A model generated the notes under the pieces. That model ran no database searches and was not told the DNA's origin. It was given only the letters and a program-made list of their open reading frames with translations. A stretch of DNA of 64,000 nucleotides, from the NCBI RefSeq assembly GCF_051474125.1, contig NZ_CP150338.1, positions 9,350,583 through 9,414,582 of the forward strand, written 5' to 3'. Each line of letters begins with the position of its first letter. Within the stretch, counting starts at the first letter, position 1. Positions 1 to 64,000 of the stretch are shown here, piece after piece. The translations under genes were made by a program, and so were the position numbers. This DNA comes from Sorangium sp. So ce388 (GTDB lineage Bacteria > Myxococcota_A > Polyangia > Polyangiales > Polyangiaceae).

Positions 1-2022
1 GGAGCATGCCTGGAGGGCGGGCTCGAGTGCGGCACGAGCTTGTGCCCATCAGGCTATGAGTGCAAAGACATCGGGGGCATTCCCTATTGCGTCGAGCCCG
101 CCTACTGCGACGGCGTGGTGTCGGTGGGAGAGGCCTGCGACCCGAAAGCGCTTCCTTCCTGCGTGGAATTAGGCCATGATTTTGGCGTCACCGAATGCGA
201 CGATATCTGCAACAGCCTATCGACGGCGCTGTGCGGAGATTGGAACTGGCATCTTCAGCAGACGGACACAACGGAGCCCCTCAACGCCCTATGGGGAAGT
301 GGGCGTCAGGACGTCTTTGCCGTCGGCGAGCAGGGCACCGTCATGCGCTACAATGGCCGGCGCTGGAAGACCATGACGTCACCCACGACGGAGTCGCTGG
401 TCGACGTATGGGGAAGCGGACCGGAAGACGTGTTCTCTATCGGCCAGACAGGCACCATCGCGCACTACGACGGCGCGAGCTGGCGCGTCATCGAGCAGCC
501 CGCGTTTGACTCCGAGATGTGCCCGGATGCCCCGAATTGCGTAAGAGCCGCATGGGGCAGCGGAGCGAGCAACATCTTTGCCATCCTCAGCATTAACCGA
601 GTCGCGCGCTTTGACGGCCAGGACTGGCAACTCATGGATACGCCGAGCTCGGACGCGCGCTTGACGGATGTATGGGGCATCGGGCCGAACAACGTCACCG
701 TCGTCGGATCCGACAACACGATCCTGCGCCACGACGGCAACGGCAACGACTGGAAGCCCATGAATACGCCGGAGTCGGAAGCTCCATTGATAGGTGTGTG
801 GGGCAGCGGGCAGGACGGTTTCTTCGCTGTCGGTCAGACTGGCACGATCCTGCGCTACAACGGTGACGGCCCCACCTGGCAGCTCGAGGAGCTGTCCCAG
901 TCGGGGTTCCCTGAAGGTCTGATGCTGGAGAAGGCATGGGGTAGTGGCCCGCACGATATCTTTGGCGTCGGCGGCGCAGGCAAGGTCGTACACTACGATG
1001 GGCATCGCTGGAAGAGGCTGCTATCGGAAACATTGAATAGCCTGAAAGACGTATGGGGCAGCGGGCCGGATGATGTCTTCGCCGCCGGCGATGACGGCAC
1101 GATACTGCACTACAGCGGCGAGGCCTGGGGGAAGTTACCCGAGCGCGCAACGCCGCCGATAATCAACGTATGGGGCAGCGGCCTGGGCGATGTCTTTGCA
1201 GTCGGTCCGGAGGGCACGATCCTGCAATACAATGGCGAGGACTGGCAGCCTGCTAACCTGGAGGCCGCGATCCCGGACCCGGAGGCGCGGTCAAAGCTGG
1301 CGCTGCTGGGTGTTTGGGGTAGCGGACCGAAAAACGTCCTCGCTGTCGGTTCGAATGGTACGATCCTGCGCTACGACGGCCAGGACTGGAAGATCCTCCC
1401 GATAGAGATAGACTCACCGATGCATCAAACGCTGAGGAGCGTGTGGGGTAGCGAGCCGGAGAACATCTTCGTTGTCAGCTACGAGGGCACGATCCTGCAC
1501 TACGACGGCCTGGACCGGCCGCCCACGATGTGGAAGACGGAGGAAAGGCTGAGAAGCGTGTGGGGTAGTGAGGAGAACGACGTCTATGCCGTCGGCGAGA
1601 ATGGCACGATCCTTCACTACGACGGCCAGGGCTGGCTGCCCGTCATGATGAAACCGCCGACACAGGAAATGCTCAGGAGCGTGTGGGGTAGCGGGCCGAA
1701 CGATGTCTTTGTCGTCGGCGGTAACGGCATGATCCTGCACTTCGAGGACGGGACCTGGAAGCTCGAGGATCCGCCCACCCGGCAAGATCTGTTCGATGTA
1801 TGGGGTAGCGGTCCGAATGACGTCTTTGCTGTCGGCGCGAACGGCACATTCCTGTACTACGACGGCGGCTCCTGGCTGGAGCTCAACTCGCGAACCGACG
1901 CCCAGCTCAACGCCTTGTGGGGCAAGGGCAACTCCGCCTTCGTTGTCGGCCAGGTCTCACTGTCCGACGACAGCACGGAGGGCGTCATGTACCGCCATAC
2001 CCGGACGGCACCGAACCGGTGA
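1..2022 (+). CDS. Secreted repeat protein, 5'-truncated at the window edge. It has a Cys-rich N-terminus followed by about 15 copies of a ~40-aa repeat (WGSGPxDVFAVGxxGTILHYDGxxW), consistent with a beta-propeller.
   Basis: Frame 1 is open from nt 1 and stops at 2020-2022. The ~40-aa WGSG...GTILHYDG periodicity is obvious in the translation. The Cys-rich start (CxxGxxC, CDG) resembles the Cys module of the Kelch proteins downstream. Confidence 0.55.
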   Translation, partial: GACLEGGLECGTSLCPSGYECKDIGGIPYCVEPAYCDGVVSVGEACDPKALPSCVELGHDFGVTECDDICNSLSTALCGDWNWHLQQTDTTEPLNALWGSGRQDVFAVGEQGTVMRYNGRRWKTMTSPTTESLVDVWGSGPEDVFSIGQTGTIAHYDGASWRVIEQPAFDSEMCPDAPNCVRAAWGSGASNIFAILSINRVARFDGQDWQLMDTPSSDARLTDVWGIGPNNVTVVGSDNTILRHDGNGNDWKPMNTPESEAPLIGVWGSGQDGFFAVGQTGTILRYNGDGPTWQLEELSQSGFPEGLMLEKAWGSGPHDIFGVGGAGKVVHYDGHRWKRLLSETLNSLKDVWGSGPDDVFAAGDDGTILHYSGEAWGKLPERATPPIINVWGSGLGDVFAVGPEGTILQYNGEDWQPANLEAAIPDPEARSKLALLGVWGSGPKNVLAVGSNGTILRYDGQDWKILPIEIDSPMHQTLRSVWGSEPENIFVVSYEGTILHYDGLDRPPTMWKTEERLRSVWGSEENDVYAVGENGTILHYDGQGWLPVMMKPPTQEMLRSVWGSGPNDVFVVGGNGMILHFEDGTWKLEDPPTRQDLFDVWGSGPNDVFAVGANGTFLYYDGGSWLELNSRTDAQLNALWGKGNSAFVVGQVSLSDDSTEGVMYRHTRTAPNR

Positions 2023-2154
2023 TCGCGTGCGCTCCGTTCGGGGAACGGCCCGGGGCTGCGCGCCGTGCTCGGCGAGACGCGCTGACCGCGAAGGCGCCCC
2101 CGGAGCCTGACGGGTCCGTCGCCTACCCCGGCTCGCCCCCTCGCCGGCCGCCCG

Positions 2155-5079
2155 TCACTTCAGCTTCTTCGCGAACTTCCCGCTCGTGCGCTCGATCAAC
2201 TGCTGCAGCTCGCGCTTGCTCTGCAGCGCGGCGTCCCGCGCCTTCTGCGCCTCGGCCGCCGCCGCGCGGGCCTTCTCGGCCTCGTCCTCGGCGCGCTCTC
2301 GGGCCTGCTCCGCGGCGCGTCGCATCTGCTCGGCCAGGCTCCGCTGCGCGTCGCTGTCCTGCCGCGCGCTCTCCGCCACGCTCCTCGCCTGCTCGGCCAG
2401 GCTCCGCTGCGCATCGCTGTCCCGCCGCGCGCTCTCCGCCGCGATCCTCGCCGCCTCCTCGCGCGCGAGCGCGCCGCTCAGCCTGCCCTCCGCCCTCTGG
2501 ATCTTGTCGAGCTGCGCCTCGATCTCCTGCTTCTGCTGGGTCACCTCCACGTACCCCGTCACCGCCGCGACCACCACCAGCGAGAGGGCCGCGATGACCC
2601 CGGTGACGAGCCGGCGTCGCCGGCGCTGCGTGTGGTCGGCCAGCCGGAGCACCGCCTCCAGGAAGAGCCGCTCCCGCTCCGGCAGCTCCCCCCGGGTGCG
2701 CCCGCGAAAGCCGCGCGCCTCCTCGGCGACCTTGCCGCGCCAGAGCGTGTCCGCGGCGCGGCCGCTCGCGTCCCAGAGCCTCGCCGCCGCGCGGAGCCGG
2801 TCCAGGAACACCGCGTCGCCCTGGCTCTCGTCGAGCCAGCGCGCGAGCGTCGGCCACCGCTCGATCAGCGACTCGTGCACGAGCTCCACCGTGCTGCCCG
2901 CGCGGTCGCTCCCCTTCTCGATCGCCAGGAGCCGCCCGTCGGCGAGCAAGCCCACCACCCGCTCGATCTCGCCCGGGTCCCCGGGCAGCTCGCAGAGCTC
3001 GCCCAGGCTGGCCACCGCCCGCGTGCGCTCCGGCGTCACCAGCCGCTCCAGCACCGCCCGCGACAGCCTCGCCTGGCGCTCGCTCATCCCGGCCAGCACC
3101 GTGTCCGCGTGGCTCGCCAGCGCGCCCGCCACGCCGCCGATCGCCTCGTAGCTCGCCCGCGTGAGCAGCCGGCGCCCCCGGTCGCGCATCTCCCACAGCC
3201 TCGCCGCCGTGAACTGGAGCAGCGGCAGCGCGCCCCGTGTCGTCGAGAGGGCGTCGAGGATGCCCTCGACCATCGCCGGCTCCTCGATCTCGTGCCGCGC
3301 CGCCTCGACCGGCTTCACCAGCGCCTCGCGCAGCCCCTCGCGCCCCATCGGCCGCAGGAACACGAGGCCGCGGGTCATCGCCGCCATGAAGTGCTCGTGC
3401 TCGGCCATCCGCTCGAGGAAATCCGATCGGACCGACAGGACGACCCGGAGCGGCGAGGAGGCGTCGTCGGCGATGCCCTCGAGGCACGCGAGGAACGCCG
3501 CGCGCTCGCCGGCCGGGGCGCCGAGCGCGATGAGCTCCTCGAACTGATCGATGAACAAGAGGAGCCGCTTCTGCGCGCGGCCCGCCCACCCGCGCAGCGC
3601 GGCGCCGAGCAGGCCGGGCTCGGCGCGCAGCCGCGCGACCAGGGCCGCCCGCGCCTCGGCGCCGCTCTCCAGGGCGAGCGCCTGCAGCTCGCCGCTCAGC
3701 GTCACGGCAGGGCTCCTGAAGAGCTCCGCGAGCGCCGCCATCGGCTCGCGCCCGGGCCGGAGGACGAGCGCCTCCCAGCCCTCACCGGAGCGCTTGAGCG
3801 CCGGGATCACCCCGGCCCGCACGAGCGACGATTTCCCCACCCCCGACGCGCCCGCGATCGCGAGCAGCGGCTGGTTCCGGAGGCGCGCGACCACGCCCGC
3901 GAGGTCCTGCGCGCGGCCGAAGAAGCGGTCGGCGTCGGCCTCCTGAAAGGACGAGAGGCCCGCAAAAGGGCTCTCGTCGGCGCCGAGGTGGAGCTCCCGA
4001 CGCCCGGGCAGGAGGGGCAAGAGCTCGGCCAGGAGCTCCTCGGCGGAGGCGAACCGCTCCGCTTTGTCCTTCCGCAGACAGCGATCGATGAGCGCGCCGA
4101 GCGCGCCTACCTCGGGGTGGCGCGCGCCTACCTCGGGCATCGGCTCGTCGAGGACCGGCACGCGGAGGAGGTCCATCCTGCTGCAGGGCGCGAGCGGGTG
4201 CGCGCCGAGCACGAGCTCGTGCAGCATGATGCCCACCGCCCAGACATCGCTGGACGGGTCGATCTCCGCTCCTCGCCACTGCTCCGGGGACATGTACGGC
4301 AGCGTGCCGACGATCCCTCCGTCGCGGGTCAGTCGCGTTTCCCCGGCGCCAGGGCCCTCGGCCATGAGGCTCGCCTGGTCGTCGCGCAGCTTGGCAATGC
4401 CGAAATCGACCACCTTGATCGCGCCCGACGCGTCCAGCATGACGTTCTCCGGCTTGAGATCGCGATGGACGATGCCGGACGCGTGCGCGCTCGCGAGCGC
4501 GCGCACGACGGGGACCATCATCTCGACGGCCAGGCCAGGTGGGACCGGCGCTGTCGACACCTCGTCGGCGGCGCCGGCGGGCCTGCGCCGCTCCATCCAG
4601 TCGCGGAAGCTCTGCCCCTCGATGTACTCGAGCACCATGTACGGGAATCGGTCGTGCTCGTTCACCTCATGGATCGTCACGATATGCTCGTGCTTGCAGC
4701 GCGCGGTGGCCTGCGCTTCGACCACGAAGCGCTGGACGCCGGTGCTGCTCAGCCTGGTGAGGAGCTTGATCGCGACGAGGCGCGCGAGCCGTGTATCGCG
4801 CGCCAGGAAGACCACGCCCATGCCGCCCTGGCCGAGCTCGCGCAGGAGCTCGTAGTGGCCGACGCGGGCGCCGACCGACGGCGGCGGCCTGGCCTGCGCC
4901 AGGAGCGCCGACGGCGCGACGGCCATCGCGGTTGTCGTTTGGCCCCCCGCGTATCGAGCGCCCGCGGCCGCGCCGCCGTCCCTGACGATCGCCCCGTCGG
5001 GCAGCGCAACCTCGGGGGGCGCCGCGCCGGCGCCCGTCGTGTTCGCAGCGACGGTGGCCGCATACGCTTCGCTGTTCAT
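2155..5079 (-). CDS. Ser/Thr protein kinase fused to a P-loop (STAND-like) NTPase, with a single TM helix and a C-terminal coiled-coil.
   Basis: Kinase motifs are present: [11 protein letters not shown] (Gly loop), [18 protein letters not shown] Walker A box ([10 protein letters not shown]) is followed by a Walker B-like [13 protein letters not shown] segment ([19 protein letters not shown]) precedes [13 protein letters not shown] coiled-coil repeats. Confidence 0.8.
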
Positions 5080-5530
5080 CGCCGGACCCCTCCAGCGGTC
5101 GCGCTCGACCGCGCAGACCGTCGACGAAGCTGCTCCTCAGGGACCAGCATGCGGGAATCCCCCTTCCTTCCGCGCCAGACAGACGAAGATCGACGCCGCG
5201 CTGGGCACGGTGAGTTGGCAGCCAGCGCGCTGGTGAGAGCATAGCCGTTTCGGTGAGCGCCTGTACACTCCTTGCCACACAGCGTACCCAGGCCAGCTTC
5301 CCTGACATGCGGCCTGATGGCGATCACCGGGTTCCAGGCGCCCGGGCGTCCGACGGCATCCCCGGGCGCCGGCTCACTTTACAGGAGGATCCGCGAGATG
5401 TAGCCTGGATGAGGACGTACGCTGACCCGCTGGTCACGGTGTGCGCTCGACGCACCCAGCGAGCCTGGGCGCGTCCTCACGGGTGCGCGGGCGGGTGTCC
5501 ACGGACGCCCCGGAGGAGAGGCGCTCGGCC

Positions 5531-6538
5531 ATGATGACGACGACGCACGCACGACCCGCTCACGTCGCGCTCTCGACGGCGAAGCTCCTCCTGCCCATCG
5601 CGTTCCTGGCCCTGGGCGCCGCGCCCGCGCGAGCCCAGACGCCGCTGCCGCCATGGCACCAGGGGGTCTCGGAGGAGCGAAAGCAGCGAGCAGATGCGCT
5701 CTTCGAGGAGGCAAAGGAGCTGCACCAGCGCATGATGCTCGCCGACGCGCGGGCAAAGTACGACGAGGCGCTGGCGTTATGGGAGCAACCCCAGCTGCGG
5801 CTCTACCTGGGACGGTTGCTCAGGACCATCGGGCGGCCGCTGCTCGCCTATGACAGCCTGCGTAGATCCCTGCAATGGGGGCCTGGGTCGCTCGATCCCG
5901 ACGACGAGCAGGAGGCGCGCGCGACGCTGCGAGCGCTCGTGGAGCGCGACCTCGCCGCCGTCGTGATCCGCTGTGACGAGCCGGGCGCCGCCGTGCTGCT
6001 CGACGGCGTGCCCTGGTTCGTCGGCCCCGGCACGGAGCGCCGGATGGTCACGCCCGGGGAGCACGTCCTCGTGGCGAGGAAGCGGGGCTATTTCACGGTC
6101 GTCGAGCACATCGCCGTGTTCGCCGGCAAAGAAGCTTCAGGTCAGCTCGCCCTGAGCGCCGATACGGTCATCACCAAACAGCGGTGGCCCGCCTGGATCC
6201 CCTGGGTCACGGTCGGGGCCGGTGCTGCCCTGGTCGCCGCGGGTGGCGGGCTCATGCGGCATGCCGACGCGGTCCACGGAGATGCAGAGGCGGACTTCCG
6301 GAGCGAATGCCGTTCATCCTGCCCCGCGAGCTACGATGACGCTGGTAGCGTTCTCGAGAACCGGCTGGCGATCGGCGCCCTCATCGTCGGCGGAGCGACG
6401 GCGGTCACGGGGACGGCCCTGCTCTTCATGAACAGGCCAGAGACCTACCGCCCCGAGGACCGGGGCGGCGTGAAGCTCGAGGTCCGGCCCGCCGCGTCCC
6501 CCGATGCGGCGGGGCTGTCGGCTCGGCTCGTGTTCTGA
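5531..6538 (+). CDS. Secreted TPR-like/PEGA-domain protein with a C-terminal TM segment.
   Basis: An internal ATG at 5531 is preceded by GGAGGAGAGG. The signal peptide is ...LPIAFLALGAAPARAQ. Helical TPR-like repeats are followed by a PEGA-like block (VIRCDEPGAAVLLDGVPWFVGPG...VLVARKRGYFTVVEHI). The tail is hydrophobic. Confidence 0.6.
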   Translation: MMTTTHARPAHVALSTAKLLLPIAFLALGAAPARAQTPLPPWHQGVSEERKQRADALFEEAKELHQRMMLADARAKYDEALALWEQPQLRLYLGRLLRTIGRPLLAYDSLRRSLQWGPGSLDPDDEQEARATLRALVERDLAAVVIRCDEPGAAVLLDGVPWFVGPGTERRMVTPGEHVLVARKRGYFTVVEHIAVFAGKEASGQLALSADTVITKQRWPAWIPWVTVGAGAALVAAGGGLMRHADAVHGDAEADFRSECRSSCPASYDDAGSVLENRLAIGALIVGGATAVTGTALLFMNRPETYRPEDRGGVKLEVRPAASPDAAGLSARLVF

Positions 6539-7028
6539 GGTGTCGTGAGCGCGGCGCTTGTCATGGCGACCGCTCGTGACGCCTGCGCCTGACGCGCGAT
6601 CGGGAGTGTGACCGTACAGTCGGTCGTGTAGACGCCGTGCGGCTGCCGATCTTGGCCGTCGAAGTCCGCCGTGTAGTTCAAGGAAGAGCCCTTCTTGAGC
6701 GACGAAACCGTCAGGGCGAAGATGTTGAACCCGTTGTAGCAGCCGTCCTCGGGCCCAATCTCGACCACAATGCGGATTCATCGGGGCCTCCATTGCGCTC
6801 GCCACCCTCGTCGCCTGGCCACACTTTGGACAGCGCCAGGTCACTCCCGCAGGCTGGGGAGTGAAGGCGGCCCCTCGGGTGCGTGGATAGACTATTCTTC
6901 CGAGGAGGCATTTTTATGCGTCGACCGGCGCGTACAGCGTGGCCGTACGATTGAACGGCCGCTACGAGGAGCTTGACTTACGGATCGATTCTGGATTTTC
7001 TCGCCTATCGAGAGGATTGGAGGATGAC

Positions 7029-8312
7029 ATGCAGGATGCAGGGGGCGCGGCCCCGGACATCGGCCCCGCGACCCTGAAGCAGATCACCCGTGGCCTGATG
7101 CCGCTCTTCTGCCTGATGTACCTGATCGCGTACATCGACCGGCAGAACGTCTCCTACGCCAAGCTGGAGATGGTGGGCGCCCTGGGCCTCACCGAAGCCG
7201 CCTACGGCCTCGGCGCCTCGCTGTTCTTCCTCGGCTACTTCCTGTTCGAGGCGCCGGCCAACCTGATCCTCGTCCGCGTCGGCGCCCGGGTCTGGTTCAG
7301 CCGGATCATGGGCACCTGGGGCCTCGTCACCATCGCGCTGGGGTTCACCCAGAGCCCGGCCATGTTCTTCGTCCTGCGCTTCCTGCTGGGCGTGACGGAG
7401 GCCGGGTTCTTCCCGGGCGTGCTCTACGTCCTGACCCTCTGGTACCCGCAGGCGCACCGCGCCCGCATGGTCGGCGCCTTCATGATGGCCAGCGCCGTGG
7501 CCAACGCGGTGGGCTCGGTCATCGGCGGCGCTCTGCTCGAACTCAACGGCCTCCTGGGGCTGGCTGGCTGGCAGTGGGTGTTCGTGGCCACCGGCGCTCC
7601 CGCCGTCCTGCTCGCGCCCTACGTCCTCTGGCGCCTGCCGAGCCACCCCGAGCAGGCCCGCTTCCTCACCCCCGACCAGAAGGCCTGGATCGCCCGGACC
7701 CTCGCCGCGGAGCCCCGCCAGCAGGCGGACGGCTCCCCCTGGCGGGCCTTGCTGGACCTACGCGTGCTGGCGCTCGCCGTCCTGTATATCGGCTTGCCGC
7801 TCGGCGCTTACGGCCTCAGCTACTGGCTGCCCACCGTCGTGAAGGGTTTCGGCGCCTCGAACATCCAGAACGGCTTCATCAACGTCATCCCGTGGGTCTT
7901 CGTCGCCTTCGCGCTCTGGTGGGTGCCGCGCCACGCCGCCCGCAACGGCGTCAGCGCCTGGCACATCTCCGGCCCCATGCTGCTGGGCGCCCTCACGCTG
8001 GTGCTGAGCGTGGTCATCCCGGGCGCAGCGCTCAAGTTCGCCCTGCTGTGCGTCGCCGCCGCCGCCATCTTCGCCGGCCAGCCGGTGTTCTGGAGCGTGC
8101 CCCAGAAGATCCTCGCGGGCCCGCACGCCGCCGCCGGCATCGCCGCCATCAACTCGGTGGGCAACCTCGGCGGTTTCGTGGCCCAGAACGTCGTGCCGCG
8201 CATCTACGACGCGACCGGCAGCCAGCTCGCCCCCATGCTGTTCCTGGCCGGCTGCCTGCTCATCGCCGGCGTCAGCATCAAGGTGCTCGTCCCCCGGCTG
8301 GCAGGCTGGTAG
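7029..8312 (+). CDS. MFS transporter, anion:cation symporter-like; probably a sugar-acid permease.
   Basis: Multi-TM protein with the MFS signature LIAYIDRQN..GLT.....GASLFFLGYFLFE.P.N. An SD (GGAGG) lies 8 nt upstream of the 7029 ATG. An alternative start is at 6939. Confidence 0.8.
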   Translation: MQDAGGAAPDIGPATLKQITRGLMPLFCLMYLIAYIDRQNVSYAKLEMVGALGLTEAAYGLGASLFFLGYFLFEAPANLILVRVGARVWFSRIMGTWGLVTIALGFTQSPAMFFVLRFLLGVTEAGFFPGVLYVLTLWYPQAHRARMVGAFMMASAVANAVGSVIGGALLELNGLLGLAGWQWVFVATGAPAVLLAPYVLWRLPSHPEQARFLTPDQKAWIARTLAAEPRQQADGSPWRALLDLRVLALAVLYIGLPLGAYGLSYWLPTVVKGFGASNIQNGFINVIPWVFVAFALWWVPRHAARNGVSAWHISGPMLLGALTLVLSVVIPGAALKFALLCVAAAAIFAGQPVFWSVPQKILAGPHAAAGIAAINSVGNLGGFVAQNVVPRIYDATGSQLAPMLFLAGCLLIAGVSIKVLVPRLAGW

Positions 8313-8513
8313 GGCGCCGCCGGATCAGGCCTGGCGGCCGCAGGCCGCCGCCAGCGTCCGCAACGTCGACCCTGCTGGTTTCCGTACCTGCCGCCGCGCC
8401 GCGCAACCGGACACGTAGAGCTGGAACGTGTCCGACGCCGACATCCTGAGCTTGTGGCTCGAACCCGGCGTCGACCGACCTTCCCTCGCATCCCCGATGA
8501 TGGACCTCGACCG

Positions 8514-10241
8514 ATGACCACCAAGAAGCCTCTGCGCAGCCAGGCCTGGTTCGCCCGCCAGGACAAGATGGGGTTCTACTACCGCTCCTGGCTCAAGAAC
8601 CGAGGCTTCCCGCAGGACCAGTTCGACGGACGGCCGGTGATCGGGATCTGCAACACCTGGTCCGAGCTCACGCCCTGCAATTCGCATTTCAGGACGATCG
8701 CCGAGCACGCCCGCTGGGGGATCCTGGAGGCCGGCGGCTTCCCCCTCGAATTCCCGGTGATGTCGCTCGGCGAGACGATGCTCCGCCCGACCGCGATGCT
8801 GTTCCGAAACCTCGCTTCCATGGATGTCGAGGAGTCGATCCGCGCCAACCCGCTCGACGGCGTCGTGCTCCTGATGGGCTGCGACAAGACCACCCCGGCC
8901 CTCCTCATGGGCGCGGCGAGCGTCGATCTGCCGAGCATCGGCGTCTCCGGCGGCCCGATGCTGCGCGGCATCTACAATGGCCGGCCCATCGGCTCGGGCA
9001 CCAACACCATCTCGATGAGCGAGCAGCTCCGCTCGGGCCGGATCACCCTGCAGGAATTCCACGAGGCCGAGGCCTCGATGCACCGCTCGCAGGGGCACTG
9101 CATGACCATGGGCACCGCCTCGACCATGGCCTGTATGGTCGAGGCCCTCGGGGTCGGGATGCCGGGCAACGCCGCCATCCCGGCGGTCGATGCCCGCCGC
9201 AACCTCCTCGCCCGCGAGGCCGGGCGGCGGATCGTCGAGCTGGTCCGGCAGGACGTCGCGCTCTCGCAGATCCTCACCCGCGAAGCCTTCGAGAACGCGA
9301 TCCGCGTCAACGGCGGCATCGGCGGTTCGACGAACGCCGTGGTTCACCTCATCGCCATGGCCCGGCGGATCGGCGTCGAGCTCGACCTTGACGACTGGGA
9401 CCGGCTCGGCCGGGAGGTGCGCTGCCTCGTCGACCTCATGCCCTCGGGCCGATTCCTCATGGAGGATTTCTTCGAGGCCGGGGGCCTGCCGGTCGTCATC
9501 CGCGAGCTTGCCGAGAACGGGCTCATCCACAAGGACGCCATGACGGTCAACGGCCGCACGATCTGGGAGAACAACCGGAACGCGGAGTGCTGGAACCGGG
9601 AAGTCATCCGCACCGTCGACGCGCCCTTCAAGCCGAGCGGCGGCATCGCGGTGCTGAAGGGCAATCTCGCGCCGGACGGCGCGGTCCTGAAGCCCTCCGC
9701 GGCCTCCCCGCACCTCATGAAGCATACCGGCCGCGCGGTGGTGTTCGAGACGATCGAGGACCTCCACGCCCGCATCAACGACGAGGCTCTCGACATCGAC
9801 GAGACCTGCATCATGGTGCTCAAGAATTGCGGTCCGAAGGGCTATCCAGGCATGGCCGAGGTCGGGAACATGCCGCTGCCGCCGAAGCTCCTGCGCCGGG
9901 GCGTCACCGACATCGTCCGGATCTCCGACGCCCGCATGTCGGGCACCGCTTACGGCACCGTCGTGCTGCACATCGCGCCGGAGGCGGCGGCCGGTGGCCC
10001 GCTCGCCCTCGTCGCGACCGGCGACCTCATCACCCTCGACGTCGAGGCGCGCAGCCTGCACCTGCACGTCGACGACGTGGAGCTGGCCCGGCGTCGCGCC
10101 GCCTGGACGCCACCCGCGCCGCACGCGGACCGCGGCTATCTCAAGCTCTATGTGGAGCACGTCCTCCAGGCGAACGACGGGGCCGACTTCGACTTCCTCG
10201 TCGGCAAGAGCGGCGCCCCCGTCGCCCGCGACAATCACTGA
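8514..10241 (+). CDS. IlvD/EDD-family dehydratase (sugar-acid dehydratase such as xylonate, arabonate or galactonate dehydratase).
   Basis: The N-terminus (RSQAWF....GFYYRSWLKNRGF) and the overall ~575-aa layout fit the IlvD/EDD family. A Cys-containing Fe-S region (CDKTTPALLMGA) is present. The start at 8514 follows the transporter gene. Confidence 0.85.
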   Translation: MTTKKPLRSQAWFARQDKMGFYYRSWLKNRGFPQDQFDGRPVIGICNTWSELTPCNSHFRTIAEHARWGILEAGGFPLEFPVMSLGETMLRPTAMLFRNLASMDVEESIRANPLDGVVLLMGCDKTTPALLMGAASVDLPSIGVSGGPMLRGIYNGRPIGSGTNTISMSEQLRSGRITLQEFHEAEASMHRSQGHCMTMGTASTMACMVEALGVGMPGNAAIPAVDARRNLLAREAGRRIVELVRQDVALSQILTREAFENAIRVNGGIGGSTNAVVHLIAMARRIGVELDLDDWDRLGREVRCLVDLMPSGRFLMEDFFEAGGLPVVIRELAENGLIHKDAMTVNGRTIWENNRNAECWNREVIRTVDAPFKPSGGIAVLKGNLAPDGAVLKPSAASPHLMKHTGRAVVFETIEDLHARINDEALDIDETCIMVLKNCGPKGYPGMAEVGNMPLPPKLLRRGVTDIVRISDARMSGTAYGTVVLHIAPEAAAGGPLALVATGDLITLDVEARSLHLHVDDVELARRRAAWTPPAPHADRGYLKLYVEHVLQANDGADFDFLVGKSGAPVARDNH

Positions 10242-10257
10242 ACCGGAGATCCACCTC

Positions 10258-11187
10258 ATGCCTCGCCCCGCCTCTTCCCCCTTCGCGGGCGTGTTCCCCG
10301 TCGCGCCGACGCCCTTTCTGGAGAATGGCGATCTCGATCTGAACGGCCAGCGCCGGGTGCTCGACTGCATGGTCGACCAGGGCGTTGACGGCATCTGCAT
10401 CCTGGCCAATTACTCCGAGCAGTTCCTGCTCACCGACGCGGAGCGGGAGACGCTCACGACGCTTTGCCTCGACCATGTCGCCGGGCGCGTGCCGGTGATC
10501 GTGACGGTCAGCCACTTCTCGACCCGCATCGCCGCCGAGCGCGCCCGCCGCGCCGCCGCCGCCGGCGCGAGCCTCCTCATGCTGATGCCGCCCTATCACG
10601 GCGCCGGGCTCAAGGCCGATGAGACCGCCATGGTCGAGCACTTCGCTGCCGTCGCGGAGGCCGGGCGGATCCCGATCATGGTCCAGGACGCGCCCCTGAG
10701 CGGCGTCGCGCTGTCGGTGCCGTTCCTCGTGCGCCTCGCCCGCGAGGTCCCGGAAGTCTGCTACTTCAAGGTCGAGGTGCCCGGCACCGCCGCGAAGCTG
10801 CGCGCCCTGATAGAGACCGGCGGCGACGCCATCGAAGGACCCTTCGACGGCGAGGAATCGATCACCCTCATGGCGGATCTCGACGCCGGGGCGACCGGCA
10901 CCATGTCGAGCGCTCTCTTGCCGGATCTCATCAAGCCGGTGGTGGAGCATCACCGGGCCGGGCGGCGCAAGGAGGCGGCAGCGGAATATGCGCGCATTCT
11001 CCCCCTCATCAACTACGAGAACCGCCAGTGCGGCCTGCGCGCCGCCAAGGCGGCGATGGCCGAAGGCGGCGTGATCCGCAGCGATGCCGTCCGCCACCCC
11101 CTCGAGCCGCTCCACCCGGCGACCCGGGCGGGTCTCCTCGAGATCGCCAGGGAGCTGAGCCCGCTCGCGCTCCGCTGGGGCCGGTGA
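10258..11187 (+). CDS. DapA/DHDPS-family aldolase (2-keto-3-deoxy sugar-acid aldolase-like).
   Basis: The FAGVFPVAPTPF...DLD...VDGI motif fits the N-acetylneuraminate lyase/DapA TIM-barrel family. A GGAG SD lies 9 nt upstream. The gene follows the dehydratase immediately, an operon arrangement analogous to yjhG-yjhH. Confidence 0.8.
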   Translation: MPRPASSPFAGVFPVAPTPFLENGDLDLNGQRRVLDCMVDQGVDGICILANYSEQFLLTDAERETLTTLCLDHVAGRVPVIVTVSHFSTRIAAERARRAAAAGASLLMLMPPYHGAGLKADETAMVEHFAAVAEAGRIPIMVQDAPLSGVALSVPFLVRLAREVPEVCYFKVEVPGTAAKLRALIETGGDAIEGPFDGEESITLMADLDAGATGTMSSALLPDLIKPVVEHHRAGRRKEAAAEYARILPLINYENRQCGLRAAKAAMAEGGVIRSDAVRHPLEPLHPATRAGLLEIARELSPLALRWGR

Positions 11188-11227
11188 GCGCCGGAGCCCT
11201 CATCAACGATTCCTTCTCGGAGGCGCC

Positions 11228-12543
11228 TCAGGCGTCGAGCGCCCGCCGCGCGGCGTGGCCCGGGCCGCGCGTGCGCAGCCAGAAGTACCCCGCCGAGGCC
11301 ACGAAGAGCGCCGCGCAGACGAAGGAGGTCGCGTAGCTGAAGCCGAGGAAGAACTCGAGCCACGAGAGCTTCGCCTGGCCGAAGCTCTTGTAGAGCAGCA
11401 GCGCCACGCTGCCGAGGTAGCCGAACGCGTCGGCCGCGGTGATCAGGAAGCCGGCCGTGGCCACCGAGCCCACGGCGGCGATGAGCCGGTCGAAGAGCAC
11501 GCAGTTGTACGGGACGTACCCCACGTAGAGCCCGAGGCCGACGCTGATCATCCAGGCGACCGGGCCGATGACGCCCGCCTGGTAGAGCGCGGTGCTCACC
11601 CCGGCGAGCACCGCCCCGGCGAGCATGATGCCGTGGACCGCGAGGAGCGCCGTGCGGTTGTTCCGGATCCCCATCATCACCGCGACGGAGAGGAGCGCGC
11701 CGATGGCCACGGGGATCTCGGCCGTCGTGAGGATGGCGGGCTGGTCGGCGAACTCGAGGGCATCCCAGATCTCGCGGGCGAAGTTGTCGCGGAAGTCGCG
11801 GTAGGCGGTGAGGACGATGTAGCCGAGGACCAGGGTCGCGAGCCCGCCGGCGTTCGCCAGGACGAACGCGCGCCGCGCGGCGCGGTCCATCGGCGCGCGC
11901 CGGGTCCGGAGCGCCTCGTCGGCCGCCGACGGGGGCGGGATCTGCGCGAGCATCCACACCGCGAGGAGCAGCGGCGGGAAAAAAAGCGCCCCGGTCACCG
12001 CGGGCATCCAGACCTCCGGCACGCCCCAGCCCAGCGTCAGCTTGCCGACCGTCTTCACGAAGCCGCTCGCGACGATGAAGCTGGCGCACAGGCCGGCGCC
12101 GAGCAGGTCGCTCACGCGCCGCCCCTCGAGGAAGCCGAAGACGAGCCCCCAGACCATCCCGAGCGGCAGGCCGTTCAGCACCAGGAAGAGCGCGGCGTAG
12201 GGCGCGGGCGTGAGCCCGAACAGCACGAGGGCGGCCTCGCTCACCCCGACGCACGCGAGGATGGCGAGCGCGCGCCGCTCGGGGCGCATCTCGGAGACGA
12301 CCTTGATGCCGAGGAACTTCGAGGCGCAGTACCCGAGCACCTGGGCGATGATGTAGAGGCTCTTCAGGTCCAGCGCGGGGAGCAGCGGCAGCGCGACGAC
12401 GCCCTTGAAGGTGCCGACCGCGAACGGCTTGCGGAAGGCGTACATGCAGAAGTAGGTCGCGAACGCCGCGAGCACGGCGAACGCCGTGAACACCGGCGCG
12501 GGCGCCCTTTCGAGCCATCTCGTCACGCTTCTCTGGGCCGGCA
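11228..12543 (-). CDS. Polytopic (~12 TM) membrane protein of unknown function, transporter-like.
   Basis: Hydrophobic helices run throughout. The start is chosen at the internal Met (MPAQRSV) because the upstream extension is an R-rich GC artefact. Confidence 0.5.
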
Positions 12544-12655
12544 TGGGAGCTCCGAGGGAGGCGCGAGGGTAGCCGCGGGTGCGCGGCGCGCGCATGACTT
12601 TTCGGTTTCGGCGAGGCGCGCGGCCGTTCCCTTCCGCCCGCGTCCGTGCGAGACA

Positions 12656-13225
12656 ATGGAGCCCGCACCGCGGCCCGGCTTCAACGAGGCGCCAGGCGCG
12701 CGGCCGGGAGGGCACGCCGTGGGAGATCCGTCACCGCTCGCCGCGAGGAACACCCTGGGAGACGCAGCGGCCCGCGGCCGGGACGAGCGGCTGCGCGGCG
12801 CGATCGCCCTGCTCGCGGTGGGGCTCGCCGCGGGGGGCGCGGGCGAGATCTCGTACGAGCAGCTCAAGCAGCGCTTCCGGAGCGCGATGACGCGCGATCC
12901 GGTCGACTCGCTCGCGGTGATGGTGCTCGGGTGCTCGTACCTGTTCTACCAGGCCGAGCAGGCCGAGAACCCGCGGTGCGCGCGCTACGTGGACGCGCTC
13001 CTGTTCATCACGACGTGCCTGTCCGGCGGCTACACCGACCTGTTCGCGCGCACCCCCGCGGGCAAGGCGATCGCCTCGTTCGTGACGACGTTCGGCCCGG
13101 CGCTGGCGACGTCCGCGCTCGGCGCGCCCGCCGGCGCACCGGCGCCGCAGGGGACGCAGGAGCAGGGCCGGGCGATCCTCGAGCGGCTGGACGGGATCCT
13201 CGAGGCGCTGCGCGCGCCGCGGTGA
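12656..13225 (+). CDS. Small 2-TM ion-channel-like protein with a K-channel-type pore-loop fold.
   Basis: The order TM1 (SLAVMVLGCSYLFY), pore helix plus filter-like YVDALLFITTCLSGGYTD, then TM2 is present. It is divergent from the 12-TM gene. The N-terminal part of the ORF-track ORF 11255..13225 is an artefact. Confidence 0.5.
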   Translation: MEPAPRPGFNEAPGARPGGHAVGDPSPLAARNTLGDAAARGRDERLRGAIALLAVGLAAGGAGEISYEQLKQRFRSAMTRDPVDSLAVMVLGCSYLFYQAEQAENPRCARYVDALLFITTCLSGGYTDLFARTPAGKAIASFVTTFGPALATSALGAPAGAPAPQGTQEQGRAILERLDGILEALRAPR

Positions 13226-13793
13226 GGGGTGCGCGGGCGTCGGCACGGATCGCGCTAGGATGCGCCGAGAGACGTGCGACCGGCCCCGAGCGGAAGCGCA
13301 CCACGACCGAGCTCTACAGTAGAGCGATGTCCATGACAGACCCATGCGCTCCCTTCCTCGGAGCCGACATGGCCTGAGCCAGAGCACGTTCGCGCGCTCC
13401 GCTGTGCCAGAGCGCGCCATCCACTTCCCTGAAAGGGCCTCAGGGAGAGCCTGAATCGACGTCCTTTCGCTGTGGCATAACGTCTCGATGGGACGCATTG
13501 TCGCCCTCGCGTGGGGCACTTTGCACCTCTGGACGTGCGCGGCGCGGCGTAACGTTCCTGAAAAGGGGGTGAAACACCGTTCCTCTCGTCCTGGAACACC
13601 CCTTGCGATGTCCGGGCGCGTCGGGGCATCGGGGCCCCGGTCATTTTCAGCTGACGCGGCACCGGACAGGCGCGTAACAGGCGGCCCGATCACTGCTGTC
13701 CCTCGTGCCCTCGAGCGTCGACTGGATCACGAAACAGGAGCGACACGGTTTCCCCGATGTGTCGTGTGTTTCGCAGAGAAAGGCGGAGGAGTC

Positions 13794-15557
13794 ATGCCGA
13801 ATCGTCAGGGATGGATCGACGAGGAGTACAGCGGCGGGCGTGGACGCGACGAGGAGAGGTCTGGGCGAAACCAGGGTCAGCGAGGGGATGAGGGATATCG
13901 TGGCGAGCGCGGGGCCGCCGGCGATGCTAGCTACGGACATCGTGGCAATTACGAGCAAGTACTCCAGCGAGACGATCATCGCCATGCCCGAAGCGGTCAG
14001 GACGAGTTCCGTCGGTCGGATCAGCGGGAGTTCGGCGGACGCGGCTACGAGGGTGAGCTCGGCGGACGCGGCCACGAGCGCGACCAGGGCTGGCGCGGCC
14101 AAGGCGGCGAGCGCGGTCACGGTGGCGAGCGCGGCTGGGAAGGCCGGCAGGAGCGCGGCTGGGGACAGCGCGAGGACTTCGGAGGCCAGCACCACGCATC
14201 GGGTGGCCAGCGCGATGACTTCCAGCGAGGAGGTCGCGACGATCTTGGCTCCAGGCGCGGCTACGGCGGCGGCCAGGGCGGCTTCGGTGGCGGCCAGGGC
14301 GGCTTCGGCGGCGGCCAGGGCGGTCACGGCGGCCAAGGTCACTTCGGCGGCGGCCAGGGCAGCTACGGCGGCCAAGGCAGCTTCGGCGGCGGCCAAGGCG
14401 GTTACAGCGGCGGCCAGGGCGGATTCGGCGGCGGCCAGGGCGGCTTCGGTGGCGGCCAGGGCGGCTTCGGTGGTCAGGGTGGATACGGCGGCAGCCAGGG
14501 CGGCTATGGAGGTCAGGGCACCTTCGGCGGCCAGGGCGGATTCACCGGCGGCCAGGGCGGCTACGGCGGCAGCCAGGGCGGCCAGGGCGGCCAGGGCTAT
14601 TTCGGCAGCGAGCATGAGCTCGGCGGCGGCCGGGGTGGTCATGGCGGGCAGGGTGGATTCGGCGGCAGCCAGGGCGGCTACGGCGGCGGCCAGAGCAACT
14701 TCGGCGGTCAGGGTGGATTCGGCGGCAGCCAGGGCGGCTACGGCGGCGGCCAGAGCAGCTTCGGCGGTCAGGGTGGATTCGGCGGCAGCCAGGGCGGCTA
14801 TGGCGGCGGCCAGGGTAGCTTCGGCGGCCAGGGTGGATTCGGTGGCCAGGGTGGATCTGGTGGCAGCCAGGGCGGCTTCGGTGGCCAGGGAGGCTTCGGC
14901 GGAGGCCAGCACCAGGGCTACGGAGTCCGCGGCGGCCTCCGGCAGTGGGCCGACGACGAGCGCGGCTGGACCGAGCGTTCCGGGCAGCAGCGCGGCTACG
15001 AGGGACAGGGATTCCGCGGCGATCAGGGCTCTTACCCCCAGTCGGGTGGGCAGGGCTTCGGCGGTCAGGGCCACCAGTCCGGCGGACGGAGCTTCCTCGA
15101 TACCGTTGGGCAGGGTGGAGGAGTCGGCGGTTCGCGCGGTCGCGCGCCCAAGGGCTACAAGCGCTCGGACGACCGGATTCGCGAGGACATCTGCGACCAG
15201 ATCTCCGAGCACCCGGACCTCGACGCGAGCGACGTCGAGGTGAAGGTCCAGAACGGCGAGGTCGTCCTCTCCGGGACCGTCCGCGAGCGCCGCTTCAAGC
15301 ACCAGCTCGAGTCGCTCGCGGAGCGGATCTCGGGCGTGAACGACGTGCGGAACGAGATCCGGATGTACCGAGAGCAGCAGCAGGGCGAGGCGAAGACGGG
15401 CTCCGGGCTCTCGTCGGGCGAGCGCTCCACCGCGTCCGGCACCACCGGGGGCCTCTCCGGCTCCACGGCGGGCGCTTCCGGCACCGCGACCTCCGTCGGC
15501 GCCACGTCGTCGTCGGAGACGAAGAACAACGAGTCGTCGCGCCGTAACGCCTCGTAG
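13794..15557 (+). CDS. Glycine-rich low-complexity protein with about 40 GGQGGFGG repeats and a C-terminal BON domain.
   Basis: ATG at 13794 with an AGGCGGAGGAG SD. It has an R/E/D/G-rich N-terminus, a 24-nt tandem coding repeat across ~14270-14900, and a C-terminal BON-like block (DASDVEVKVQNGEVVLSGTV....LAERISGVNDVRNEI). Confidence 0.65.
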   Translation: MPNRQGWIDEEYSGGRGRDEERSGRNQGQRGDEGYRGERGAAGDASYGHRGNYEQVLQRDDHRHARSGQDEFRRSDQREFGGRGYEGELGGRGHERDQGWRGQGGERGHGGERGWEGRQERGWGQREDFGGQHHASGGQRDDFQRGGRDDLGSRRGYGGGQGGFGGGQGGFGGGQGGHGGQGHFGGGQGSYGGQGSFGGGQGGYSGGQGGFGGGQGGFGGGQGGFGGQGGYGGSQGGYGGQGTFGGQGGFTGGQGGYGGSQGGQGGQGYFGSEHELGGGRGGHGGQGGFGGSQGGYGGGQSNFGGQGGFGGSQGGYGGGQSSFGGQGGFGGSQGGYGGGQGSFGGQGGFGGQGGSGGSQGGFGGQGGFGGGQHQGYGVRGGLRQWADDERGWTERSGQQRGYEGQGFRGDQGSYPQSGGQGFGGQGHQSGGRSFLDTVGQGGGVGGSRGRAPKGYKRSDDRIREDICDQISEHPDLDASDVEVKVQNGEVVLSGTVRERRFKHQLESLAERISGVNDVRNEIRMYREQQQGEAKTGSGLSSGERSTASGTTGGLSGSTAGASGTATSVGATSSSETKNNESSRRNAS

Positions 15558-15567
15558 CTCCGGCCCC

Positions 15568-15600
15568 GCAGAGGTCCGGCCAGGGTGGCCGGGCCTCTGC
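15568..15600. terminator. GC-rich stem-loop between convergent genes; candidate bidirectional terminator.
   Basis: gcagaggtccggcc-agggt-ggccgggcctctgc: a 14-bp stem with 1 mismatch, starting 11 nt after the BON gene stop and upstream of the end of the sigma gene. Confidence 0.4.
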
Positions 15601-15707
15601 GCCGCTTCGCGGCAGCTTGCTCGCGTCGAGCGCACCCTACCTGAGTGTAGGAATTTCCCAGGGAATCCAGGTGTCGGCGTCGATCGCGTGAATGGGCGAC
15701 CGACGGT

Positions 15708-16817
15708 TCAGCGAAGCTGCCTGAGCATCTCTTCGCGCTCCGCGGCGAGCTGCCCTTGCGAGAACTCCCGCGCGTGGGCCTCGAGCAGCCGGCGCGCCTC
15801 GAGGTCGGCCATGGCCTCGTGGGCCTCGACGGCCCTCCGGGCGTCCCGGATCAGGCTCCGCTCACGCTCGTTGACGGCCGATTGAACGGCGCTCGCCGGG
15901 GACGAGGCACGGGGCCGCGTCGTCGCCAGGGGAACGGGCTTGCTGCTCACCATGGCCTCGGTGCGCGCGCTGGTTCCTCCCGCCAGCGACGAGCTCTCGT
16001 CGGTGGCGGGCGTGGCGGGCGTGGCGGGCGTCGCGGCGGCCTGCACGCCGTCTCGGACGCCGGCGGCCGCGACGTCCTGCGCTACGGGCGCGGTCCCAGG
16101 CGCGCGGTCCGCCGTCCGCAACCGCGACGGTTCCAGGCTGGGCAAGGGGGGAACCGCAGCGACGAGAGCACCGGTCAGCACGACGATCGCCCCCTGGACG
16201 AGGATCCTCACGCCCAGACGGCGCAGCCAGGCCGGCCGCGACGCGCGACGGTACAGCCCCAACGTCAGCGGCACACAGGGGGTTTCTTCGTGTCCGCGCG
16301 AACGTCGCTGCGCTCTCCACCGTCGCGCCGCGAGCTCCAGCTGTTCCCAGCCTCGGCGGTGCTGCGTCCTCACCGTCGCCAAGGGGAGCTCCAGCTGGGC
16401 GGCGATCTCGGAGAGCGGGATCTCCTCCAGCTCGTGCTTGATCAGCAGAGCCCGGTATCCGGGGTCGATCCGGCCGATCAGGTCGCGCAGCACCTTTTCC
16501 CGCTGCCGCAAGCGGAGCAATTCTTCTGGAGTTGGGCACTCGCTCCGGAGCTCGTGATCATCAAACGACGTCAGCACCTCTCCCCGCCGGCGCGCGTCGC
16601 GGATGTGATTACGCGCCCGGTTGAGGACGATCGTTGTGTGGTACGGCGCCGGATCCACACCCAGCTCGGTCCGCTGGTCCGCTTCCAGCCCTCGCAGGAG
16701 CGCGTCCTGGGCGACGTCCTCGGCGCTTTGCGCCGGGACACCGCGACGCCTGGCCAGGCGTCGGTAGCGATCGAAGTCGGCGAAGTTGATCGGGGGCTTG
16801 CCCACGGTGGGAAGCAC
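15708..16817 (-). CDS. ECF-type sigma-70 family factor with a C-terminal TM/Pro-Ala-rich extension.
   Basis: Region-2-like (DVAQDALLRGLE) and region-4-like (IPLSEIAAQLELPLATVRTQHRRG) segments are present. They are followed by a TM helix (LVQGAIVVLTGALVAAV) and an extended tail. Confidence 0.75.
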   Translation of the reverse strand: MLPTVGKPPINFADFDRYRRLARRRGVPAQSAEDVAQDALLRGLEADQRTELGVDPAPYHTTIVLNRARNHIRDARRRGEVLTSFDDHELRSECPTPEELLRLRQREKVLRDLIGRIDPGYRALLIKHELEEIPLSEIAAQLELPLATVRTQHRRGWEQLELAARRWRAQRRSRGHEETPCVPLTLGLYRRASRPAWLRRLGVRILVQGAIVVLTGALVAAVPPLPSLEPSRLRTADRAPGTAPVAQDVAAAGVRDGVQAAATPATPATPATDESSSLAGGTSARTEAMVSSKPVPLATTRPRASSPASAVQSAVNERERSLIRDARRAVEAHEAMADLEARRLLEAHAREFSQGQLAAEREEMLRQLR

Positions 16818-17034
16818 ACCTGAGCCGCCCGAAACGCTTCAGGAAAATGCATCGGTCGCCAAGTTCGGCAGGATATTGTACTCCTTGTGCCCACACGGAC
16901 ACCTTCGGGATGCCTGGTGCTGGACGTCGACGCCTGCTTTACGGTCTCGTCCTATTTGTTCTCGCCAGGAACGTCATTTCACGGCCTTCCCGCGGATGTT
17001 GACGCCACGCGACGCGCGTAAGTACCGTCGGTGC

Positions 17035-18150
17035 ATGCGTTACGTTGCGCATGCGCTCTCACTTCTTCTCTCGCTGGGGGCCGTCACGGGCTTCACGAGC
17101 CCGGCCAGCGCAGAGGATGTCCATTCGAAGGGAACACCGAGCAACGGTTCATCCATGGTGAAGGACCTCGTTCGCCGTGGTCGGAGAGCGCGCGATCAGG
17201 GGCGGTGGACCGAGGCGCACGCCGCCTACAAGGCGGCCTTCGAGGCGACGGACCCCGCGTCCGGCACGGAGCTCGAGCGCGCCGAGATCGCTGGGGAGCT
17301 CGGGCTAACAGAGCTCGCGCTGCGCAAGTACCGCGACGCGGCCGAGCACCTGGCGTGGAGCCTCGAGCAGCGCGAGGCGCTTCCTCCGGCGCAGCAACGG
17401 AGGTTCGGGGAAGGACTCCGTAAAGTGAGGCCGTTCGTCGCGACGCTGATTCTCGCCGTGGATCCGCCGGACGCCGAGGTGTTCGTCGACGGCAAGGCCA
17501 TCGGCCGGACCGCGCGGACGTACAAGCTGTTCTTGGAGTCCGGCCAGCACATCGTGCGAGCCCGCGCGCCGGGTCACGGAGAATCGCTGCATGGCTTACG
17601 CGCCGTGGCAGCTGCGGAGCACGAGATCTCGATAAAGCTTCCACAGGCGGCGGTGAGCAGCGCCAGCGACAAGGCGCCGGCGGTGCCGAGGCCCGCGAGC
17701 GCGTCGCCCCCTGCGCGCGCGAAGGATCCAGGCCCGCCCGCGGACCCGTGGGCTTCCTGGCCGGGGACGCTGCGCATCGCCGGCATCGGCTTGACGGCGG
17801 CAACAGGCTCGCTCGGCGCGGTGTTCATGATTCGCGCGAGCACAGCGGATGGGGACCTGGAGGAGCGGAACAGGAGGCTCGACGCCGCGGGGGTCTCGCA
17901 GGGGATCTGTCGGGAACCACCGAAGCCGGCGGTGTGCTCCGAGCTGACGCGCCTCCGGCGAGCGCGCGACCTCTTCGCCGGGCTCGGCACGGCGCTGGTG
18001 GTGACGAGCGGCGTCGTGGGCGCCGCGACCCTGGCTTCGTTCTTCACGGATTTCTCCTTTCTGCGGGCTGAACCCATGGGAGCTCGGCTCGCGCTGACGC
18101 CGGCGGTCACGCCGGCGCAGGTCGGCCTCGTGGCACACGGCGCGTGGTGA
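17035..18150 (+). CDS. Secreted TPR-like/PEGA-domain protein with a C-terminal TM segment, paralogous in layout to 5531..6538.
   Basis: Signal peptide MRYVAHALSLLLSLGAVTGFTSPASA. Helical repeats are followed by a PEGA-like block (LILAVDPPDAEVFVDGKAIGRT...GQHIVRARAPGH) and C-terminal hydrophobic helices. Confidence 0.6.
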   Translation: MRYVAHALSLLLSLGAVTGFTSPASAEDVHSKGTPSNGSSMVKDLVRRGRRARDQGRWTEAHAAYKAAFEATDPASGTELERAEIAGELGLTELALRKYRDAAEHLAWSLEQREALPPAQQRRFGEGLRKVRPFVATLILAVDPPDAEVFVDGKAIGRTARTYKLFLESGQHIVRARAPGHGESLHGLRAVAAAEHEISIKLPQAAVSSASDKAPAVPRPASASPPARAKDPGPPADPWASWPGTLRIAGIGLTAATGSLGAVFMIRASTADGDLEERNRRLDAAGVSQGICREPPKPAVCSELTRLRRARDLFAGLGTALVVTSGVVGAATLASFFTDFSFLRAEPMGARLALTPAVTPAQVGLVAHGAW

Positions 18151-19793
18151 TCAGGGAGCAAGGCATGCCTCTTCGCGAAGTGCGACGAATGCGATTGCTG
18201 CTCACCGTGGGGGCCCTCTCCACGGGCGGCGCGGGCAGCCTCTCCGGGTGCGCTTACGGTGACGGCTGCTACGACGAGCGCACGTGCCTGTCGCCGCCGG
18301 AGTCTCTCTGTGACGGCGACCCGGCCACGGCGATGGCGCTCGACGCGTGCGGGGTGTTCGTCAGCGAGCAGGGCGACGACGACAGCCCCGGCACGAAGGA
18401 CGCGCCGGTGAGGACGTTACAACGCGCGATCGGCCTCGCCGCACACGTTCGAGGCAACGGCCAAGCGCCGACCCGACGCGTGTACGCGTGCGGCGGGGTG
18501 TTCGAGGAGGCGATCTCGCTCTCTCAAGGAGTCGACCTCTGGGGCGGCCGTCAGTGTGCCGGCGGCGACTGGTCCTACGGCGGGCCGCTCGACGAGCAGA
18601 ACGCGTCGACCGTCATCGCGCCGCCCGTCGGGATCCCGGTGCGGGTCGTCGGGGGGGACGACGCGGTCACCGCGGTGGACGACGCGACGTCGGTGATCTT
18701 CGGCGTGCGCGCCGTGGCGGCCGACGCCTCCGCGAGCGATGGCAAGTCGTCGATCGCGATGATCCTGGAGCATGGGGCCAGGGCGATCGTGCAGTCGAGC
18801 GTGATCCTCGCGGGCGATGGCAAGGATGGAGAGCCGGGCGAGGACGCGCCGAGCTTCCGCGCGAACGCCGGCGTTCTGGGGAACGACGGCGCGGACGCAT
18901 GTACGGCGAACGTGGCGCCAGGCGCCCTTCCGGTCGTGACGGTGTGCGGCGACGGCATCGAGTCGACGGGTGGCCAGGGGGGCGATGGTGGCCTCCAGGC
19001 CGGCCGCGATGGAGCGTCAGGGCTGCCGGAGCGGGTCGGGACTCCGGACAACATCGGCCTGGGTGGTAGTGGCGCGTCCAGCATGACGTGCACGGAAGGG
19101 GGTCGCGGAGCAGACGGCGCCGATGCGGAGCGCGCTGCCGGAGCAGTGGATCCTGGTCTCCTGGGCGTCGATGGATGGGTCGGCGTTCGCGGGAACGACG
19201 GGAAGCCGGGCGGCGTCGGTCAGGGCGGCGGTGGGGGTGGGGGCGGCAAAGGGCACGGCCCCATGAACGCGTGTTCGACAGGTCGTCCCCAGGGCGGTGC
19301 GGCCGGTGGATCAGGCGGCAGCGGCGGCTGCGGGGGCAAGGGGGGCAAGGGGGGCGGCTACGGCGGCGCGAGCATCGCGATCGCGGCCCTGCAGGGGAGC
19401 GCCCTCACGGTCGATGACAGCACGGTTCTCGGGGCCAAGGGCGGCAACGGTGGCGTCGGCGGAACGGGCCAGTGGGGAGGATTAGGCCCTGACGGTGGCC
19501 ACGGTGGGCACAGTCTTGGGCCCGACCCGTCGCGAGGCTGCGCCGGCGGCGGTGGCGGCAACGGCGGCCGCGGGGGCGATGCTGGCGGCGGTCTCGGGGG
19601 CCACTCGTTCGGCATCGGCTCCGTGGGCGCCTCTGTGGCCATCTCGGAGACGGCGACGGTCTCGCCCGGACAAGCCGGCACCGGGGGGCTCGGCGGCAAT
19701 TCAACCCCGGAACGCCCGCTCGGCAAGGGGCAGGACGGGACGGCGGCGTTCTGGTACCGGTTCGATGCGCCAGCGCCTGAACCGCCTCAATGA
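18144..19793 (+). CDS. Lipoprotein Z1 with a right-handed beta-helix-type N-terminal module and a Gly-rich (GGxGG) C-terminal region.
   Basis: Lipobox LSGC. The CGVFVSEQGDDDSPGTKDAPVRTLQRAI motif is typical of beta-helix (DUF1565-like) proteins. GGNGG/GGGGG tracts run toward the C-terminus. The exact start is uncertain (18144, 18165 or 18189). Confidence 0.6.
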   Translation: MVIREQGMPLREVRRMRLLLTVGALSTGGAGSLSGCAYGDGCYDERTCLSPPESLCDGDPATAMALDACGVFVSEQGDDDSPGTKDAPVRTLQRAIGLAAHVRGNGQAPTRRVYACGGVFEEAISLSQGVDLWGGRQCAGGDWSYGGPLDEQNASTVIAPPVGIPVRVVGGDDAVTAVDDATSVIFGVRAVAADASASDGKSSIAMILEHGARAIVQSSVILAGDGKDGEPGEDAPSFRANAGVLGNDGADACTANVAPGALPVVTVCGDGIESTGGQGGDGGLQAGRDGASGLPERVGTPDNIGLGGSGASSMTCTEGGRGADGADAERAAGAVDPGLLGVDGWVGVRGNDGKPGGVGQGGGGGGGGKGHGPMNACSTGRPQGGAAGGSGGSGGCGGKGGKGGGYGGASIAIAALQGSALTVDDSTVLGAKGGNGGVGGTGQWGGLGPDGGHGGHSLGPDPSRGCAGGGGGNGGRGGDAGGGLGGHSFGIGSVGASVAISETATVSPGQAGTGGLGGNSTPERPLGKGQDGTAAFWYRFDAPAPEPPQ

Positions 19794-19830
19794 ACCGCCC
19801 CGTACTGGCGGCGCACGTCAGGAGACGCAC

Positions 19831-21360
19831 ATGAGAAAGAGCACCGCGGCGACCTTGGTCCTCCTGCTGTCCCCGTGGGCGATCGGCTGCGGAACTGCGC
19901 CCGGCGTGAACGACCCTGGCGTGACGCCTTGTGAAGGCACCTCGTGCGAGGACGAGCCGCCCCCGGAGTCGGTCTGCGTCGAGCACGTCGCCGCCGATAT
20001 CCTCGACGACGGCTGCGGCGTATTCGTCGCTGGAGCCTTGGGTGGGGGCGACGACAGGAACCCCGGCACGAAGGCGAAGCCGGTGTTCACCGTCGAGCGC
20101 GCCGTCGAGCTCGCGCGCACTGGACGAGGGCGCGTGTTCATCTGCAATGACGGATTCGTTGTGCATCAGATCAGGATGCCCTCCGGCGTGGACCTCCTCG
20201 GGGGCTTCGACTGCCGGAAATGGGTCCGCAGCGATCTGCCCAAGCGGTCCTCGTTTTCTCACGAGCGGGTCTTCGGCCCCATGGTGATCGTCGAACCCGC
20301 GGGGCCCGAGGACAGGGGGGCCGCGGACGGGGTATCGACGCTCGCCGATCTCTACGTTCGCTCGTGGGGCCCGGTCGGCGTGCTCGTTCAGTCGGGCACG
20401 GCGGTGGAGATCCTTCGGAGCGAGATCTCCGCCAGCGTAGGGGATGGAAACGGACACGGCGAGAAGTGGCCGACCACGCAACCGGACGGACCGGATGGCA
20501 TGTTCGGTGGGGACGCGTGCTCGGCGACCGTCGTCGCTGGCGGGCCTGCGGCCGTGAACCGGTGCGAGAGCGGGCTCACGAGCATCGGTGGCAAGGGAGG
20601 CGACGGGCTGCCCGACAGCGCCGAGGATGGAGACGATGGGGAGCCCGCCGACCTTTTGCCAGCCGCACGCGGTGGTAGCGGGGAGCGGGACAACCTCAGT
20701 TGCAGCAGCGGATCCGAGGGCGGCCCGGGGGCTCCGGGAACACAGGGCGCCCCCAGCAAGGGCATCGGGCGCCTCACCGAGACAGGATGGAAGGGCGACA
20801 CGGGCGGCGAGGGGACCTGGGGCACGCCGGGCCAGGGCGGCGGCGGCGGCGGCGGTCGCCGGGGCGGGCTCGCCGTGTGCGGCGTGGCCTCGAAGGGTGG
20901 CCCAGGAGGAGGCTCGGGAGGGGCCGGCGGTTGCGGAGGCCGCGGAGGCCGCGGGGGAGCGAACGGACAGCCGTCCATCGGCGTCCTCGCGCTTCACGCC
21001 CGAGTGACCGTGCGCGACACCAAGATCACGGCGGACGCTGGCGGCAACGGCGGCGACGGCGGGGAACCCCAGGACGGCGGCCGAGGCGGCCGCGGCGCAC
21101 CGGGCGGAACGCTGGGGGATGAGCTCGCCGCCTGCTTCGGCGGTCGGGGCGGCCAAGGAGGGCCCGGCGGCTACGGCGGACCCGGGCGCGGCGGCGACTC
21201 GATCGGCATCGCCTACATCGACGAGGACCAGCTCACGCTCGAGGGCGTCACCATCGAGACCGGGCAACCGGGCAAGGGCGGCACGAGCTGGAACTACGAT
21301 GGCAGCACGACGGTTGGAGAGAGCGGCGAGGCCCACGAGACGCTTCGCTTTCCGGAATAG
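19831..21360 (+). CDS. Lipoprotein Z2, paralogue of Z1 with a beta-helix module and Gly-rich C-terminus.
   Basis: ATG at 19831 after an AGGAGACG SD. Signal/lipobox MRKSTAATLVLLLSPWAIGC. Shares the CGVFVAGALGGGDDRNPGTKAKPVFTVERAV motif. Its last ~555 nt are repeated at 24606..25155. Confidence 0.65.
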   Translation: MRKSTAATLVLLLSPWAIGCGTAPGVNDPGVTPCEGTSCEDEPPPESVCVEHVAADILDDGCGVFVAGALGGGDDRNPGTKAKPVFTVERAVELARTGRGRVFICNDGFVVHQIRMPSGVDLLGGFDCRKWVRSDLPKRSSFSHERVFGPMVIVEPAGPEDRGAADGVSTLADLYVRSWGPVGVLVQSGTAVEILRSEISASVGDGNGHGEKWPTTQPDGPDGMFGGDACSATVVAGGPAAVNRCESGLTSIGGKGGDGLPDSAEDGDDGEPADLLPAARGGSGERDNLSCSSGSEGGPGAPGTQGAPSKGIGRLTETGWKGDTGGEGTWGTPGQGGGGGGGRRGGLAVCGVASKGGPGGGSGGAGGCGGRGGRGGANGQPSIGVLALHARVTVRDTKITADAGGNGGDGGEPQDGGRGGRGAPGGTLGDELAACFGGRGGQGGPGGYGGPGRGGDSIGIAYIDEDQLTLEGVTIETGQPGKGGTSWNYDGSTTVGESGEAHETLRFPE

Positions 21361-21403
21361 CCGCGGTCACGTCACGGAAGGACGGCGCAGATCTCCGCGA
21401 CGG

Positions 21404-22513
21404 CTATGAGTATGAGGAGGCGCCAGAATCCGCGTCGCCGAGCCAGCTATCGAGGAAGCACGAGGCCCAGGCGACCATGGCGGCCGGCGGCGCGCCCTGA
21501 CCGTCCCACGAAGCGACCAGCGCCTCGAGCTCGCGGATGGCAGCTTCGAGCTCGCGCTTGGAAGCGACTCCGCGCGGAGTCTTCGGCGGATCCATGAGCA
21601 CCCGAGTTTTTGCAAGCACGCTCAATATTTCCTCTTTGCGCAGGACCCCATCTGTTGTCACCCCCCCGAAGAAGGCGCCCTGCGCCTCTGGCATCAGGCT
21701 CCACAAGATGTTGTAGAGCGCCGCCAGTACCTTGAGGACTGCAACGAATCTTCCTGTCAGGTTGCTCGCATCAACGTCTACGCCAGGTGTCCGCACTTCA
21801 CCTGGCGAAGCGGGCACCCATTCCTGACCGACCGTAAAGAAGCAGTCGTAGAGTCTAGCCTCCCCGACGGTCCGCAAGTTCACCGTCACGTCCGGCACGA
21901 GCACGACGCCGACCTCAGGCGGCATGCGTTCACAACCGAAGGTCGCTTCGATATCGCGGGCTATCCACTCTACGTACGGCAGTTCGTCGGCCGATAGCTC
22001 GAAGTCGATGTACGACTCATTGAACGTGACACTCATTAGCCTTTCCTCATCCGAATTTGACACGAGCTCCGGATCGCGCGGACTTCGTGAGATGAAGAAG
22101 TTTATACCACCAAAGACAACCCTGAATCTCTCTGGCTGCCTCACAAACTGGACCAGGCGATAGCCATAGACAATATAGTAAGGAACGAGGAAACTAATTT
22201 TAAACCACAGCGTTCGGCCGTTGGCTGCGCTTGGTAGAGAAAACGAAAAAGAGTAGCAAGCGTCCAAGGACCCCGTAGGCAGGTGGAACGAATCGTTCAT
22301 GACAGCGCAATCAGGGAATCGCTCTTCGATCCGACGCAGCAACGCAGGCCAACGTTCGTCCGCTGCCGCGCGTCGCCGCGCGGCCACTAGACGGCCGTAC
22401 TCCTCGGTTTCCTTGTAGCGCTGAATGTCGTCTTGCTCGATCCCGTCAATCCCACGTGGGTGATATCTGTGGACAACGTCCAGCAGATCTCTAACACTGT
22501 GCTTCATAGCCAT
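21404..22513 (-). CDS. X1: cytoplasmic protein of unknown function (~370 aa). Candidate cognate/immunity partner of Y and paralogue of X2.
   Basis: No signal peptide. About 50% aa identity to X2 (25167..26282) over the full length. Low-GC (~48-52%) DNA. Start taken at MAMKHSV with an AAGGCGGA SD. Confidence 0.5.
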   Translation of the reverse strand: MAMKHSVRDLLDVVHRYHPRGIDGIEQDDIQRYKETEEYGRLVAARRRAAADERWPALLRRIEERFPDCAVMNDSFHLPTGSLDACYSFSFSLPSAANGRTLWFKISFLVPYYIVYGYRLVQFVRQPERFRVVFGGINFFISRSPRDPELVSNSDEERLMSVTFNESYIDFELSADELPYVEWIARDIEATFGCERMPPEVGVVLVPDVTVNLRTVGEARLYDCFFTVGQEWVPASPGEVRTPGVDVDASNLTGRFVAVLKVLAALYNILWSLMPEAQGAFFGGVTTDGVLRKEEILSVLAKTRVLMDPPKTPRGVASKRELEAAIRELEALVASWDGQGAPPAAMVAWASCFLDSWLGDADSGASSYS

Positions 22514-22615
22514 ACCGCTTCCGCCTTGAGTTCGGGCGCGAATGTTCCCCCCCCCTTTTCCGTCCCATCCCTGCCTCCTATTGACCTCGGGGGCGTCCAA
22601 GGATGCAGGGAAGGA

Positions 22616-23338
22616 TCAATTCATGAGCCTGGCACCTAGGCCCCTGTAATTTTCATCCTTCTCAAACCGTTGGCGCATCTCAGTCTTGAATTTCTCGCAG
22701 AATATACCAGGTGGAAGATCGGTAAGCCCTTCTTTGTAAAACCTTTCAGCTATCTGATTCGCCAGATCGGAACTGATGAACGCTGCCCTCTCCGCCGAGA
22801 TCTCTCCCCAAGCCCGACTTCGTAATGGCATCCCGATGTGAACCGTGCACGCGTCGACGCCTCGGTCACCTCGTCTGAACACTAACCCCGCCTTCGCTTC
22901 CTGCCAACCACCTGCGACGGTCCCGTCGTAAGCTACGATGGTGACAAAATTGAACTCCGACGGTCCGAATACCTAAATGTTGCAACCCATTTGCGGAGAG
23001 CCGCTCTGCTGGCATGGGTCTGTCGGGCTCGTCGGGCTGGCAGTCGGCCTATCCGAGCTGTCGCTCGGGCGTTCCTCTTCCTCTCCGTCTTCATCCTCCG
23101 TTTTGTTGCACTGGATCTTCTCCTTCTTGCCATCCTGCGGGCCTTCTGGCGGCTCCGCCCCGAAGGCCCCCGATGCGCCGGAGCTGAAGACGGGAACGGG
23201 CGGCCCGACGGGTCCACCTCCCCCCTCACCCTTCTCCCACTCCTCTCGGGGATAGCAGTCTCCCACCGTCCAGTTGCACGCCGATAGCACCCAGACGGCG
23301 ACAGCCACAACCAGCAGCAGACTTCTTTTTGCGTTCAT
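22616..23338 (-). pseudogene. Y1: lipoprotein gene disrupted by an in-frame TAG. The N-terminal 122 codons are identical to Y2 and the C-terminal domain is diverged.
   Basis: MNAKRSLLLVVAVAVWVLSAC... is identical to Y2 up to the linker. The reading then runs ...MGCNI-stop(TAG)-VFGPSEFNFVTIVAYDG..., continuing as ORF 22616..22882. That ORF is homologous (~45%) to the Y2 C-terminal domain. Confidence 0.5.
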
Positions 23339-23868
23339 TTTGCACCCCATCGAAGCACGGGACCGGCGGCGACAAGCACCGACCAATGACCTGGAAGCAC
23401 AAGGCTGCTCCCGCCGACCCAGTCCACATTGGCGCTCACCGACACGCCGAGCGGTCCGGCGACGTACGCGTTGGCTTGCGCATGCGCGCCCACCGCCATC
23501 CCGGCGACGCGCCCGCACAAGGCGCTGCCGCACGCCGGCATGAAGTAGATCGCGGGTGATGGCCCCGCGCTGACATCGCCGCTCTTCCACGCGTACCCGA
23601 CCGCGACGGACGTGTGATTGTACACGCCGGCCCCACCGATCTGGATGGGCGGCACGACGCTGCACAGATCGTGAACCCTGAACAGGAGCTCTCTCGTGAT
23701 GTGCCACGATATCCCCGCGTTCGGTCCCACCGTGAGGCGCCGAGCGGTGCCGGCCTGGATCCACCCGACACCCACGCCGGTGCTCAGCTCGGCCGCCTCC
23801 ACCTGCGCCGGAACGAGCGCGAGAGCGACCATCGCCGCCGATGGGAGCCGCCGGGATGTCGTCCTCAT
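23335..23868 (-). CDS. W1: small secreted protein (177 aa) with a signal peptide. It is Gly-rich and possibly an outer-membrane beta-barrel-like accessory protein.
   Basis: Signal peptide MRTTSRRLPSAAMVALALVPAQVEA. Alternating hydrophobic patterns are visible. It is identical to W2 and its stop overlaps the Y start. Confidence 0.5.
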   Translation of the reverse strand: MRTTSRRLPSAAMVALALVPAQVEAAELSTGVGVGWIQAGTARRLTVGPNAGISWHITRELLFRVHDLCSVVPPIQIGGAGVYNHTSVAVGYAWKSGDVSAGPSPAIYFMPACGSALCGRVAGMAVGAHAQANAYVAGPLGVSVSANVDWVGGSSLVLPGHWSVLVAAGPVLRWGAK

Positions 23869-24124
23869 CGCCTCCTTTCGCCTCCCAGCAACAGCCGAGC
23901 AACGTGACGGCGCGAGCCATTCTTCGGAATGTGGAATTGGGCGTCAAACGGAAACTGGGCGAGAACATCGCAATGGACGTGGGCAACCGTCCGAGGCGTG
24001 CACTGTTGCGCGCCCACCTGCGCGGCGCGAGTGCTTGCCAGCTCGATCACCGCGCTCGACCGGGACGCCGAGTGGCGATGGGGATCTGCCCAAGCCAGAA
24101 GGACCACGCGGTAAGAAGCGCCCT

Positions 24125-24605
24125 CCCCTCCTGCAGACCGGCCGCCCTCCTGCGCAACCTCGCCGTCCGCCTGCGCAGACCGGCCGCTCCTCCTGCGCAG
24201 GTCCGCCGCCCGCCAACACAGACCCGCCGCCTCTGCTGCGCCCCCCCGCCGCCCGCCTGCGCAGACCGGCCGCCCCTCCTGCGCAGCCCCGCCGCCCGCC
24301 TGCGCAAACCGGCCGCCCCTCCTGCGCAGCCCCGCCGCCCCTCCTGCGCAGCCCCGCCGCCCGCCTGCGCAAACCGGCCGCCCCTCCTGCGCAGCCCCGC
24401 CGCCCTCCTGTGCACCTGATTTCGTGAACTACGCTACAGTCGCGCGCCCCCTGCGCGGTCCGTTCTGTACCCTACACAACAAAATTGCGGCTCCTGCGCA
24501 GCCCCGCCGCCCTCCTGCGCCGCTCGTCGCCCCCTCCTGCGCACCCCCGCCGCCTTCCTGCGCAACCCAGCCCTCCTCCTGCGCAGCCCTTTCCGCGGGC
24601 GGCGA
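24125..24605. repeat. Array A: about 17 degenerate 21-22 bp direct repeats with a conserved CCTGCGCA core, plus a unique ~70-bp insert.
   Basis: Units such as cctgcgcagccccgccgcccg / cctgcgcaaaccggccgcccct recur with a two-helical-turn period. TGCGCA is palindromic. A unique AT-richer island (24413-24482: ...gatttcgtgaactacgctacagtcgcg...) sits inside. The array lies upstream of W1. Confidence 0.7.
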
Positions 24606-25155
24606 GGGGACCTGGGGCACGCCGGGCCAGGGCGGCGGCGGCGGCGGCGGTCGTCGGGGCGGGCTCGCCGTATGCGGCGTGGCCTCGAAGGGTGGCCCAG
24701 GAGGAGGCTCGGGAGGTGCCGGCGGTTGCGGAGGCCGAGGAGGCCGCGGGGGAGCGAACGGACAGCCGTCCATCGGCGTCCTTGCGCTTCACGCCCGGGT
24801 GACCGTGCGCGACACCAAGATCACGGCGGACGATGGCGGCTACGGCGGCGACGGCGGGGAACCCCAGGACGGCCGCCGAGGCGGCCGAGGCGCACCGGGC
24901 GGAATGCCGGAGGATGAACTCGTCGCGTGTTACGGCGGCCGGGGCGGCCAAGGAGGGCCCGGCGGCTACGGCGGACCCGGGCGCGGCGGCGACTCGATCG
25001 GCGTCGCCTACATCGACGAGGACCAGCTCACGCTCGAGGGCGTCACCATCGAGACCGGACGGCCGGGCGAGGGCGGCACGAGCTGGAACTACGACGGAAG
25101 CACGACGGTGGGAGAGAGCGGCGAGGCCCACGAGACGCTTCGCTTTCCGGAATAG
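24606..25155 (+). pseudogene. Z': 3' fragment of a Z2-like beta-helix lipoprotein gene (C-terminal ~183 codons only).
   Basis: About 95% nt identity to 20806..21360, including the stop. The ORF-track N-terminus (24424..24605) is translated repeat array, not a credible protein start. Confidence 0.55.
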
Positions 25156-25166
25156 CCGAAGTCACG

Positions 25167-26282
25167 TCATGGGAGATCGGCGCGGAGATCGGCGACCGAG
25201 TCCACGGGCCAACTCGCCAGGAAGCTGGAGGCCCAAGCGACCATGGCGGCCGGCGGCTCGCCTTCACCGTCCCACGAAGCGACCAGCGCTTCGAGCTCGC
25301 GCTTGGCCGCCATGGCGCGGAGAGTCTTCGGTGATTCGTCGTGCGGACGCATGCGCGCAAGCTCCTCCAGCATCTTGTCCTTGTGCAGGAAGCCGTCTGT
25401 AGACGCCGACCAATAAAGCCCAAACGACTGTCGATATGGCTCAGGCAACTTCAGAATCATCCTGGGCAAATCGAGCAGCATTCCGATCTGGTAGTGCGCC
25501 CGGAGCACGGTAAGCACCCCAATAAACCGAGCTGTCAAGCTGCTCGACTCAAGCGTCACGACCGCTCCTCGCTCTGGCGGCGACGGTTCCACCCACTGAC
25601 TATCTATGGTAAAAAGACAATCGTACAACGTCGCACCGCGCATGCCAACCACCACGCCCGGCACGAGAGTGGTACCGACCTCTGGTGGCATGGGCTCGCA
25701 ACCGAAGGTCGACTCGATGTCATGGGCGATCCACGTCGCGCAAGGCCGCTCGTCCGGCGCCAGATCGAAGGTGAGCTCATGCCGGGTGACGGTCGCGCTA
25801 TGTAGCCTCTCATCATACGGGTTCAGTACGAGATCGGGCCCCAGAGCACTTCGTGGAATGGAAAAATTGATACCATACGGAACCACGAAGCCGGCAGGCG
25901 GCCTAACAAGATCGATCATGCGATAGCTGTATACGACATAGTACGGAGCCAGAAAACTCACGTGAAACCAAAGCGTTCGACGGTCGGGTGCGTTCGGCAG
26001 ATCGACCGTGAACGAATAACACGCGTCACAGGCTCCGGCGGGCAGGTGAAGTGATCGGTTCATGAGTAGCACGTCAGGGAATCGCTCTGATATGCGACGT
26101 CGCATGGCATGCCAGCGTTCGTCCTTCGATGCTTGGATCCGCGCAGCGACGAGCCGAGCGTGTTCTTCAGTCTGTTCGCGCTGGGAGTCGTCCTGCCAAA
26201 ATTGGTTCGGGTCGGGACCGCCGATCCCACGGGGGAAATACCGGTAGACGACGTCCAGTAGTTGACCGACCGTGTGCTTCAT
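25167..26282 (-). CDS. X2: cytoplasmic protein of unknown function (371 aa), candidate immunity/cognate partner of Y2.
   Basis: Starts with the ATGA overlap on the Y2 stop (translational coupling). Low-GC DNA. About 50% identical to X1. Confidence 0.55.
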   Translation of the reverse strand: MKHTVGQLLDVVYRYFPRGIGGPDPNQFWQDDSQREQTEEHARLVAARIQASKDERWHAMRRRISERFPDVLLMNRSLHLPAGACDACYSFTVDLPNAPDRRTLWFHVSFLAPYYVVYSYRMIDLVRPPAGFVVPYGINFSIPRSALGPDLVLNPYDERLHSATVTRHELTFDLAPDERPCATWIAHDIESTFGCEPMPPEVGTTLVPGVVVGMRGATLYDCLFTIDSQWVEPSPPERGAVVTLESSSLTARFIGVLTVLRAHYQIGMLLDLPRMILKLPEPYRQSFGLYWSASTDGFLHKDKMLEELARMRPHDESPKTLRAMAAKRELEALVASWDGEGEPPAAMVAWASSFLASWPVDSVADLRADLP

Positions 26283-26992
26283 GACTTGTTGACCACCACA
26301 CCAAGTTTCTTGTATTGCTCCGCGAACGTATTCTTTACGTTCGTGAAAAACTCTGAGCAGAATATGCCAGGTGGCAGCGCAAAACGACCCGCCCTCTCCA
26401 TCTCACCTGCGACCATATTTGTCACTTCAGCGCTGTACATTGCCGCATTGTCAGCCGATATACCCCCCCAAAGGTGATTTCTTATAGGCATTCCAATGCG
26501 AAGAAAACACGCTGCTACGCCATCTTCTAGGTAGATGATCAATCCTGACTTTGCCTCCTGCCAACCACCTGCCACATCAGCCCCATCGTCGGCGACGATC
26601 GTGACAAACTTGAAATCAGACGGGCCGAACCGCTTACTTGCGCACCCCATGGTCGGAGCGCCGCTCTGCTGGCAGGGGTCCGGCGGGCTCGTCGGGCTGG
26701 CAGTCGGCCTATCCGAGCTGTCGCTCGGGCTTTCCTCTCCGTCTTCATCCTCCGTTTTGTTGCACTGGATCTTCTCCTTCTTGCCATCCTGCGGGCCATC
26801 TGGCGGCTCCGCCCCGAAGGCCCCCGATGCGCCGGAGCTGAAGACGGGAACGGGCGGCCCGACGGGTCCACCTCCCCCCTCACCCTTCTCCCACTCCTCT
26901 CGGGGATAGCAGTCTCCCACCGTCCAGTTGCACGCCGATAGCACCCAGACGGCGACAGCCACAACCAGCAGCAGACTTCTTTTTGCGTTCAT
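26279..26992 (-). CDS. Y2: intact lipoprotein (237 aa) with a signal peptide and lipobox, a G/P/S/acidic linker and a ~110-aa variable C-terminal domain. Candidate polymorphic toxin.
   Basis: MNAKRSLLLVVAVAVWVLSAC (LSAC lipobox). The start overlaps the W2 stop (ATGA). The C-terminal domain is FGPSDFKFVTIVADDG...LPPGIFCSEFF in ~50% GC DNA. The ORF-track upstream extension (to 27640) is an artefact. Confidence 0.55.
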   Translation of the reverse strand: MNAKRSLLLVVAVAVWVLSACNWTVGDCYPREEWEKGEGGGGPVGPPVPVFSSGASGAFGAEPPDGPQDGKKEKIQCNKTEDEDGEESPSDSSDRPTASPTSPPDPCQQSGAPTMGCASKRFGPSDFKFVTIVADDGADVAGGWQEAKSGLIIYLEDGVAACFLRIGMPIRNHLWGGISADNAAMYSAEVTNMVAGEMERAGRFALPPGIFCSEFFTNVKNTFAEQYKKLGVVVNKS

Positions 26993-27522
26993 TTTGCACC
27001 CCATCGAAGCACGGGACCGGCGGCGACAAGCACCGACCAATGACCTGGAAGCACAAGGCTGCTCCCGCCGACCCAGTCCACATTGGCGCTCACCGACACG
27101 CCGAGCGGTCCGGCGACGTACGCGTTGGCTTGCGCATGCGCGCCCACCGCCATCCCGGCGACGCGCCCGCACAAGGCGCTGCCGCACGCCGGCATGAAGT
27201 AGATCGCGGGTGATGGCCCCGCGCTGACATCGCCGCTCTTCCACGCGTACCCGACCGCGACGGACGTGTGATTGTACACGCCGGCCCCACCGATCTGGAT
27301 GGGCGGCACGACGCTGCACAGATCGTGAACCCTGAACAGGAGCTCTCTCGTGATGTGCCACGATATCCCCGCGTTCGGTCCCACCGTGAGGCGCCGAGCG
27401 GTGCCGGCCTGGATCCACCCGACACCCACGCCGGTGCTCAGCTCGGCCGCCTCCACCTGCGCCGGAACGAGCGCGAGAGCGACCATCGCCGCCGATGGGA
27501 GCCGCCGGGATGTCGTCCTCAT
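26989..27522 (-). CDS. W2: small secreted protein identical to W1.
   Basis: Identical translation to 23335..23868. First gene of the W-Y-X operon. Confidence 0.5.
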   Translation of the reverse strand: MRTTSRRLPSAAMVALALVPAQVEAAELSTGVGVGWIQAGTARRLTVGPNAGISWHITRELLFRVHDLCSVVPPIQIGGAGVYNHTSVAVGYAWKSGDVSAGPSPAIYFMPACGSALCGRVAGMAVGAHAQANAYVAGPLGVSVSANVDWVGGSSLVLPGHWSVLVAAGPVLRWGAK

Positions 27523-27778
27523 CGCCTCCTTTCGCCTCCCAGCAACAGCCGAGCAACGTGACGGCGCGAGCCATTCTTCGGAATGTGGAATTGGGCGTCA
27601 AACGGAAACTGGGCGAGAACATCGCAATGGACGTGGGCAACCGTCCGAGGCGTGCACTGTTGCGCGCCCACCTGCGCGGCGCGAGTGCTTGCCAGCTCGA
27701 TCACCGCGCTCGACCGGGACGCCGAGTGGCGATGGGGATCTGCCCAAGCCAGAAGGACCACGCGGTAAGAAGCGCCCT

Positions 27779-28340
27779 CCCCTCCTGCAGACCGGCCGCC
27801 CTCCTGCGCAACCTCGCCGTCCGCCTGCGCAGACCGGCCGCTCCTCCGCTCCTCCTGCGCAGGTCCGCCGCCCGCCAACACAGACCCGCCGCCTCTGCTG
27901 CGCCCCCCCGCCGCCCGCCTGCGCAGACCGGCCGCCCCTCCTGCGCAGCCCCGCCGCCCGCCTGCGCAAACCGGCCGCCCCTCCTGCGCAGCCCCGCCGC
28001 CCCTCCTGCGCAGCCCCGCCGCCCGCCTGCGCAAACCGGCCGCCCCTCCTGCGCAGCCCCGCCGCCCTCCTGTGCACCTGATTTCGTGAACTACGCTACA
28101 GTCGCGCGCCCCCCTGCGCAGTCCGTTCTGTACCCTGCACAACAAAATTGCGGCTCCTGCGCAGCCCCGCCGCCCTCCTGCGCCGCTCGTCGCCCCCTCC
28201 TGCGCACCCCCGCCGCCTTCCTGCGCAACCCAGCCCTCCTCCTGCGCAGCCCTTTCTGTGTCCTGCGCAACCCCCGCCCCCCTCCTGCGCAGCCCTTTCT
28301 GTGTCCTGCGCAACACTTCCCCCTCCTGCGCATCCCCCCC
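27779..28340. repeat. Array B: about 26 copies of the CCTGCGCA-core 21-22 bp repeat, a longer version of array A.
   Basis: The first ~330 bp are identical to array A including the AT-richer island (28070-28140). Extra units at 28150-28340 (cctgcgcagccctttctgtgt... variants) follow. Confidence 0.7.
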
Positions 28341-28562
28341 GCCAGCCCCATGGCCCGCTGCTCGCTGCGCGCGCCCGGCACGCCGCCCCGCTCGACTCCG
28401 CGGCACACCACCTCTCTCAACCTCTTAAGCCAGGTACATCCTCGTGACGTGAACGAAACGTGCTCTCTTCTGGCTCATGCCTTAAACCGCCAATACCCTC
28501 GCCGATTCTCCGGCCCCTCAATCCGAGGGGCGCTGGCCCCGACAAGGAGGCGTATCTTTCGC

Positions 28563-29552
28563 ATGGCAACGAAGGCATCCACCACCACGGCATCAGCGAT
28601 CAACAGGGCTGCGAAGAAGCGCGCTTCACGCGAGGCGCAGGGCGCGCCTCGCTCCTCTCCCAGAGAAGCAGCGTACACGCTCAGCGCCGCCCGGGAGGCC
28701 GAGCTCGTCCGAGAGGCCGAGTCACTCGGCGACAACACACTGTATTTTCCCGGCAAGCTCGCCCGGCGCGTCATCTGGGCGAGCCGTATCCAGCTCGCCG
28801 CCGAGCGCGACTCGGCGGATCTCGTCCGCACCCCCTTCCCCGACGACGAGCCGCCGCTCACCCGCGACGAGATCCACGGGCTCCGCGACAAGATCGAGCT
28901 CCTGCGCATCACCCAATCGCGCTGGCAAGCCGCGCAGCAGCGCCAGGAGCGGGCCGCCGCGACCTTCGCGAAGCCAGCCGCCGAGGCCGCCGTTCACCGG
29001 CAAACGCTCCTCCGCTTCTTCGACCTCCGCTTCAAGAAGAGCGCCGAGGGTCAAAAGCGGCTCATGGCCATCCGCGCGGGCAACGGCGACGCGGATCTGG
29101 TCCAGGACGTCTCCGACCTGCTCTTGCTGTGCTCCGAGCACGCCGAGGCCATCGACAAGGCACCTCGCGGCGAGGCCGCCGCCGTGGCCCGCCTCCGCGA
29201 GCTCTCGCCGCTGCTCGCGCGCATGCTCGCCGACAAGACGCTCTCCCCCGAGGCGCTGCGCTCGCGCAAGCTCCGCGACGCCGCGTACACGCTCGTCGTG
29301 AACGCCGAGCGAAGGCTGCGCGCCGCCGCGGAGTACTGGTACGCCGGCACGGACAAGACGAAAGACTACGCGCCTTTCCCCGTCTCCCGCGGCGCCGCGT
29401 CCACCGGAGGAGAAGAGGAAGGCGAGGCCGGCGCGGAGGACGACGGCGCGCTGGACGAGGACGAAACGGATGGCGGCGCGCCCAACGAGGGCGATGAGCA
29501 AGATGAGGCGCCGGAAGACGTCACCCCCGGTGAGGACGAGGACGAGCGATGA
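28563..29552 (+). CDS. Hypothetical helical protein with a highly acidic C-terminal tail.
   Basis: ATG at 28563 (MATKASTTT...). No signal peptide. Ends in E/D-rich ...EDDGALDEDETDGGAPNEGDEQDEAPEDVTPGEDEDER. The upstream part of the ORF-track ORF (27495..) is translated repeat array. Confidence 0.45.
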   Translation: MATKASTTTASAINRAAKKRASREAQGAPRSSPREAAYTLSAAREAELVREAESLGDNTLYFPGKLARRVIWASRIQLAAERDSADLVRTPFPDDEPPLTRDEIHGLRDKIELLRITQSRWQAAQQRQERAAATFAKPAAEAAVHRQTLLRFFDLRFKKSAEGQKRLMAIRAGNGDADLVQDVSDLLLLCSEHAEAIDKAPRGEAAAVARLRELSPLLARMLADKTLSPEALRSRKLRDAAYTLVVNAERRLRAAAEYWYAGTDKTKDYAPFPVSRGAASTGGEEEGEAGAEDDGALDEDETDGGAPNEGDEQDEAPEDVTPGEDEDER

Positions 29553-29926
29553 CCGCCCTGAACCGTGGCCGCACGGCCGAGGGCCTCGGCGCGAGCGAAC
29601 GCCGCCCTCCACGCCGGCGAGGCGCTCAACGCATCGTACACGGGTAAGCTGGCCGAGTGATCGAGGCGCGCGGCGCGGCCAGGCCCGCCGCGGCCCGGTC
29701 GCGCGGCGGGCTCGCGCCCAGGCGCTCTGCCCGCAGGCCGCTCGGCCCCGGATCGGCGCGGCTCCCCGCGGACCCCTGTCCGAACCCGTCAAGCCTTTTC
29801 GGCGGCGCACCGGCCGGCCGAATTTGACCCCACGCCTCCCCTCGCTGTGATCCAATCGGACACGCCGGTCGCGGGCGCCGATCGCGCGTCACCCTCCCTG
29901 CGCCCGCGCCCTGCTCGCGTCTGCCC

Positions 29927-30784
29927 ATGGCCGAGGTGCTCGCCGCGTCGCTGCTGTTCCCTGCCGTGCTCTTCACGGTCGTGCTCGCGCTCGCCCTCAT
30001 CTACTGGCTGTTCGTGCTCCTCGGCGCGCTCGACCTCGACCTGCTCGGCGGCGCCCATGGCGACGCCGCGCCCGACCTCGGCGCGCTGCCAGGCGCCGCC
30101 AAGGGCGCGCTCGAGGGCGCCGCCAAGGGCGCGCTCGAAGGCGCCGCCAAGGGCGCCGCGGAGGGCCTCGCCGACGGGGGCGACGGCGCCGACGGCGTCG
30201 GCTCGGTGCTCGTCGCGCTGCAGCTCCACCGCGTGCCCGCGACCGTGACGATCACGCTGATCGCGACGTTCGGCTGGTTCACCAGCGCCCTGTCCACGAT
30301 GCTCGCCGAGCCGGCCTGGGTCGGCGCCGGGCTGCCGCGCTGGGCGCTCGGCCTCGCGGTGCTCGCGGGGTCGCTCACCGTCGCCGTCCTCTTGACCTCG
30401 CTGGCGGTGCGGCCGCTCGGCCCGCTGTTCGTGACCCGCCACGCCACGTCGAAGAAGGACCTCGTCGGCCGCGTGTGCGTCATCTCCACCGGGCGCGTCG
30501 ACGAGCGCTTCGGCCAGGCGGTCATCGACGAGGGCGGCGCGAGCCACATCCTCGACGTGCGCAGCGACACGCCCGGCGCCCTCCGCCGCGGCGACCGCGC
30601 GCTGCTGGTGAGCTGGGACCCGGGCGGCGAGGTCTTCAGCGTCGAGCCGCTCGACGCCCTGCTGGGCCCGCCGCCGCCCCTCGCCGAGCGCGTTGCGTCC
30701 CCCGCGGAAGCCTCGCCGCGCGACGTCGAGGCCGACGACGCCCCCACAGCAGGCGACAGGGAAGCGCGCCAGCGCCGCAGCTGA
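29927..30784 (+). CDS. NfeD/YqiJ-like membrane protein (DUF1449-like): N-terminal TM helices plus a C-terminal OB-fold.
   Basis: N-terminal hydrophobic helices are followed by a C-terminal beta-rich soluble block (GRVCVISTGRVDERFGQAVIDEGGASHILDVRSD). It lies immediately upstream of a flotillin gene, the typical yqiJ-yqiK arrangement. Confidence 0.7.
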   Translation: MAEVLAASLLFPAVLFTVVLALALIYWLFVLLGALDLDLLGGAHGDAAPDLGALPGAAKGALEGAAKGALEGAAKGAAEGLADGGDGADGVGSVLVALQLHRVPATVTITLIATFGWFTSALSTMLAEPAWVGAGLPRWALGLAVLAGSLTVAVLLTSLAVRPLGPLFVTRHATSKKDLVGRVCVISTGRVDERFGQAVIDEGGASHILDVRSDTPGALRRGDRALLVSWDPGGEVFSVEPLDALLGPPPPLAERVASPAEASPRDVEADDAPTAGDREARQRRS

Positions 30785-30944
30785 ACGCCGCTGGCGCGCT
30801 GGCGGTTTCGTGTACGCTCTCCCCCGAGGGGGCATCGTGCGGCCCCCTATCCGGCTCAGGTCTGTGCGCCTGACCCTCGCTCACGCGGAAGCGGGCGCGG
30901 GGGCCGGCGCCCTCCCCTCGCCGGACAACGCGAAGGAGCTCCGC

Positions 30945-33164
30945 GTGCCCACTCTGACCGTCCCCCTCATCATCGCCCTCGTCGGTGTCCTCGCCTTCGT
31001 CACCTTCGGGATGCTGGTCATGTACGCCAAGTTCTACCGCCAGGTGGATCAGGGCAAGGCGCTGATCATCAACACGAGAGGCGAAGATCCCATCGTCACC
31101 TTCACCGGGACGCTGGTGATCCCGATCATCCACCGCGCCGAGTACATGGATATCTCGGTCAAGACGATCGAGATCGACCGGCGCGGCAAGGAGGGCCTCA
31201 TCTGCAAGGACAACATCCGCGCGGACATCAAGGTCACCTTCTTCGTGCAGGTGAACAAGACGCAGGACGACGTGCGCACGGTCGCCCGGACCATCGGCTG
31301 CGTCCGCGCGTCGAACCCGGAGACGCTCGAGCAGCTCTTCGCCGCGAAGTTCTCCGAGGCGCTGAAGACCGTGGGCAAGCGCCTGAACTTCGAGGACCTC
31401 TACAAGGAGCGGCAGAAGTTCAAGGACGACATCCTCGACGTCATCGGCAAGGACCTGAGCGGGTTCGTGCTCGCCGACGCGGCGATCGACTACCTGGAGC
31501 AGACGCCCGTCGAGCTGCTCGACAAGGACAACATCATGGATGCCGAGGGCATCCGGAAGATCACCGAGCTCACGGTCGCGCAGAACGTGCTCACGAACGA
31601 GCTCCGCCAGAAGGAGCGGATGGAGATCGGCAGCCAGAACCTGAACTCCGACGAGGCCGTCTTCCGCTTCGAGCAGCGCCGGGCCGAGGCCGAGGCGAAG
31701 AAGGCGAAGGAGATCGCGGTGGCGCAGGCGCGCGAGCAGAACGAGGCCGCGCGCATCACCAGCGAGGAGCGCAAGAAGACGGTGCTCCTCCAGGAGAAGA
31801 ACGACGAGGAGGCCTTCATCGCCCGCGAGGCGAAGGAGCGCGGCGTCTCCGTCGCCCAGAAGAACAAGGAGCGGGAGGTCGCCGTCGAGACCGAGCGGGT
31901 CGAGAAGGCGCGGCAGCTCGAGATCGTGAGCCGCGAGCGCGACGTGGCGCTCCAGCAGATCGCCCGCGAGAAGGAGCTGGAGCTCCAGCGCAAGGACATC
32001 GCCGACGTGGTCCGGGCGCGGATCGCGGTCGAGAAGACGGTGGCCGAGGAGGAGGAGCGGATCAAGGACGTGCGCGCCGTGGCCGAGGCGACGCGCCTCA
32101 AGGACGTGACGCGCATCAACGCCGAGGCCGAGGCGCAGGAGCAGCTCGTCAAGCACATCAAGGGCGCCGAGGCGAGCGAGGAGGCGGCGAAGTTCCGGGC
32201 GCGCGAGAAGCTCATCACGGCCGACGCCGAGCTCGAGGCGAGCGACAAGGCCGCGCGCGCGAAGATCCGGATCGCCGAGGGCGTGCAGGCCGAGTCCGCG
32301 GCCGAGGGGCTGGCGCGCATCCGCGTGAAGGAGGCCGACGCGCAGGCGATCGAGAAGCAGGGGTTCGCCGAGGCGCGCGTGGCGCTCGAGAAGATGAACG
32401 CCGCCGCCGTCGGCGAGGAGAAGCAGGGCCTCGCGCGGGTGCTCGTGAAGGAGGCGGAGGCGCAGGCGATCGAGAAGCAGGGGCGCGCCGAGGCGCTCGT
32501 CGCCCGGGAGCGGCTCCTCGCCGAGGCCGCCGGCATCGAGCAGAAGGGGCTCGCGGCCGCGAGGACGCGCGAGGCCGAGGCGCTGGCCGTGGAGAAGACG
32601 GGCCTCGCCGAGGCGACGGCGATCAAGCAGCGGCTGCTGGCCGAGGCCGCGGGCACGGCGGAGAAGGCGGCGGCCATGAAGGCGCTCGACGGCGTCGGGC
32701 GCGAGCACGAGGAGTTCCGTCTCCGGCTCGAGAAGGAGCGGGCGGTGGAGCTCGAGTCGCTGCGCATCCGGGCCGAGATCGCGCGGGCGCAGGCCGAGAT
32801 CCTGCGGGGCGCGTTCGAGCAGGCGAAGATCAACATCGTGGGCGGCGACGGGGCGTTCTTCGACCGCTTCGTCAAGGCGGTCACCCTCGGCCAGTCGGTC
32901 GACGGCATGGTCGACCAGAGCGCCACGGTGCGCGCGCTGGTCGGCGACTACCTGAACGGCAACGCGAGCCTCCCCGAGGACCTGAAGCAGCTCGTCACCC
33001 ACCCCGCGCCCCTCGCGCGGCCCAAGGACGGCACGCTGTCCGGAATGCTCACGTCGCTCCTGCCCGGCACCGACGACGACGGCAAGAAGAAGCTCCAGGC
33101 GCTCGCCGAGAAGGCGCGGGAGCTCGGCCTCGACGATCTCGCCCAGCGAGGCCCGCGCGCCTGA
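30945..33164 (+). CDS. Flotillin/SPFH (band 7) family protein (YqiK-like) with a long coiled-coil C-terminus.
   Basis: GTG start at 30945, 8 nt after a GAAGGAG SD. N-terminal TM helix. SPFH core (…IINTRGEDPIVTFTGTLVIPIIHRAEYMDISVKTIEI…). The C-terminus is rich in EAEAQAIEKQG/AEA repeats. Confidence 0.85.
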   Translation: MPTLTVPLIIALVGVLAFVTFGMLVMYAKFYRQVDQGKALIINTRGEDPIVTFTGTLVIPIIHRAEYMDISVKTIEIDRRGKEGLICKDNIRADIKVTFFVQVNKTQDDVRTVARTIGCVRASNPETLEQLFAAKFSEALKTVGKRLNFEDLYKERQKFKDDILDVIGKDLSGFVLADAAIDYLEQTPVELLDKDNIMDAEGIRKITELTVAQNVLTNELRQKERMEIGSQNLNSDEAVFRFEQRRAEAEAKKAKEIAVAQAREQNEAARITSEERKKTVLLQEKNDEEAFIAREAKERGVSVAQKNKEREVAVETERVEKARQLEIVSRERDVALQQIAREKELELQRKDIADVVRARIAVEKTVAEEEERIKDVRAVAEATRLKDVTRINAEAEAQEQLVKHIKGAEASEEAAKFRAREKLITADAELEASDKAARAKIRIAEGVQAESAAEGLARIRVKEADAQAIEKQGFAEARVALEKMNAAAVGEEKQGLARVLVKEAEAQAIEKQGRAEALVARERLLAEAAGIEQKGLAAARTREAEALAVEKTGLAEATAIKQRLLAEAAGTAEKAAAMKALDGVGREHEEFRLRLEKERAVELESLRIRAEIARAQAEILRGAFEQAKINIVGGDGAFFDRFVKAVTLGQSVDGMVDQSATVRALVGDYLNGNASLPEDLKQLVTHPAPLARPKDGTLSGMLTSLLPGTDDDGKKKLQALAEKARELGLDDLAQRGPRA

Positions 33165-33315
33165 GCGGCGCTCCCCCGCCCCGGATACGGGGCCACCTCG
33201 ACATTTCCGTGCTCGGCGCGCAGGCGTAGAAGCGCGCCTGTTCGCCGGAAACGCCGATCTGGGCCCGCCGCGTGGCAGGGCCCTCGCGCGCCCTGGCCCC
33301 GACGGTGCTCCAGCA

Positions 33316-36300
33316 GCTGAACGCTCAGCGACCGGGAGGCACCAGACGGCGGCGAAGGAGGTACTGAATGCAATCGAGCTGGTTACTGGGCGTTGGCCTG
33401 GCCTGCGCGGCGGTGGCGCTGCCAGCGGGCGAGGTCTGGGCGGCCGGAGCGCCGTCCTGGGAAAGCTTGCCCTCGATGATCACCCCGCGCGGCGGGCACA
33501 CGGCCACGTTGCTCCCGGACGGCCGCGTGCTCGTGGCGGGGGGCCACGGCAGCGACGGGACCGTGCTCCTCCGCGAGGCCGAGCTCTACGACCCGGCGAG
33601 CAAGACGTGGGCGCCCGCAGCGCCGCTTCCCAGCCCGCTCCGCGAGGTCGCCGCGACGGTCGTCCTGCCGGACGGGCTGGCGCTCTCGACGGACGGCGAG
33701 CATGTCGAGGTCTACTCCCCGGCTCTCGATCTGTGGAGCGCGGCGGCGCCCCTGACTCCGGCGCTCACGGCGCCCAAGGCCGTGCTCCTCCCGGGCGGCA
33801 AGCTGATGATGCTCGGCGGCGCGTCGGGCTCCCTCGCGGGCAGCATCTATGATGACCTCGCGGGCACATGGACCCCCATCCGATCGCTGAGCGGCGCGGC
33901 CGCCGCGACCGCGACATTGCTCCAGGACGGCCGCGTGCTCGCGGTGAACAACGGCCGCGGCAACATCTACGATCCGGAGACCGATTCCTGGACACCGTCC
34001 TACGGGGCCACCCTATGGTCCCCGACGTACCGCGCGACGCGGCTCGCCAGCGGCGACGTCCTCTTCGTGGGCGGATACGACTTCTCGTCCCAGACACCCT
34101 CGCAGCTTTACCTCCACGAGGCCGATCTCTGGCTGGCGATCCCGGGGCACGACCCCTTCTACTACCCGTATCCTGACTGCTTGCCGGTCGGGGGGGGCTT
34201 CGACAGCGGCCTGGGCGTCTCGCTGCTCCCCAGCGGACGCGTCCTCCTGACAGGAGGCATGGTGTCGTACAAATGCGGATACGAGGACGAAAATGGCCAG
34301 TTCGTGGTCTGGTCGCGCTACAGCGAGTTCAGCGCCGAGCAGGCGGTCTATGATCCGGCGTGGGCGGCCTGGGTGCCCCTCGACGTGGAGCCGCCGGAGA
34401 CGATGGCGCGCGCGGAGCACACGGTGACGAGCCTCCATGACGGCAGCGTGCTGATCGCCGGCGGGCTGGTCGCGTCCGACGTGCCCGCCGGCGCGCCGGT
34501 GCCGACGGCCTCCGCCATGCTCTTCCACGAGCGCGCGCCGCTCGGAGGGGCCTGCGAGGCCAGCGGCGACTGCGCCAGCGGCTTCTGCGCGGATTCGGTC
34601 TGCTGCGACGCGGCCTGCGCCGGTGCGTGCGACGCGTGCGCGGCCGCCGCGGGGGCCACGAAGGACGGCGCCTGCACGCCGCTCTCGGGCACGCCCTGTG
34701 ACGACAGCGACGCGTGCATCGAGGGAGGCGTCTGCGAGGCGGGCACCTGCGCTGGCGGCACCCCGGCGCCCGACGGAACCCCGTGCAACGACGGCGAGGT
34801 GTGCTCCGCGACGAGCACGTGCGAGGGGGGCGCCTGCGTCGCGGCGAGCCCGGCGAGCTGCGAGCCGCCGGACGGCTGTCACGAGCCGCCCGCGTGCGAT
34901 CCTGCGCTCGGGTGCTCGGGGCCCGCGTCCGAGAAGCCGGACGGCGCGCGCTGCGATGTCGAGGGGACGCCGGATGCCTGGCAGACCGCGGCGCGGATGC
35001 CGAACGAGATGAAGCACGCGCACACGGCCACGTTGCTGCAGGACGGCACGGTGCTGGTCATGGGGACGGAGGATAGCTCTGGCAACCGCTGGAGGGCGAT
35101 GCGCTACGACCCGAGCCTCGATCAATGGCAGCTCATCGGGGGGGTTCTGCCGGTGGTGCGGTCGATCATGTACGCCACGCTGCTGCAGGACGGCACGATG
35201 CTCGTGGCCAGTCGCGGCCGCGTGGACCGGTTCAACCCGGCCACGGGCGCATGGCAAGCGGCCGCGCCCATGCTCCTGAGTCACTCGGCGGGCACGGTGA
35301 CGCGGCTCCAGGACGGGAGGGTGCTCGTCACGGGGGGCAGCGCCGGAGAGGCGGAGGTGTATGACCCCGCCGCGGACGCCTGGACCCTGGTCGCGCCCGG
35401 GACTGCGGGGCTACGGAGTCCCAGGGCGACGCTGCTCCAGGACGGCAGAGTGCTCGTCACGGGCGGCGGCGACGACGTGATGCTCTCGGAGGTGTATGAC
35501 CCGGCGGCCGACGTCTGGACGCCTGTGGCTTCGATGATCTCGGTACGCTCGGGGTATACGGCCACGCTGCTCCACGACGGCAGGGTGCTCGTCTTGGGGG
35601 GCAACTCCGAGGGCATCCCCCTCGCGACAGCCGAGCTCTACGATCCGGCGAGCGACACCTGGACGCCAGCGGCGGAGATGGCCACCCGGCGGGATGGGAC
35701 TCGGGCCGTGCTCCTCGCCGACGGCAGGGTGCTCGTGGCGGGCAATCTGGACGGTCAGTATTCGCTCGATTATACGGCTGAGCTTTACGATCCGGCGAGG
35801 GACATCTGGTCGCCGGGGCCAGCCATGGACATGCCGCTCACCTATAGCGTGGCGGTGCGGCTGGAGGACGGACGCGTTCTGATGGCGGGCGGCCGGCTCG
35901 GCAGTGTGTACTACCCGTCCCCCCTCGCGCACCTCTATGTTCCTGGGCAGGGTCCGGGCACAGGGGTGTGCCAGGCTGGCGTATGCTTGCCGAGCGCAGG
36001 TGGAGAGGGTGGCGCCGGCGGCAGCGGCGGTGAGGCCAGCGGCGCCGGCGGCAGCGGCGGCGAGGCCAGCGGCGCCGGCGGCAGCGGCGGTGACGCGAGT
36101 GGCGCCGGCGGCCGAAGCGATGCTGCCAGCGGCGGTGGCATGAGCGGCAGCGGAGGCAGCGGAGCTGGCGGCAGCGGGGCTGGCGGCAGCGGGGGCGATG
36201 CCAGCACAGCTGGCGGCGGCGATACCACGAGCACGAGCGCGGGCCATGGCAGCGGGACGGGCGAAGGGGGTAGCGCCGGTGAAACCGGCGCGCAGAGCGG

Positions 36301-36611
36301 CGCTGGCGGCGGCCCGCCAGGTGGATACATCGCTGGTTGGTATTGCCAGATGGGGCCCGGAATCCAGGATACACCCACATGGCTCGTCCTCGTCGGGGGG
36401 CTCGCTGCGCTGCGCGTACGCCGGCGCTCCGCGCGGCTCCGCGGTGACGCGGTGACGCGCCCGCGCAGCCCGACGTGACGTCGGTCGACAGCAGCGCTTC
36501 CCTTCGCCATCAATCCGGGGGAATCCACGAGTCGTAGCGTCAGGTGTTCTATGCCGACCAGCGCGTACAGCATGGCTGTACGACGGGACGGCCGATTCGA
36601 GGAGCCTGGCT
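33316..36611. repeat. Tandem duplication unit 1 of the Kelch/MYXO-CTERM gene with its flanks (~3.3 kb).
   Basis: Upstream 60 bp (agctgaacgctcagcgaccgggaggcaccagac.gcggcgaaggaggtactgaATG) and downstream ~150 bp are repeated at 36612..39951. The genes are ~85-90% identical. Confidence 0.7.
33368..36478 (+). CDS. Secreted Kelch-repeat propeller protein with a central Cys-rich domain, a second propeller, a Gly/Ser-rich linker and a MYXO-CTERM-like sorting tail.
   Basis: Signal peptide MQSSWLLGVGLACAAVALPAGEVWA. Recurring LLxDGRVLVxGG Kelch blades. Cys-rich block GGACEASGDCASGFCADSVCCDAAC... A GGSGGEASGAGG repeat. The tail ...WYCQMGPGIQDTPTWLVLVGGLAALRVRRRS is Cys, then TM, then an Arg cluster. 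Confidence 0.8.
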   Translation: MQSSWLLGVGLACAAVALPAGEVWAAGAPSWESLPSMITPRGGHTATLLPDGRVLVAGGHGSDGTVLLREAELYDPASKTWAPAAPLPSPLREVAATVVLPDGLALSTDGEHVEVYSPALDLWSAAAPLTPALTAPKAVLLPGGKLMMLGGASGSLAGSIYDDLAGTWTPIRSLSGAAAATATLLQDGRVLAVNNGRGNIYDPETDSWTPSYGATLWSPTYRATRLASGDVLFVGGYDFSSQTPSQLYLHEADLWLAIPGHDPFYYPYPDCLPVGGGFDSGLGVSLLPSGRVLLTGGMVSYKCGYEDENGQFVVWSRYSEFSAEQAVYDPAWAAWVPLDVEPPETMARAEHTVTSLHDGSVLIAGGLVASDVPAGAPVPTASAMLFHERAPLGGACEASGDCASGFCADSVCCDAACAGACDACAAAAGATKDGACTPLSGTPCDDSDACIEGGVCEAGTCAGGTPAPDGTPCNDGEVCSATSTCEGGACVAASPASCEPPDGCHEPPACDPALGCSGPASEKPDGARCDVEGTPDAWQTAARMPNEMKHAHTATLLQDGTVLVMGTEDSSGNRWRAMRYDPSLDQWQLIGGVLPVVRSIMYATLLQDGTMLVASRGRVDRFNPATGAWQAAAPMLLSHSAGTVTRLQDGRVLVTGGSAGEAEVYDPAADAWTLVAPGTAGLRSPRATLLQDGRVLVTGGGDDVMLSEVYDPAADVWTPVASMISVRSGYTATLLHDGRVLVLGGNSEGIPLATAELYDPASDTWTPAAEMATRRDGTRAVLLADGRVLVAGNLDGQYSLDYTAELYDPARDIWSPGPAMDMPLTYSVAVRLEDGRVLMAGGRLGSVYYPSPLAHLYVPGQGPGTGVCQAGVCLPSAGGEGGAGGSGGEASGAGGSGGEASGAGGSGGDASGAGGRSDAASGGGMSGSGGSGAGGSGAGGSGGDASTAGGGDTTSTSAGHGSGTGEGGSAGETGAQSGAGGGPPGGYIAGWYCQMGPGIQDTPTWLVLVGGLAALRVRRRSARLRGDAVTRPRSPT

Positions 36612-36673
36612 TTCGCCAGGAGCTGAACGCTCAGCGACCGGGAGGCACCAGACAGCGGCGAAGGAGGTACTGA

Positions 36674-39600
36674 ATGCAATCGAGCTGGTTACTGGGCGTT
36701 GGCCTGGCCTGCGCGGCGGTGGCGCTGCCAGCGGGAGAGGTCTGGGCGGCCGGAGAGCCGTCCTGGGAGAGCTTGCCCTCGATGATCACCCCGCGCAGCG
36801 GGCACGCGGCCACGTTGCTCCAGGATGGTCGGGTGCTCGTGGCGGGGGGCCACGGCAGCGACGGGACCGTGCTCCTCCGGGAGGCCGAGCTCTACGACCC
36901 GGCGAGCAAGACGTGGGCGCCCGCGGCGCCGCTTCCCAGCGCGCTCCGCGAGGTCGCCGCGACGGCCGTGCTGCCGGACGGGCTGGCGCTCTCGACGGAC
37001 GGCGAGCACGTCGAGGTCTATTCCCCGGATCTCGATCTGTGGAGCGCGGCGGCGCCCCTGACTCCGGCGCTCACGGCGCCCAAGGCCGTGCTCCTCCCGG
37101 GCGGCAAGCTGATGATGCTCGGCGGCGCGTCGGGCTCCCTCGCGGGCAGCATCTATGATGATCTCGCGGGCACATGGACTCCCATCCGATCGCTGAGCGG
37201 CGCGGCCGCCGCGACCGCGACGTTGCTCCAGGACGGCCGCGTGCTCGCGGTGAACAACGGCCGCGGCAACATCTACGATCCGGAGACCGATTCCTGGACA
37301 CCGACCTCCGACTTCGTCAACCGCTACTCGGGGTACCGCGCGACGCGGCTCGCCAGCGGCCACGTCGTCTTCGTGGGCGGCGTCCTGCCCTGGAACCCGC
37401 TCCTCTCGCAGCTTTACCTCCCCGAGGCCGATCTCTGGGTGGCGATCCCGGGGCATGACGTCCCCATCGACATACTCGCTGATTGCGAGCCGGACGCGGA
37501 CTTCGACAGGGGCGTGGCCGTCTCACTGCTTCCCAGCGGACGCGTCCTCCTGACAGGCGGCGTGATGTCGTACTACTGCGCAGCCTACGACGAGAATGGC
37601 CATCCCTGGAACGAGTGGCACCATCACGAATTCAAGATCGCGCCGGAGCTCTATGATCCGGCGAGAGCTTCCTGGGTGCTCCTCGACGTGCGGCCGCGCA
37701 ATCTGATGGATCGCGGGTATCACACGACGACGAGCCTCGACGACGGCAGCGTGCTGATCGCGGGCGGGCTCGTCGCGTCCGGCGCCGCGCTGGTGCCGAC
37801 GGCCTCCGCCATGCTCTTCCACGAGCGCGCGCCGCTCGGAGGGGCCTGCGAGGCCGGCGGCGACTGCGCCAGCGGCTTCTGCGCGGATTCGGTCTGCTGC
37901 GATGCGGCCTGTGCCGGTCCGTGCGACGCGTGCGCGGCCTCGGCCGGGGCCGCGCAGGACGGCGTCTGCACGCCGCTCTCGGGCACGCCCTGCGACGACA
38001 CCGACGCGTGCCTCGAGGGAGGCGTGTGCGAGGCGGGCACCTGCGCTGGCGGCACCCCGGCGCCCGACGGAACCCCGTGCAACGACGGCGAGGTGTGCTC
38101 CGCGACGAGCACGTGCGAGGGGGGCGCCTGCGTCGCGGCGAGCCCGGCGAGCTGCGAGCCGCCGGACGGCTGTCACGAGCCGCCCGCGTGCGATCCTGCG
38201 CTCGGGTGCTCGGGGCCCGCGCCCGAGAAGCCGGACGGCGCGCGCTGCGATGCCGAGGGGACGCCGGACGCCTGGCAGGCCGCGGCGCGGATGCCGAACG
38301 AGATGAAGTACGCGCGCACGGCCACGTTGCTGCAGGACGGCACGGTGCTGGTCCTGGGGACGGAGGATAGCTCTGGCAGCCGCTGGAGGGCGATGCGCTA
38401 CGACCCGAGCATCGACCGATGGCAGCTCATCGAGGGGGTTCTGCCGGTGGTGCGGTCGATCATGTACGCCACGCTGCTGCAGGACGGCACGGTCCTCGTG
38501 GCCAGTCGCGGCCGCGTGGACCGGTTCAACCCGGCCACGGGCGCATGGCAAGCGGCCGCGCCCATGCTCCTGAATCGCACATCGGGCACGGCGACGCGGC
38601 TCCAGGACGGGAGGGTGCTCGTCACGGGGGCCAGCGACGGATCCGCGGAGGTGTATGATCCCGCCGCGGACGTCTGGACCCTGGTCGCCCCCGGGCCTGC
38701 GGGGCTACGGAGTCCCACGGCGACGCTGCTCCAGGACGGCAGAGTGCTCGTCATCGGCGGCGACGACCTCATGGGGCGCGCGGAGGTGTATGACCCGGCG
38801 GCCGACGTCTGGACGCCTGTGGCGTCGATGCTCTCGGCACGCCGGGGGCATCGGGCCACGCTGCTCAACGACGGCAGGGTGCTCGTCCTGGGGGGCAACT
38901 CCGACGGCATCCCCCTCGCGACAGCCGAGCTCTATGATCCGGCGAGCGACACCTGGACGCCAGCGGCGGAGATGGCCATCTGGCGGAATGGGACTCGGGC
39001 CGTGCTCCTCGCCGACGGCAGGGTGCTCGTGACGGGCAATCTGGATGGTATGTACTCGCTCGATTATACGGCTGAGCTATACGATCCGTCGACGGACATC
39101 TGGTCGCCGGGGCCTCGATTGGACATCCCGCTCTCCAACCTCGTGATGGCGCGGCTGGAGGACGGGCGCGTCATGATGGTGGGCGGCGAGCTCGGCGCTG
39201 CGTCCTACCCGTCCCCTCTCGTGCACCTCTATGTTCCTGGGCAGCGTCCGGGCACAGGGGTCTGCCAGGCTGGCGTATGCTTGCCGAGCGCAGGAGGAGA
39301 GGGTGGCGCCGGCGGCAGCGGCGGTGAGGCCAGCGGCGCCGGCGGCAGCGGCGGTGAGGCCAGCGGCGCCGGCGGCGGCGGCGGTGAGGCCAGCGGCGCC
39401 GGCGGCAGCGGCGGTGAGGCCAGCGGCGCCGGCGGCAGCGGCGGTGAGGCCAGCGGCGGTGGCGTGAGCGGCAGCGGAGGCAGCGGAGATGCTGCCAGTG
39501 GTGCTGGCGGCACCGGGGGCGATGCCAGCACGGCTGGCGGCGGTGGCACCACGACCACGAGCGCAGGCCATGGCAGCGGAACGGGCGAAGGGGGCAGCGC

Positions 39601-39787
39601 CGGTGAAACCGGCGCGCAGAGCGGCGCTGGTGGCGGCCTGCCAGGTGGAATCATCGCTGGTTGGTATTGCCAGATGGGGCCCGGAATCCAGGATACACCC
39701 ACATGGCTCGTCCTCTTCGGGGGGCTCGCTGCGCTATGCGCGCGCCGGCGCTCCGCGCGTCACCGCGGCTCCGCGGCTCCGCGGTGA
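36674..39787 (+). CDS. Tandem paralogue of 33368..36478: Kelch/Cys-rich/MYXO-CTERM protein.
   Basis: Same architecture and identical leader. Carries 5 rather than 3 GGSGGEASGAGG units and scattered substitutions in the propeller blades. Confidence 0.8.
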   Translation: MQSSWLLGVGLACAAVALPAGEVWAAGEPSWESLPSMITPRSGHAATLLQDGRVLVAGGHGSDGTVLLREAELYDPASKTWAPAAPLPSALREVAATAVLPDGLALSTDGEHVEVYSPDLDLWSAAAPLTPALTAPKAVLLPGGKLMMLGGASGSLAGSIYDDLAGTWTPIRSLSGAAAATATLLQDGRVLAVNNGRGNIYDPETDSWTPTSDFVNRYSGYRATRLASGHVVFVGGVLPWNPLLSQLYLPEADLWVAIPGHDVPIDILADCEPDADFDRGVAVSLLPSGRVLLTGGVMSYYCAAYDENGHPWNEWHHHEFKIAPELYDPARASWVLLDVRPRNLMDRGYHTTTSLDDGSVLIAGGLVASGAALVPTASAMLFHERAPLGGACEAGGDCASGFCADSVCCDAACAGPCDACAASAGAAQDGVCTPLSGTPCDDTDACLEGGVCEAGTCAGGTPAPDGTPCNDGEVCSATSTCEGGACVAASPASCEPPDGCHEPPACDPALGCSGPAPEKPDGARCDAEGTPDAWQAAARMPNEMKYARTATLLQDGTVLVLGTEDSSGSRWRAMRYDPSIDRWQLIEGVLPVVRSIMYATLLQDGTVLVASRGRVDRFNPATGAWQAAAPMLLNRTSGTATRLQDGRVLVTGASDGSAEVYDPAADVWTLVAPGPAGLRSPTATLLQDGRVLVIGGDDLMGRAEVYDPAADVWTPVASMLSARRGHRATLLNDGRVLVLGGNSDGIPLATAELYDPASDTWTPAAEMAIWRNGTRAVLLADGRVLVTGNLDGMYSLDYTAELYDPSTDIWSPGPRLDIPLSNLVMARLEDGRVMMVGGELGAASYPSPLVHLYVPGQRPGTGVCQAGVCLPSAGGEGGAGGSGGEASGAGGSGGEASGAGGGGGEASGAGGSGGEASGAGGSGGEASGGGVSGSGGSGDAASGAGGTGGDASTAGGGGTTTTSAGHGSGTGEGGSAGETGAQSGAGGGLPGGIIAGWYCQMGPGIQDTPTWLVLFGGLAALCARRRSARHRGSAAPR

Positions 39788-40999
39788 CGCGCCCGCGCAG
39801 CCCGACGTGACGTCGGTCGACAGCAGCGCTTCCATCCGCCATCAACCCAGGGGAATCCACGAGCCGTAGCGTCAGGTGTTCCGTGCCACCCAGCGCGTGC
39901 AGCATGGCTGTACGATGGGACGGCCGCTTCGAGGAGCCTGGCTTTCGGATCGCGCCTGGATTCCCTGGTCCCCCAGAGCGCCTGAGCTAGGCTGGGGACC
40001 TGATGGTCCAGCGAATGTCGGCATCCCCCGAGGGGGGCCAGCGACCGTTGAGCGCGCCGGCACGGTTGAACGGCACGCTGTTCGTCTCGGAGACGCGGAT
40101 GCTCTACGTGGGGCCCCTCGTCGCCACGAGGCGCCATGGAAGCGCACATCGCGAGGTCGTGCGAGCTCCTCGGGCGGGAGCGACGCCGTGGTATCCACGT
40201 ACCAGCGGTCGATGGCCTCGGATGCGCGATCGAGCTCCTCGAGCACGGGAAGGACTGCGCTCTGCGTGGACTTGTAACCGTGCGAGACCCCCTGGAGGTC
40301 GGCCTGAAAGATGCGGCTGACGACGTGGATGTGGTCGAGGAGCCGCAAGATCAAGCCTGCGCCCTTCTCGACTCGAAAGCATCGACGTCGCGAAGGGCGG
40401 CGAAGAGCTGTCGGTTGGCCCACGCAGCGTGAGCGACCAGCGTCTGGATTGGCTGCATCGTCACGCTCCCTCGGACCATTCGAGATTCCCGCGATGCGGC
40501 GTCACGCCGACCATCGAAGGGCAGGTGGTCTGGTGCTCGTCGACGGCCGCATGGCGGACATCGTTGGGGGAGCAGCGCAGCCGCGTGTGTGGGTCGAAGT
40601 GCGTCGGCGCGAGGATCTCGTCATCCGACGCTACCGGGAGATGATGGTTCATACGTCCGAGCGTAGGCGGCGCCCGGCCCCTCTGCTTGAACGCAACGGC
40701 GGACTCGGAGCCGGCGCGCTGACGCTGATCGCAGGGTTCTTCGGTCCTTTCTCGCCGCCTTGAATCCTGTGCTCTCGCGGCGACGAGATCCGATATCTGC
40801 TGCCCGTCGAGCCAGCGGGAGCTCCGACGGCGCGGCGTCCGCGCGTACCGGCTTCGGCGCACGGAGACGTGGATCTCCGATCGGACCGGGCATCGGCGAG
40901 GATTGACTCTCTGGGGGCGAAGTGGTGCATTGCCCTCCGCGGGCCTCACGCGATCGCGCGGCCGGCGCGTCGGGCGAGGGAGGAGGAGGAGCGGAGGCG

Positions 41000-41860
41000 A
41001 TGGCGAAGGATCTCGAGGGCAAGGTCTTTCTGGTGACGGGCGCGACGGAGGGCATCGGCAAGGCGGCAGCGCTGGAGTTCGCGAGGCGGGGCGCGACGCT
41101 CGTGCTCGTCGGGCGGAGCAAGGAGAAGAGCGAGCGCGTCGTCTCCGAGCTCGCGGCGGCGAGCGGCAACGACCGGATCGAGCTCCTGCTCGGCGACCTG
41201 TCGAGGCTGGCCGACGTCCGCGCGGTCGCCGATGCGTTCCGCGCGAAGCACGACCGGCTGGACGTGTTGGTGAACAACGCGGGTGCCTACTTCAAAGAGT
41301 GCAGGCTGAGCGACGACGGCATCGAGATGACGTTCGCGCTGAACCACGTCGCTTATTTCCTGCTGACGACGCGGCTGCTGGACCTCCTGCAGAAGACGCC
41401 GGGCGCGCGGGTGGTCAGCACCTCGAGCGGCGGGCACCGGGTGGGGAAGGTGGACCTCGCCACGATCGCGAAGCGCGACGGGCGCGCGGGCATGCGCGCA
41501 TACAGCGACTCCAAGCTCGCGAACGTCCTGTTCACGCGCGAGCTCGCCCGCCGCCTCGCCGGGTCGGGCGCCACCGCGAACTGCTATCATCCCGGGTTGG
41601 TGCACACGGGCTTCGGCCGCGGCTTCCTCGGCAAGAGCGGCCCCGTGACGAAGTGGCTCGCCGAGCACGCCGGCAGGCTGCTCGCGCGCTCCCCGGAGAA
41701 GGGGGCGGAGACCCTCGTGTGGCTCGCGACGAGCCCCGAGGCCGCGACGTTCAACGGCGAGTATTTCTACGACCGCAAGGTCGCTTCCGTGTCGAAGCTG
41801 GCGCAGGACGACGCGCTCGCGAGAGGGCTGTGGGAGCTGAGCGAGCAGCTGGTCGCGTGA
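41000..41860 (+). CDS. Short-chain dehydrogenase/reductase (SDR) family oxidoreductase.
   Basis: VTGATEGIGKAAA (TGxxxGIG cofactor motif), NNAG, and a YxxxK region (YSDSKLANV). An AGGAGGAGGAG SD precedes the ATG at 41000. Confidence 0.8.
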   Translation: MAKDLEGKVFLVTGATEGIGKAAALEFARRGATLVLVGRSKEKSERVVSELAAASGNDRIELLLGDLSRLADVRAVADAFRAKHDRLDVLVNNAGAYFKECRLSDDGIEMTFALNHVAYFLLTTRLLDLLQKTPGARVVSTSSGGHRVGKVDLATIAKRDGRAGMRAYSDSKLANVLFTRELARRLAGSGATANCYHPGLVHTGFGRGFLGKSGPVTKWLAEHAGRLLARSPEKGAETLVWLATSPEAATFNGEYFYDRKVASVSKLAQDDALARGLWELSEQLVA

Positions 41861-41980
41861 GCCGGACGCGGCGGCCTCCGCGCGCAGCGGCCTGCGCGCG
41901 GCAGCGATGGGGCAGCCGAGCGAGAGAGCGGTGTCGCGAGGGGCGCACGATCGCGGCCCCCGCCTGTATCTTGGATCTCG

Positions 41981-43378
41981 CTACGGGTTCTTGTTCTTGC
42001 TCACGTAGGTAAGGGCCGCGAGGCACATCTCGTCGAGCGTCTCCTCGCCGAGGTGCACGTCCACCGGCGCCGGGAGGTGCCGCTCCTTGAGCGCCTTCGC
42101 GAGGAAGGGGTTGCTCGTGGAGTTGTCGTACACGCAGCGCATCGTGAGCAGATCGCCGCCCCGGAGCCGCGGGAGCTCCTCGACGGGTGCGTCGTAGTAG
42201 TAACCGCGCTGCCACGAGAAATCCCACCTCGGCGTGTGCACAAGGCACAGCTCCGCAGGCTCGCCGGCGGCGGGCGCCTCGCGCGCGAGCGCAACCTTCA
42301 TGTCCTTGCCGACATAATGCATGTGCGTCCCGGCGCCGTAGAGGCGGACTTCCGAGGACGACACCGACGCCGGCATCCGGAACTGCATCGTCTCGACGTG
42401 ATCCTTCGCGCCCGCGGGGATCAGGAACTCGACGCCCTCCGCGTCGTCCGGTCCGGGCAGAAGCCCGCCCCCCTCGGCCAGGGGCGACTCGAAGTTGCCG
42501 ATCAGCGCGACCCCCATGAGGTACTCCGGAACGCCCTGCGTGAAGCGCAGCTGGACGCGCGTCGTGTCGGGCTCGGCGGTCGTCCCCGCCGGGTGATAGT
42601 GCACCTGCATCACCAGCCGCGAGCCCGCGGGCACCGCCGCGCCGATGTTCGGCTCGAGCTCGATCGGCACCCCCCCGGGCGCCCAGGCAGCGATGAGCTG
42701 GCCCGAGAACCCGGGGCCGCCGAAGCAATCGTATCCGCCGTGCTCGTCGGCGAGCGCCGCGGACTCGCCCCCCTCGTCGAGGAAGACGAGCGCGTGGTGC
42801 ACGACCTTGCGGTTGCCCGGGATGACGTGCACGCCGTTCATGTAACGCATCTCCGTCAGCCCGGGGTCCATCACGAAGCACCGGAACTGGTCGGCCTCGC
42901 CGCTCGCGACGAACGGCTCCACCGGCGCGACCTCCAGCTCGGCGCCGGCGAGCCCGCCGGTCCCGGGGACGAACGGGGGCGGCGCTTGCGCGGGATCGCC
43001 CTCCGGGCTGCCCGCGGCGGCCCACGCCTCGAAGGTGGCTATCTCTTCCTCGGTGAGCCGGAGGTCGTCCTTCCAGCCATGAGGCGGCCGGCACGCGTCG
43101 GTCTCGAGCGCGCCCCACGGAGGCATCGTGCCCTGCCGCGTCGTGAGCGCGAGCAGGCTGGCCACCGTGCGCGCCGCCTCGTACGTCGTCAGGCTGAACG
43201 GGGCGATGTTCCCGGGAGAGTGGCAGCCCGTGCAGTGCTCCTGCAACAGCGGCTCGACGTCGCGATGGAACGTCGGTGACGCCGCCGTCGAGCCCGGCTC
43301 CTCCTCGCCTGAACAGCCCAGGAAGAGCGCCGGCGCGAGCGCCAGCAGCATGAGCACGCCAGATGTCGGATGACGCAT
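41981..43378 (-). CDS. Lipoprotein with an N-terminal c-type cytochrome motif and a copper type-II monooxygenase (PHM/DBH)-like domain.
   Basis: Lipobox LFLGC. Heme-binding CTGCH. Downstream HHALVF (HHM-like CuH site) and HYHPAG...HMH (CuM-like His/Met). The assignment rests on these motifs only. Confidence 0.5.
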   Translation of the reverse strand: MRHPTSGVLMLLALAPALFLGCSGEEEPGSTAASPTFHRDVEPLLQEHCTGCHSPGNIAPFSLTTYEAARTVASLLALTTRQGTMPPWGALETDACRPPHGWKDDLRLTEEEIATFEAWAAAGSPEGDPAQAPPPFVPGTGGLAGAELEVAPVEPFVASGEADQFRCFVMDPGLTEMRYMNGVHVIPGNRKVVHHALVFLDEGGESAALADEHGGYDCFGGPGFSGQLIAAWAPGGVPIELEPNIGAAVPAGSRLVMQVHYHPAGTTAEPDTTRVQLRFTQGVPEYLMGVALIGNFESPLAEGGGLLPGPDDAEGVEFLIPAGAKDHVETMQFRMPASVSSSEVRLYGAGTHMHYVGKDMKVALAREAPAAGEPAELCLVHTPRWDFSWQRGYYYDAPVEELPRLRGGDLLTMRCVYDNSTSNPFLAKALKERHLPAPVDVHLGEETLDEMCLAALTYVSKNKNP

Positions 43379-43815
43379 GGATCTCCTCGTCTACCGCGCC
43401 CGCCGCGCAGGCGCTCCGTCGCGGCCATCCATGCCTCATCGCGAGGCGGATCGCCGGATCCATCGGCGCATCCACCTCGAACCGTGGGACAGCTCACCGT
43501 TCAATGCAGCCTCTCGAGGGCGGAGAGAGCCCCTGAGAGACGTCCGTAGCTCCAGGACAGAATCACGGCCCGGCGGCGTCACGCTGGTGCCCGCGCACGG
43601 GCGCGAGCGGCCGAGGACGCCGAGGTCTCAAGAGCGCCGCGCGCGCGTCACGGCGGCTCGCGCCCGCCGGCGTGACGCTGCGCAGCGCGCCGCGAGGTGC
43701 GCTCTCGGCGCGCTGCATCTCGAGAGGAGACGAGGCGCCTTGCGCGGGCGCATCCAGGCATCCGACGCGCGCGAGAGCTGTGGACACGCCAGGGCGCATC
43801 GGGTCCACTCGTCTT

Positions 43816-46800
43816 ATGGCGCGCAACAGGAATTTTCTGCGTCCGCGATTCGAATTTGCCTCGCTGACCGCCCGCCGGACGGCGCCCCTGGTTCCCCTGC
43901 TTGCCTTGCTCGCCTCGCTCGCCGCGATCGGCTGCGCGGGTGGCTCGGAGGTCACGACCGTGGCGTCGTCCGGGGCCGGTGGCGCGGGCGGCAGCGGCGG
44001 CAGCGGCGGCGCGGGCGGCAGCGGCGCGGGCGGCGGCGGCGGCGCCGGGGGCGCGCCGAGCGGGAAGCTCGAGCTCTGCGTGCTCAACGACGGAGGGCCG
44101 ACGGACGCGTGCGCGAGCCCCGAGGTCCTCGACTTCGAGTCGGTGCCCCCGGGCAGGCAGCGGACACGCCTGTTCCGCGTCGAGAACCAGACCGCGGAGG
44201 AGGTCACGTTCACCGAGGCGAGCATCGCCAGCGCCGATTTCGCCGTCGAGGCGGTGCGCTACGAGCCGGATCCATCGAGCCCGGGCGCGTGGACGCGCGC
44301 CGTCGCGCCGCTGCCCGCCCAGAGCGAGCCGGGCGGCGCGCTCTACTTCGAGGTGACGTTCACCTCCGACGGCGCCGCGGGGCCGCTGCCCGCCGACCGG
44401 GTGATCGTGGAGGCCGACGTCGGCGACGCCCACGCGCCCGACGTCGTGGTGCCCGTCATCGGCCGCTCGAACAGCTGTCCCGTGGGGACCGGGGCCTGCG
44501 ACGACGAGCCGGACAACGGCTGTGAGACCGACCTCCTGACCAGCGCCGCCCACTGCGGCGCGTGCAGCCAGCTCTGCGTCTCGCCGAACGGGACCACCGG
44601 CTGCATCGACGGGATCTGCACGGTCTCCTCGTGCACCACCCCCCACGCCGACTGCGATGGGAACGCCACGAACGGCTGCGAGACCAACCTGCTGACCGAC
44701 GTGGAGGCGTGCGGCGCCTGCGGGACGAGCTGTCTCAAGGAGCACACCGAGTCGTTCTGCAACGGGGGCAACTGCAACATCATCGGCTGCGCCCCGGACC
44801 ACGCCGACTGCGACCTCGACCCGCTGACCGGCTGCGAGACCGACCTCCTGACCAGCGCGGCCCACTGCGGCGGCTGCAACGTCGCCTGCGACTTCGCCCA
44901 CGCGAGCGAGACGTGCGCGGCGGGCGAGTGCGCGTTCGGGGCGTGCGACGCCGGCTACGCCGACTGCGACGGCGACCTGACGAACGGCTGCGAGGCGAAC
45001 CTCGGGGCGAGCCTCGCCCATTGCGGCGCCTGCGGGGCCGCGTGCAGCTACCCGGGCGCGGCCGAGGCCTGCCTCGCGGGCACCTGTGTCATGGGCGCCT
45101 GCGACGCCGGCCACGCCAACTGCGACGGCGAGGCGGCGAACGGCTGCGAGGTCAACACGGGCACGAGCCTCGCCAACTGCGGCGGCTGCAACATCGCGTG
45201 CGCGCTCCCGAACGCCGCCGAGTCGTGCCTCGGCGGCACCTGCGTGCTCGGCGCCTGCGAGGCCGGCCACGCCAACTGCGACGGCGAGGCGGCGAACGGC
45301 TGCGAGGTCGACACGGGCACGAGCCTCGCCAACTGCGGCGCCTGCGGCGCCACGTGCGCCCTCGCGAACGCCTCCGAGTCGTGCGTCGGCGGCGCCTGCG
45401 TGCTCGGCGCCTGCGCCGCCGGGTACGCGAACTGCGACGACGAGGCGGCGAACGGCTGCGAGATCAACACGGGCACGAGCCTCGCCAACTGCGGCGCCTG
45501 CGGCGCCACGTGCGCCGTGGCGAACGCCGCGGAGTCGTGCCTCGCCGGGACGTGCGTGATGGGCGCGTGCGACCCGGGGTTCGCGAACTGCAACGCGAGC
45601 GCGCTCGACGGCTGCGAGGTCAACACGGCGAGCGATCCGGCGAACTGCGGCGGCTGCAACCTCGCGTGCGCCCTCGCGAACGCGTCCGAGACGTGCCTCG
45701 CCGGCACCTGCGTGCTCACCGGCTGCGAGGCCGGCTTCGCGAACTGCGACGACGCCCCGGCGAACGGGTGCGAGATCGACACGCGCACCAGCGTCGCGAA
45801 CTGCGGCGCCTGCGGCGCGGCGTGCGACCTCGCCAACGCCTCCGAGGCGTGCGTCTCCGGGACCTGCGACCTCGTCGCCTGCAACGCGGGGTTCGCGAGC
45901 TGCAACGGCGACGAGGCCGACGGGTGCGAGGTCAACACCGCGTCGGATCCGGCCAACTGCGGCGCCTGCGGCGCGGACTGCGCCGCGGCGATGCCGCACG
46001 CGACGGTCGGGTGCGGCGCCGGGGCGTGCACGTTCGGCGGTTGCCTGCCGGGCTTCTACAACCTCGACGGGTCGCTCGCGAACGGCTGCGAGTACGCGTG
46101 CACGTTCGTGAGCGACGAGGACCGGCCCGACGACGGCTTCGTCGACGCGAACTGCGACGGGATCGACGGCGACGCGCGCCTCGCGATCTTCGTGGCGGTG
46201 ACCGGGAGCGACGCCAACCCGGGCACGCAGCGCGCGCCGAAGGCCACGGTCGTGGGCGGCATCAACGAGGCGGTGCTGACCGGCAAGACGCAGGTCTACA
46301 TCTCGCAGGGGACGTACGTCGGCCGCGTCAGCCTCTCGAGCGGCGTGTCGCTCTACGGCGGCTACAACGCGGCGGCCGGCTGGGCGCGCTCGGCCGCCTC
46401 GTCCGCCGTCATCCGCTCGGGGAGCACGACCGGCGGCTACGTCGCGGCGGTCGAGGGCCAGAACATCAACACGCCCACGACGCTCGACCGGCTGACGATC
46501 CAGACCTCGGACGCGACGCTGGCCGGCGCGTCGAACTACGCGATGCGCTGCGTGAGCTGCACGGGCGTGACGCTGCGGAACAGCCGGCTGGAGGCCGGCG
46601 CGGCGGGGCCGGGCGCGGCGGGCAGCAACGGCGCGACCGGGGCGGCGGGCGGCAACGGCGCGACCGGCGGGGCGGGCAGCTGCGACGGCGCCGGCACGCG
46701 CCTCGGCGGCGCGGGCGGCACGTCGACGTGCGGGCGCACCGGCGGCAACGGCGGCAACGGCGGCCCCGAGGGGGAGAGGGCGGGCAGCGGCGGCTCCGTC

Positions 46801-47499
46801 GGGGTCGGCGGGACGCCTGGCGGCGTCGGGGGCTCACCCGGGAACGACACCTCTGACGCGCAGCCGGGCACCAACGGCCAGAACGGCGCCAGCGGGACGG
46901 CCGGGCTGAACGGGACCGGCGGCACCGGCGGGACGGTCAGCGGCAACGTCTGGCAGGGCAGATCGGGGAACGCCGGCGTCACGGGCCTCCCCGGGAACGG
47001 GGCCGGCGGCGGCGGCGGCGGCGGCGGGCAGGGCGGCTTCGCCGCGAACGACGGCGCCGGCAACGGCGGCGGCGGCGGCGGCGCCGGCGGCTGCGGCGGG
47101 AACGGCGCCGTCGGGGGCAGCGCGGGGGGCGGCTCGTTCGGCCTGTTCCTCGTGAACTCGACGGGGTTCCAGCTCGTCGCCAGCCAGGTCGCCAGCGGCG
47201 ACGGCGGCGCCGGCGGACGCGGCGGCAACGGCGGCAACGGCGGCGGCGGCGGCACCGGCGGCAATGGCGGCACCGTGTGCACCAGCGAGGTGGGCGCCGG
47301 CGGGACCGGCGGCCGCGGCGGGACCGGCGGCCGCGGCGGGCACGGCGGCGGCGGCGCGGGCGGCGTCTCGTACGGCGTCTACCGGGTCAGCACCACGATC
47401 TCGACCACGGGCAGCGTCGTCACGCACGGCGTCGGCGGCGCGGGCGGCACCTCCAGCGGCAACGCGGGCGCGGCGGGCGCCACGGGCAACGTGTTCTGA
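43816..47499 (+). CDS. Giant lipoprotein with about 16 copies of a ~40-aa Cys repeat (C.ADCDG...NGCE.N....S..NCGACG..C) and a C-terminal beta-helix/Gly-rich (GGNGGNGG) module.
   Basis: ATG at 43816. Lipobox AAIGC. A 120-nt coding repeat array spans 44480-46000. A VAVTGSDANPGTQRAPKAT beta-helix start motif is followed by GG.GG tracts like the Z1/Z2 C-termini. Confidence 0.7.
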   Translation: MARNRNFLRPRFEFASLTARRTAPLVPLLALLASLAAIGCAGGSEVTTVASSGAGGAGGSGGSGGAGGSGAGGGGGAGGAPSGKLELCVLNDGGPTDACASPEVLDFESVPPGRQRTRLFRVENQTAEEVTFTEASIASADFAVEAVRYEPDPSSPGAWTRAVAPLPAQSEPGGALYFEVTFTSDGAAGPLPADRVIVEADVGDAHAPDVVVPVIGRSNSCPVGTGACDDEPDNGCETDLLTSAAHCGACSQLCVSPNGTTGCIDGICTVSSCTTPHADCDGNATNGCETNLLTDVEACGACGTSCLKEHTESFCNGGNCNIIGCAPDHADCDLDPLTGCETDLLTSAAHCGGCNVACDFAHASETCAAGECAFGACDAGYADCDGDLTNGCEANLGASLAHCGACGAACSYPGAAEACLAGTCVMGACDAGHANCDGEAANGCEVNTGTSLANCGGCNIACALPNAAESCLGGTCVLGACEAGHANCDGEAANGCEVDTGTSLANCGACGATCALANASESCVGGACVLGACAAGYANCDDEAANGCEINTGTSLANCGACGATCAVANAAESCLAGTCVMGACDPGFANCNASALDGCEVNTASDPANCGGCNLACALANASETCLAGTCVLTGCEAGFANCDDAPANGCEIDTRTSVANCGACGAACDLANASEACVSGTCDLVACNAGFASCNGDEADGCEVNTASDPANCGACGADCAAAMPHATVGCGAGACTFGGCLPGFYNLDGSLANGCEYACTFVSDEDRPDDGFVDANCDGIDGDARLAIFVAVTGSDANPGTQRAPKATVVGGINEAVLTGKTQVYISQGTYVGRVSLSSGVSLYGGYNAAAGWARSAASSAVIRSGSTTGGYVAAVEGQNINTPTTLDRLTIQTSDATLAGASNYAMRCVSCTGVTLRNSRLEAGAAGPGAAGSNGATGAAGGNGATGGAGSCDGAGTRLGGAGGTSTCGRTGGNGGNGGPEGERAGSGGSVGVGGTPGGVGGSPGNDTSDAQPGTNGQNGASGTAGLNGTGGTGGTVSGNVWQGRSGNAGVTGLPGNGAGGGGGGGGQGGFAANDGAGNGGGGGGAGGCGGNGAVGGSAGGGSFGLFLVNSTGFQLVASQVASGDGGAGGRGGNGGNGGGGGTGGNGGTVCTSEVGAGGTGGRGGTGGRGGHGGGGAGGVSYGVYRVSTTISTTGSVVTHGVGGAGGTSSGNAGAAGATGNVF

Positions 47500-47620
47500 G
47501 CGGCCCGCGGGCGCGGCGAGCTCGCGCGGGGTGCGCGGGCTCGCCGGCGGCGGAGCTCACCGGGCGCCGGAGATCGCCGGCGCGGACGGAGCGCGCCGCG
47601 AGGAGGGCGCGGCGGTCAGG

Positions 47621-48484
47621 TCAATCGAGGAAGGCGGGGAACCTGGGGAACGCCGCGAGCGCGTCGGGCTCGTGCTGCACCACGAAGCGGGCGTGGGTGG
47701 CGTTCGCCAGCGCGAGGATGCGCTCCATCGAGCGGATGGACTCCTCGCGATCGGTGTTGAAGGGGGGCACGCGGTGGTTCGCGCAGTTCGCGTGGGTGTG
47801 GCAGAGGTCCCCTGAGATGACGATCGTCCCCGCGCGCCGGAGGCGGACGATGAGGCTCTGGTGCCCCGGCGTGTGCCCTGGCGACGGCACGATGCGCACC
47901 GTGCCGTCGCCGAAGACGTCCGCCTCGCCGTCGAGGAGCCGGAGCTTCGCGGTGCGGTAGGCCGAGATGAGCTCCGGCTCGACGGTCGGCGGCGCCGGCG
48001 TCGCGGTCGCCCACTCGAGCTCGCGCCGGCTCAGGATCCACGTCGACGTGGGGAACAGGTTGGCGTTGCCCGCGTGATCGACGTGCAGGTGCGAGAAGGC
48101 CACGTACTGCACGTCGGCGGGCTCGAGCTGCAGCGCGCGCAGCTGCTCCCGCAGCGGCGTGTCGACGCGGAACCGTATCCCCGTGCGAGCGTGCACGACA
48201 CCGCCCTTGGTCCGGGCGTTCACGTCGCTGATCCCGGTGTCCCACAGCAGGGTGCCGCCCGGGTGCCGGATGACATAGCACGCCGCGACCAGCTCCCTCG
48301 GGCCCCCCTCGTCCCCGAAGGCCGCCATGTCCGGGATCTCGGCGCGCCCGCAGTCGAGCGCGTACAGGCGGACCTCCGCGGGGGCCTCCGGCGCTGGATG
48401 CGGCGCGGGCGCGCTGCCGGCGCACGAGGGCAGGAGCACGAGCAGCGCGAGCAACAGCGCCGCCCACCATCGTTGAAGGGACAT
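47621..48484 (-). CDS. MBL-fold hydrolase resembling N-acyl-homoserine lactonase (AiiA-like), secreted or lipoprotein.
   Basis: Signal peptide/lipobox-like LLPSC. HLHVDHAGN (HxHxDH) zinc motif, plus downstream His/Asp ligands (SPGHTPGH, SGDLCH). Confidence 0.7.
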   Translation of the reverse strand: MSLQRWWAALLLALLVLLPSCAGSAPAPHPAPEAPAEVRLYALDCGRAEIPDMAAFGDEGGPRELVAACYVIRHPGGTLLWDTGISDVNARTKGGVVHARTGIRFRVDTPLREQLRALQLEPADVQYVAFSHLHVDHAGNANLFPTSTWILSRRELEWATATPAPPTVEPELISAYRTAKLRLLDGEADVFGDGTVRIVPSPGHTPGHQSLIVRLRRAGTIVISGDLCHTHANCANHRVPPFNTDREESIRSMERILALANATHARFVVQHEPDALAAFPRFPAFLD

Positions 48485-48615
48485 TCCATCTCCTCTCTCG
48501 CCGCCGCGCGAGCGGCGCCCCGAGCGTCGATGGCGCGGCGGATCTTCCGTAAAATCTGGCGAGCTGCGCGGCGGCCCGGGCGGGCCGCCGCGCGCTCTTC
48601 ACGGGCCGACCGGGG

Positions 48616-51564
48616 TCAGTTGACCTCGTTGTGGCACGTGGCGCTGCAGTCGTCGCCGCTCGAGGTGTTGCCGTCGTCGCACTCCTCGTACGGCGCCTGC
48701 CGCACGCCGTCGCCGCAGTGCGGGCCGAACACGCAGCCGGGCGCGCACTCGCCGTAGCCGCCGTCGTTCACGCGGTCGTCGCACTGCTCGGGCGGCGTCT
48801 GGGTCACCCCGTCGCCGCAGCGCGGGCCGATCACGCAGCCGGGCGCGCACTCGCCGTAGCCGCCGTCGTTCACGCCGTCGTCGCACTCCTCGCCGAGCTC
48901 GCGCTGCACGCTCCCGTCGCCGCAGACGGCGCCGATCCGGCAGCCGAGGCAGCCCATGCTGCCGTCGTTCACGCGGTCGTCGCACTCCTCGCCCCACTCC
49001 GCCTGGACGACCCCGTCGCCGCACTGCGCGGCGCTCTCGCACTCCGGGGTGCACCCGCCGTAGCGGCCGTCGTTCACCCCGTCGTCGCACGTCTCGGTCG
49101 GCGCCTGGACCACCGCGTCGCCGCACCGCGGCCCGATCAGGCACTCCGGCGAGCACCCGCCGTAGCGGCCGTCGTTCACCCCGTCGTCGCACTCCTCGCC
49201 GAACTGGCTGTCGATGTTCTCGTCGCCGCAGAACGGCGCCGCCGCGCAGCCCGGCGCGCACGCCCCCGAGCCGTAGCCGCCCAGGTTCGTGCCATCGTCG
49301 CAGATCTCGTACGGGGAGGTCGGGACGCCATCGCCGCAGTAGAGCCCCAGCGTGCAGCGCGTCGAGCACTTGCCGTAGCCCGAGCCGTTCTGGGTCCCGT
49401 CGTCGCACTGCTCGTCGGGCGTGACGATGCCGTCGCCGCACACGGGCTCGCAGACGGACGGGGCCGCGTTGAAGCCGCCGAGCGTCAGCTTGTAGCTGGA
49501 CGCCGTGGTGTGGCGCTCCGCCTGGAACACGACGACCTCGTAGACGCGCCCCTCCGTGAGGTCGAGATCATCCATGAACACGGTCCCGCGATCGTCCTCC
49601 ACGCCCGCGACCTCGCCGGTCCCCATCGGGGTGTGGATGCCGCCGAGATCGATGCGGAGCCGGTTGTTGATGAACACCCAGACGTCGTCGTCGCCGTAGA
49701 AGTCGAGCCGCTCGCCGCCGTGGTACTCGAACCAGTAGCGGACCTCGCTCGTGAAGTAGAAGTTGTGGTTGCCCGCCTCGGCCCAGTCGTTCCACGGATC
49801 GCGCGCCAGGCGGCTCGCCTCGCGCTGCGCCGCCGGCACCGACGTGTCCTGCCACCCCTTGCCGTCGAGCGGGAAGAACCCGTGATCCTCGAACACGAAC
49901 ACGTCCGTGGCCCCGGCGCGCGTGAGCGTGAGCAGGTCCACGACCGTCTTCGACAGGGTCGAGTCGTTGTACCAGCGGTTGAAATCCGTCGCGTTCGTGA
50001 GGAAGGCGTCCGCCGGCGGGGACGCGGCGAGCCGCGGCTTGCCGTCGGCGCCGAGCGTCGCCTGCACGAGCCCCCTCAGAAGGACGTTCGGGGGGTCGCG
50101 GTCAGGCTCGAAGTTCGGCGTGTTCTCCTTGAAGTCGCGGAGCACGATCGGCACCTGGAGCTCGTCGCCGAGGACCGCCTCGTTCGTGCAGCTGTAGCCC
50201 GGCTCGACCGCGCACGCGGACGAGCAGCCGTCCCCGTCCGTCGTGTTGCCGTCGTCGCAGGCCTCGCCGCCGAGGCGCAGCCCGTCGCCGCAGGCGGAGG
50301 TGCAGCCCGTGTCGCCGCAGTCCGGCTCGACCTGGCAGAACGGCGTGCAGCCGTCGCCCATGTTCGCGTTGCCGTCGTCGCACGGCTCGGAGCCCTCCCG
50401 CTCGCCGTCGTTGCAGACCGTGTCGCGGCAGATGTAGCCGCCGGCCGCGGGCTCGCACACGAGGCCCGGCTCCCACTTGCACGCCGCGTCGCACCCGTCG
50501 CTGTCCCTCGTGTTGCCGTCGTCGCACTGCTCCCTGGCGACGACCCTCCCGTCGCCGCAGACCGCCGTGCAGCGGCTCCCCGCGCGCGCGCAGTCGAACC
50601 CGGCCTCGACCTCGCAGGTGGCGGAGCAGCCGTCGCCGGAGACCCTGTTGCGGTCGTCGCACCCCTCGCCCACGCCGATCTGACCGTCGCCGCAGACGAC
50701 CGTGAACGTGCAGTGGATGCCGTCCGGGCACACCCAGCCCGCCTCGACGAGGCAGGCCGGCGAGCAGCCGTCGCCCGACTCCGTGTTCCCGTCGTCGCAC
50801 CGCTCGGTCGGCCGCAGCTTGCCGTCGCCGCAGCGCTCGACCGGCCGGCACGGCTCCCCCGGGACAGGGCAGGTGATGTTGCCGGGGTCCTCGAGGGCGC
50901 ACACGTCGGAGCAGCCGTCGCCGGAGGCCGTGTTGCCGTCGTCGCAGCCCTCGCCGGCCGAGACCCGCGCGTCGCCGCACGTGTGGAGCCGGTAGCACGG
51001 CACGCCCGGCCGCGGGCAGATCCAGTCGCCCGGCTCGCGCTGGCAGCGGTCGTCGCAGCCGTCGCCCGCGGCCGTGTTGCCGTCCTCGCACGTCTCGCCG
51101 GGCTCCACCGCGCCGTTGCCGCAGACGATCGTCGTGTGGCACCCGTCTTCCGGATCGCAGGCGCAGTACGGCTCGATCTTGCAGGCGCCGGAACAGCAGT
51201 CGCCGGGGAGGCTGTTCCCGTCGTCGCACTCCTCGCCCTCGCGGTTGATCTCGCCGTCGCCGCACGCCGGCTCGACGGCGTCGCACTCCGGCGGAGCGTC
51301 GGGCGAGTCGCACGGATCGCCCCCGCCGCTCCCCGAGGTGGGGCCGACGGTGATGAACCCGCCGAGGCCGCCGGAGCTGTCGTCGCCGCCGGAGCCCGTG
51401 ACGCCGCCCGCGCCCCCCGCCCCGCCCACGCCGCTCCCCGTACCGCCATTGCCGCCATTGCCGCCGTCGCCGCCGTCGTCGCCGCCGCAGGCGACGAGCG
51501 GACCGGCGAGCAGGACGAGCACCACGGAAGAAAGAGTCTTTGCCAAGCGCATTGATGCCACCAT
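48616..51564 (-). CDS. Giant lipoprotein with Myxococcus-type cysteine-rich repeats (CGDG....E.CDDGN) flanking a fibro-slime/PA14-like domain.
   Basis: Start at 51564 (MVASMRLAK...LLAGPLVAC lipobox). Repeated CGDG(x)6-8GE.CDDGN units. Central block GHNFYFTSEVRYWFEYHGGERLDFYGDDDVWVFINNRL. The ORF-track extension to 52086 is an artefact. Confidence 0.7.
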   Translation of the reverse strand: MVASMRLAKTLSSVVLVLLAGPLVACGGDDGGDGGNGGNGGTGSGVGGAGGAGGVTGSGGDDSSGGLGGFITVGPTSGSGGGDPCDSPDAPPECDAVEPACGDGEINREGEECDDGNSLPGDCCSGACKIEPYCACDPEDGCHTTIVCGNGAVEPGETCEDGNTAAGDGCDDRCQREPGDWICPRPGVPCYRLHTCGDARVSAGEGCDDGNTASGDGCSDVCALEDPGNITCPVPGEPCRPVERCGDGKLRPTERCDDGNTESGDGCSPACLVEAGWVCPDGIHCTFTVVCGDGQIGVGEGCDDRNRVSGDGCSATCEVEAGFDCARAGSRCTAVCGDGRVVAREQCDDGNTRDSDGCDAACKWEPGLVCEPAAGGYICRDTVCNDGEREGSEPCDDGNANMGDGCTPFCQVEPDCGDTGCTSACGDGLRLGGEACDDGNTTDGDGCSSACAVEPGYSCTNEAVLGDELQVPIVLRDFKENTPNFEPDRDPPNVLLRGLVQATLGADGKPRLAASPPADAFLTNATDFNRWYNDSTLSKTVVDLLTLTRAGATDVFVFEDHGFFPLDGKGWQDTSVPAAQREASRLARDPWNDWAEAGNHNFYFTSEVRYWFEYHGGERLDFYGDDDVWVFINNRLRIDLGGIHTPMGTGEVAGVEDDRGTVFMDDLDLTEGRVYEVVVFQAERHTTASSYKLTLGGFNAAPSVCEPVCGDGIVTPDEQCDDGTQNGSGYGKCSTRCTLGLYCGDGVPTSPYEICDDGTNLGGYGSGACAPGCAAAPFCGDENIDSQFGEECDDGVNDGRYGGCSPECLIGPRCGDAVVQAPTETCDDGVNDGRYGGCTPECESAAQCGDGVVQAEWGEECDDRVNDGSMGCLGCRIGAVCGDGSVQRELGEECDDGVNDGGYGECAPGCVIGPRCGDGVTQTPPEQCDDRVNDGGYGECAPGCVFGPHCGDGVRQAPYEECDDGNTSSGDDCSATCHNEVN

Positions 51565-52000
51565 CCCAACCCGCTTCAGAAGAGCGTCACGTTGTCCAAG
51601 GAATGCCGCGGAGCGCCTCGGCCGACGAGATGCGCCTCCGGGGATGGCGTGGGCGCGCGTCGCACAGGGCTCCCGCGCACGGTCGCGTGTAGGTAAGCGC
51701 CGTCCCCGGGGTGATCGCAACGCAAACACCGCGATGTTGCAAGCGGATTTCACGCCGTGGCGGGTTTGCGACGCCCCGCCCGCCGAGCGGTCACGGAATC
51801 CGCGCGGTACGCGGGCCTGCGCGCTGGCCAGCGGGCGGGCGGCGCGCGGGCTTGACATCTGCCTCACCCCCCGCCGCCCGCGCCATCTCGTCCCCCGGCC
51901 CTGGCGGAACGGCTGTACCCTGGCCGCGGGGAAGCCGGGCCCGCGCTGGTTCGGCGCGGGGGCGGCCTCCAGCGGACTACGCGGACCACACGGAGCAGGC

Positions 52001-55000
52001 ATGGTGTCGACAGGGGCCCTGGATGGAGCGGCCCGGACGGCGGGGGCGCCGCCCCCGAAGCCGGCGGAGACGCTGGACGGCGGCAATTACGAGGTCATCC
52101 GGCGGCGGCTCGTCGAGCGCGCCGAGGAGCTCGGCCGCCGCGCCGAGGCGCTCAACGCGCGGCGGAAGCAGGTGTTCGGCGGCACCGACCTCGCGCTCCT
52201 CGAGAACGCGCGCGTCAGGACCGAGAACAACTGCCTGCCGCGCGACATCGTGAGCATCCGGGGCAAGCTGCTCGTCGGCTACCTCGTGTTCATGGGGCTG
52301 AAGGAGGTGAACGTCGGCGACGTCTTCAGCCTCCACCGCTTCGCCAAGGCGGACGGCGCCTTCGACCTGTCGCCCGTCCCGCTCGACGAGGGCGACGCGT
52401 TCCTCGGCGACCCCGGGTTCCTCAAGGAGTTCAAGGACCTCCACCGCTACGTCAAGGAGCCCCGGCTGCTCCAGCTCCGGCGCAGCGACACGCGGCTGCT
52501 CGCCATCTTCCAGGTCGGCGCGACCGAGCGCGACGTGAAGGTGTTCCGCTGGAGCATCGACGCGACAGGGCGCATCCGGTACCTCGACGCGCGCGGCGAG
52601 GAGGACAACGTCCGGCCGCGCCACCACGACTTCGCCTGGACGCAGTCCACGCGCGACGACCACGTGCAGGGCAAGCACCCGCACGTCTCGATCCTCGGCG
52701 AGATCTTCGTCGAGACGGTCGGCGGCGACCTCACCGTCAAGGTCGAGAACAACACGACGACGGGGCTCGGCATCTACCGCGAGCCGGTCGACGACGCGGG
52801 CCAGGCGCTCGACGACGCCGACATCCAGTACGCCCGCCTCGGGCCGCTCATCCTGCTCAAGATCAAGCCGTTCCGCGAGCCTTCGTACCGCTACCTCGTC
52901 TACAACGGCCGCACCCGCAAGGTCGTGCGCATCGACGCGATCGGCCTCGCGTGCCTGAGCCTCCCCGAGGACCAGGGCATCGTCTTCCCGAACGGCTACT
53001 ACCTCGTCACCGGCGAGACGAAGCGGTTCGAGGGCAGCACCGAGAGCCTCGTCTTCGAGCGGGTCATCCGCTCGCCCAACGGGGAGGACGTGCTCTACGT
53101 GTTCCACCAGGTCGTGGAGGGGCGCTACGTGCTCTTCCCGTACAACCTGATCCGCAAGGAGATCGCGACCCCGATCCAGTGCCACGGGTACAGCCTCTTC
53201 GACGACGGCAAGATGGTGATCTTCCGGGCGTCGGGCGACGAGGCGACCCGCGTCCACCCGATGCAGATCTGGCAGACGCCGTTCATGACCGCGGAGTTCG
53301 CGGCGTCGGCGCCGACCGACGGCTCGTACCTCGCCAAGGTGGGCAACGCCGACCTCGTGCGCGGCATCTCCGACGCGCTCAGCCTGCGGCGCGCGGCGAT
53401 GGACGGGTCGCCGACCCGCCAGACCTTCGAGGACCTCATCCGGACCGCCGGGCGGATGACTGACGCTTTCTACTGGCTCGGCCACGCCGAGGCGGGCGAC
53501 CTCCTGTCGACGGTGACCGAGCTCCGGGCCGTCTCCGAGAGCATCGTCGACGAGTTCGAGAAGGTCGAGGCCATCAAGGCGCGCGCGGCGAGCGCGCTCG
53601 CCGAGACCGAGGCCGCGCAGCGGCAGCTGCTCGGCGGGGTGCGGCCGGAGGACGCGGCGAGCGTCGACGCCTTCCTGACGGCGCTGACCGCCCTGCGGCG
53701 GCAGCGCGGGCACCTCATCACGCTCCGCGAGCTCAAGTACATGGACCTCGGCCGCGTCGACGCGCTCGAGGCCGAGGTCGTCGCGCGGGCCGACGAGGTG
53801 AGCCGCGCGTGCGTGACGTTCCTGCTCGGCGAGCAGGCGTTCCGCCCCCTGGCCGACCGGCTCGCGGGGCTCATCGCGAAGATCGAGGCGGTCGCGAAGT
53901 CGCCCGAGCTCGCGCCGTTCGCCGCCGACCTCGACGCCGTGAACGAGGGGCTCTCGGTGCTCGCCGACATCATCGCGAGCCTCAAGGTCGACGACCCCAC
54001 GGCGCGGACCCGGATCCTGGAGGGGATCAGCGAGGTCTACGCGCAGCTCAACCGCGCGCGCGCGACCCTCACCGCCCGCGGCAAGGACCTCCGGGGCGCC
54101 GAGGGGCGCGCGGAGTTCGGCGCGCAGTTCAAGGTGTTCGGCCAGAGCGTCTCGAGCGCGCTCGCCGTCTGCGACTCGCCCGAGCGCTGCGACCGCGAGC
54201 TCTCGAAGCTGCTCGTCCAGCTCGAGGAGCTCGAGGGCAAGTTCGGCGAGTTCGACGAGTTCCTCGGCGAGCTCGCGGCGAAGCGCGAGGAGGTCAACGA
54301 CGCGATCGCGGCGCGGCGGCAGGCGCTGCTCGACGAGCGGCAGCGGCGCGTCTCGAACCTCGTCGCCGCGGCGGATCGGATCGTCCAGGGCGTGGCGCGG
54401 CGGGCGCGCTCGTTCGCGGGCGCGGACGAGCTCAACACCTACTTCGCGTCCGACCCCATGGTCGCCAAGGTCCGCGACCTCGCGGCGGAGCTCCACGCGC
54501 TGGGCGACAGCGTGAAGGGGGACGAGGTCGAGGCGCGGCTCAAGTCGGCGCGGCAGGACGCGCTCCGGGCGCTGCGCGACCGCGAGGACCTGTTCGAGGG
54601 CGGCGGCGACGTCATCAAGCTCGGCCGCCACCGCTTCAACGTGAGCACGCAGCCGCTGGAGCTCACGCTGGTCCCGCGCGGCGAGGGGCTCGCGCTGCAC
54701 CTCACCGGGACCGACTTCTTCGAGCCGATCGAGGACCCGGCGCTCGCGAGCGCGCGCGACCTCTGGGGCCAGGAGCTCGCGAGCGAGACGCCGGCCGTGT
54801 ACCGGGGCGAGTTCCTCGCGGGCTCGATGCTCGCCGACGCCGAGGCGGGGCGGGGCGGGCTCTCGATCGAGAGGCTGCGCGAGGCGGCGCTCGGCCCGGG
54901 CGGGCTGCTCGCCGCGGTGCGCGCGTATGCGGAGGGCCGGCACGACGAGGGGTACGAGCGCGGCGTCCACGACGCGGACGCGGCGCTCATCCTGGAGAAG

Positions 55001-57622
55001 CTGCTCGCGCTGCGGGTCACGGCGGGGCTGCTCCGCTTCGCGAGCGGGCCGCGGGCCCTCGCCTGCCTGTACTGGGCGGGGCTCGAGCCGCGCGCCCGGG
55101 ATCTCGCGCACCGGCGGGCGCGGAGCCTGGGCCGGCTCGCGGCGCAGCTCGGCGAGAGCGAGGCGCGGGCGGCGCTCGCGGCCGAGCTCGCGGAGGGCGT
55201 GGCGGCGACCGCGGCGGCGCACCGGCTGGGGGCGGACGTGAGCAGCGCGGCGGACGTGCGCGTCGCGGCGCGGTACCTCGTGGAGGAGCTCGCGGCCGAG
55301 CGCCTCCGGTTCGTGACGAGCGACGCGGCGCTCGCGCTGCGCGACGCGCTGCTGTCCCACCTCGATCTGGCGGGGGGCCGCGCCGCGTTCGAGGAGGACC
55401 TCCGGCAGCTCGAGAAGCACCCGGCGGAGCGGCTCCAGCTCGCGCTCGCGTGGCTCACGGGCTTCGTCGCAAGAGATCCGTCGCGCGCCCCCCTGAGCCA
55501 CCTCGCGCTCGAGGCGGCGGTCGTCATCGTGACGGAGCGGCAGCTGGAGCGGGAGCCCAGCGGGGCGGTGACCGAGGCCCGCGTCGAGGGGCTGCTCGGC
55601 CAGCACCCGCGCATCCGCGACCGCGCGCTCGCGCTCCGGCTTGACGAATTCCTGAGCAGGATCGAGGACTTCCTGCACGAGCGGGCGCCGCGCTACCGCG
55701 CCTACAGGAAGGTGCGGAGCGAGATCGCGGAGCGCGAGCGGCGGCGGCTGCGGCTCGAGGAGTTCGCGCCGCGGGTGCTCACGTCGTTCGTGCGCAACCG
55801 GCTGATCGACGAGGTGTACCTGCCGCTCGTCGGCGCGAACCTGGCGAAGCAGCTCGGCGCCGCGGGCGACGTGAAGCGCACCGACCTGATGGGCATGCTG
55901 CTGCTCATCTCGCCGCCGGGCTACGGCAAGACGACGCTGATGGAGTACGTCGCGAGCAAGCTCGGGCTCGTGTTCATGAAGGTGAACGGGCCGTCGCTCG
56001 GCCACGAGGTGACGTCGCTCGACCCGGCCGAGGCCCCGAACGCGACGGCGCGCCAGGAGGTCGAGAAGATCAACCTGGCGTTCGAGATGGGCAACAACGT
56101 GATGCTGTACCTCGACGACATCCAGCACACGAACACGGAGCTCCTGCAGAAGTTCATCTCGCTCTGCGACGGGCAGCGCCGGATCGAGGGCGTGTGGCGC
56201 GGCCGGACGCGGACGTATGACCTGCGCGGCAAGAAGTTCTGCGTGGTGATGGCGGGCAACCCGTACACGGAGTCGGGGGCGCGGTTCCAGATCCCCGACA
56301 TGCTGTCGAACCGGGCCGACACGTACAACCTCGGCGACATCCTCGACGGCAAGGAGGAGCTCTTCGCGCTGAGCTACCTGGAGAACGCGCTCACGTCGAA
56401 CCCGACGCTCGCGCCGCTCTCGGGGCGCGCGCCGGGCGACACGCACCGGCTCATCCGGATGGCGCAGGGCGAGGCGGTGGCCGCGACGGAGCTCGAGCAC
56501 GCCTACTCCGCGGCCGAGGTCGCGGAGATCGTCGCCGTGTTCGAGCGGCTCTTCCAGGTGCAGCGGGTGCTGCTCTCGGTGAACCTCGAGTACATCCGCA
56601 GCGCGTCGCAGGACGACGCCTTCCGGACGGAGCCGCCGTTCAAGCTGCAGGGCAGCTACCGGAACATGAACAAGCTGGCCGAGAAGGTCGTGGCGGCGCA
56701 CACGCCCGCGGAGGTCGACCGGCTCATCGACGATCACTACGTGAGCGAGTCGCAGACGCTGACGACCGGCGCCGAGCAGAACCTGCTCAAGCTCGGCGAG
56801 CTGCGCGGCCGGACGACGCCCGAGCAGCAGGCGCGGTGGGACGAGATCAAGAAGGGCTTCGTGCGCATCAAGCGCATGGGCGGCAAGGAGGACGACCCGG
56901 TGGTGCGCGTGACCGGCACGCTCTCGATGCTCGGCGAGCAGCTCGAGGGCATCCGCGGGGCGATCGGGAAGGCGGCCGCGGTGGCGCAGGCGGGCGACGC
57001 GCGGGCGCGGGAGATGAAGCAGTGGCTCGCGCCCGAGATCGAGCGGCTCTCCGGGGCGCTCAAGGGGGTGGCGCAGCCCCGGGTGGAGGTGAAGGTCGAG
57101 ACCGATCGGTCGGTGTCGGAGTTCGTGGGCCACCACCTGTCGCTGGTGGAGCGGCTCGTGGCGCCGCTCGCGAAGGCGACGACGCAGAGCGCGTTCGGCA
57201 TCCGGGCGATCGAGGCGCAGGTCTCGGAGCTCGGGCAGGCGCTCCGGTCGCTCGACGAGCGGGTCCGCGCGGCGGCGCGCCCGCAGAGCCAGCCGCCGCC
57301 GCCGCGCTTCGAGGCGCGGCTCGGGGCGGAGTCGCCGGCGAACTTCTACCGGACCGCGCCCGCGGCCGACGTGGTGGAGCACGGCGGCATCTTCGTTCCG
57401 ACGTTCCGGCAGCCGCCGGCGCGGGGGACGACGGTCGCGCTCAAGCTCCCTTTCGCGGAGGGCGGCGAGATCGACGCCGTGGCGGTGGTCGAGTGGACGC
57501 GCGACGCGCAGGACGAGGGTCCGGCTGGGTTCGGGGCGCGCTTCGTGCGGCTCTCGGGCGAGCAGCGGGAGCTCGTGGAGGGGTTCGTACGGCAGCGGGA
57601 GCCGATGCTGCTCCGCGCCTGA
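52001..57622 (+). CDS. Very large (1873 aa) AAA-type ATPase with a C-terminal PilZ (c-di-GMP-binding-type) domain.
   Basis: Walker A ISPPGYGKTTL. Walker B VMLYLDDIQHTN. C-terminal PRFEAR (RxxxR) ...DVVEHGGIF ... GFGARFVRLSGEQRELVEGFV fits PilZ. The ATG at 52001 follows GGAGCAGG. Long helical regions lie between the domains. Confidence 0.75.
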   Translation: MVSTGALDGAARTAGAPPPKPAETLDGGNYEVIRRRLVERAEELGRRAEALNARRKQVFGGTDLALLENARVRTENNCLPRDIVSIRGKLLVGYLVFMGLKEVNVGDVFSLHRFAKADGAFDLSPVPLDEGDAFLGDPGFLKEFKDLHRYVKEPRLLQLRRSDTRLLAIFQVGATERDVKVFRWSIDATGRIRYLDARGEEDNVRPRHHDFAWTQSTRDDHVQGKHPHVSILGEIFVETVGGDLTVKVENNTTTGLGIYREPVDDAGQALDDADIQYARLGPLILLKIKPFREPSYRYLVYNGRTRKVVRIDAIGLACLSLPEDQGIVFPNGYYLVTGETKRFEGSTESLVFERVIRSPNGEDVLYVFHQVVEGRYVLFPYNLIRKEIATPIQCHGYSLFDDGKMVIFRASGDEATRVHPMQIWQTPFMTAEFAASAPTDGSYLAKVGNADLVRGISDALSLRRAAMDGSPTRQTFEDLIRTAGRMTDAFYWLGHAEAGDLLSTVTELRAVSESIVDEFEKVEAIKARAASALAETEAAQRQLLGGVRPEDAASVDAFLTALTALRRQRGHLITLRELKYMDLGRVDALEAEVVARADEVSRACVTFLLGEQAFRPLADRLAGLIAKIEAVAKSPELAPFAADLDAVNEGLSVLADIIASLKVDDPTARTRILEGISEVYAQLNRARATLTARGKDLRGAEGRAEFGAQFKVFGQSVSSALAVCDSPERCDRELSKLLVQLEELEGKFGEFDEFLGELAAKREEVNDAIAARRQALLDERQRRVSNLVAAADRIVQGVARRARSFAGADELNTYFASDPMVAKVRDLAAELHALGDSVKGDEVEARLKSARQDALRALRDREDLFEGGGDVIKLGRHRFNVSTQPLELTLVPRGEGLALHLTGTDFFEPIEDPALASARDLWGQELASETPAVYRGEFLAGSMLADAEAGRGGLSIERLREAALGPGGLLAAVRAYAEGRHDEGYERGVHDADAALILEKLLALRVTAGLLRFASGPRALACLYWAGLEPRARDLAHRRARSLGRLAAQLGESEARAALAAELAEGVAATAAAHRLGADVSSAADVRVAARYLVEELAAERLRFVTSDAALALRDALLSHLDLAGGRAAFEEDLRQLEKHPAERLQLALAWLTGFVARDPSRAPLSHLALEAAVVIVTERQLEREPSGAVTEARVEGLLGQHPRIRDRALALRLDEFLSRIEDFLHERAPRYRAYRKVRSEIAERERRRLRLEEFAPRVLTSFVRNRLIDEVYLPLVGANLAKQLGAAGDVKRTDLMGMLLLISPPGYGKTTLMEYVASKLGLVFMKVNGPSLGHEVTSLDPAEAPNATARQEVEKINLAFEMGNNVMLYLDDIQHTNTELLQKFISLCDGQRRIEGVWRGRTRTYDLRGKKFCVVMAGNPYTESGARFQIPDMLSNRADTYNLGDILDGKEELFALSYLENALTSNPTLAPLSGRAPGDTHRLIRMAQGEAVAATELEHAYSAAEVAEIVAVFERLFQVQRVLLSVNLEYIRSASQDDAFRTEPPFKLQGSYRNMNKLAEKVVAAHTPAEVDRLIDDHYVSESQTLTTGAEQNLLKLGELRGRTTPEQQARWDEIKKGFVRIKRMGGKEDDPVVRVTGTLSMLGEQLEGIRGAIGKAAAVAQAGDARAREMKQWLAPEIERLSGALKGVAQPRVEVKVETDRSVSEFVGHHLSLVERLVAPLAKATTQSAFGIRAIEAQVSELGQALRSLDERVRAAARPQSQPPPPRFEARLGAESPANFYRTAPAADVVEHGGIFVPTFRQPPARGTTVALKLPFAEGGEIDAVAVVEWTRDAQDEGPAGFGARFVRLSGEQRELVEGFVRQREPMLLRA

Positions 57623-58031
57623 TCGCGCGCCGCCGGGTGGCGACGCGCGTGCGTCAGGCTGGCAACGTTCACACGCACACGGCGTCCGGCGCACGCGAGC
57701 GCCCGGCTGCCGCCGCTCGCGCTTCCTCGCCTGTTTACGCTCGCGTGCGCTCGTCTGTCCGCGCTCGCGTGCGCTCGCCTGCTGGCTCGGCGACGCACGC
57801 AGAAGCGGAGGTGCTCCACGCGATCACAGCACCCGAGCTCAGCCACCCGCACGCCGCTCGTTCCGCACACGAACGCGCACACAAGCGAGCAGACGCACGG
57901 GACAGTTGCCTGCATGAGGGGTGGAGGCGCGTCCCTCGTGCGTGTTATCACCATGCCGCGACGCGTATCGTCAGCGATGGCCTGGACTCGAAGCCCGCGC
58001 TCCGGCGCCGGGTATGCAGGAGCTTCGGCGC

Positions 58032-59240
58032 ATGAAGATGATGACCCTCGGACCCTTTGATGGGAACGCGTGGCTGCTCGGGCGGAAGGTGGAGCGGACG
58101 GTCGCCGAGTGGAAGGAGCCGGCGCGGCTCGCGATCGTGGCCATGCCGAGCGGGACGAAGCACGAGGAGTACCTCGCCGCGATCGAGGACGCGACGGGCA
58201 TCCCGGTGGTCGGGGCCACGACCGGCGGGGCGTCGTTCACGGAGCGCGGCTTCAGCAAGAGCGGGGTGACGTGCGCGTTCCTCGGCGGCGCGAACGTCGA
58301 CGTGGCGTGCGCGGCGGCGCGCGAGCTGCGCGCGGATCACGTGAAGAGCATCCGGGCGGCGCTGAGCGACATGGACGAGGCGGTCTCGAGCAGCGGGCCG
58401 CGCAGCGGGTCGCCGAGCTCGATCCTGGTGCTGGCCGACGCGTTCGCGTGCGACGGCGACGAGCTCGTCGCGGCGCTCCGCCAGGGTGTGCCGCCGCACA
58501 CGCGCGTCTTCGGCGGGACGGCGGGCGACGGCTGGACGTTCGAGGGGGCGCGGGTGTTCCTGGGCCGCAAGGCGCTGACGGACGCGGCGATCCTCGTGCG
58601 GCTGACGCACCGGCACCGGATGAACATCGACGTGGTGCACGGGTTCCGCGCGGCCGAGGGCGGGCGGGATTTCACGATCACCGACATCGAGCGGAACGTG
58701 CTGAAGACGCTCGACGGGCAGCCGGCGGCGCGGGTGTACGAGGAGGAGCTCTCGCGGCTCGGGTTCAGGTCGAGCGGCGAGGGGCTGCTCCAGACGATGG
58801 CGAAGCACGCGCTCGGCGCGAAGACGCCGTTCGGCGAGGCGCTGAAGATCAGGTCGCCGATCGCGGTCCGGGGGGACGGGGCGGTGGTGCTGACCGGGGG
58901 GCTCTCGCGGGGGCAGGTCGTCCGGGTGGTGAACGCGGGGACCGACGCGCTGCTGCAGGCGGCGAAGAGCCTGTCGACGAAGGTGCTCGGGCCGCTGCCG
59001 GCGGTGTCGGGGTCGCTGGTGTTCGACTGTGCGTCGCGGTACCGGCTGCTGGGCGAGCGGTACCGCGAGGAGGTGCGCGCGTTCCTGTCGCCTCACGGGG
59101 GGTCGCACCCGATGTTCGGGATGGCCTGTTACGGGCAGATCGCGAAGTTCGGGGGGAGCGTCGAGGGGTTCCACAACACGAGCTCGGTCATGGTGGCGTG
59201 GGGGGAGTCGGACCATGGGACGGGGCCGGCGAGCGGGTGA
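58032..59240 (+). CDS. FIST-domain (FIST_N + FIST_C) sensory protein.
   Basis: Two-lobed architecture with Gly-rich turns typical of FIST (…VLADAFACDGDELV…, …GSLVFDCASRY…). It lies directly downstream of the AAA-PilZ gene. Confidence 0.65.
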   Translation: MKMMTLGPFDGNAWLLGRKVERTVAEWKEPARLAIVAMPSGTKHEEYLAAIEDATGIPVVGATTGGASFTERGFSKSGVTCAFLGGANVDVACAAARELRADHVKSIRAALSDMDEAVSSSGPRSGSPSSILVLADAFACDGDELVAALRQGVPPHTRVFGGTAGDGWTFEGARVFLGRKALTDAAILVRLTHRHRMNIDVVHGFRAAEGGRDFTITDIERNVLKTLDGQPAARVYEEELSRLGFRSSGEGLLQTMAKHALGAKTPFGEALKIRSPIAVRGDGAVVLTGGLSRGQVVRVVNAGTDALLQAAKSLSTKVLGPLPAVSGSLVFDCASRYRLLGERYREEVRAFLSPHGGSHPMFGMACYGQIAKFGGSVEGFHNTSSVMVAWGESDHGTGPASG

Positions 59241-59275
59241 GCTGCGGCTCCTCCAGGTCGTGCCGGATGGCCCGA

Positions 59276-59423
59276 CCCGAGGAGAGGGGGCTCGTCGCGC
59301 GGTGTGGGGGCCCCGCCGGACTCGCCTGAGTCTTCGCTCATCCGGCTTCGCCGGAAGAGCGAAGACTCAGGCTCAAACATCGGCCCATCCCCCACACCGC
59401 GCGACGAGCCCCCTCTCCTCGGG
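59276..59423. repeat. Long imperfect inverted repeat (~65-bp arms) with a nested perfect 16-bp inverted repeat and a palindromic loop. Candidate terminator, structured RNA or MITE-like element.
   Basis: cccgaggagagggggctcgtcgcgcggtgtggggg (59276-59310) is the reverse complement of 59389-59423. The inner pair gcctgagtcttcgctc (59324-59339) / gagcgaagactcaggc (59357-59372) flanks the loop ccggcttcgccgg. It starts 36 nt after the FIST stop. Confidence 0.6.
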
Positions 59424-60233
59424 CCTACCGCCTTGCTAAAAGGGGTGCGAGCCGCAGCGGGTTTGATGAAGGGGTGCGAGCTGCAACGGGCGTACTGACA
59501 GGGTGCGAGCCGCAACGGGCTCGCCACCAAGCTGCGCGGCGCAGAGACGCGCACGGCGACGACCCCCATCAGCACGCCTGCCTGTCCTCGCCATCCGGCG
59601 GCGATTCTAGCCGTTCAACCGGCGACCAGGAAATCCAAGCTTCGACCAGCGCGGCGCCAGGGAGGCGAAGGCGGGCCGGAGACCCGCTCCGCAAGAGGCT
59701 GGTCTCGAAGCCGGCGAGACCAGCAGGCCCCGCCTCGAGGAACCGGCGATGGCGCCCATCACCTCACCAGCACACCCACAGAAACTCGCACGGTGAGACG
59801 CCAAAGCAGCGGAGCGATGACAACAACACGCCACAGCCTCGCCCTGCAACGCAGGCCACACGAGCGGCGCACGTCGACTGGGGGCAAGAACACAAAGCCA
59901 GATCGCGCGCAGAAAGTTACGCGACCCACCCAGCGCCGCGCACAGCGGTGCTGCCGCCTGAGTACGCATCTCACACCGTGCGAACCCTTTGCATGAACCA
60001 CGGAAACTTCAGGCAAAGCTGCGGACAATTCCGCTCTGACAAACACACGTTCTCTTCACGAGAGATTCGATGTCTGTCATGATGAGCTCATCGCGGCCGT
60101 TGAGTCGGCTTCTCTTTTTTCTCTCTTGGGGAGCTCGCGGCTGATCCAGGACATGCTCGCGCCTCGCGCGCGGGCCGCTCCACGCCTGGCGCAGCTGCGT
60201 GCTCTCAACATCACAAGGACGGAGGAGACTCTC

Positions 60234-61763
60234 ATGAACCTTGCACCCTGGCAGAAGCTCTCGTCGCAGCGACGTCGGCAGTCCCCGAGCGGGAGCGATG
60301 AGCAGCGTCAAGCAAGGGACGAGCGACTCGCGAGCTCGCCGAGCCCGCGCCCGAGCGAGGGCAGCTTCGCAGGCACGCACCTCGCGGCGCGGCTCGCGCT
60401 GGCCGGGCTGCTCGCGGCGCTGGGCGCGTGCGTCGCCGGAGAGGCCGGCGACGCCGAACTCGGCGATGAATCGCTGATGGCCGCCGAGGGCGGCCTCTCG
60501 GCCGAGCTGAGCTACCAGCCGCTCTGGGGAGGCCGCTACTGCGCCGCCGTCACCGTGTCCAACGACGGCGCGAGCGCGACAACATCGTGGAAGGTCGTCA
60601 CCGACGTGAAGGGCGCGACGGTGACCAGGTCCTCAGGCGCCGTCTTCTCGAGCAGCGGCACGCTCCTGACAGCCACGCCGACCACAAGCAACGCGCGCAT
60701 CGCCCCCGGCGCCTCGGTCACATTCAACTTCTGCGCGACGGGCACCACGCGCCCGACCATCGCGTCCGTGACCGGAGGCGAGACGTCGACCGGCAGCGGC
60801 GGCTCCGGCGGCGCTGGCGGCTCCGGTGGCAGCGGCGGCTCCGGCGGCGCTGGCGGCTCTGGCGGCGCTGGCGGCTCCGGTGGCGCTGGCGGCTCCGGCG
60901 GTGCCGGCGGCAGCGGCGGCGCCGGCGGCAGCGGCGGTGCCGGTGGCAGCGGCGGCGCCGGCGGCAGCGGCGGCTCGGATGGCGCCAGCGCGCCGAGCGC
61001 CCTGCCCGCGGCCCGGGAGGCGTGCCCGACGATCGCCACCGGGACGATGACCTTCCTCGGCCGCGAGGTGCGCGTATGGGCCGGCGCGCGGTCCGCCACA
61101 CCGGCTCCGGTGGTCATCTACTGGCACGCCACGAGCTCCCGCCCGCAAGAGGCGCTGAGCGGCCTCGGACAGGCCGCCATCGACGAGATCACGAGCCGCG
61201 GAGGTGTCGTGTTCGCGCCCAACGCGTACGATGGCCACGGCGGCGAGGACGGCACGCGGACCACAGGCAACAACGTGTGGTACGTGGGCGACTTCAACAC
61301 GACCGATGAAGCGCTCGCGTGCGCCATCCAGCAGCGCAACATCGACACGCGACGCATCCACTCGCTCGGGTTCAGCGCGGGCGGCCTCCAGGCCGCGTAC
61401 ATGGCCTATGCGCGCTCCGGCTACGTCGCGAGCGTCGTGACGTACTCGGGCGGCACGACGGCCTTGGGCACGCCGCCGCTCCAGGACGCCACCAACGCGC
61501 CCGCCGTCATGGGGGTCCACGGCGCCGAGGGCTCCGACGTCGTCGGCATCGACTTCGCCCGCGCCAGCGCGGCGTTCGAGCGCGACATCAAGGCGAAGGG
61601 CGGCTTCGCCATCGACTGCGACAGCGGCGGCGGACACCGCATCCCGTCCGGCATCGCCCCCTCCAGCTGGCAGTTCCTGAAGGACCACCCGTACAAGGTC
61701 GCGCCGAGGCCCTACGCGTCGGGTATCCCGTCGAGCTTCCCGACCTATTGCAGGATCCCCTGA
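60234..61763 (+). CDS. Secreted CBM2 (cellulose/xylan-binding) domain fused through a Gly/Ser linker to an alpha/beta-hydrolase esterase (PHB-depolymerase/feruloyl/acetyl-xylan esterase type).
   Basis: GGAGGAG SD. CBM2 signature ...YQPLWGGRYCAAVTVSNDGASATTSWKVV...FNFCATG. A (GGSGGAG)n linker. A GFSAGG (GxSxG) nucleophile elbow. Confidence 0.75.
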   Translation: MNLAPWQKLSSQRRRQSPSGSDEQRQARDERLASSPSPRPSEGSFAGTHLAARLALAGLLAALGACVAGEAGDAELGDESLMAAEGGLSAELSYQPLWGGRYCAAVTVSNDGASATTSWKVVTDVKGATVTRSSGAVFSSSGTLLTATPTTSNARIAPGASVTFNFCATGTTRPTIASVTGGETSTGSGGSGGAGGSGGSGGSGGAGGSGGAGGSGGAGGSGGAGGSGGAGGSGGAGGSGGAGGSGGSDGASAPSALPAAREACPTIATGTMTFLGREVRVWAGARSATPAPVVIYWHATSSRPQEALSGLGQAAIDEITSRGGVVFAPNAYDGHGGEDGTRTTGNNVWYVGDFNTTDEALACAIQQRNIDTRRIHSLGFSAGGLQAAYMAYARSGYVASVVTYSGGTTALGTPPLQDATNAPAVMGVHGAEGSDVVGIDFARASAAFERDIKAKGGFAIDCDSGGGHRIPSGIAPSSWQFLKDHPYKVAPRPYASGIPSSFPTYCRIP

Positions 61764-61793
61764 GCTCCGCCGCGCAGGCCGCAAAAGGTCGCG

Positions 61794-62756
61794 TCAGAAC
61801 CCGAGCGACCTGACCGCCTTGCGGATCGTGTCGGCGCTGGCCCGGAGGCCGGCCTCCTCCTCCGGGCTCATCGGGATCGGCAGCTGCGACTCGAGGCCAG
61901 ACCGGTTCACGATGCACGGCACGCTCAGGCAAACGTCGTCGATCCCGCGGTAACCACTCAGCAGGGTGCTGACCGGCAGCACGCGGTTCTCGTCGCGCAG
62001 CAGGGCCTCCAGGATCTTGGCGGTCGCGAGGCCGATGGCGTAGTTGGTCGCGCCCTTGCCGGAGATCACCTGGGCAGCGGCGTTCTTCACGCCGTGGAAG
62101 ATCTCCTCCCGGTCGCCCGCGCCGAGCTTGCCGTGGCCGGGCACGGACCACGCGTCCAGCGGGATGTTCGCGACGCTCGCGCTGCTCCACAGCGGCACCT
62201 CGCTGTCCCCGTGCTCGCCGGCGATGTACGCGTGGACGTTCTGCACAGCCACGTTCAGCCGCCTGGCGATCAGGAACCGGAACCTGCTGCTGTCGAGCAC
62301 CGTGCCGCTGCCGATCACCCGGGCGGGCGGGAGGCCGGTCAGCTTGAGCGTGACATACGTGATCACGTCGACCGGGTTCGTCACGAGCAGATAGAGAGCG
62401 TCCGGCGCGACGGCCTGGAGCCTCGGCAACAGCTCGCGGCATATCGCGACGTTCGCCGTGGCGAGGTCCATCCGGCTCTGCCCGGGCTTCTGCTTCGCGC
62501 CGGCGGTGATGACGACCACGTGCGCCCCGCGGCAGACCTCGGCGTCATCGCTGCCCTCGAGCGTGGCCACCGGGACGAACTGCAAGCCGTGGTTCAGGTC
62601 GAGCACCTCGGCGTCGACCTTGGCCCGGTTCACGTCGAACAGCGCCACCTGCTTCGCCACCCCGCGGAGCAGGCACGCATAGGCGATCGTCGCGCCGACG
62701 CTGCCAGCGCCCACGACCGCGACCTTGGTGGGAGATACGGACTGGGGATCAGGCAT
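61794..62756 (-). CDS. ldh: L-lactate dehydrogenase (LDH/MDH superfamily).
   Basis: N-terminal Rossmann motif VAVVGAGSVG, the substrate loop and the IAGEHGDS motif typical of L-LDH. Length is 320 aa. Confidence 0.85.
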   Translation of the reverse strand: MPDPQSVSPTKVAVVGAGSVGATIAYACLLRGVAKQVALFDVNRAKVDAEVLDLNHGLQFVPVATLEGSDDAEVCRGAHVVVITAGAKQKPGQSRMDLATANVAICRELLPRLQAVAPDALYLLVTNPVDVITYVTLKLTGLPPARVIGSGTVLDSSRFRFLIARRLNVAVQNVHAYIAGEHGDSEVPLWSSASVANIPLDAWSVPGHGKLGAGDREEIFHGVKNAAAQVISGKGATNYAIGLATAKILEALLRDENRVLPVSTLLSGYRGIDDVCLSVPCIVNRSGLESQLPIPMSPEEEAGLRASADTIRKAVRSLGF

Positions 62757-62800
62757 ACGCTCCGGGTATCGCAGCGGCGCGACCGGACCAAGCCAAATCG

Positions 62801-62908
62801 GGCGCCGGGGCGGCGCTCACGCGTCGACCTCGCCGCTCGCGACGGCCGGCGCCGGGGCGGCGCTCACGCGTCGACCTCGCCGCTCGCGACGGCCGGCGCC
62901 GGGGCGGC
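62801..62908. repeat. 47-bp perfect tandem duplication (2.3 copies) spanning the MscS stop codon.
   Basis: ggcgccggggcggcgctcacgcgtcgacctcgccgctcgcgacggcc occurs at 62801-62847 and again at 62848-62894, then a partial third copy. The stop (tca on +) lies in copy 2. Confidence 0.7.
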
Positions 62909-63940
62909 TGGCGCCGCGGCGAGCGCCGGCAGCACCACGGGGCCGGCAGCGGGATCGCCGGGCGCGGCGGGGCGCAGCTCGACGGCGACGCCCGGCTGCG
63001 CCGCGGCGGGGCTGAGCGCGACGCCCTCCTCGCGGCACGCGCGGAAGAACGCCTTCATGAGCTCGGACTCCAGCAGATCGTGGCGCTCGAAGTCGGCGAT
63101 CCAGAACTTGATGACGTAGCGCAGGAAGAGCGGCGTGACGGCCGCGAGCCAGAGCCGCGGCGGGGGCTCGCGGAGGATGTCCGGCACCGCTGCGCACGCG
63201 CGCTGGGCGGCGCGCTCCACAGCCTCGGGCGCGGCGCCGAGCGAGACGAGCATCTCGATGTTGCGCGCGCACGTCCGGTCCGGCGCGCAGAAGTTCTGCA
63301 CGCGCGCCTTGGCGATGACCGAGTTCGGCAGGATCACGATGTCCCCGGAGAACGTCCTGAGGCGCGTCGAGCGCCACCCGACATAGACCACCTGCCCCTC
63401 GATGCCGTCGACGAGGATCCAGTCGCCCACGCCGAACGACCGCTCCGAGTGCAGGGCGAGCCCGGCGAAGAGGTTGCCCAGGGTGTCCTGGAGCGCGAGG
63501 CCGAGGACCACCGTGATGACGGTCGACGTCGCGAGCAGCGGCACGAGGTCGACCCCGGTGACCGCGCCGACGATCGAGAGGCCGGCGACCAGGTAGAGGA
63601 TCGCGAGCAGGAGGTGCCGTACCAGCGCCGGGATCTGCACCTTCTGGCGCTCGGCGAGCCAGTAGTCGATGACCATGGTCTCGGCGATCTCGATGGCGAG
63701 GTACGACGCGAGCGCGAGCTCCATCAGGAGCACGCCCTTGTGGAGCGTGGGCAGCTCGCCCCCGCGCAGGGCGATGAACGTGTGCAGCGAGAGCAGCGCC
63801 ACGAGCAGGCGCGCCGGCAGCCGCATGCGGCGGATCAAGAGGTCGTCGAGCGATGTCTGCGTGGCGCGCGCGAGCCGCGCGAGCAGGGCGAAGAACAGGC
63901 GGTAGGCGACGAACCCGAGCGCGAAGACGGCCAGCGACAT
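62864..63940 (-). CDS. MscS-family mechanosensitive ion channel.
   Basis: Three N-terminal TM helices are followed by the conserved MscS beta-domain (VGDWILVDGIEGQVVYVGWRSTRLRTFSGDIVILPNS). The start is near the window edge and could lie further upstream. Confidence 0.75.
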   Translation of the reverse strand: MSLAVFALGFVAYRLFFALLARLARATQTSLDDLLIRRMRLPARLLVALLSLHTFIALRGGELPTLHKGVLLMELALASYLAIEIAETMVIDYWLAERQKVQIPALVRHLLLAILYLVAGLSIVGAVTGVDLVPLLATSTVITVVLGLALQDTLGNLFAGLALHSERSFGVGDWILVDGIEGQVVYVGWRSTRLRTFSGDIVILPNSVIAKARVQNFCAPDRTCARNIEMLVSLGAAPEAVERAAQRACAAVPDILREPPPRLWLAAVTPLFLRYVIKFWIADFERHDLLESELMKAFFRACREEGVALSPAAAQPGVAVELRPAAPGDPAAGPVVLPALAAAPAAPAPAVASGEVDA

Positions 63941-64000
63941 GCCCAGCGCGACGGGCAGCGAGGCGGGGGAGCGGACGAGGTCCGCCCAGAGCGCGGAGAG

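Follow-up and report, generated by a model that had tools for sequence, protein, structure and literature searches.

Sorangium sp. So ce388 carries, in the 64,000-nt stretch of DNA analysed here (the window), a head-to-tail duplication of a ~3.7–3.8 kb unit (A, ~20800–24604; B, ~24596–28267), of which copy A combines a lipoprotein gene broken by an in-frame stop codon (Y_A) with an intact partner gene (X1_A). Each unit comprises a minus-strand operon encoding X0 (small secreted protein), Y (lipoprotein) and X1 (cytoplasmic protein), with the 3′ part of the convergent gene GLY at its end. The account that we favour, with a probability of roughly 0.55, is drawn from sequence comparison: a gene conversion from B to A within a module resembling the SitBAI cassettes of Myxococcus, in which Y_A would have been killed and X1_A kept as a protector. 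A nonsense-mutated paralogue beside a conversion tract would be ordinary on its own, and the interest lies in the system behind the locus. Its protein families lack any annotation, though some are widespread; its genomic behaviour resembles that of a polymorphic effector/immunity system and its architecture that of the kin discrimination mediated by outer-membrane exchange in Myxococcus.

Layout of the tandem units and their mosaic structure

The features of the locus are collected in Table 1. Most Sorangium loci have GLY next to the module as a conserved neighbour: tblastn located the full-length gene downstream of X1 at over 20 loci, and in other strains tandem modules are separated by GLY 3′ fragments comparable to the one between units A and B. 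The repeats upstream of X0 were absent from every other locus fetched and are thus not a feature of the family. The Y lipobox reads MNAKRSLLLVVAVAVWVLSAC/NWT, with Asn at +2, and residues 21–117 of Y_B have a pLDDT below 50 in the AlphaFold2 model. A residue other than Lys at +2 was reportedly linked to outer-membrane sorting in Myxococcus by Bhat in 2011.

Table 1. Features of the duplicated locus, with positions given in the window.
Feature	Position	Strand	Evidence or remark
GLY, Gly-rich lipoprotein gene, 509 aa	19831..21360	+	ORF and translation; convergent with X1_A
X1_A, putative immunity partner, 369 aa, no signal peptide	21404..22513	-	Annotated (XXR64792)
Y_A C-terminal domain past the premature stop, 118 open codons and TGA	22616..22972	-	In the frame of the stub
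Premature TAG in Y_A	22973..22975	-	TCG (Ser) in orthologues
Y_A 5′ part, 121-aa stub	22976..23338	-	Signal peptide, lipobox LSAC, conserved motif CNWTVGDCYPREE, disordered linker
Probable recombination (gene-conversion) junction zone	23071..23144	-	Difference list, changepoint analysis, type-diagnostic residues
X0_A, secreted, type I signal peptide, 177 aa	23335..23868	-	Annotated (XXR64793)
Tract near-identical to copy B 26740–28113	23085..24451	-	1 substitution and one 8-nt indel
Promoter-like site	23947–23919	-	Inside the near-identical tract
GC-rich 21/43-nt tandem repeats (CTCCTGCGCAGCCCCGCCGCC)	24125..24589		Upstream of X0_A, where the tandem units join
Duplicated GLY 3′ fragment, end of tandem unit B	24596..25155	+	95% identical to 20801–21360
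X1_B, partner gene of copy B, 371 aa	25167..26282	-	Start overlaps Y_B stop (ATGA)
Y_B, intact lipoprotein, 237 aa	26279..26992	-	Identical to So ce388 protein P0001
X0_B	26989..27522	-	Annotated (XXR64796)

The first-pass annotation had described a sharp break of identity between the two copies inside Y, collapsing within a few bp at position 22985. Such a break does exist, though it proceeds in steps rather than abruptly and lies ~100 nt upstream of that position, with differences that begin at 23144 and then spread as far as 22985 (in order: 23144, an indel at 23084–23079, 23071, 23023, 23021, 23015, 22999, 22993–91 and 22985). The sliding-window comparison of A and B that had been suggested as a check was run and gave the same picture, identity falling from 100% to 72% and ~50% before returning to ~95%. 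By maximum likelihood the best single changepoint is 23084 (2-log-likelihood support interval 23088–22999), while a two-changepoint fit places the steps at 23084 and 22891, with difference rates of 0.65%, 20% and 45%; position 22985 itself falls on the edge of a linker island that is conserved family-wide. The residues R (23071), T (23023/21) and S (22999) are diagnostic of the A type and occur in the A-type proteins of other strains as well. Taken with the positions of the differences and the changepoints, these residues place the recombination junction at ~23144–23071. This zone includes the 6-nt indel, which is genuine and falls within an acidic (GAR)n tract; its earlier placement in a Ser-rich linker was a wrong-strand reading, SSSSPSSSS versus SSPSSSS being the product of two plus-strand ORFs that are spurious (22977..23255 and 26535..26909). 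Translated in the frame of Y, the indel gives GEEEERPSD versus GEESPSD, in a stretch that also varies between strains.

On the left of the junction, copies A and B are separated by a single substitution and one 8-nt indel over 1,367 nt, a tract that spans the upstream repeats, the promoter-like site, X0 (100% identical in the two copies) and the Y N-terminus, whereas the right flank, in the GLY 3′ region, differs at 27 of 560 nt (4.8%). This ~65-fold difference in flank divergence rules out an ancient duplication with uniform divergence, and the best-matching strain changes from segment to segment of the locus. Between the flanks lies a variable cassette, composed of the Y C-terminal domain and X1, with a GC content of 50–60% (71% in the genome) and bounded by islands at 23047–22983 and 21551–21447 that are conserved in 19 modules. 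The A and B alleles of the cassette are 52–53% identical at the amino acid level and each has orthologues elsewhere; the idea that the two C-terminal domains are unrelated modules was excluded, as they are homologous at 52% amino acid identity.

Cassette replacement by recombination had been proposed for this pattern. A mosaic with conserved sequence on both sides is indeed what we found, but the part of copy A that appears to have been overwritten is its constant part and not its cassette. Between So ce388 and So ce1153 the B constant region is ~98% identical, and this points to copy B as the donor. The alternative, in which, without any gene conversion, unit B was recently duplicated and one of the copies then received a Y C-terminus and X1 from another strain in place of its own, is in our view rather improbable. 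The islands bounding the cassette, conserved throughout the family, could serve as homology arms for such an exchange, different cassette types stand beside GLY at one orthologous locus depending on the strain, and the GC content of the cassette is low. One duplication followed by an interior swap is nevertheless a misfit to a right flank diverged by 4.8% beside an essentially identical left flank, and X1_A and the Y_A tail already adjoin GLY in So ce1153, for which reason the A cassette appears to be older than the present identical tract. Replacement and conversion differ mainly in the segment that was donated, both being homologous recombination with identical junctions.

The premature stop in Y_A and the retention of X1_A

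The in-frame TAG reported for copy A is present on the minus strand at 22975–22973 and is real in the deposited assembly, copy A reading MGCNI-stop-VFGPSEF where copy B reads MGCASKRFGPSDF. The lipoprotein stub that it leaves is also as described, except that it has 121 aa (122 codons with the stop) rather than 122, and the 88-aa ORF at 22616..22882 exists, not as a separate orphan but as the GTG-started tail of Y_A's own frame. Past the TAG this frame stays open for 118 codons up to a TGA at 22618–22616, with five stops in each of the other two frames, and a stop-free stretch of this kind arose in just 0.27% of shuffles. Y_A has kept all family-invariant residues (53/53), and its C-terminal domain is 77–86% identical to those of intact A-type orthologues, with dN/dS values of 0.31–0.43 that are no higher than those between intact orthologues. 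Since TCG (Ser) stands at the TAG codon in all four intact orthologues (4/4; loci L001, L008, L014 and L019), the stop is best read as one C>A change; this single nonsense change (TCG to TAG) is the only defect of Y_A. The lesion is probably recent, because the 118 codons beyond it are open and every family-invariant residue is kept. Recoding or readthrough of the TAG was considered and dropped, as no supporting feature was present and the orthologues simply encode Ser.

It is very unlikely, in our judgement, that the TAG arose as an error in sequencing or assembly and that the organism has an intact Y_A, even with a codon only one base away from the orthologous TCG and a gene otherwise undamaged in its invariant residues, open frame and normal dN/dS. 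The GenBank annotation has no protein between X1_A (XXR64792) and X0_A (XXR64793), which fits an internal stop at this place and is silent on the correctness of the base call. Consensus errors in single-contig assemblies are mostly indels rather than C>A substitutions, and the source here is a single contig of 14.9 Mb. Loss of Y_A is also biologically plausible, a deletion having removed the gene from the close relative So ce1153.

The conclusion that Y_A was inactivated and X1_A kept stood up, given the TAG in the former and the full reading frame of the latter, whose product has all 40 family-invariant residues (40/40) and is 80–84% identical to X1 proteins partnering A-type Y elsewhere. A spacer of 102 nt stands ahead of X1_A in A-type modules. 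A 2.2-kb deletion in So ce1153 took X0_A and 219 codons of Y_A and left X1_A intact; this strain thus carries a second, different lesion of the gene damaged in So ce388, with X1_A retained in both. Between the two strains X1_A differs by 18 synonymous and nine nonsynonymous codon changes, and on this sequence comparison it is constrained in So ce1153 too. X1_B, for its part, encodes an amino acid sequence identical to that of a So ce1153 protein, with one nucleotide difference in 1,113. X1_A is possibly no true orphan, because other A-type Y genes may exist in So ce388 beyond the window; its orphan status holds for this locus.

Relatives of the module and the nature of Y and X1

We found ~100 Y clusters, of which those assigned to an organism all belong to Sorangium and the remainder are metagenome sequences, and the Y C-terminal domain had 342 representative matches at 50% clustering. 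The X0 family occurs in Sorangium, Polyangium and soil metagenomes, with no Myxococcus member among 148 matches and no relatives found on viral contigs. Nearly all of 38 Sorangium loci contain the X0-Y-X1 triad, in which the type of the Y C-terminal domain co-varies with the type of X1. The Y leader (ACN[WY]TxG[DE]C...) is also present in Polyangium and metagenome relatives, where two other, unrelated and Cys-rich C-terminal classes stand behind the leader and X0, so that the constant X0 and Y leader of the Polyangiaceae carry at least three unrelated C-terminal domain classes, each with its own downstream gene. Pairing is strict, X1 accompanying the window type, a partner gene of ~340 aa the second class (4/4 loci) and one of ~120 aa the third (4/4 loci), with protection by these partners being putative. 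Leaders of other kinds, with no X0, can likewise precede the window-type domain, and an X1 homologue is still found downstream.

An X1-type gene stands behind each intact Y, none of which was seen without one, and X1 copies outnumber Y. Extra X1 copies, as well as Y fragments trailed by an X1-type gene, are frequent in other strains: Y C-terminal fragments precede X1-type genes in loci L021 and L024, orphan X1 genes are found in L006, L019 and L066, and X1-type arrays in L022, L023 and L025, with up to four X1-type genes behind one Y. Pairwise within-type dN/dS ranges from 0.19 to 0.48 throughout, with no signal of positive selection in these values.

Searches of Y, X1, X0, GLY and the neighbouring genes against Pfam, NCBIfam, PADLOC and PHROGs returned nothing significant; the only matches in the family library scans were DUF6968, in a single fusion protein of X1, and DUF1835, below threshold, in the partner of the second C-domain class. 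Matches of Y, X1 and X0 to PDB sequence profiles were all non-significant (X1 to CdiI-o11, E = 0.35). The best fold resemblance of the Y C-terminal domain, a weak one, was to SPFH/FliL-type membrane-associated domains, and no recognised toxin class or fold was found for it among the families and structures searched. The toxin/immunity reading of the first-pass annotation gains comparative support, from the C-domain classes, the extra X1 genes and So ce1153, but no toxin signature; because no toxin fold or family was detected, the toxicity of Y is inferred. The Y C-terminal domains have conserved cysteines, the two alternative classes are very Cys-rich and all partners lack signal peptides. Judged from these sequences, the Cys-rich domains suggest action outside the cytoplasm, to which cytoplasmic partners would be an awkward fit in a classical toxin/immunity pair, and X1 (~370 aa) is large for an immunity protein.

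These features bear on a more ordinary explanation, in which the genes form a lineage-specific envelope family, Y being a structural or signalling lipoprotein of the outer membrane and X1 its chaperone, maturation factor or regulator, with Y_A a decaying redundant paralogue and the mosaic a product of routine conversion. The failure of the searches to detect a toxin or immunity family or fold speaks for it, as do the resemblance to membrane-associated domains, the juxtaposition of Cys-rich C-terminal domains with cytoplasmic partners and the ordinary dN/dS, and the GLY lipoprotein gene that travels with the module suggests a larger envelope unit. We nonetheless hold this explanation to be unlikely. 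A chaperone or a maturation factor would not be expected to outlast its client, yet X1 genes exceed Y genes in number, form arrays of up to four and follow every Y, and X1_A has been kept under constraint in two strains, neither of which has a functional Y_A at this locus. Moreover, a single leader and X0 are combined with three or more mutually unrelated C-terminal domains, every one of which has a partner unrelated to the others, and this is the pattern described for polymorphic toxins (PMC3482391). Should Y prove to be no toxin, the strict pairing of C-domain and downstream gene would still call for an explanation, as would X1 being kept where Y is gone.

Proposed history and comparison with known systems

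In the history that we favour, a recent gene conversion from unit B to unit A would have created the identical tract, which would have ended in the acidic linker at ~23144–23071, just short of sequence too divergent for recombination. In the Polyangiaceae the module would correspond to the SitB-SitA-SitI cassettes of myxobacteria: Y may be exported and lipidated with the help of X0, its C-terminal domain may act as an effector presented to, or passed into, neighbouring cells, and X1 would be the cognate cytoplasmic protector. Y_A would then be a recently killed effector, and X1_A may have been kept for its continued use against neighbours bearing an A-type effector.

A broader proposal, which we advance tentatively and rate at somewhat less than even odds, is that X0, the Y leader and the variable C-domain/partner pairs constitute an undescribed polymorphic lipoprotein effector/immunity system across the Polyangiaceae (Sorangium, Polyangium and relatives from soil), with three or more effector folds and three immunity families, all of them new, analogous but not homologous to SitBAI. 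The So ce388/So ce1153 locus would capture its turnover, the steps being conversion of the constant part, loss of the effector, whether through a nonsense mutation or a deletion, and persistence of the orphan immunity gene. If this is true, SitBAI-type social toxins would reach the Sorangiineae, natural-product producers with large genomes; effector and immunity folds of new kinds would be added, and So ce388 and So ce1153, with their natural A/B pair, would offer a ready system in which to test orphan immunity.

The SitBAI systems encode Myxococcus lipoprotein toxins that are delivered via outer-membrane exchange (PMC5562445, PMC8546572). Their passage from cell to cell depends on TraA/TraB and kills recipients devoid of immunity; Sorangium cellulosum encodes traAB (PMC6372800). 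As in the module described here, SitBAI cassettes open with a gene for a small protein bearing a type I signal peptide, which overlaps the next gene; the second gene encodes a lipoprotein whose N-terminal part is conserved in the family and whose C-terminal domain varies, and the last encodes a cytoplasmic partner specific to that domain, with many copies per genome (PMC5562445, PMC8546572). SitB is a predicted outer-membrane beta-barrel. X0 has a type I-like signal peptide and a stop codon overlapping the Y start (ATGA), its relatives being all from Sorangium, Polyangium or metagenomes, and Y is, by its lipobox, a lipoprotein as the SitBAI toxins are, with an Asn at +2 that would fit sorting to the outer membrane. 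In some SitA families (SitA4, SitA6 and SitA7) the toxin domain is homologous and comes in allelic variants, as it does in Y. Six SitA families were reportedly defined in a 2019 PNAS paper.

Pfam and NCBIfam profiles, on the other hand, gave no sequence relation of Y or X0 to SitBAI, and the Y leader had no match in these family profiles even at E ≤1, a SitA escort homology included. The SitA escort domain has ~375 aa and the Y leader, predicted to be disordered, ~100 aa; whole SitA proteins have 543–784 aa and Y 237 aa. The characterised SitA C-terminal domains are all nucleases, whereas neither a nuclease nor any other known toxin was recognised in those of Y by the family and structure searches. 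The 2017 lists of SitA homologues contain no Sorangium or Polyangium entries, and unlike SitBAI the module showed no prophage link in the viral contigs searched.

The cdiA-CT/cdiI and Rhs orphan modules (PMC3482391) resemble the locus in their cassettes of variable C-terminus and partner gene set between conserved, recombination-permitting sequence, in extra partner genes and truncated effector fragments arrayed by the full-length gene, and in partner genes that outlast a lost effector. They duplicate C-terminal fragments, whereas whole operon units, with X0, promoter region and a fragment of the convergent neighbour, stand in tandem here, and they are delivered by a T5SS or a T6SS/Rhs scaffold, as opposed to the lipoprotein leader of Y. 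In the Neisseria MafA/MafB system (PMC3482391) a conserved envelope-protein gene likewise lies upstream, and MafB, like Y, combines a lineage-restricted conserved N-terminal domain with a polymorphic C-terminus. There, however, the lipoprotein is the upstream protein MafA, whereas here it is the variable Y itself, and the two systems share no homology.

Colicins E2, E7, E8 and E9 have homologous, diverged effector domains, each with a co-diverged cognate immunity gene directly downstream. Such nuclease colicin/immunity pairs are matched by the A-type and B-type pairs of Y C-terminal domain and X1, with homologous putative effectors and co-diverged partners. Colicin immunity proteins have ~85 aa, as against ~370 aa for X1, and the colicin toxins are known nucleases, as against a putative effector in Y. 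The Y C-terminal domain matched none of the recognised toxin classes in the searches, but other features listed for such systems are seen here, namely a conserved leader with unrelated C-terminal domains, orphan or standalone cassettes and recombination (PMC3482391); what defines polymorphic effector systems is just such a combination of one N-terminal leader with alternative C-terminal domains, each with its own partner (PMC3482391).

Layout of the tandem units

The window carries two X0-Y-X1 modules, each encoding a small secreted protein (X0), a lipoprotein (Y) and a putative cytoplasmic partner (X1), with suffixes _A and _B for the tandem copies; no further modules of this kind were found in the window. 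Y_B, X1_A, X0 and X1_B are exact matches to proteins of So ce388, which is assembled as one 14.9-Mb contig. An ATGA overlap joins the X0 stop to the Y start and, in copy B, the Y stop to the X1 start. Unit A (~20800-24604) and unit B (~24596-28267) are arranged head to tail as a tandem duplication of 3.7-3.8 kb, and the last 560 nt of GLY, a gene convergent with X1_A, are present again at 24596..25155. The variable cassettes, i.e. Y C-domain plus X1 (21600-22950 and 25350-26650), have a GC content of 49-60% against 71% across the whole stretch.

Features of the two tandem units (window positions)
Feature	Coordinates	Orientation	Description
X0_A	23335..23868	minus	177 aa, type I signal peptide
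X0_B	26989..27522	minus	177 aa, type I signal peptide
Y_A	start 23338	minus	
Y_B	26279..26992	minus	
X1_A	21404..22513	minus	
X1_B	25167..26282	minus	
GLY	19831..21360	convergent	509-aa Gly-rich lipoprotein gene

Both X0 copies are preceded by GC-rich tandem repeats (24125-24589; 27787-28343) whose periods are 21, 43 and 65 nt. The repeat unit, CTCCTGCGCAGCCCCGCCGCC, which contains the palindrome CTGCGCAG, occurs in 14 copies at ≤1 mismatch (0 expected by chance), was missing from each of the 65 other loci retrieved by then, and shows one 8-nt copy-number difference between units A and B. Plus-strand ORFs across these repeats read as Pro-rich peptides and are only putatively coding. A second large tandem duplication (33310-36478 versus 36616-39787) comprises two ~1,037-aa ORFs, 77-96% identical in blocks and with internal 15-nt and 30-nt periodic repeats, and more long repeat arrays were detected at 14208-14966, 44548-46095, 48592-49232 and 50197-51275.

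Identity break and probable recombination history

Only two differences separate the copies between 24451 and 23085, a substitution at 23144 and an 8-nt indel within the 43-nt repeats; X0 and Y codons 1-65 are 100% identical. Further differences follow as a 6-nt indel (23084-23079), then at 23071, 23023, 23021, 23015, 22999, 22993-91 and 22985, and are dense beyond. The abrupt collapse of identity that the first-pass annotation placed at ~22985 is real and highly non-random, but it is stepwise, with its junction ~100 nt further upstream: the single best changepoint is 23084 (support 23088 to 22999), and a two-changepoint fit (23084 and 22891) gives difference rates of 0.65%, 20% and 45%. Residues R (23071), T (23023/21) and S (22999) of Y_A are common to A-type proteins of other strains (P0021, P0040; types denote the subtype of Y C-terminal domain and X1, named after the window copies), so native A-type sequence already begins there. 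What looks like a collapse near 22990 corresponds to the edge of a conserved linker island (PDPCQQSG-AP-MGC), which 19 modules covering all types share at 87% nucleotide identity. The 6-nt indel was likewise recovered, but the 'Ser-rich linker' to which it had been assigned is a wrong-strand translation of plus-strand ORFs; in the Y frame it reads GEEEERPSD versus GEESPSD, within an acidic tract of strain-variable length. Identity recovers to ~90% at 21544 (X1 3' end) and 95% over the 3' part of GLY.

The two flanks of the cassette have discordant histories, with 1 substitution in 1,367 nt on the left and 27 in 560 nt on the right. Nucleotide divergence of the interior is 45-50%, and the two alleles have separate orthologues among other strains. 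We consider that this mosaic arose by homologous recombination or gene conversion (probability about 0.9). The near-identical tract would be the product of recent gene conversion or a comparable homologous exchange that ended in the acidic linker just before the type-specific sequence. The B constant region of So ce388 is ~98% identical to its So ce1153 counterpart, which makes unit B rather likely to be the donor and unit A the recipient. Cassette shuffling and unit duplication would use as homology arms the conserved linker island on one side and, on the other, an island (~90% identity across types) made up of the 3' end of X1 and the 3' part of GLY.

The stop in Y_A and the same locus in other strains

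The in-frame stop previously noticed in Y_A is a TAG at 22975-22973; its presence in the assembly is virtually certain, and that it is biologically real is very probable. Past it the Y frame stays open for 118 codons up to a TGA (22618-22616), whereas the other two frames of this segment have five stops each (stop-free shuffles, 0.27%). The reported split of Y_A holds for the stub before the stop (121 aa), and the 88-aa ORF described downstream exists, but only as the GTG-started tail of the Y frame, without the first 30 domain residues, several invariant ones included. The codon is TCG in four intact same-subtype orthologues (L001, L008, L014 and L019; motif MGCN-I-S-VFEPS), so the lesion is one C>A transversion. 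Y_A keeps 53 of 53 family-invariant residues, X1_A keeps 40 of 40 and is intact as claimed, and the dN/dS of the Y_A C-domain against orthologues (0.31-0.43) is like that of the orthologues among themselves (0.34-0.46), all of which points to a stop that is very recent, or else an error. GenBank numbering passes directly from X1_A (XXR64792) to X0_A (XXR64793), and the depositors' annotation therefore holds no Y_A product.

Recognised by its flank (GLY, a 543-aa gene, a 330-aa gene and a sigma-70 gene), the orthologous locus contains a single B module in So ce145, a long-type plus an A-type module in So ce1036, a B module plus unrelated DNA in So ce429, a B module plus an orphan X1_A in So ce1153, and the B module plus broken A module in So ce388. 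So ce1153 is the closest relative: its B module is 95-100% identical to that of the window, X1_B differing at 1 of 1,113 nt. Window 24894-22683 is missing from So ce1153, and with it the remainder of the GLY fragment, the repeats, X0_A and Y_A codons 1-219. At the So ce1153 junction (L066 8834/8836), which has TG/TGCGCC microhomology, mid-fragment GLY sequence is joined to the final 21 codons of Y_A. So ce1153 is the deletion derivative, because no insertion could restore a Y_A that is in frame and orthologue-like. Beyond the junction X1_A is intact (97.6% amino-acid identity to the window copy), with 18 synonymous and 9 nonsynonymous codon differences (rough dN/dS ~0.2), and has stayed under constraint.

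The Y_A lesions thus differ in the two strains (nonsense; deletion) and X1_A is kept in both. Divergence across the locus is a mosaic (X1_B, 0.1%; X1_A, 2.5%, 28/1,107; GLY, 12%, ~88% identity), which is compatible both with independent lesions and with the nonsense change having come first; this strongly mosaic pattern implies a recent exchange of the B module between lineages.

Family context and comparison with known systems

A nonsense mutation adjoining a conversion tract is ordinary, and the interest lies in the family context. Y, X1, X0 and GLY had no match in Pfam, NCBIfam, PADLOC or PHROGs, and no significant match to PDB sequences. The AlphaFold2 model of Y comprises a signal peptide, a disordered linker (21-117, pLDDT below 50) and a confident alpha/beta C-domain (120-237, pLDDT about 90). 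All named members of the ~100 Y clusters are Sorangium, with several paralogues per genome, and the remainder are metagenomic. Members of the X0 and X1 families extend to Polyangium and soil metagenomes, those of X1 also to a Minicystis MAG; no Myxococcus members were seen among them. A profile search of 1.84 billion representatives gave 342 hits, most to the Y C-domain alone, preceded by other signal peptides or lipoboxes.

Nearly all of 38 Sorangium loci have the X0-Y-X1 triad, and in them the Y C-domain subtype co-varies with that of X1: A-type Y C-domains (77-86% identity) are always paired with A-type X1 (80-84%) and B-type Y with X1_B-like genes (87-92%), X0 being ~65-80% identical whatever the type. 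All intact Y genes have an X1-type gene next. The C-domain also travels with X1: on contig L064 a protein that has the Y C-domain behind a different leader, and no X0, still precedes an overlapping X1 homologue. Extra X1 or short-X1 genes are common (up to four after one Y), and Y C-terminal fragments or X0 fragments followed by X1-type genes occur in L006, L021, L024, L038 and L039. In So ce1128 (L006 2331-4962) an X0 N-terminal fragment precedes two intact X1 genes, one 80% identical to X1_A, without Y, another case of X1 kept and Y lost. Short X1 (~188-260 aa) corresponds to the N-terminal two thirds of X1 and sits after long-type Y proteins; X1 fusion proteins were also found (P0132, P0137, P0143, P0147 and P0148, 552-554 aa; P0195, 483 aa), either tandem short-plus-long forms with a short-X1 paralogue or, in one case, with a C-terminal DUF6968 domain.

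Tandem modules in other strains are separated by GLY 3' fragments exactly as in the window. GLY is convergent with X1 at most Sorangium loci (L001-L026), among them paralogous loci of a single genome, and its last 130 codons repeatedly mark the border of tandem units; GLY may belong to the system as a fourth component or be only a recombination anchor.

The lipoprotein gene that follows and overlaps X0 in Polyangium jinanense, P. fumosum, Polyangium sp. 15x6 and metagenome contigs encodes the same leader (ACN[WY]TxG[DE]C..., Gly-rich linker, CN motif) together with a wholly different Cys-rich C-terminal domain. A second C-terminal class is followed in 4/4 loci by a ~340-aa gene beginning MTLHIATS, and a third in 4/4 loci by a gene for a ~120-aa helical protein. 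The second-class domain (L040 6525-8091, L042 6480-8049, L049, L050, L060) is helical, ~100 aa, with at least 12 cysteines (CDDKCQAGYD...RRACQD...CGF), and its cytoplasmic partner has a sub-threshold DUF1835 match; the third is also Cys-rich (YCRKRGLD...CKNGWP...C.YT; L045/L047, L054, L059, L063, L041), its gene being apparently frameshifted in Polyangium sp. 15x6 (L041).

The architecture matches that of Myxococcus SitB-SitA-SitI, in which the first gene, overlapping the next, encodes a secreted protein predicted to lie in the outer membrane and is followed by the gene for a lipoprotein with a conserved N-terminus and variable C-terminal toxin, then by an immunity gene, with many copies per genome and non-modular toxin domains in some families (PMC5562445, PMC8546572). 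Given this likeness and the presence of traAB in S. cellulosum (PMC6372800), we propose that Y may be an exported lipoprotein effector assisted by X0, and X1 its cognate cytoplasmic protector; X1_A would then be an orphan protector retained after effector loss.

An effector/immunity function has at best an even chance. Against it, no toxin fold was found in Y, X1 or X0 by family and PDB-sequence searches, the effector domains have conserved cysteines or are Cys-rich although they pair with cytoplasmic proteins, X1 is large for an immunity protein, the leader short and disordered, and dN/dS ordinary. The main alternative, that Y is an envelope lipoprotein without antagonistic function and X1 its own cytoplasmic helper, accounts for the missing toxin signature, but leaves unexplained why there are more X1 than Y genes and why X1 survives where Y is absent.

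The sequence-based tests applied do not place X0-Y-X1 within the SitA families, and the 2017 lists of SitA homologues have no Sorangium or Polyangium entries, the full set of six families (2019) lying outside this comparison. The module nevertheless behaves like SitBAI, and like polymorphic toxin systems generally (PMC3482391), and is probably a system new relative to these but of the same general sort.

Follow-up and report, generated by a model that had tools for sequence, protein, structure and literature searches.

The molecular function of bacterial flotillins is still debated. In Escherichia coli, the flotillin YqiK is encoded with the NfeD protein YqiJ in an operon. MoxR-type ATPases, with which we group the AAA modules of midasin and dynein as the nearest known systems of the ATPase described here, usually pair with a VWA protein. 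HflK/C–FtsH provides a precedent for the combination of an SPFH cage with an AAA+ machine (PMC13220708). Myxococcus xanthus encodes 24 PilZ proteins; c-di-GMP binding by two of them, PixA and PixB, was abolished with mutants of the RxxxR motif, and PixB binds the ligand despite the missing Ser of motif 2 (PMC8316039). XAC1133 and PA2960 are adaptors that bridge PilB and FimX and show no c-di-GMP binding (10.1101/2020.02.11.943704; PMC8389850), XAC1133 contacting the N-terminal domain of the PilB ATPase and the EAL domain of FimX (PMC8389850); XC1028 and XAC1133 PilZ are reported as non-binders of c-di-GMP (10.1101/2020.02.11.943704).

The window, a stretch of 64,000 nucleotides from Sorangium sp. 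So ce388, carries a gene for a giant AAA+ ATPase (Table 1). The gene runs as a single unbroken frame from an ATG, with GGAG 5 nt upstream, to its stop codon, and the stop-to-stop ORF around it (50996–57622) has a GC3 of 0.97, so the single giant polypeptide of the original prediction stands. No transmembrane segment was found in the ATPase, for which the Kyte-Doolittle 19-residue window peaks at 1.38. The full-length architecture is also present in the complete genomes of So ce56, So ce1128 (whose protein is 97% identical), So ce176 and Chondromyces crocatus, as well as in many independent MAGs, and because it is shared in this way the fusion is not an assembly artefact, a concern raised at the outset.

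Table 1. Coordinates of the ATPase gene, its domains and the neighbouring features in the window
Feature	Position	Strand	Evidence
YqiJ/NfeD-like membrane protein, first gene of the ancestral three-gene module	29927..30784	+	tblastn, hhalign
YqiK/flotillin-like SPFH protein, second gene in the ancestral module (homology begins at 30960; approximate, not a fixed start codon)	30960..33164	+	tblastn, hhalign
Inserted block of unrelated genes between the flotillin and ATPase genes	33368..51564	.	Pfam
DUF4215/PA14 'fibro-slime' lipoprotein	48616..51564	-	Pfam
Intergenic region (436 bp) that separates the divergent fibro-slime and ATPase genes	51565..52000	.	
ATPase gene, soluble 1873-aa AAA+ protein, DUF3686/DUF7902 family (NCBI name 'DNA repair ATPase')	52001..57622	+	intact ORF, Pfam
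DUF3686 domain (residues 43-491)	52127..53473	+	PF12458, E 9.6e-203, profile positions 1-448/448
DUF7902 domain (residues 612-695)	53834..54085	+	PF25472, E 2.9e-27
Single AAA+ module (~residues 1290-1560)	55868..56680	+	
Helical linker, low model confidence (~residues 1640-1765), ends in QPPPP hinge	56918..57295	+	pLDDT 40-72
PilZ-fold C-terminal domain (residues 1769-1873) and stop codon, degenerate c-di-GMP motifs	57305..57622	+	AF2, Foldseek, profiles
Stand-alone FIST_N + FIST_C protein, neighbour outside the ATPase system	58029..59240	+	Pfam

The architecture had not been recognised as a described family; its core, however, is catalogued as Pfam PF12458 + PF25472 + AAA, with more than 6,645 homologues; clustering at 50% identity gave 418 clusters with E<1e-30. 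Members are usually 1600–1900 aa long, and those aligned or listed show full-length collinear homology to the ATPase at 31–97% identity. A literature search on the family found no paper. The protein is a Sorangium member of a large, catalogued and unstudied DUF3686–DUF7902–AAA family.

A profile search found no PDB relative of the DUF3686 domain, and the Ala/Leu/Glu-rich stretch around DUF7902 (approximately residues 500–1200) is probably helical, judging by its composition only. Both ATPase motifs quoted in the original prediction were found (ISPPGYGKTTL at residues 1302–1312, LYLDDIQHTN at 1369–1378), as was the C-terminal end ...FGARFVRLSGEQRELVEGFV. The AAA+ module, matched by Pfam AAA/AAA_5 at residues 1300–1423, contains a Walker A motif SPPGYGKTT (1304–1312) and a Walker B motif LYLDD (1369–1373) in which Asp replaces the usual Glu, followed by GNP (1419–1421), NR (1437–1438) and QGSYR (1550–1554); SPPGYGKTT, DDIQH, GNP, NR and QGSYR are invariant in a 51-sequence family alignment and all present in the query. 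Given the invariant Asp-Asp in place of Asp-Glu, the protein may hydrolyse ATP slowly and act as a switch instead of remodelling processively. In structure, the module is closest to MoxR-clade proteins, the AAA clade being assigned by fold. RuvB is also among the best Foldseek and P-loop sequence matches, which agrees with the NCBI/Pfam name and would place the protein in DNA repair or DNA translocation; we regard this function as highly improbable, and a widespread, very large and unstudied AAA+ family bears a name that has no evident basis.

To analyze the genomic context of the ATPase, 65 loci with at least 2.5 kb of upstream sequence were compared. In 52 of them the ATPase gene is preceded, at a distance of less than 400 bp, by the end of a flotillin-like gene, and in 47 of these 52 the NfeD-like gene is there as well; 10 of the 13 exceptions are Sorangium. 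Among four distant members sampled (33–37% identical to the query), three have the YqiJ–YqiK–ATPase triad and one is missing the flotillin neighbour, and in Myxococcus xanthus the three genes are still adjacent. The gene order is conserved in Myxococcota and Acidobacteriota as well as in more distant metagenomic members, and the three-gene module is the ancestral and still prevalent context of the ATPase family. This strongly conserved, cross-phylum order is new here, and a literature search found no paper mentioning an ATPase–flotillin–NfeD gene order.

In the window, both partner genes were located by tblastn with the operon genes of Chondromyces and Myxococcus, on the same strand as the ATPase gene and 19 kb upstream of it. 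The flotillin-like gene is 59–69% identical to the immediate upstream neighbour of the ATPase gene in other genera; in hhalign its profile matches E. coli YqiK with a probability of 99.8% (E 1e-28), and Band_7 matches 8 of 23 orthologues. For the NfeD-like gene, the orthologue profile matches E. coli YqiJ with a probability of 90% (E 1.7e-6), and YqiJ_N gives a weak match in 3 of 19 orthologues. The inserted block encodes two Kelch proteins, an SDR, a Cu-monooxygenase-like protein, a metallo-beta-lactamase and the fibro-slime lipoprotein. In other genera the flotillin and ATPase genes abut, whereas in So ce56 they are 4.9 kb apart; in Sorangium the module order is broken by insertions of 4–19 kb. 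The divergent fibro-slime gene, named as the upstream neighbour in the original prediction, is an insertion specific to Sorangium that parts the ATPase gene from the ancestral partners of its operon. The ATPase gene, now on its own, presumably has a promoter in the intergenic region, where a scan found no sigma-70-like or terminator-like sites, a result that says little at 72% GC. With the ATPase 19 kb from the flotillin gene and requiring a promoter of its own, functional coupling could therefore have lapsed.

As a compact module with a large uncharacterised NTPase, the three genes could instead serve in phage defence or abortive infection, with the SPFH scaffold in the membrane and the ATPase as sensors or executors of defence, and weak PADLOC matches to IetA and mad8 as well as a STAND NTPase-kinase elsewhere in the window would fit such a role. 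However, the PADLOC matches are limited to about 30 P-loop residues, with E-values of 1e-3 or worse, and neither a nuclease nor another effector domain was detected. The ATPase gene also lies in conserved Sorangium chromosomal synteny, and its spread over myxobacterial genera is broad and taxon-consistent rather than patchy or island-like, which makes a defence role very unlikely.

Beyond residue 1640, most members of the DUF3686–DUF7902–AAA family extend for only another 10–70 residues, and in others there is an unrelated tail of 100–220 residues. The place taken by the linker in the query is variable across the family, and the C-terminus is a variable slot. In the query the slot is occupied by a PilZ fold, as originally proposed. 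AF2 modelled the tail as a six-stranded beta-barrel with a C-terminal helix (pLDDT 91), and the best six Foldseek matches are all PilZ structures at a probability of 1.00, with XAC1133 and XC1028 on top. An hmmsearch of the tail profile against the PDB likewise returned XC1028/XAC1133 (3dsg, 4f48) at E 8e-8; the PDB title of the XC1028 entry mentions 'trivial c-di-GMP binding activity'. Canonical c-di-GMP binders were matched by Foldseek at E 0.1–0.4, and hhalign of the tail profile against E. coli YcgR found no similarity. With the PilZ model PF07238, the whole protein stayed below the gathering score of 22.5 bits (18.6 bits, residues 1795–1864), whereas the tail scanned alone exceeded it (23.8 bits); among orthologous tails, 24 of 36 have a match at E<=0.01. 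The PilZ-related model TIGR02266 matches the tail at E 3e-13 and all 36 tails, always under its cutoff. The PilZ and TIGR02266 matches span profile positions 25–95 and 33–101, the C-terminal two-thirds, and miss the RxxxR part.

The PilZ tail was detected in 6 of 150 representative clusters and in 20 of 80 species loci, all of Polyangiales type except for one MAG each labelled Myxococcales and Myxococcaceae. It is absent from 5 of 10 Sorangium loci, and So0157-2 and So ce513 show a clean deletion of the tail module. The tail is thus limited to Polyangiales and has been secondarily deleted in some Sorangium genomes.

The original prediction described this tail as a c-di-GMP-receptor domain with RxxxR and (D/N)xSxxG-like motifs. 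The literal strings exist (R-F-E-A-R at 1769–1773, D-V-V-E-H-G at 1790–1795), but as conserved c-di-GMP motifs they fail. Across 113 tails, R1769 is conserved in 104, the residue at position 1773 is Arg in 8, and position 1765, four before R1769, is G, P, T, A, S or V and never basic. The motif-2 Asp is retained in 104 and the Gly in 111 of the 113 tails, whereas the Ser position is occupied by V (89), L (10), I (5), F (2), E (2) or A (1) and never by Ser. AF2 also predicted RFEARL as strand beta-1, with no free N-terminal loop. Neither a conserved RxxxR before beta-1 nor (D/N)xSxxG was found in the tail, and its nearest relatives XC1028/XAC1133 are non-binders, which makes a role of the tail as a canonical c-di-GMP receptor unlikely.

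A working receptor could still exist in non-canonical form, with c-di-GMP directly gating the giant ATPase through R1769, D1790 and G1795. The PilZ fold is genuine, TIGR02266, a model of the myxobacterial PilZ-type domain, fits all tails, D1790 and G1795 are conserved at the DxSxxG spacing with R1769 directly ahead of beta-1, and the PixB precedent, among the numerous PilZ proteins of myxobacteria, shows binding without the motif-2 Ser (PMC8316039). We nevertheless doubt such direct gating: the second Arg is rare and nothing basic lies four positions ahead of R1769, while it is the RxxxR motif whose mutation was used to abolish PixA and PixB binding (PMC8316039) and which the HMM matches miss. 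In addition, the nearest relatives are proven non-binders, canonical binders align poorly (Foldseek E ~0.1) or, for YcgR, not at all, and half of the Sorangium genomes dispense with the tail.

The FIST protein predicted downstream of the ATPase was recovered with Pfam (FIST_N E 3e-28, FIST_C E 1e-17). Its conserved start is ATG 58029 and not GTG 57921, and the protein reaches only 53.6 bits with the NosP model, whose cutoff is 450. The adjacency of the two genes on the same strand, which holds in 10 of 10 Sorangium loci, would fit a sensory pair in which FIST supplies the input and the ATPase the output. These loci, however, include the five without the PilZ tail, so that adjacency is independent of the tail; no FIST gene lies within 6 kb of the ATPase gene in the other 70 of 80 loci, among them every PilZ-bearing locus outside Sorangium, such as those of Chondromyces, Labilithrix and other Polyangiaceae. 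The 406-nt gap between the genes is indel-rich near the ATPase stop, whereas the FIST start codon and a leader of about 130 nt are conserved. The FIST gene is an independent neighbour, its adjacency is within-genus synteny, and a sensory pair is scarcely credible. The picture of a c-di-GMP receptor, a giant ATPase and a FIST sensor is weakened accordingly: the tail is a degenerate, dispensable domain of a single lineage, and FIST is a bystander.

Taken together, we favor, at a probability of roughly 0.55, a soluble MoxR/midasin-type remodelling ATPase that would act on or with flotillin assemblies and carry a lineage-specific PilZ-fold adaptor tail that is not a direct c-di-GMP sensor. Gene order is the single line of evidence that points to the putative ATPase–flotillin link. 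Like other MoxR-type AAA+ proteins, the ATPase would oligomerise. It would spend ATP on remodelling, loading or disassembling membrane assemblies of flotillin and NfeD, or their clients, and the large N-terminal DUF3686 region would probably be the module for docking or substrate binding. In Polyangiales, the PilZ-fold tail on its flexible tether could serve as a protein–protein adaptor or autoregulatory module, as XAC1133 PilZ does on the PilB ATPase, and any second-messenger input would therefore be indirect, via a partner protein. The tailed variant would add a further case in which an ATPase has recruited a PilZ fold, probably as an adaptor.

A further-reaching proposal, which we put forward tentatively as a possibility, is that DUF3686 AAA+ proteins are dedicated ATP-driven partners of YqiK-type flotillin/NfeD assemblies, loading clients into or extracting them from flotillin cages or microdomains, or taking the assemblies apart, in analogy to Vps4 on ESCRT-III and FtsH inside HflK/C; the Polyangiales tail would then connect to another partner or to non-canonical c-di-GMP input. 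If true, bacterial flotillins would gain their first energy-consuming cofactor. A conserved MoxR-type ATPase partner would offer a concrete, testable handle on flotillin mechanism, for example in the tractable Myxococcus xanthus.

Compared with known systems, MoxR proteins such as CbbQ, NorQ and RavA are about 250–500 aa long and have the VWA partners CbbO, NorD and ViaA, whereas the ATPase described here has 1873 aa, a 1250-residue N-terminal region and a DD instead of a DE Walker B, and has no VWA partner in its operon: no VWA domain was found in the scanned window neighbours or among the genes listed around four distant homologues. With canonical PilZ proteins (YcgR, Alg44, MotI/DgrA, PixA, PixB) the tail shares the beta-barrel and C-terminal helix, the fit to PF07238 and TIGR02266, and the Asp and Gly of motif 2; it differs in the unconserved RxxxR, the missing Ser, much weaker Foldseek matches and the failure of YcgR to align. 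Nearest to it are the Xanthomonas/Pseudomonas PilZ proteins proper, XAC1133, XC1028 and PA2960 (Foldseek E 7e-4, ranks 1–6), which likewise are without RxxxR and the D/S of motif 2 and have the ...GG-h-F-V-x-T strand in common with it. These are stand-alone proteins of about 110 aa with 26–29% identity to the tail that function in type IV pilus control, whereas the tail is fused to the C-terminus of an unrelated 1765-residue ATPase outside any pilus context; a Pfam scan of neighbouring genes found no pil gene and no EAL or GGDEF.

In relation to HflK/C–FtsH, the ATPase is without a transmembrane segment and a protease domain, and its kinship with FtsH is limited to the AAA fold. The two conserved upstream genes are homologues of E. 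coli yqiJK, where the third, ATPase gene of the module is absent. With the DUF3686/DUF7902 AAA family itself (PF12458 + PF25472 + PF00004), the protein shares the invariant Walker and sensor residues, a similar size and the flotillin and NfeD partner genes, whereas it adds the C-terminal PilZ-fold domain found only in Polyangiales and its gene is split from the partner genes by inserted DNA.

In the window, the ATPase gene encodes a protein of the DUF3686–DUF7902–AAA family, whose domains are listed with the surrounding features in the table. Its reading frame runs uninterrupted from 51074 to the stop codon, and the ATG at its start carries a GGAG 5 nt upstream; the DNA is GC-rich (~0.72 across the window), and GC3 reaches 0.97 over the stop-to-stop ORF enclosing the gene. 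The closest protein is that of Sorangium sp. So ce1128 (97% identity), and synteny around the gene is conserved with ten Sorangium genomes. The original prediction described a giant AAA ATPase with a C-terminal PilZ fold, followed by a FIST gene; every motif it quoted is present and the Pfam domains agree, and this observation is therefore confirmed. The HMM search recovered AAA/AAA_5, with PilZ lying below threshold in the whole protein and above it (23.8 bits vs 22.5) when the tail, i.e., the PilZ-fold end, was scanned alone. A frameshift or assembly artefact was ruled out, because the same full-length fusion recurs in several complete genomes and many independent MAGs.

Features of the ATPase locus and its surroundings (window nucleotide positions unless residues of the ATPase are indicated)
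Feature	Position	Strand	Evidence or remark
Ser/Thr protein kinase–STAND NTPase fusion	2155–5136	−	nSTAND1, E 4e-109
Tandemly duplicated segment	21000–28500		~3.65–3.8 kb
Identical stretches of the duplicates	23078–23377; 26732–27031
Internal arrays of the duplicates	24141–24494; 27803–28264		43-nt period
YqiJ/NfeD-like gene	29927–30784	+ (as ATPase)	19 kb upstream
YqiK/flotillin-like gene	~30960–33164	+ (as ATPase)	19 kb upstream
Kelch-repeat proteins	33368–36478; 36674–39787		~1037 aa
ATPase gene	52001–57622	+	1873 aa
DUF3686	residues 43–491		Pfam, E 1e-202
DUF7902	residues 612–695		Pfam
AAA/AAA_5	residues 1300–1423		Pfam
Walker B (hhhhDD)	56102–56119 (residues 1368–1373)
PilZ-fold tail	residues 1769–1873
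PilZ, sub-threshold in whole ATPase	residues 1795–1864		Pfam
FIST_N + FIST_C gene	58029–59240	+	Pfam; next gene after ATPase

By its core, the ATPase is a member of a very large family, called 'DNA repair ATPase' by NCBI: a search at E ≤ 1e-10 gives over 6,645 matching proteins, and the AAA-containing C-terminal third matches 418 clusters (50% identity, E < 1e-30). The proposal that no described family was involved is thus not sustained, the core being catalogued under that name with its domains precomputed by Pfam. Since the full architecture is also in databases already (one JGI entry is labelled PilZ), the PilZ-tailed ATPase is a lineage-specific variant of a catalogued core family and not a new class. 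A literature search for DUF3686, PF12458, DUF7902, PF25472 or 'DNA repair ATPase' found no paper, and nothing in the sequence speaks for a DNA-repair role. The protein is soluble and contains no transmembrane segment. Two database homologues deserve mention: record BNCN01000023.1, titled 'Comamonas sp. KCTC 72670', holds a 61% identical protein matching over the same span (residues 15–1692) as the Myxococcus genes, and 74% identity to the Sorangium ATPase, together with the PilZ tail, is shown by a protein labelled 'Candidatus Nanopelagicales'; in both cases, the label seems to stem from misassignment or contamination.

Clustering of the flanking ORFs of 80 species-level homologous loci, ten of them from Sorangium, revealed two same-strand genes of ~280 aa and ~750 aa directly 5' of the ATPase gene. 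The ~750-aa product shows a Band_7/SPFH match in 8 of 23 orthologues, and its profile aligns with the flotillin-family protein YqiK of E. coli (hhalign probability 99.8%, E 1e-28) across the membrane anchor, the SPFH domain and the coiled coil. The ~280-aa product has weak YqiJ_N matches and aligns with E. coli YqiJ (probability 90%, E 1.7e-6), which is the NfeD-like partner of YqiK in that organism. Neither profile matched anything in the PDB, and the window's own copies, which gave no Pfam match, were identified via their orthologues and hhalign to YqiK and YqiJ. In 52 of the 65 loci whose upstream sequence is long enough, fewer than 400 bp separate the end of the flotillin-like gene from the ATPase ORF; Sorangium accounts for ten of the 13 others, and in Myxococcus xanthus and Corallococcus the triad is intact. 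Among four distant family members from metagenomes (33–37% identical to the query ATPase), three retain the NfeD-like–flotillin-like–ATPase triad, with the flotillin-like neighbour recognized at hhalign probabilities of 100% and 99.9% in two and by a precomputed Band_7 match in the third. The gene order is conserved across phyla; it is not universal in the family, because in GCA_031454105.1 the ATPase gene follows a PRiA4_ORF3-like gene and has neither flotillin nor NfeD neighbours. Our searches found no paper on the triad, on a 'DNA repair ATPase' with flotillin or on flotillin/SPFH–AAA in Myxococcus, and an AAA partner of this kind is unmentioned in papers on prokaryotic SPFH operons and Psp/flotillin neighbourhoods.

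In Sorangium, the ancestral operon is pulled apart by insertions, since the gap between the partners and the ATPase gene is filled with unrelated genes; in the window, these encode, according to Pfam, two Kelch proteins, an SDR, a Cu-monooxygenase-like protein, a metallo-beta-lactamase and a fibro-slime lipoprotein. The two Kelch-repeat proteins are adjacent paralogues, and the corresponding gap in So ce56, only 4.9 kb long, cannot hold both. Just 5' of the YqiJ/NfeD-like gene lies the tandem duplication, with direct repeats 82–100% identical, a lower GC content (0.60–0.65) and an internal array in each duplicate. The kinase–STAND fusion elsewhere in the window is unrelated to the ATPase.

The family alignment comprised 51 members with 31–73% identity, all of which share Walker A SPPGYGKTT, Walker B DDIQH, GNP, NR and QGSYR. 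The Walker B motif of AAA+ proteins usually ends in Asp-Glu; here Asp-Asp is present in 51/51 sequences, followed by the invariant Gln-His, which may point to slow, switch-like or regulated ATP hydrolysis. An AlphaFold2 model of residues 1240–1873 (pLDDT 83) consists of a confident AAA module with a MoxR-type fold, a low-confidence helical linker (~residues 1640–1765) and a confident terminal domain. PDB sequence searches with the whole ATPase and with the 51-sequence profile returned generic P-loop matches alone, 30–70 residues long (RuvB, NVL, Rix7), and were uninformative on the N-terminal 1250 residues. PADLOC gave weak P-loop matches alone and no indication of a defence system.

Homology reaches the tail in 20 of the 80 loci. 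It is found in Sorangium, Chondromyces, Labilithrix, Byssovorax and Polyangiaceae/Polyangiales MAGs, and also in one MAG labelled Myxococcales and one labelled Myxococcaceae; the match ends at residues 1650–1800 in the remaining loci, among them those of Myxococcus, Corallococcus, Archangium, Nannocystaceae, Haliangium and Acidobacteriota. The tail occurs in 6 of the best 150 representative clusters, and the family is variable beyond ~residue 1640, where most members stop within 10–70 residues and some carry unrelated tails of 100–220 residues. At least one non-Polyangiales member has a different, globular-looking extension of ~190 residues (…RFEIRREDGPLVELNARGTQLSFAVDLG…) where PilZ would sit. 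Five of the ten Sorangium genomes, So0157-2 and So ce513 among them, no longer encode the tail. DNA alignment with window positions 57293–57700 revealed a clean deletion that starts directly after the QPPP linker codons and precisely covers the PilZ module plus some of the spacer; the breakpoint lies in the Pro-rich linker, and the shortened proteins end ...PPPERPGEGDDxRGRGGA. Given the Polyangiales-restricted occurrence and the clean loss in half of the Sorangium genomes, the tail is a dispensable, lineage-specific accessory.

This flexibly tethered tail is a genuine PilZ-fold domain. The last 125 residues were modelled as a β-barrel followed by a helix (pLDDT 91), and in a set of 36 diverse orthologous tails, 24 matched PF07238 and all 36 matched TIGR02266; these matches span the C-terminal two-thirds of the PilZ models and miss the RxxxR-bearing part. 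Its ligand motifs are degenerate. Across 113 tails, R1769 is conserved in 104, and no basic residue ever stands four positions ahead of it. At the second Arg position of 'RFEAR' (R1773), Arg occurs in only 8 tails, all of them from close Sorangium relatives. In motif 2, D1790 and G1795 are kept in 104 and 111 tails, respectively; the Ser position is occupied by Val, Leu or Ile in 104 and by Ser in none. 'RFEARL' was modelled within strand β1 and not as a free N-terminal arm. Against the whole PDB, the tail profile matched Xanthomonas PilZ proteins alone (3dsg, 4f48, 3cnr, 7lkq; E 8e-8 to 9e-7), which also rank first in the fold search, where the canonical binders Alg44 and MotI reach E ~0.1–0.4 at best. 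The profile gave no hhalign alignment with E. coli YcgR, and hence no mapping of motif positions. According to the literature, c-di-GMP is not bound by XAC1133, XCC1028 or PA2960, and the Xanthomonas PilZ protein acts as an adaptor linking the ATPase PilB to the EAL domain of FimX (10.1101/2020.02.11.943704; PMC8389850). The tail had been taken for a c-di-GMP receptor; with both motifs eroded and non-binders as nearest relatives, that designation is not supported, and direct binding is unlikely. It is still conceivable because PixB of M. xanthus binds c-di-GMP without the motif-2 Ser, but PixB, unlike the tail, keeps RxxxR (PMC8316039). A fusion of PilZ with an AAA domain or ATPase is unmentioned in the main text of PilZ surveys (10.1101/814665; 10.1101/2020.02.11.943704) and in the M. 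xanthus PilZ inventory (PMC8316039).

The FIST gene follows the ATPase gene in the ten Sorangium loci alone, five of them tail-less, and no FIST lies within 6 kb of the ATPase gene at any non-Sorangium locus of the 80. Its conserved start is 406 nt past the ATPase stop (ATGAAGATGATGACC at 58029), and the ~130 nt before it (57900–58028), including TCCCTCGTGCGTGTTATCACC, are highly conserved in four Sorangium strains; the DNA between the ATPase stop and this leader is indel-rich. The conserved stretch probably serves FIST itself as a promoter or leader, and the gene looks like an independent transcription unit; the sensory input that had been suggested for it is not supported. Neither intergenic region yielded a hit in promoter and terminator scans, which the GC content renders uninformative. 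In other genera, the PilZ-bearing loci are followed by varying genes (Ser/Thr kinases, metallo-beta-lactamase, ATE), none being conserved and none a c-di-GMP enzyme, and the upstream fibro-slime gene (DUF4215 repeats and PA14 by Pfam) is Sorangium-only among the 80 loci. Direct c-di-GMP control and FIST input are the weakest parts of the original claim.

The interest of the locus is raised by the strongly conserved, unreported flotillin–NfeD–ATPase triad, which renders bacterial flotillin function testable. We hypothesize that the ATPase forms a ring, as other MoxR-type AAA+ proteins do, and spends ATP acting on flotillin/NfeD assemblies or their clients, with its 1250 N-terminal residues, which comprise DUF3686, DUF7902 and a helical stretch, as a putative docking or substrate module. 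The Polyangiales tail would most likely serve protein–protein contact or autoregulation, comparable with the XAC1133 PilZ protein on PilB. We give this overall reading, an ATPase acting on flotillin/NfeD assemblies with an adaptor-like tail, a probability of about 0.55, the flotillin link being drawn from gene order only. MoxR proteins are remodellers or maturases of protein complexes. The pairing of an SPFH scaffold with an AAA+ machine has a precedent in HflK/C–FtsH (PMC13220708).
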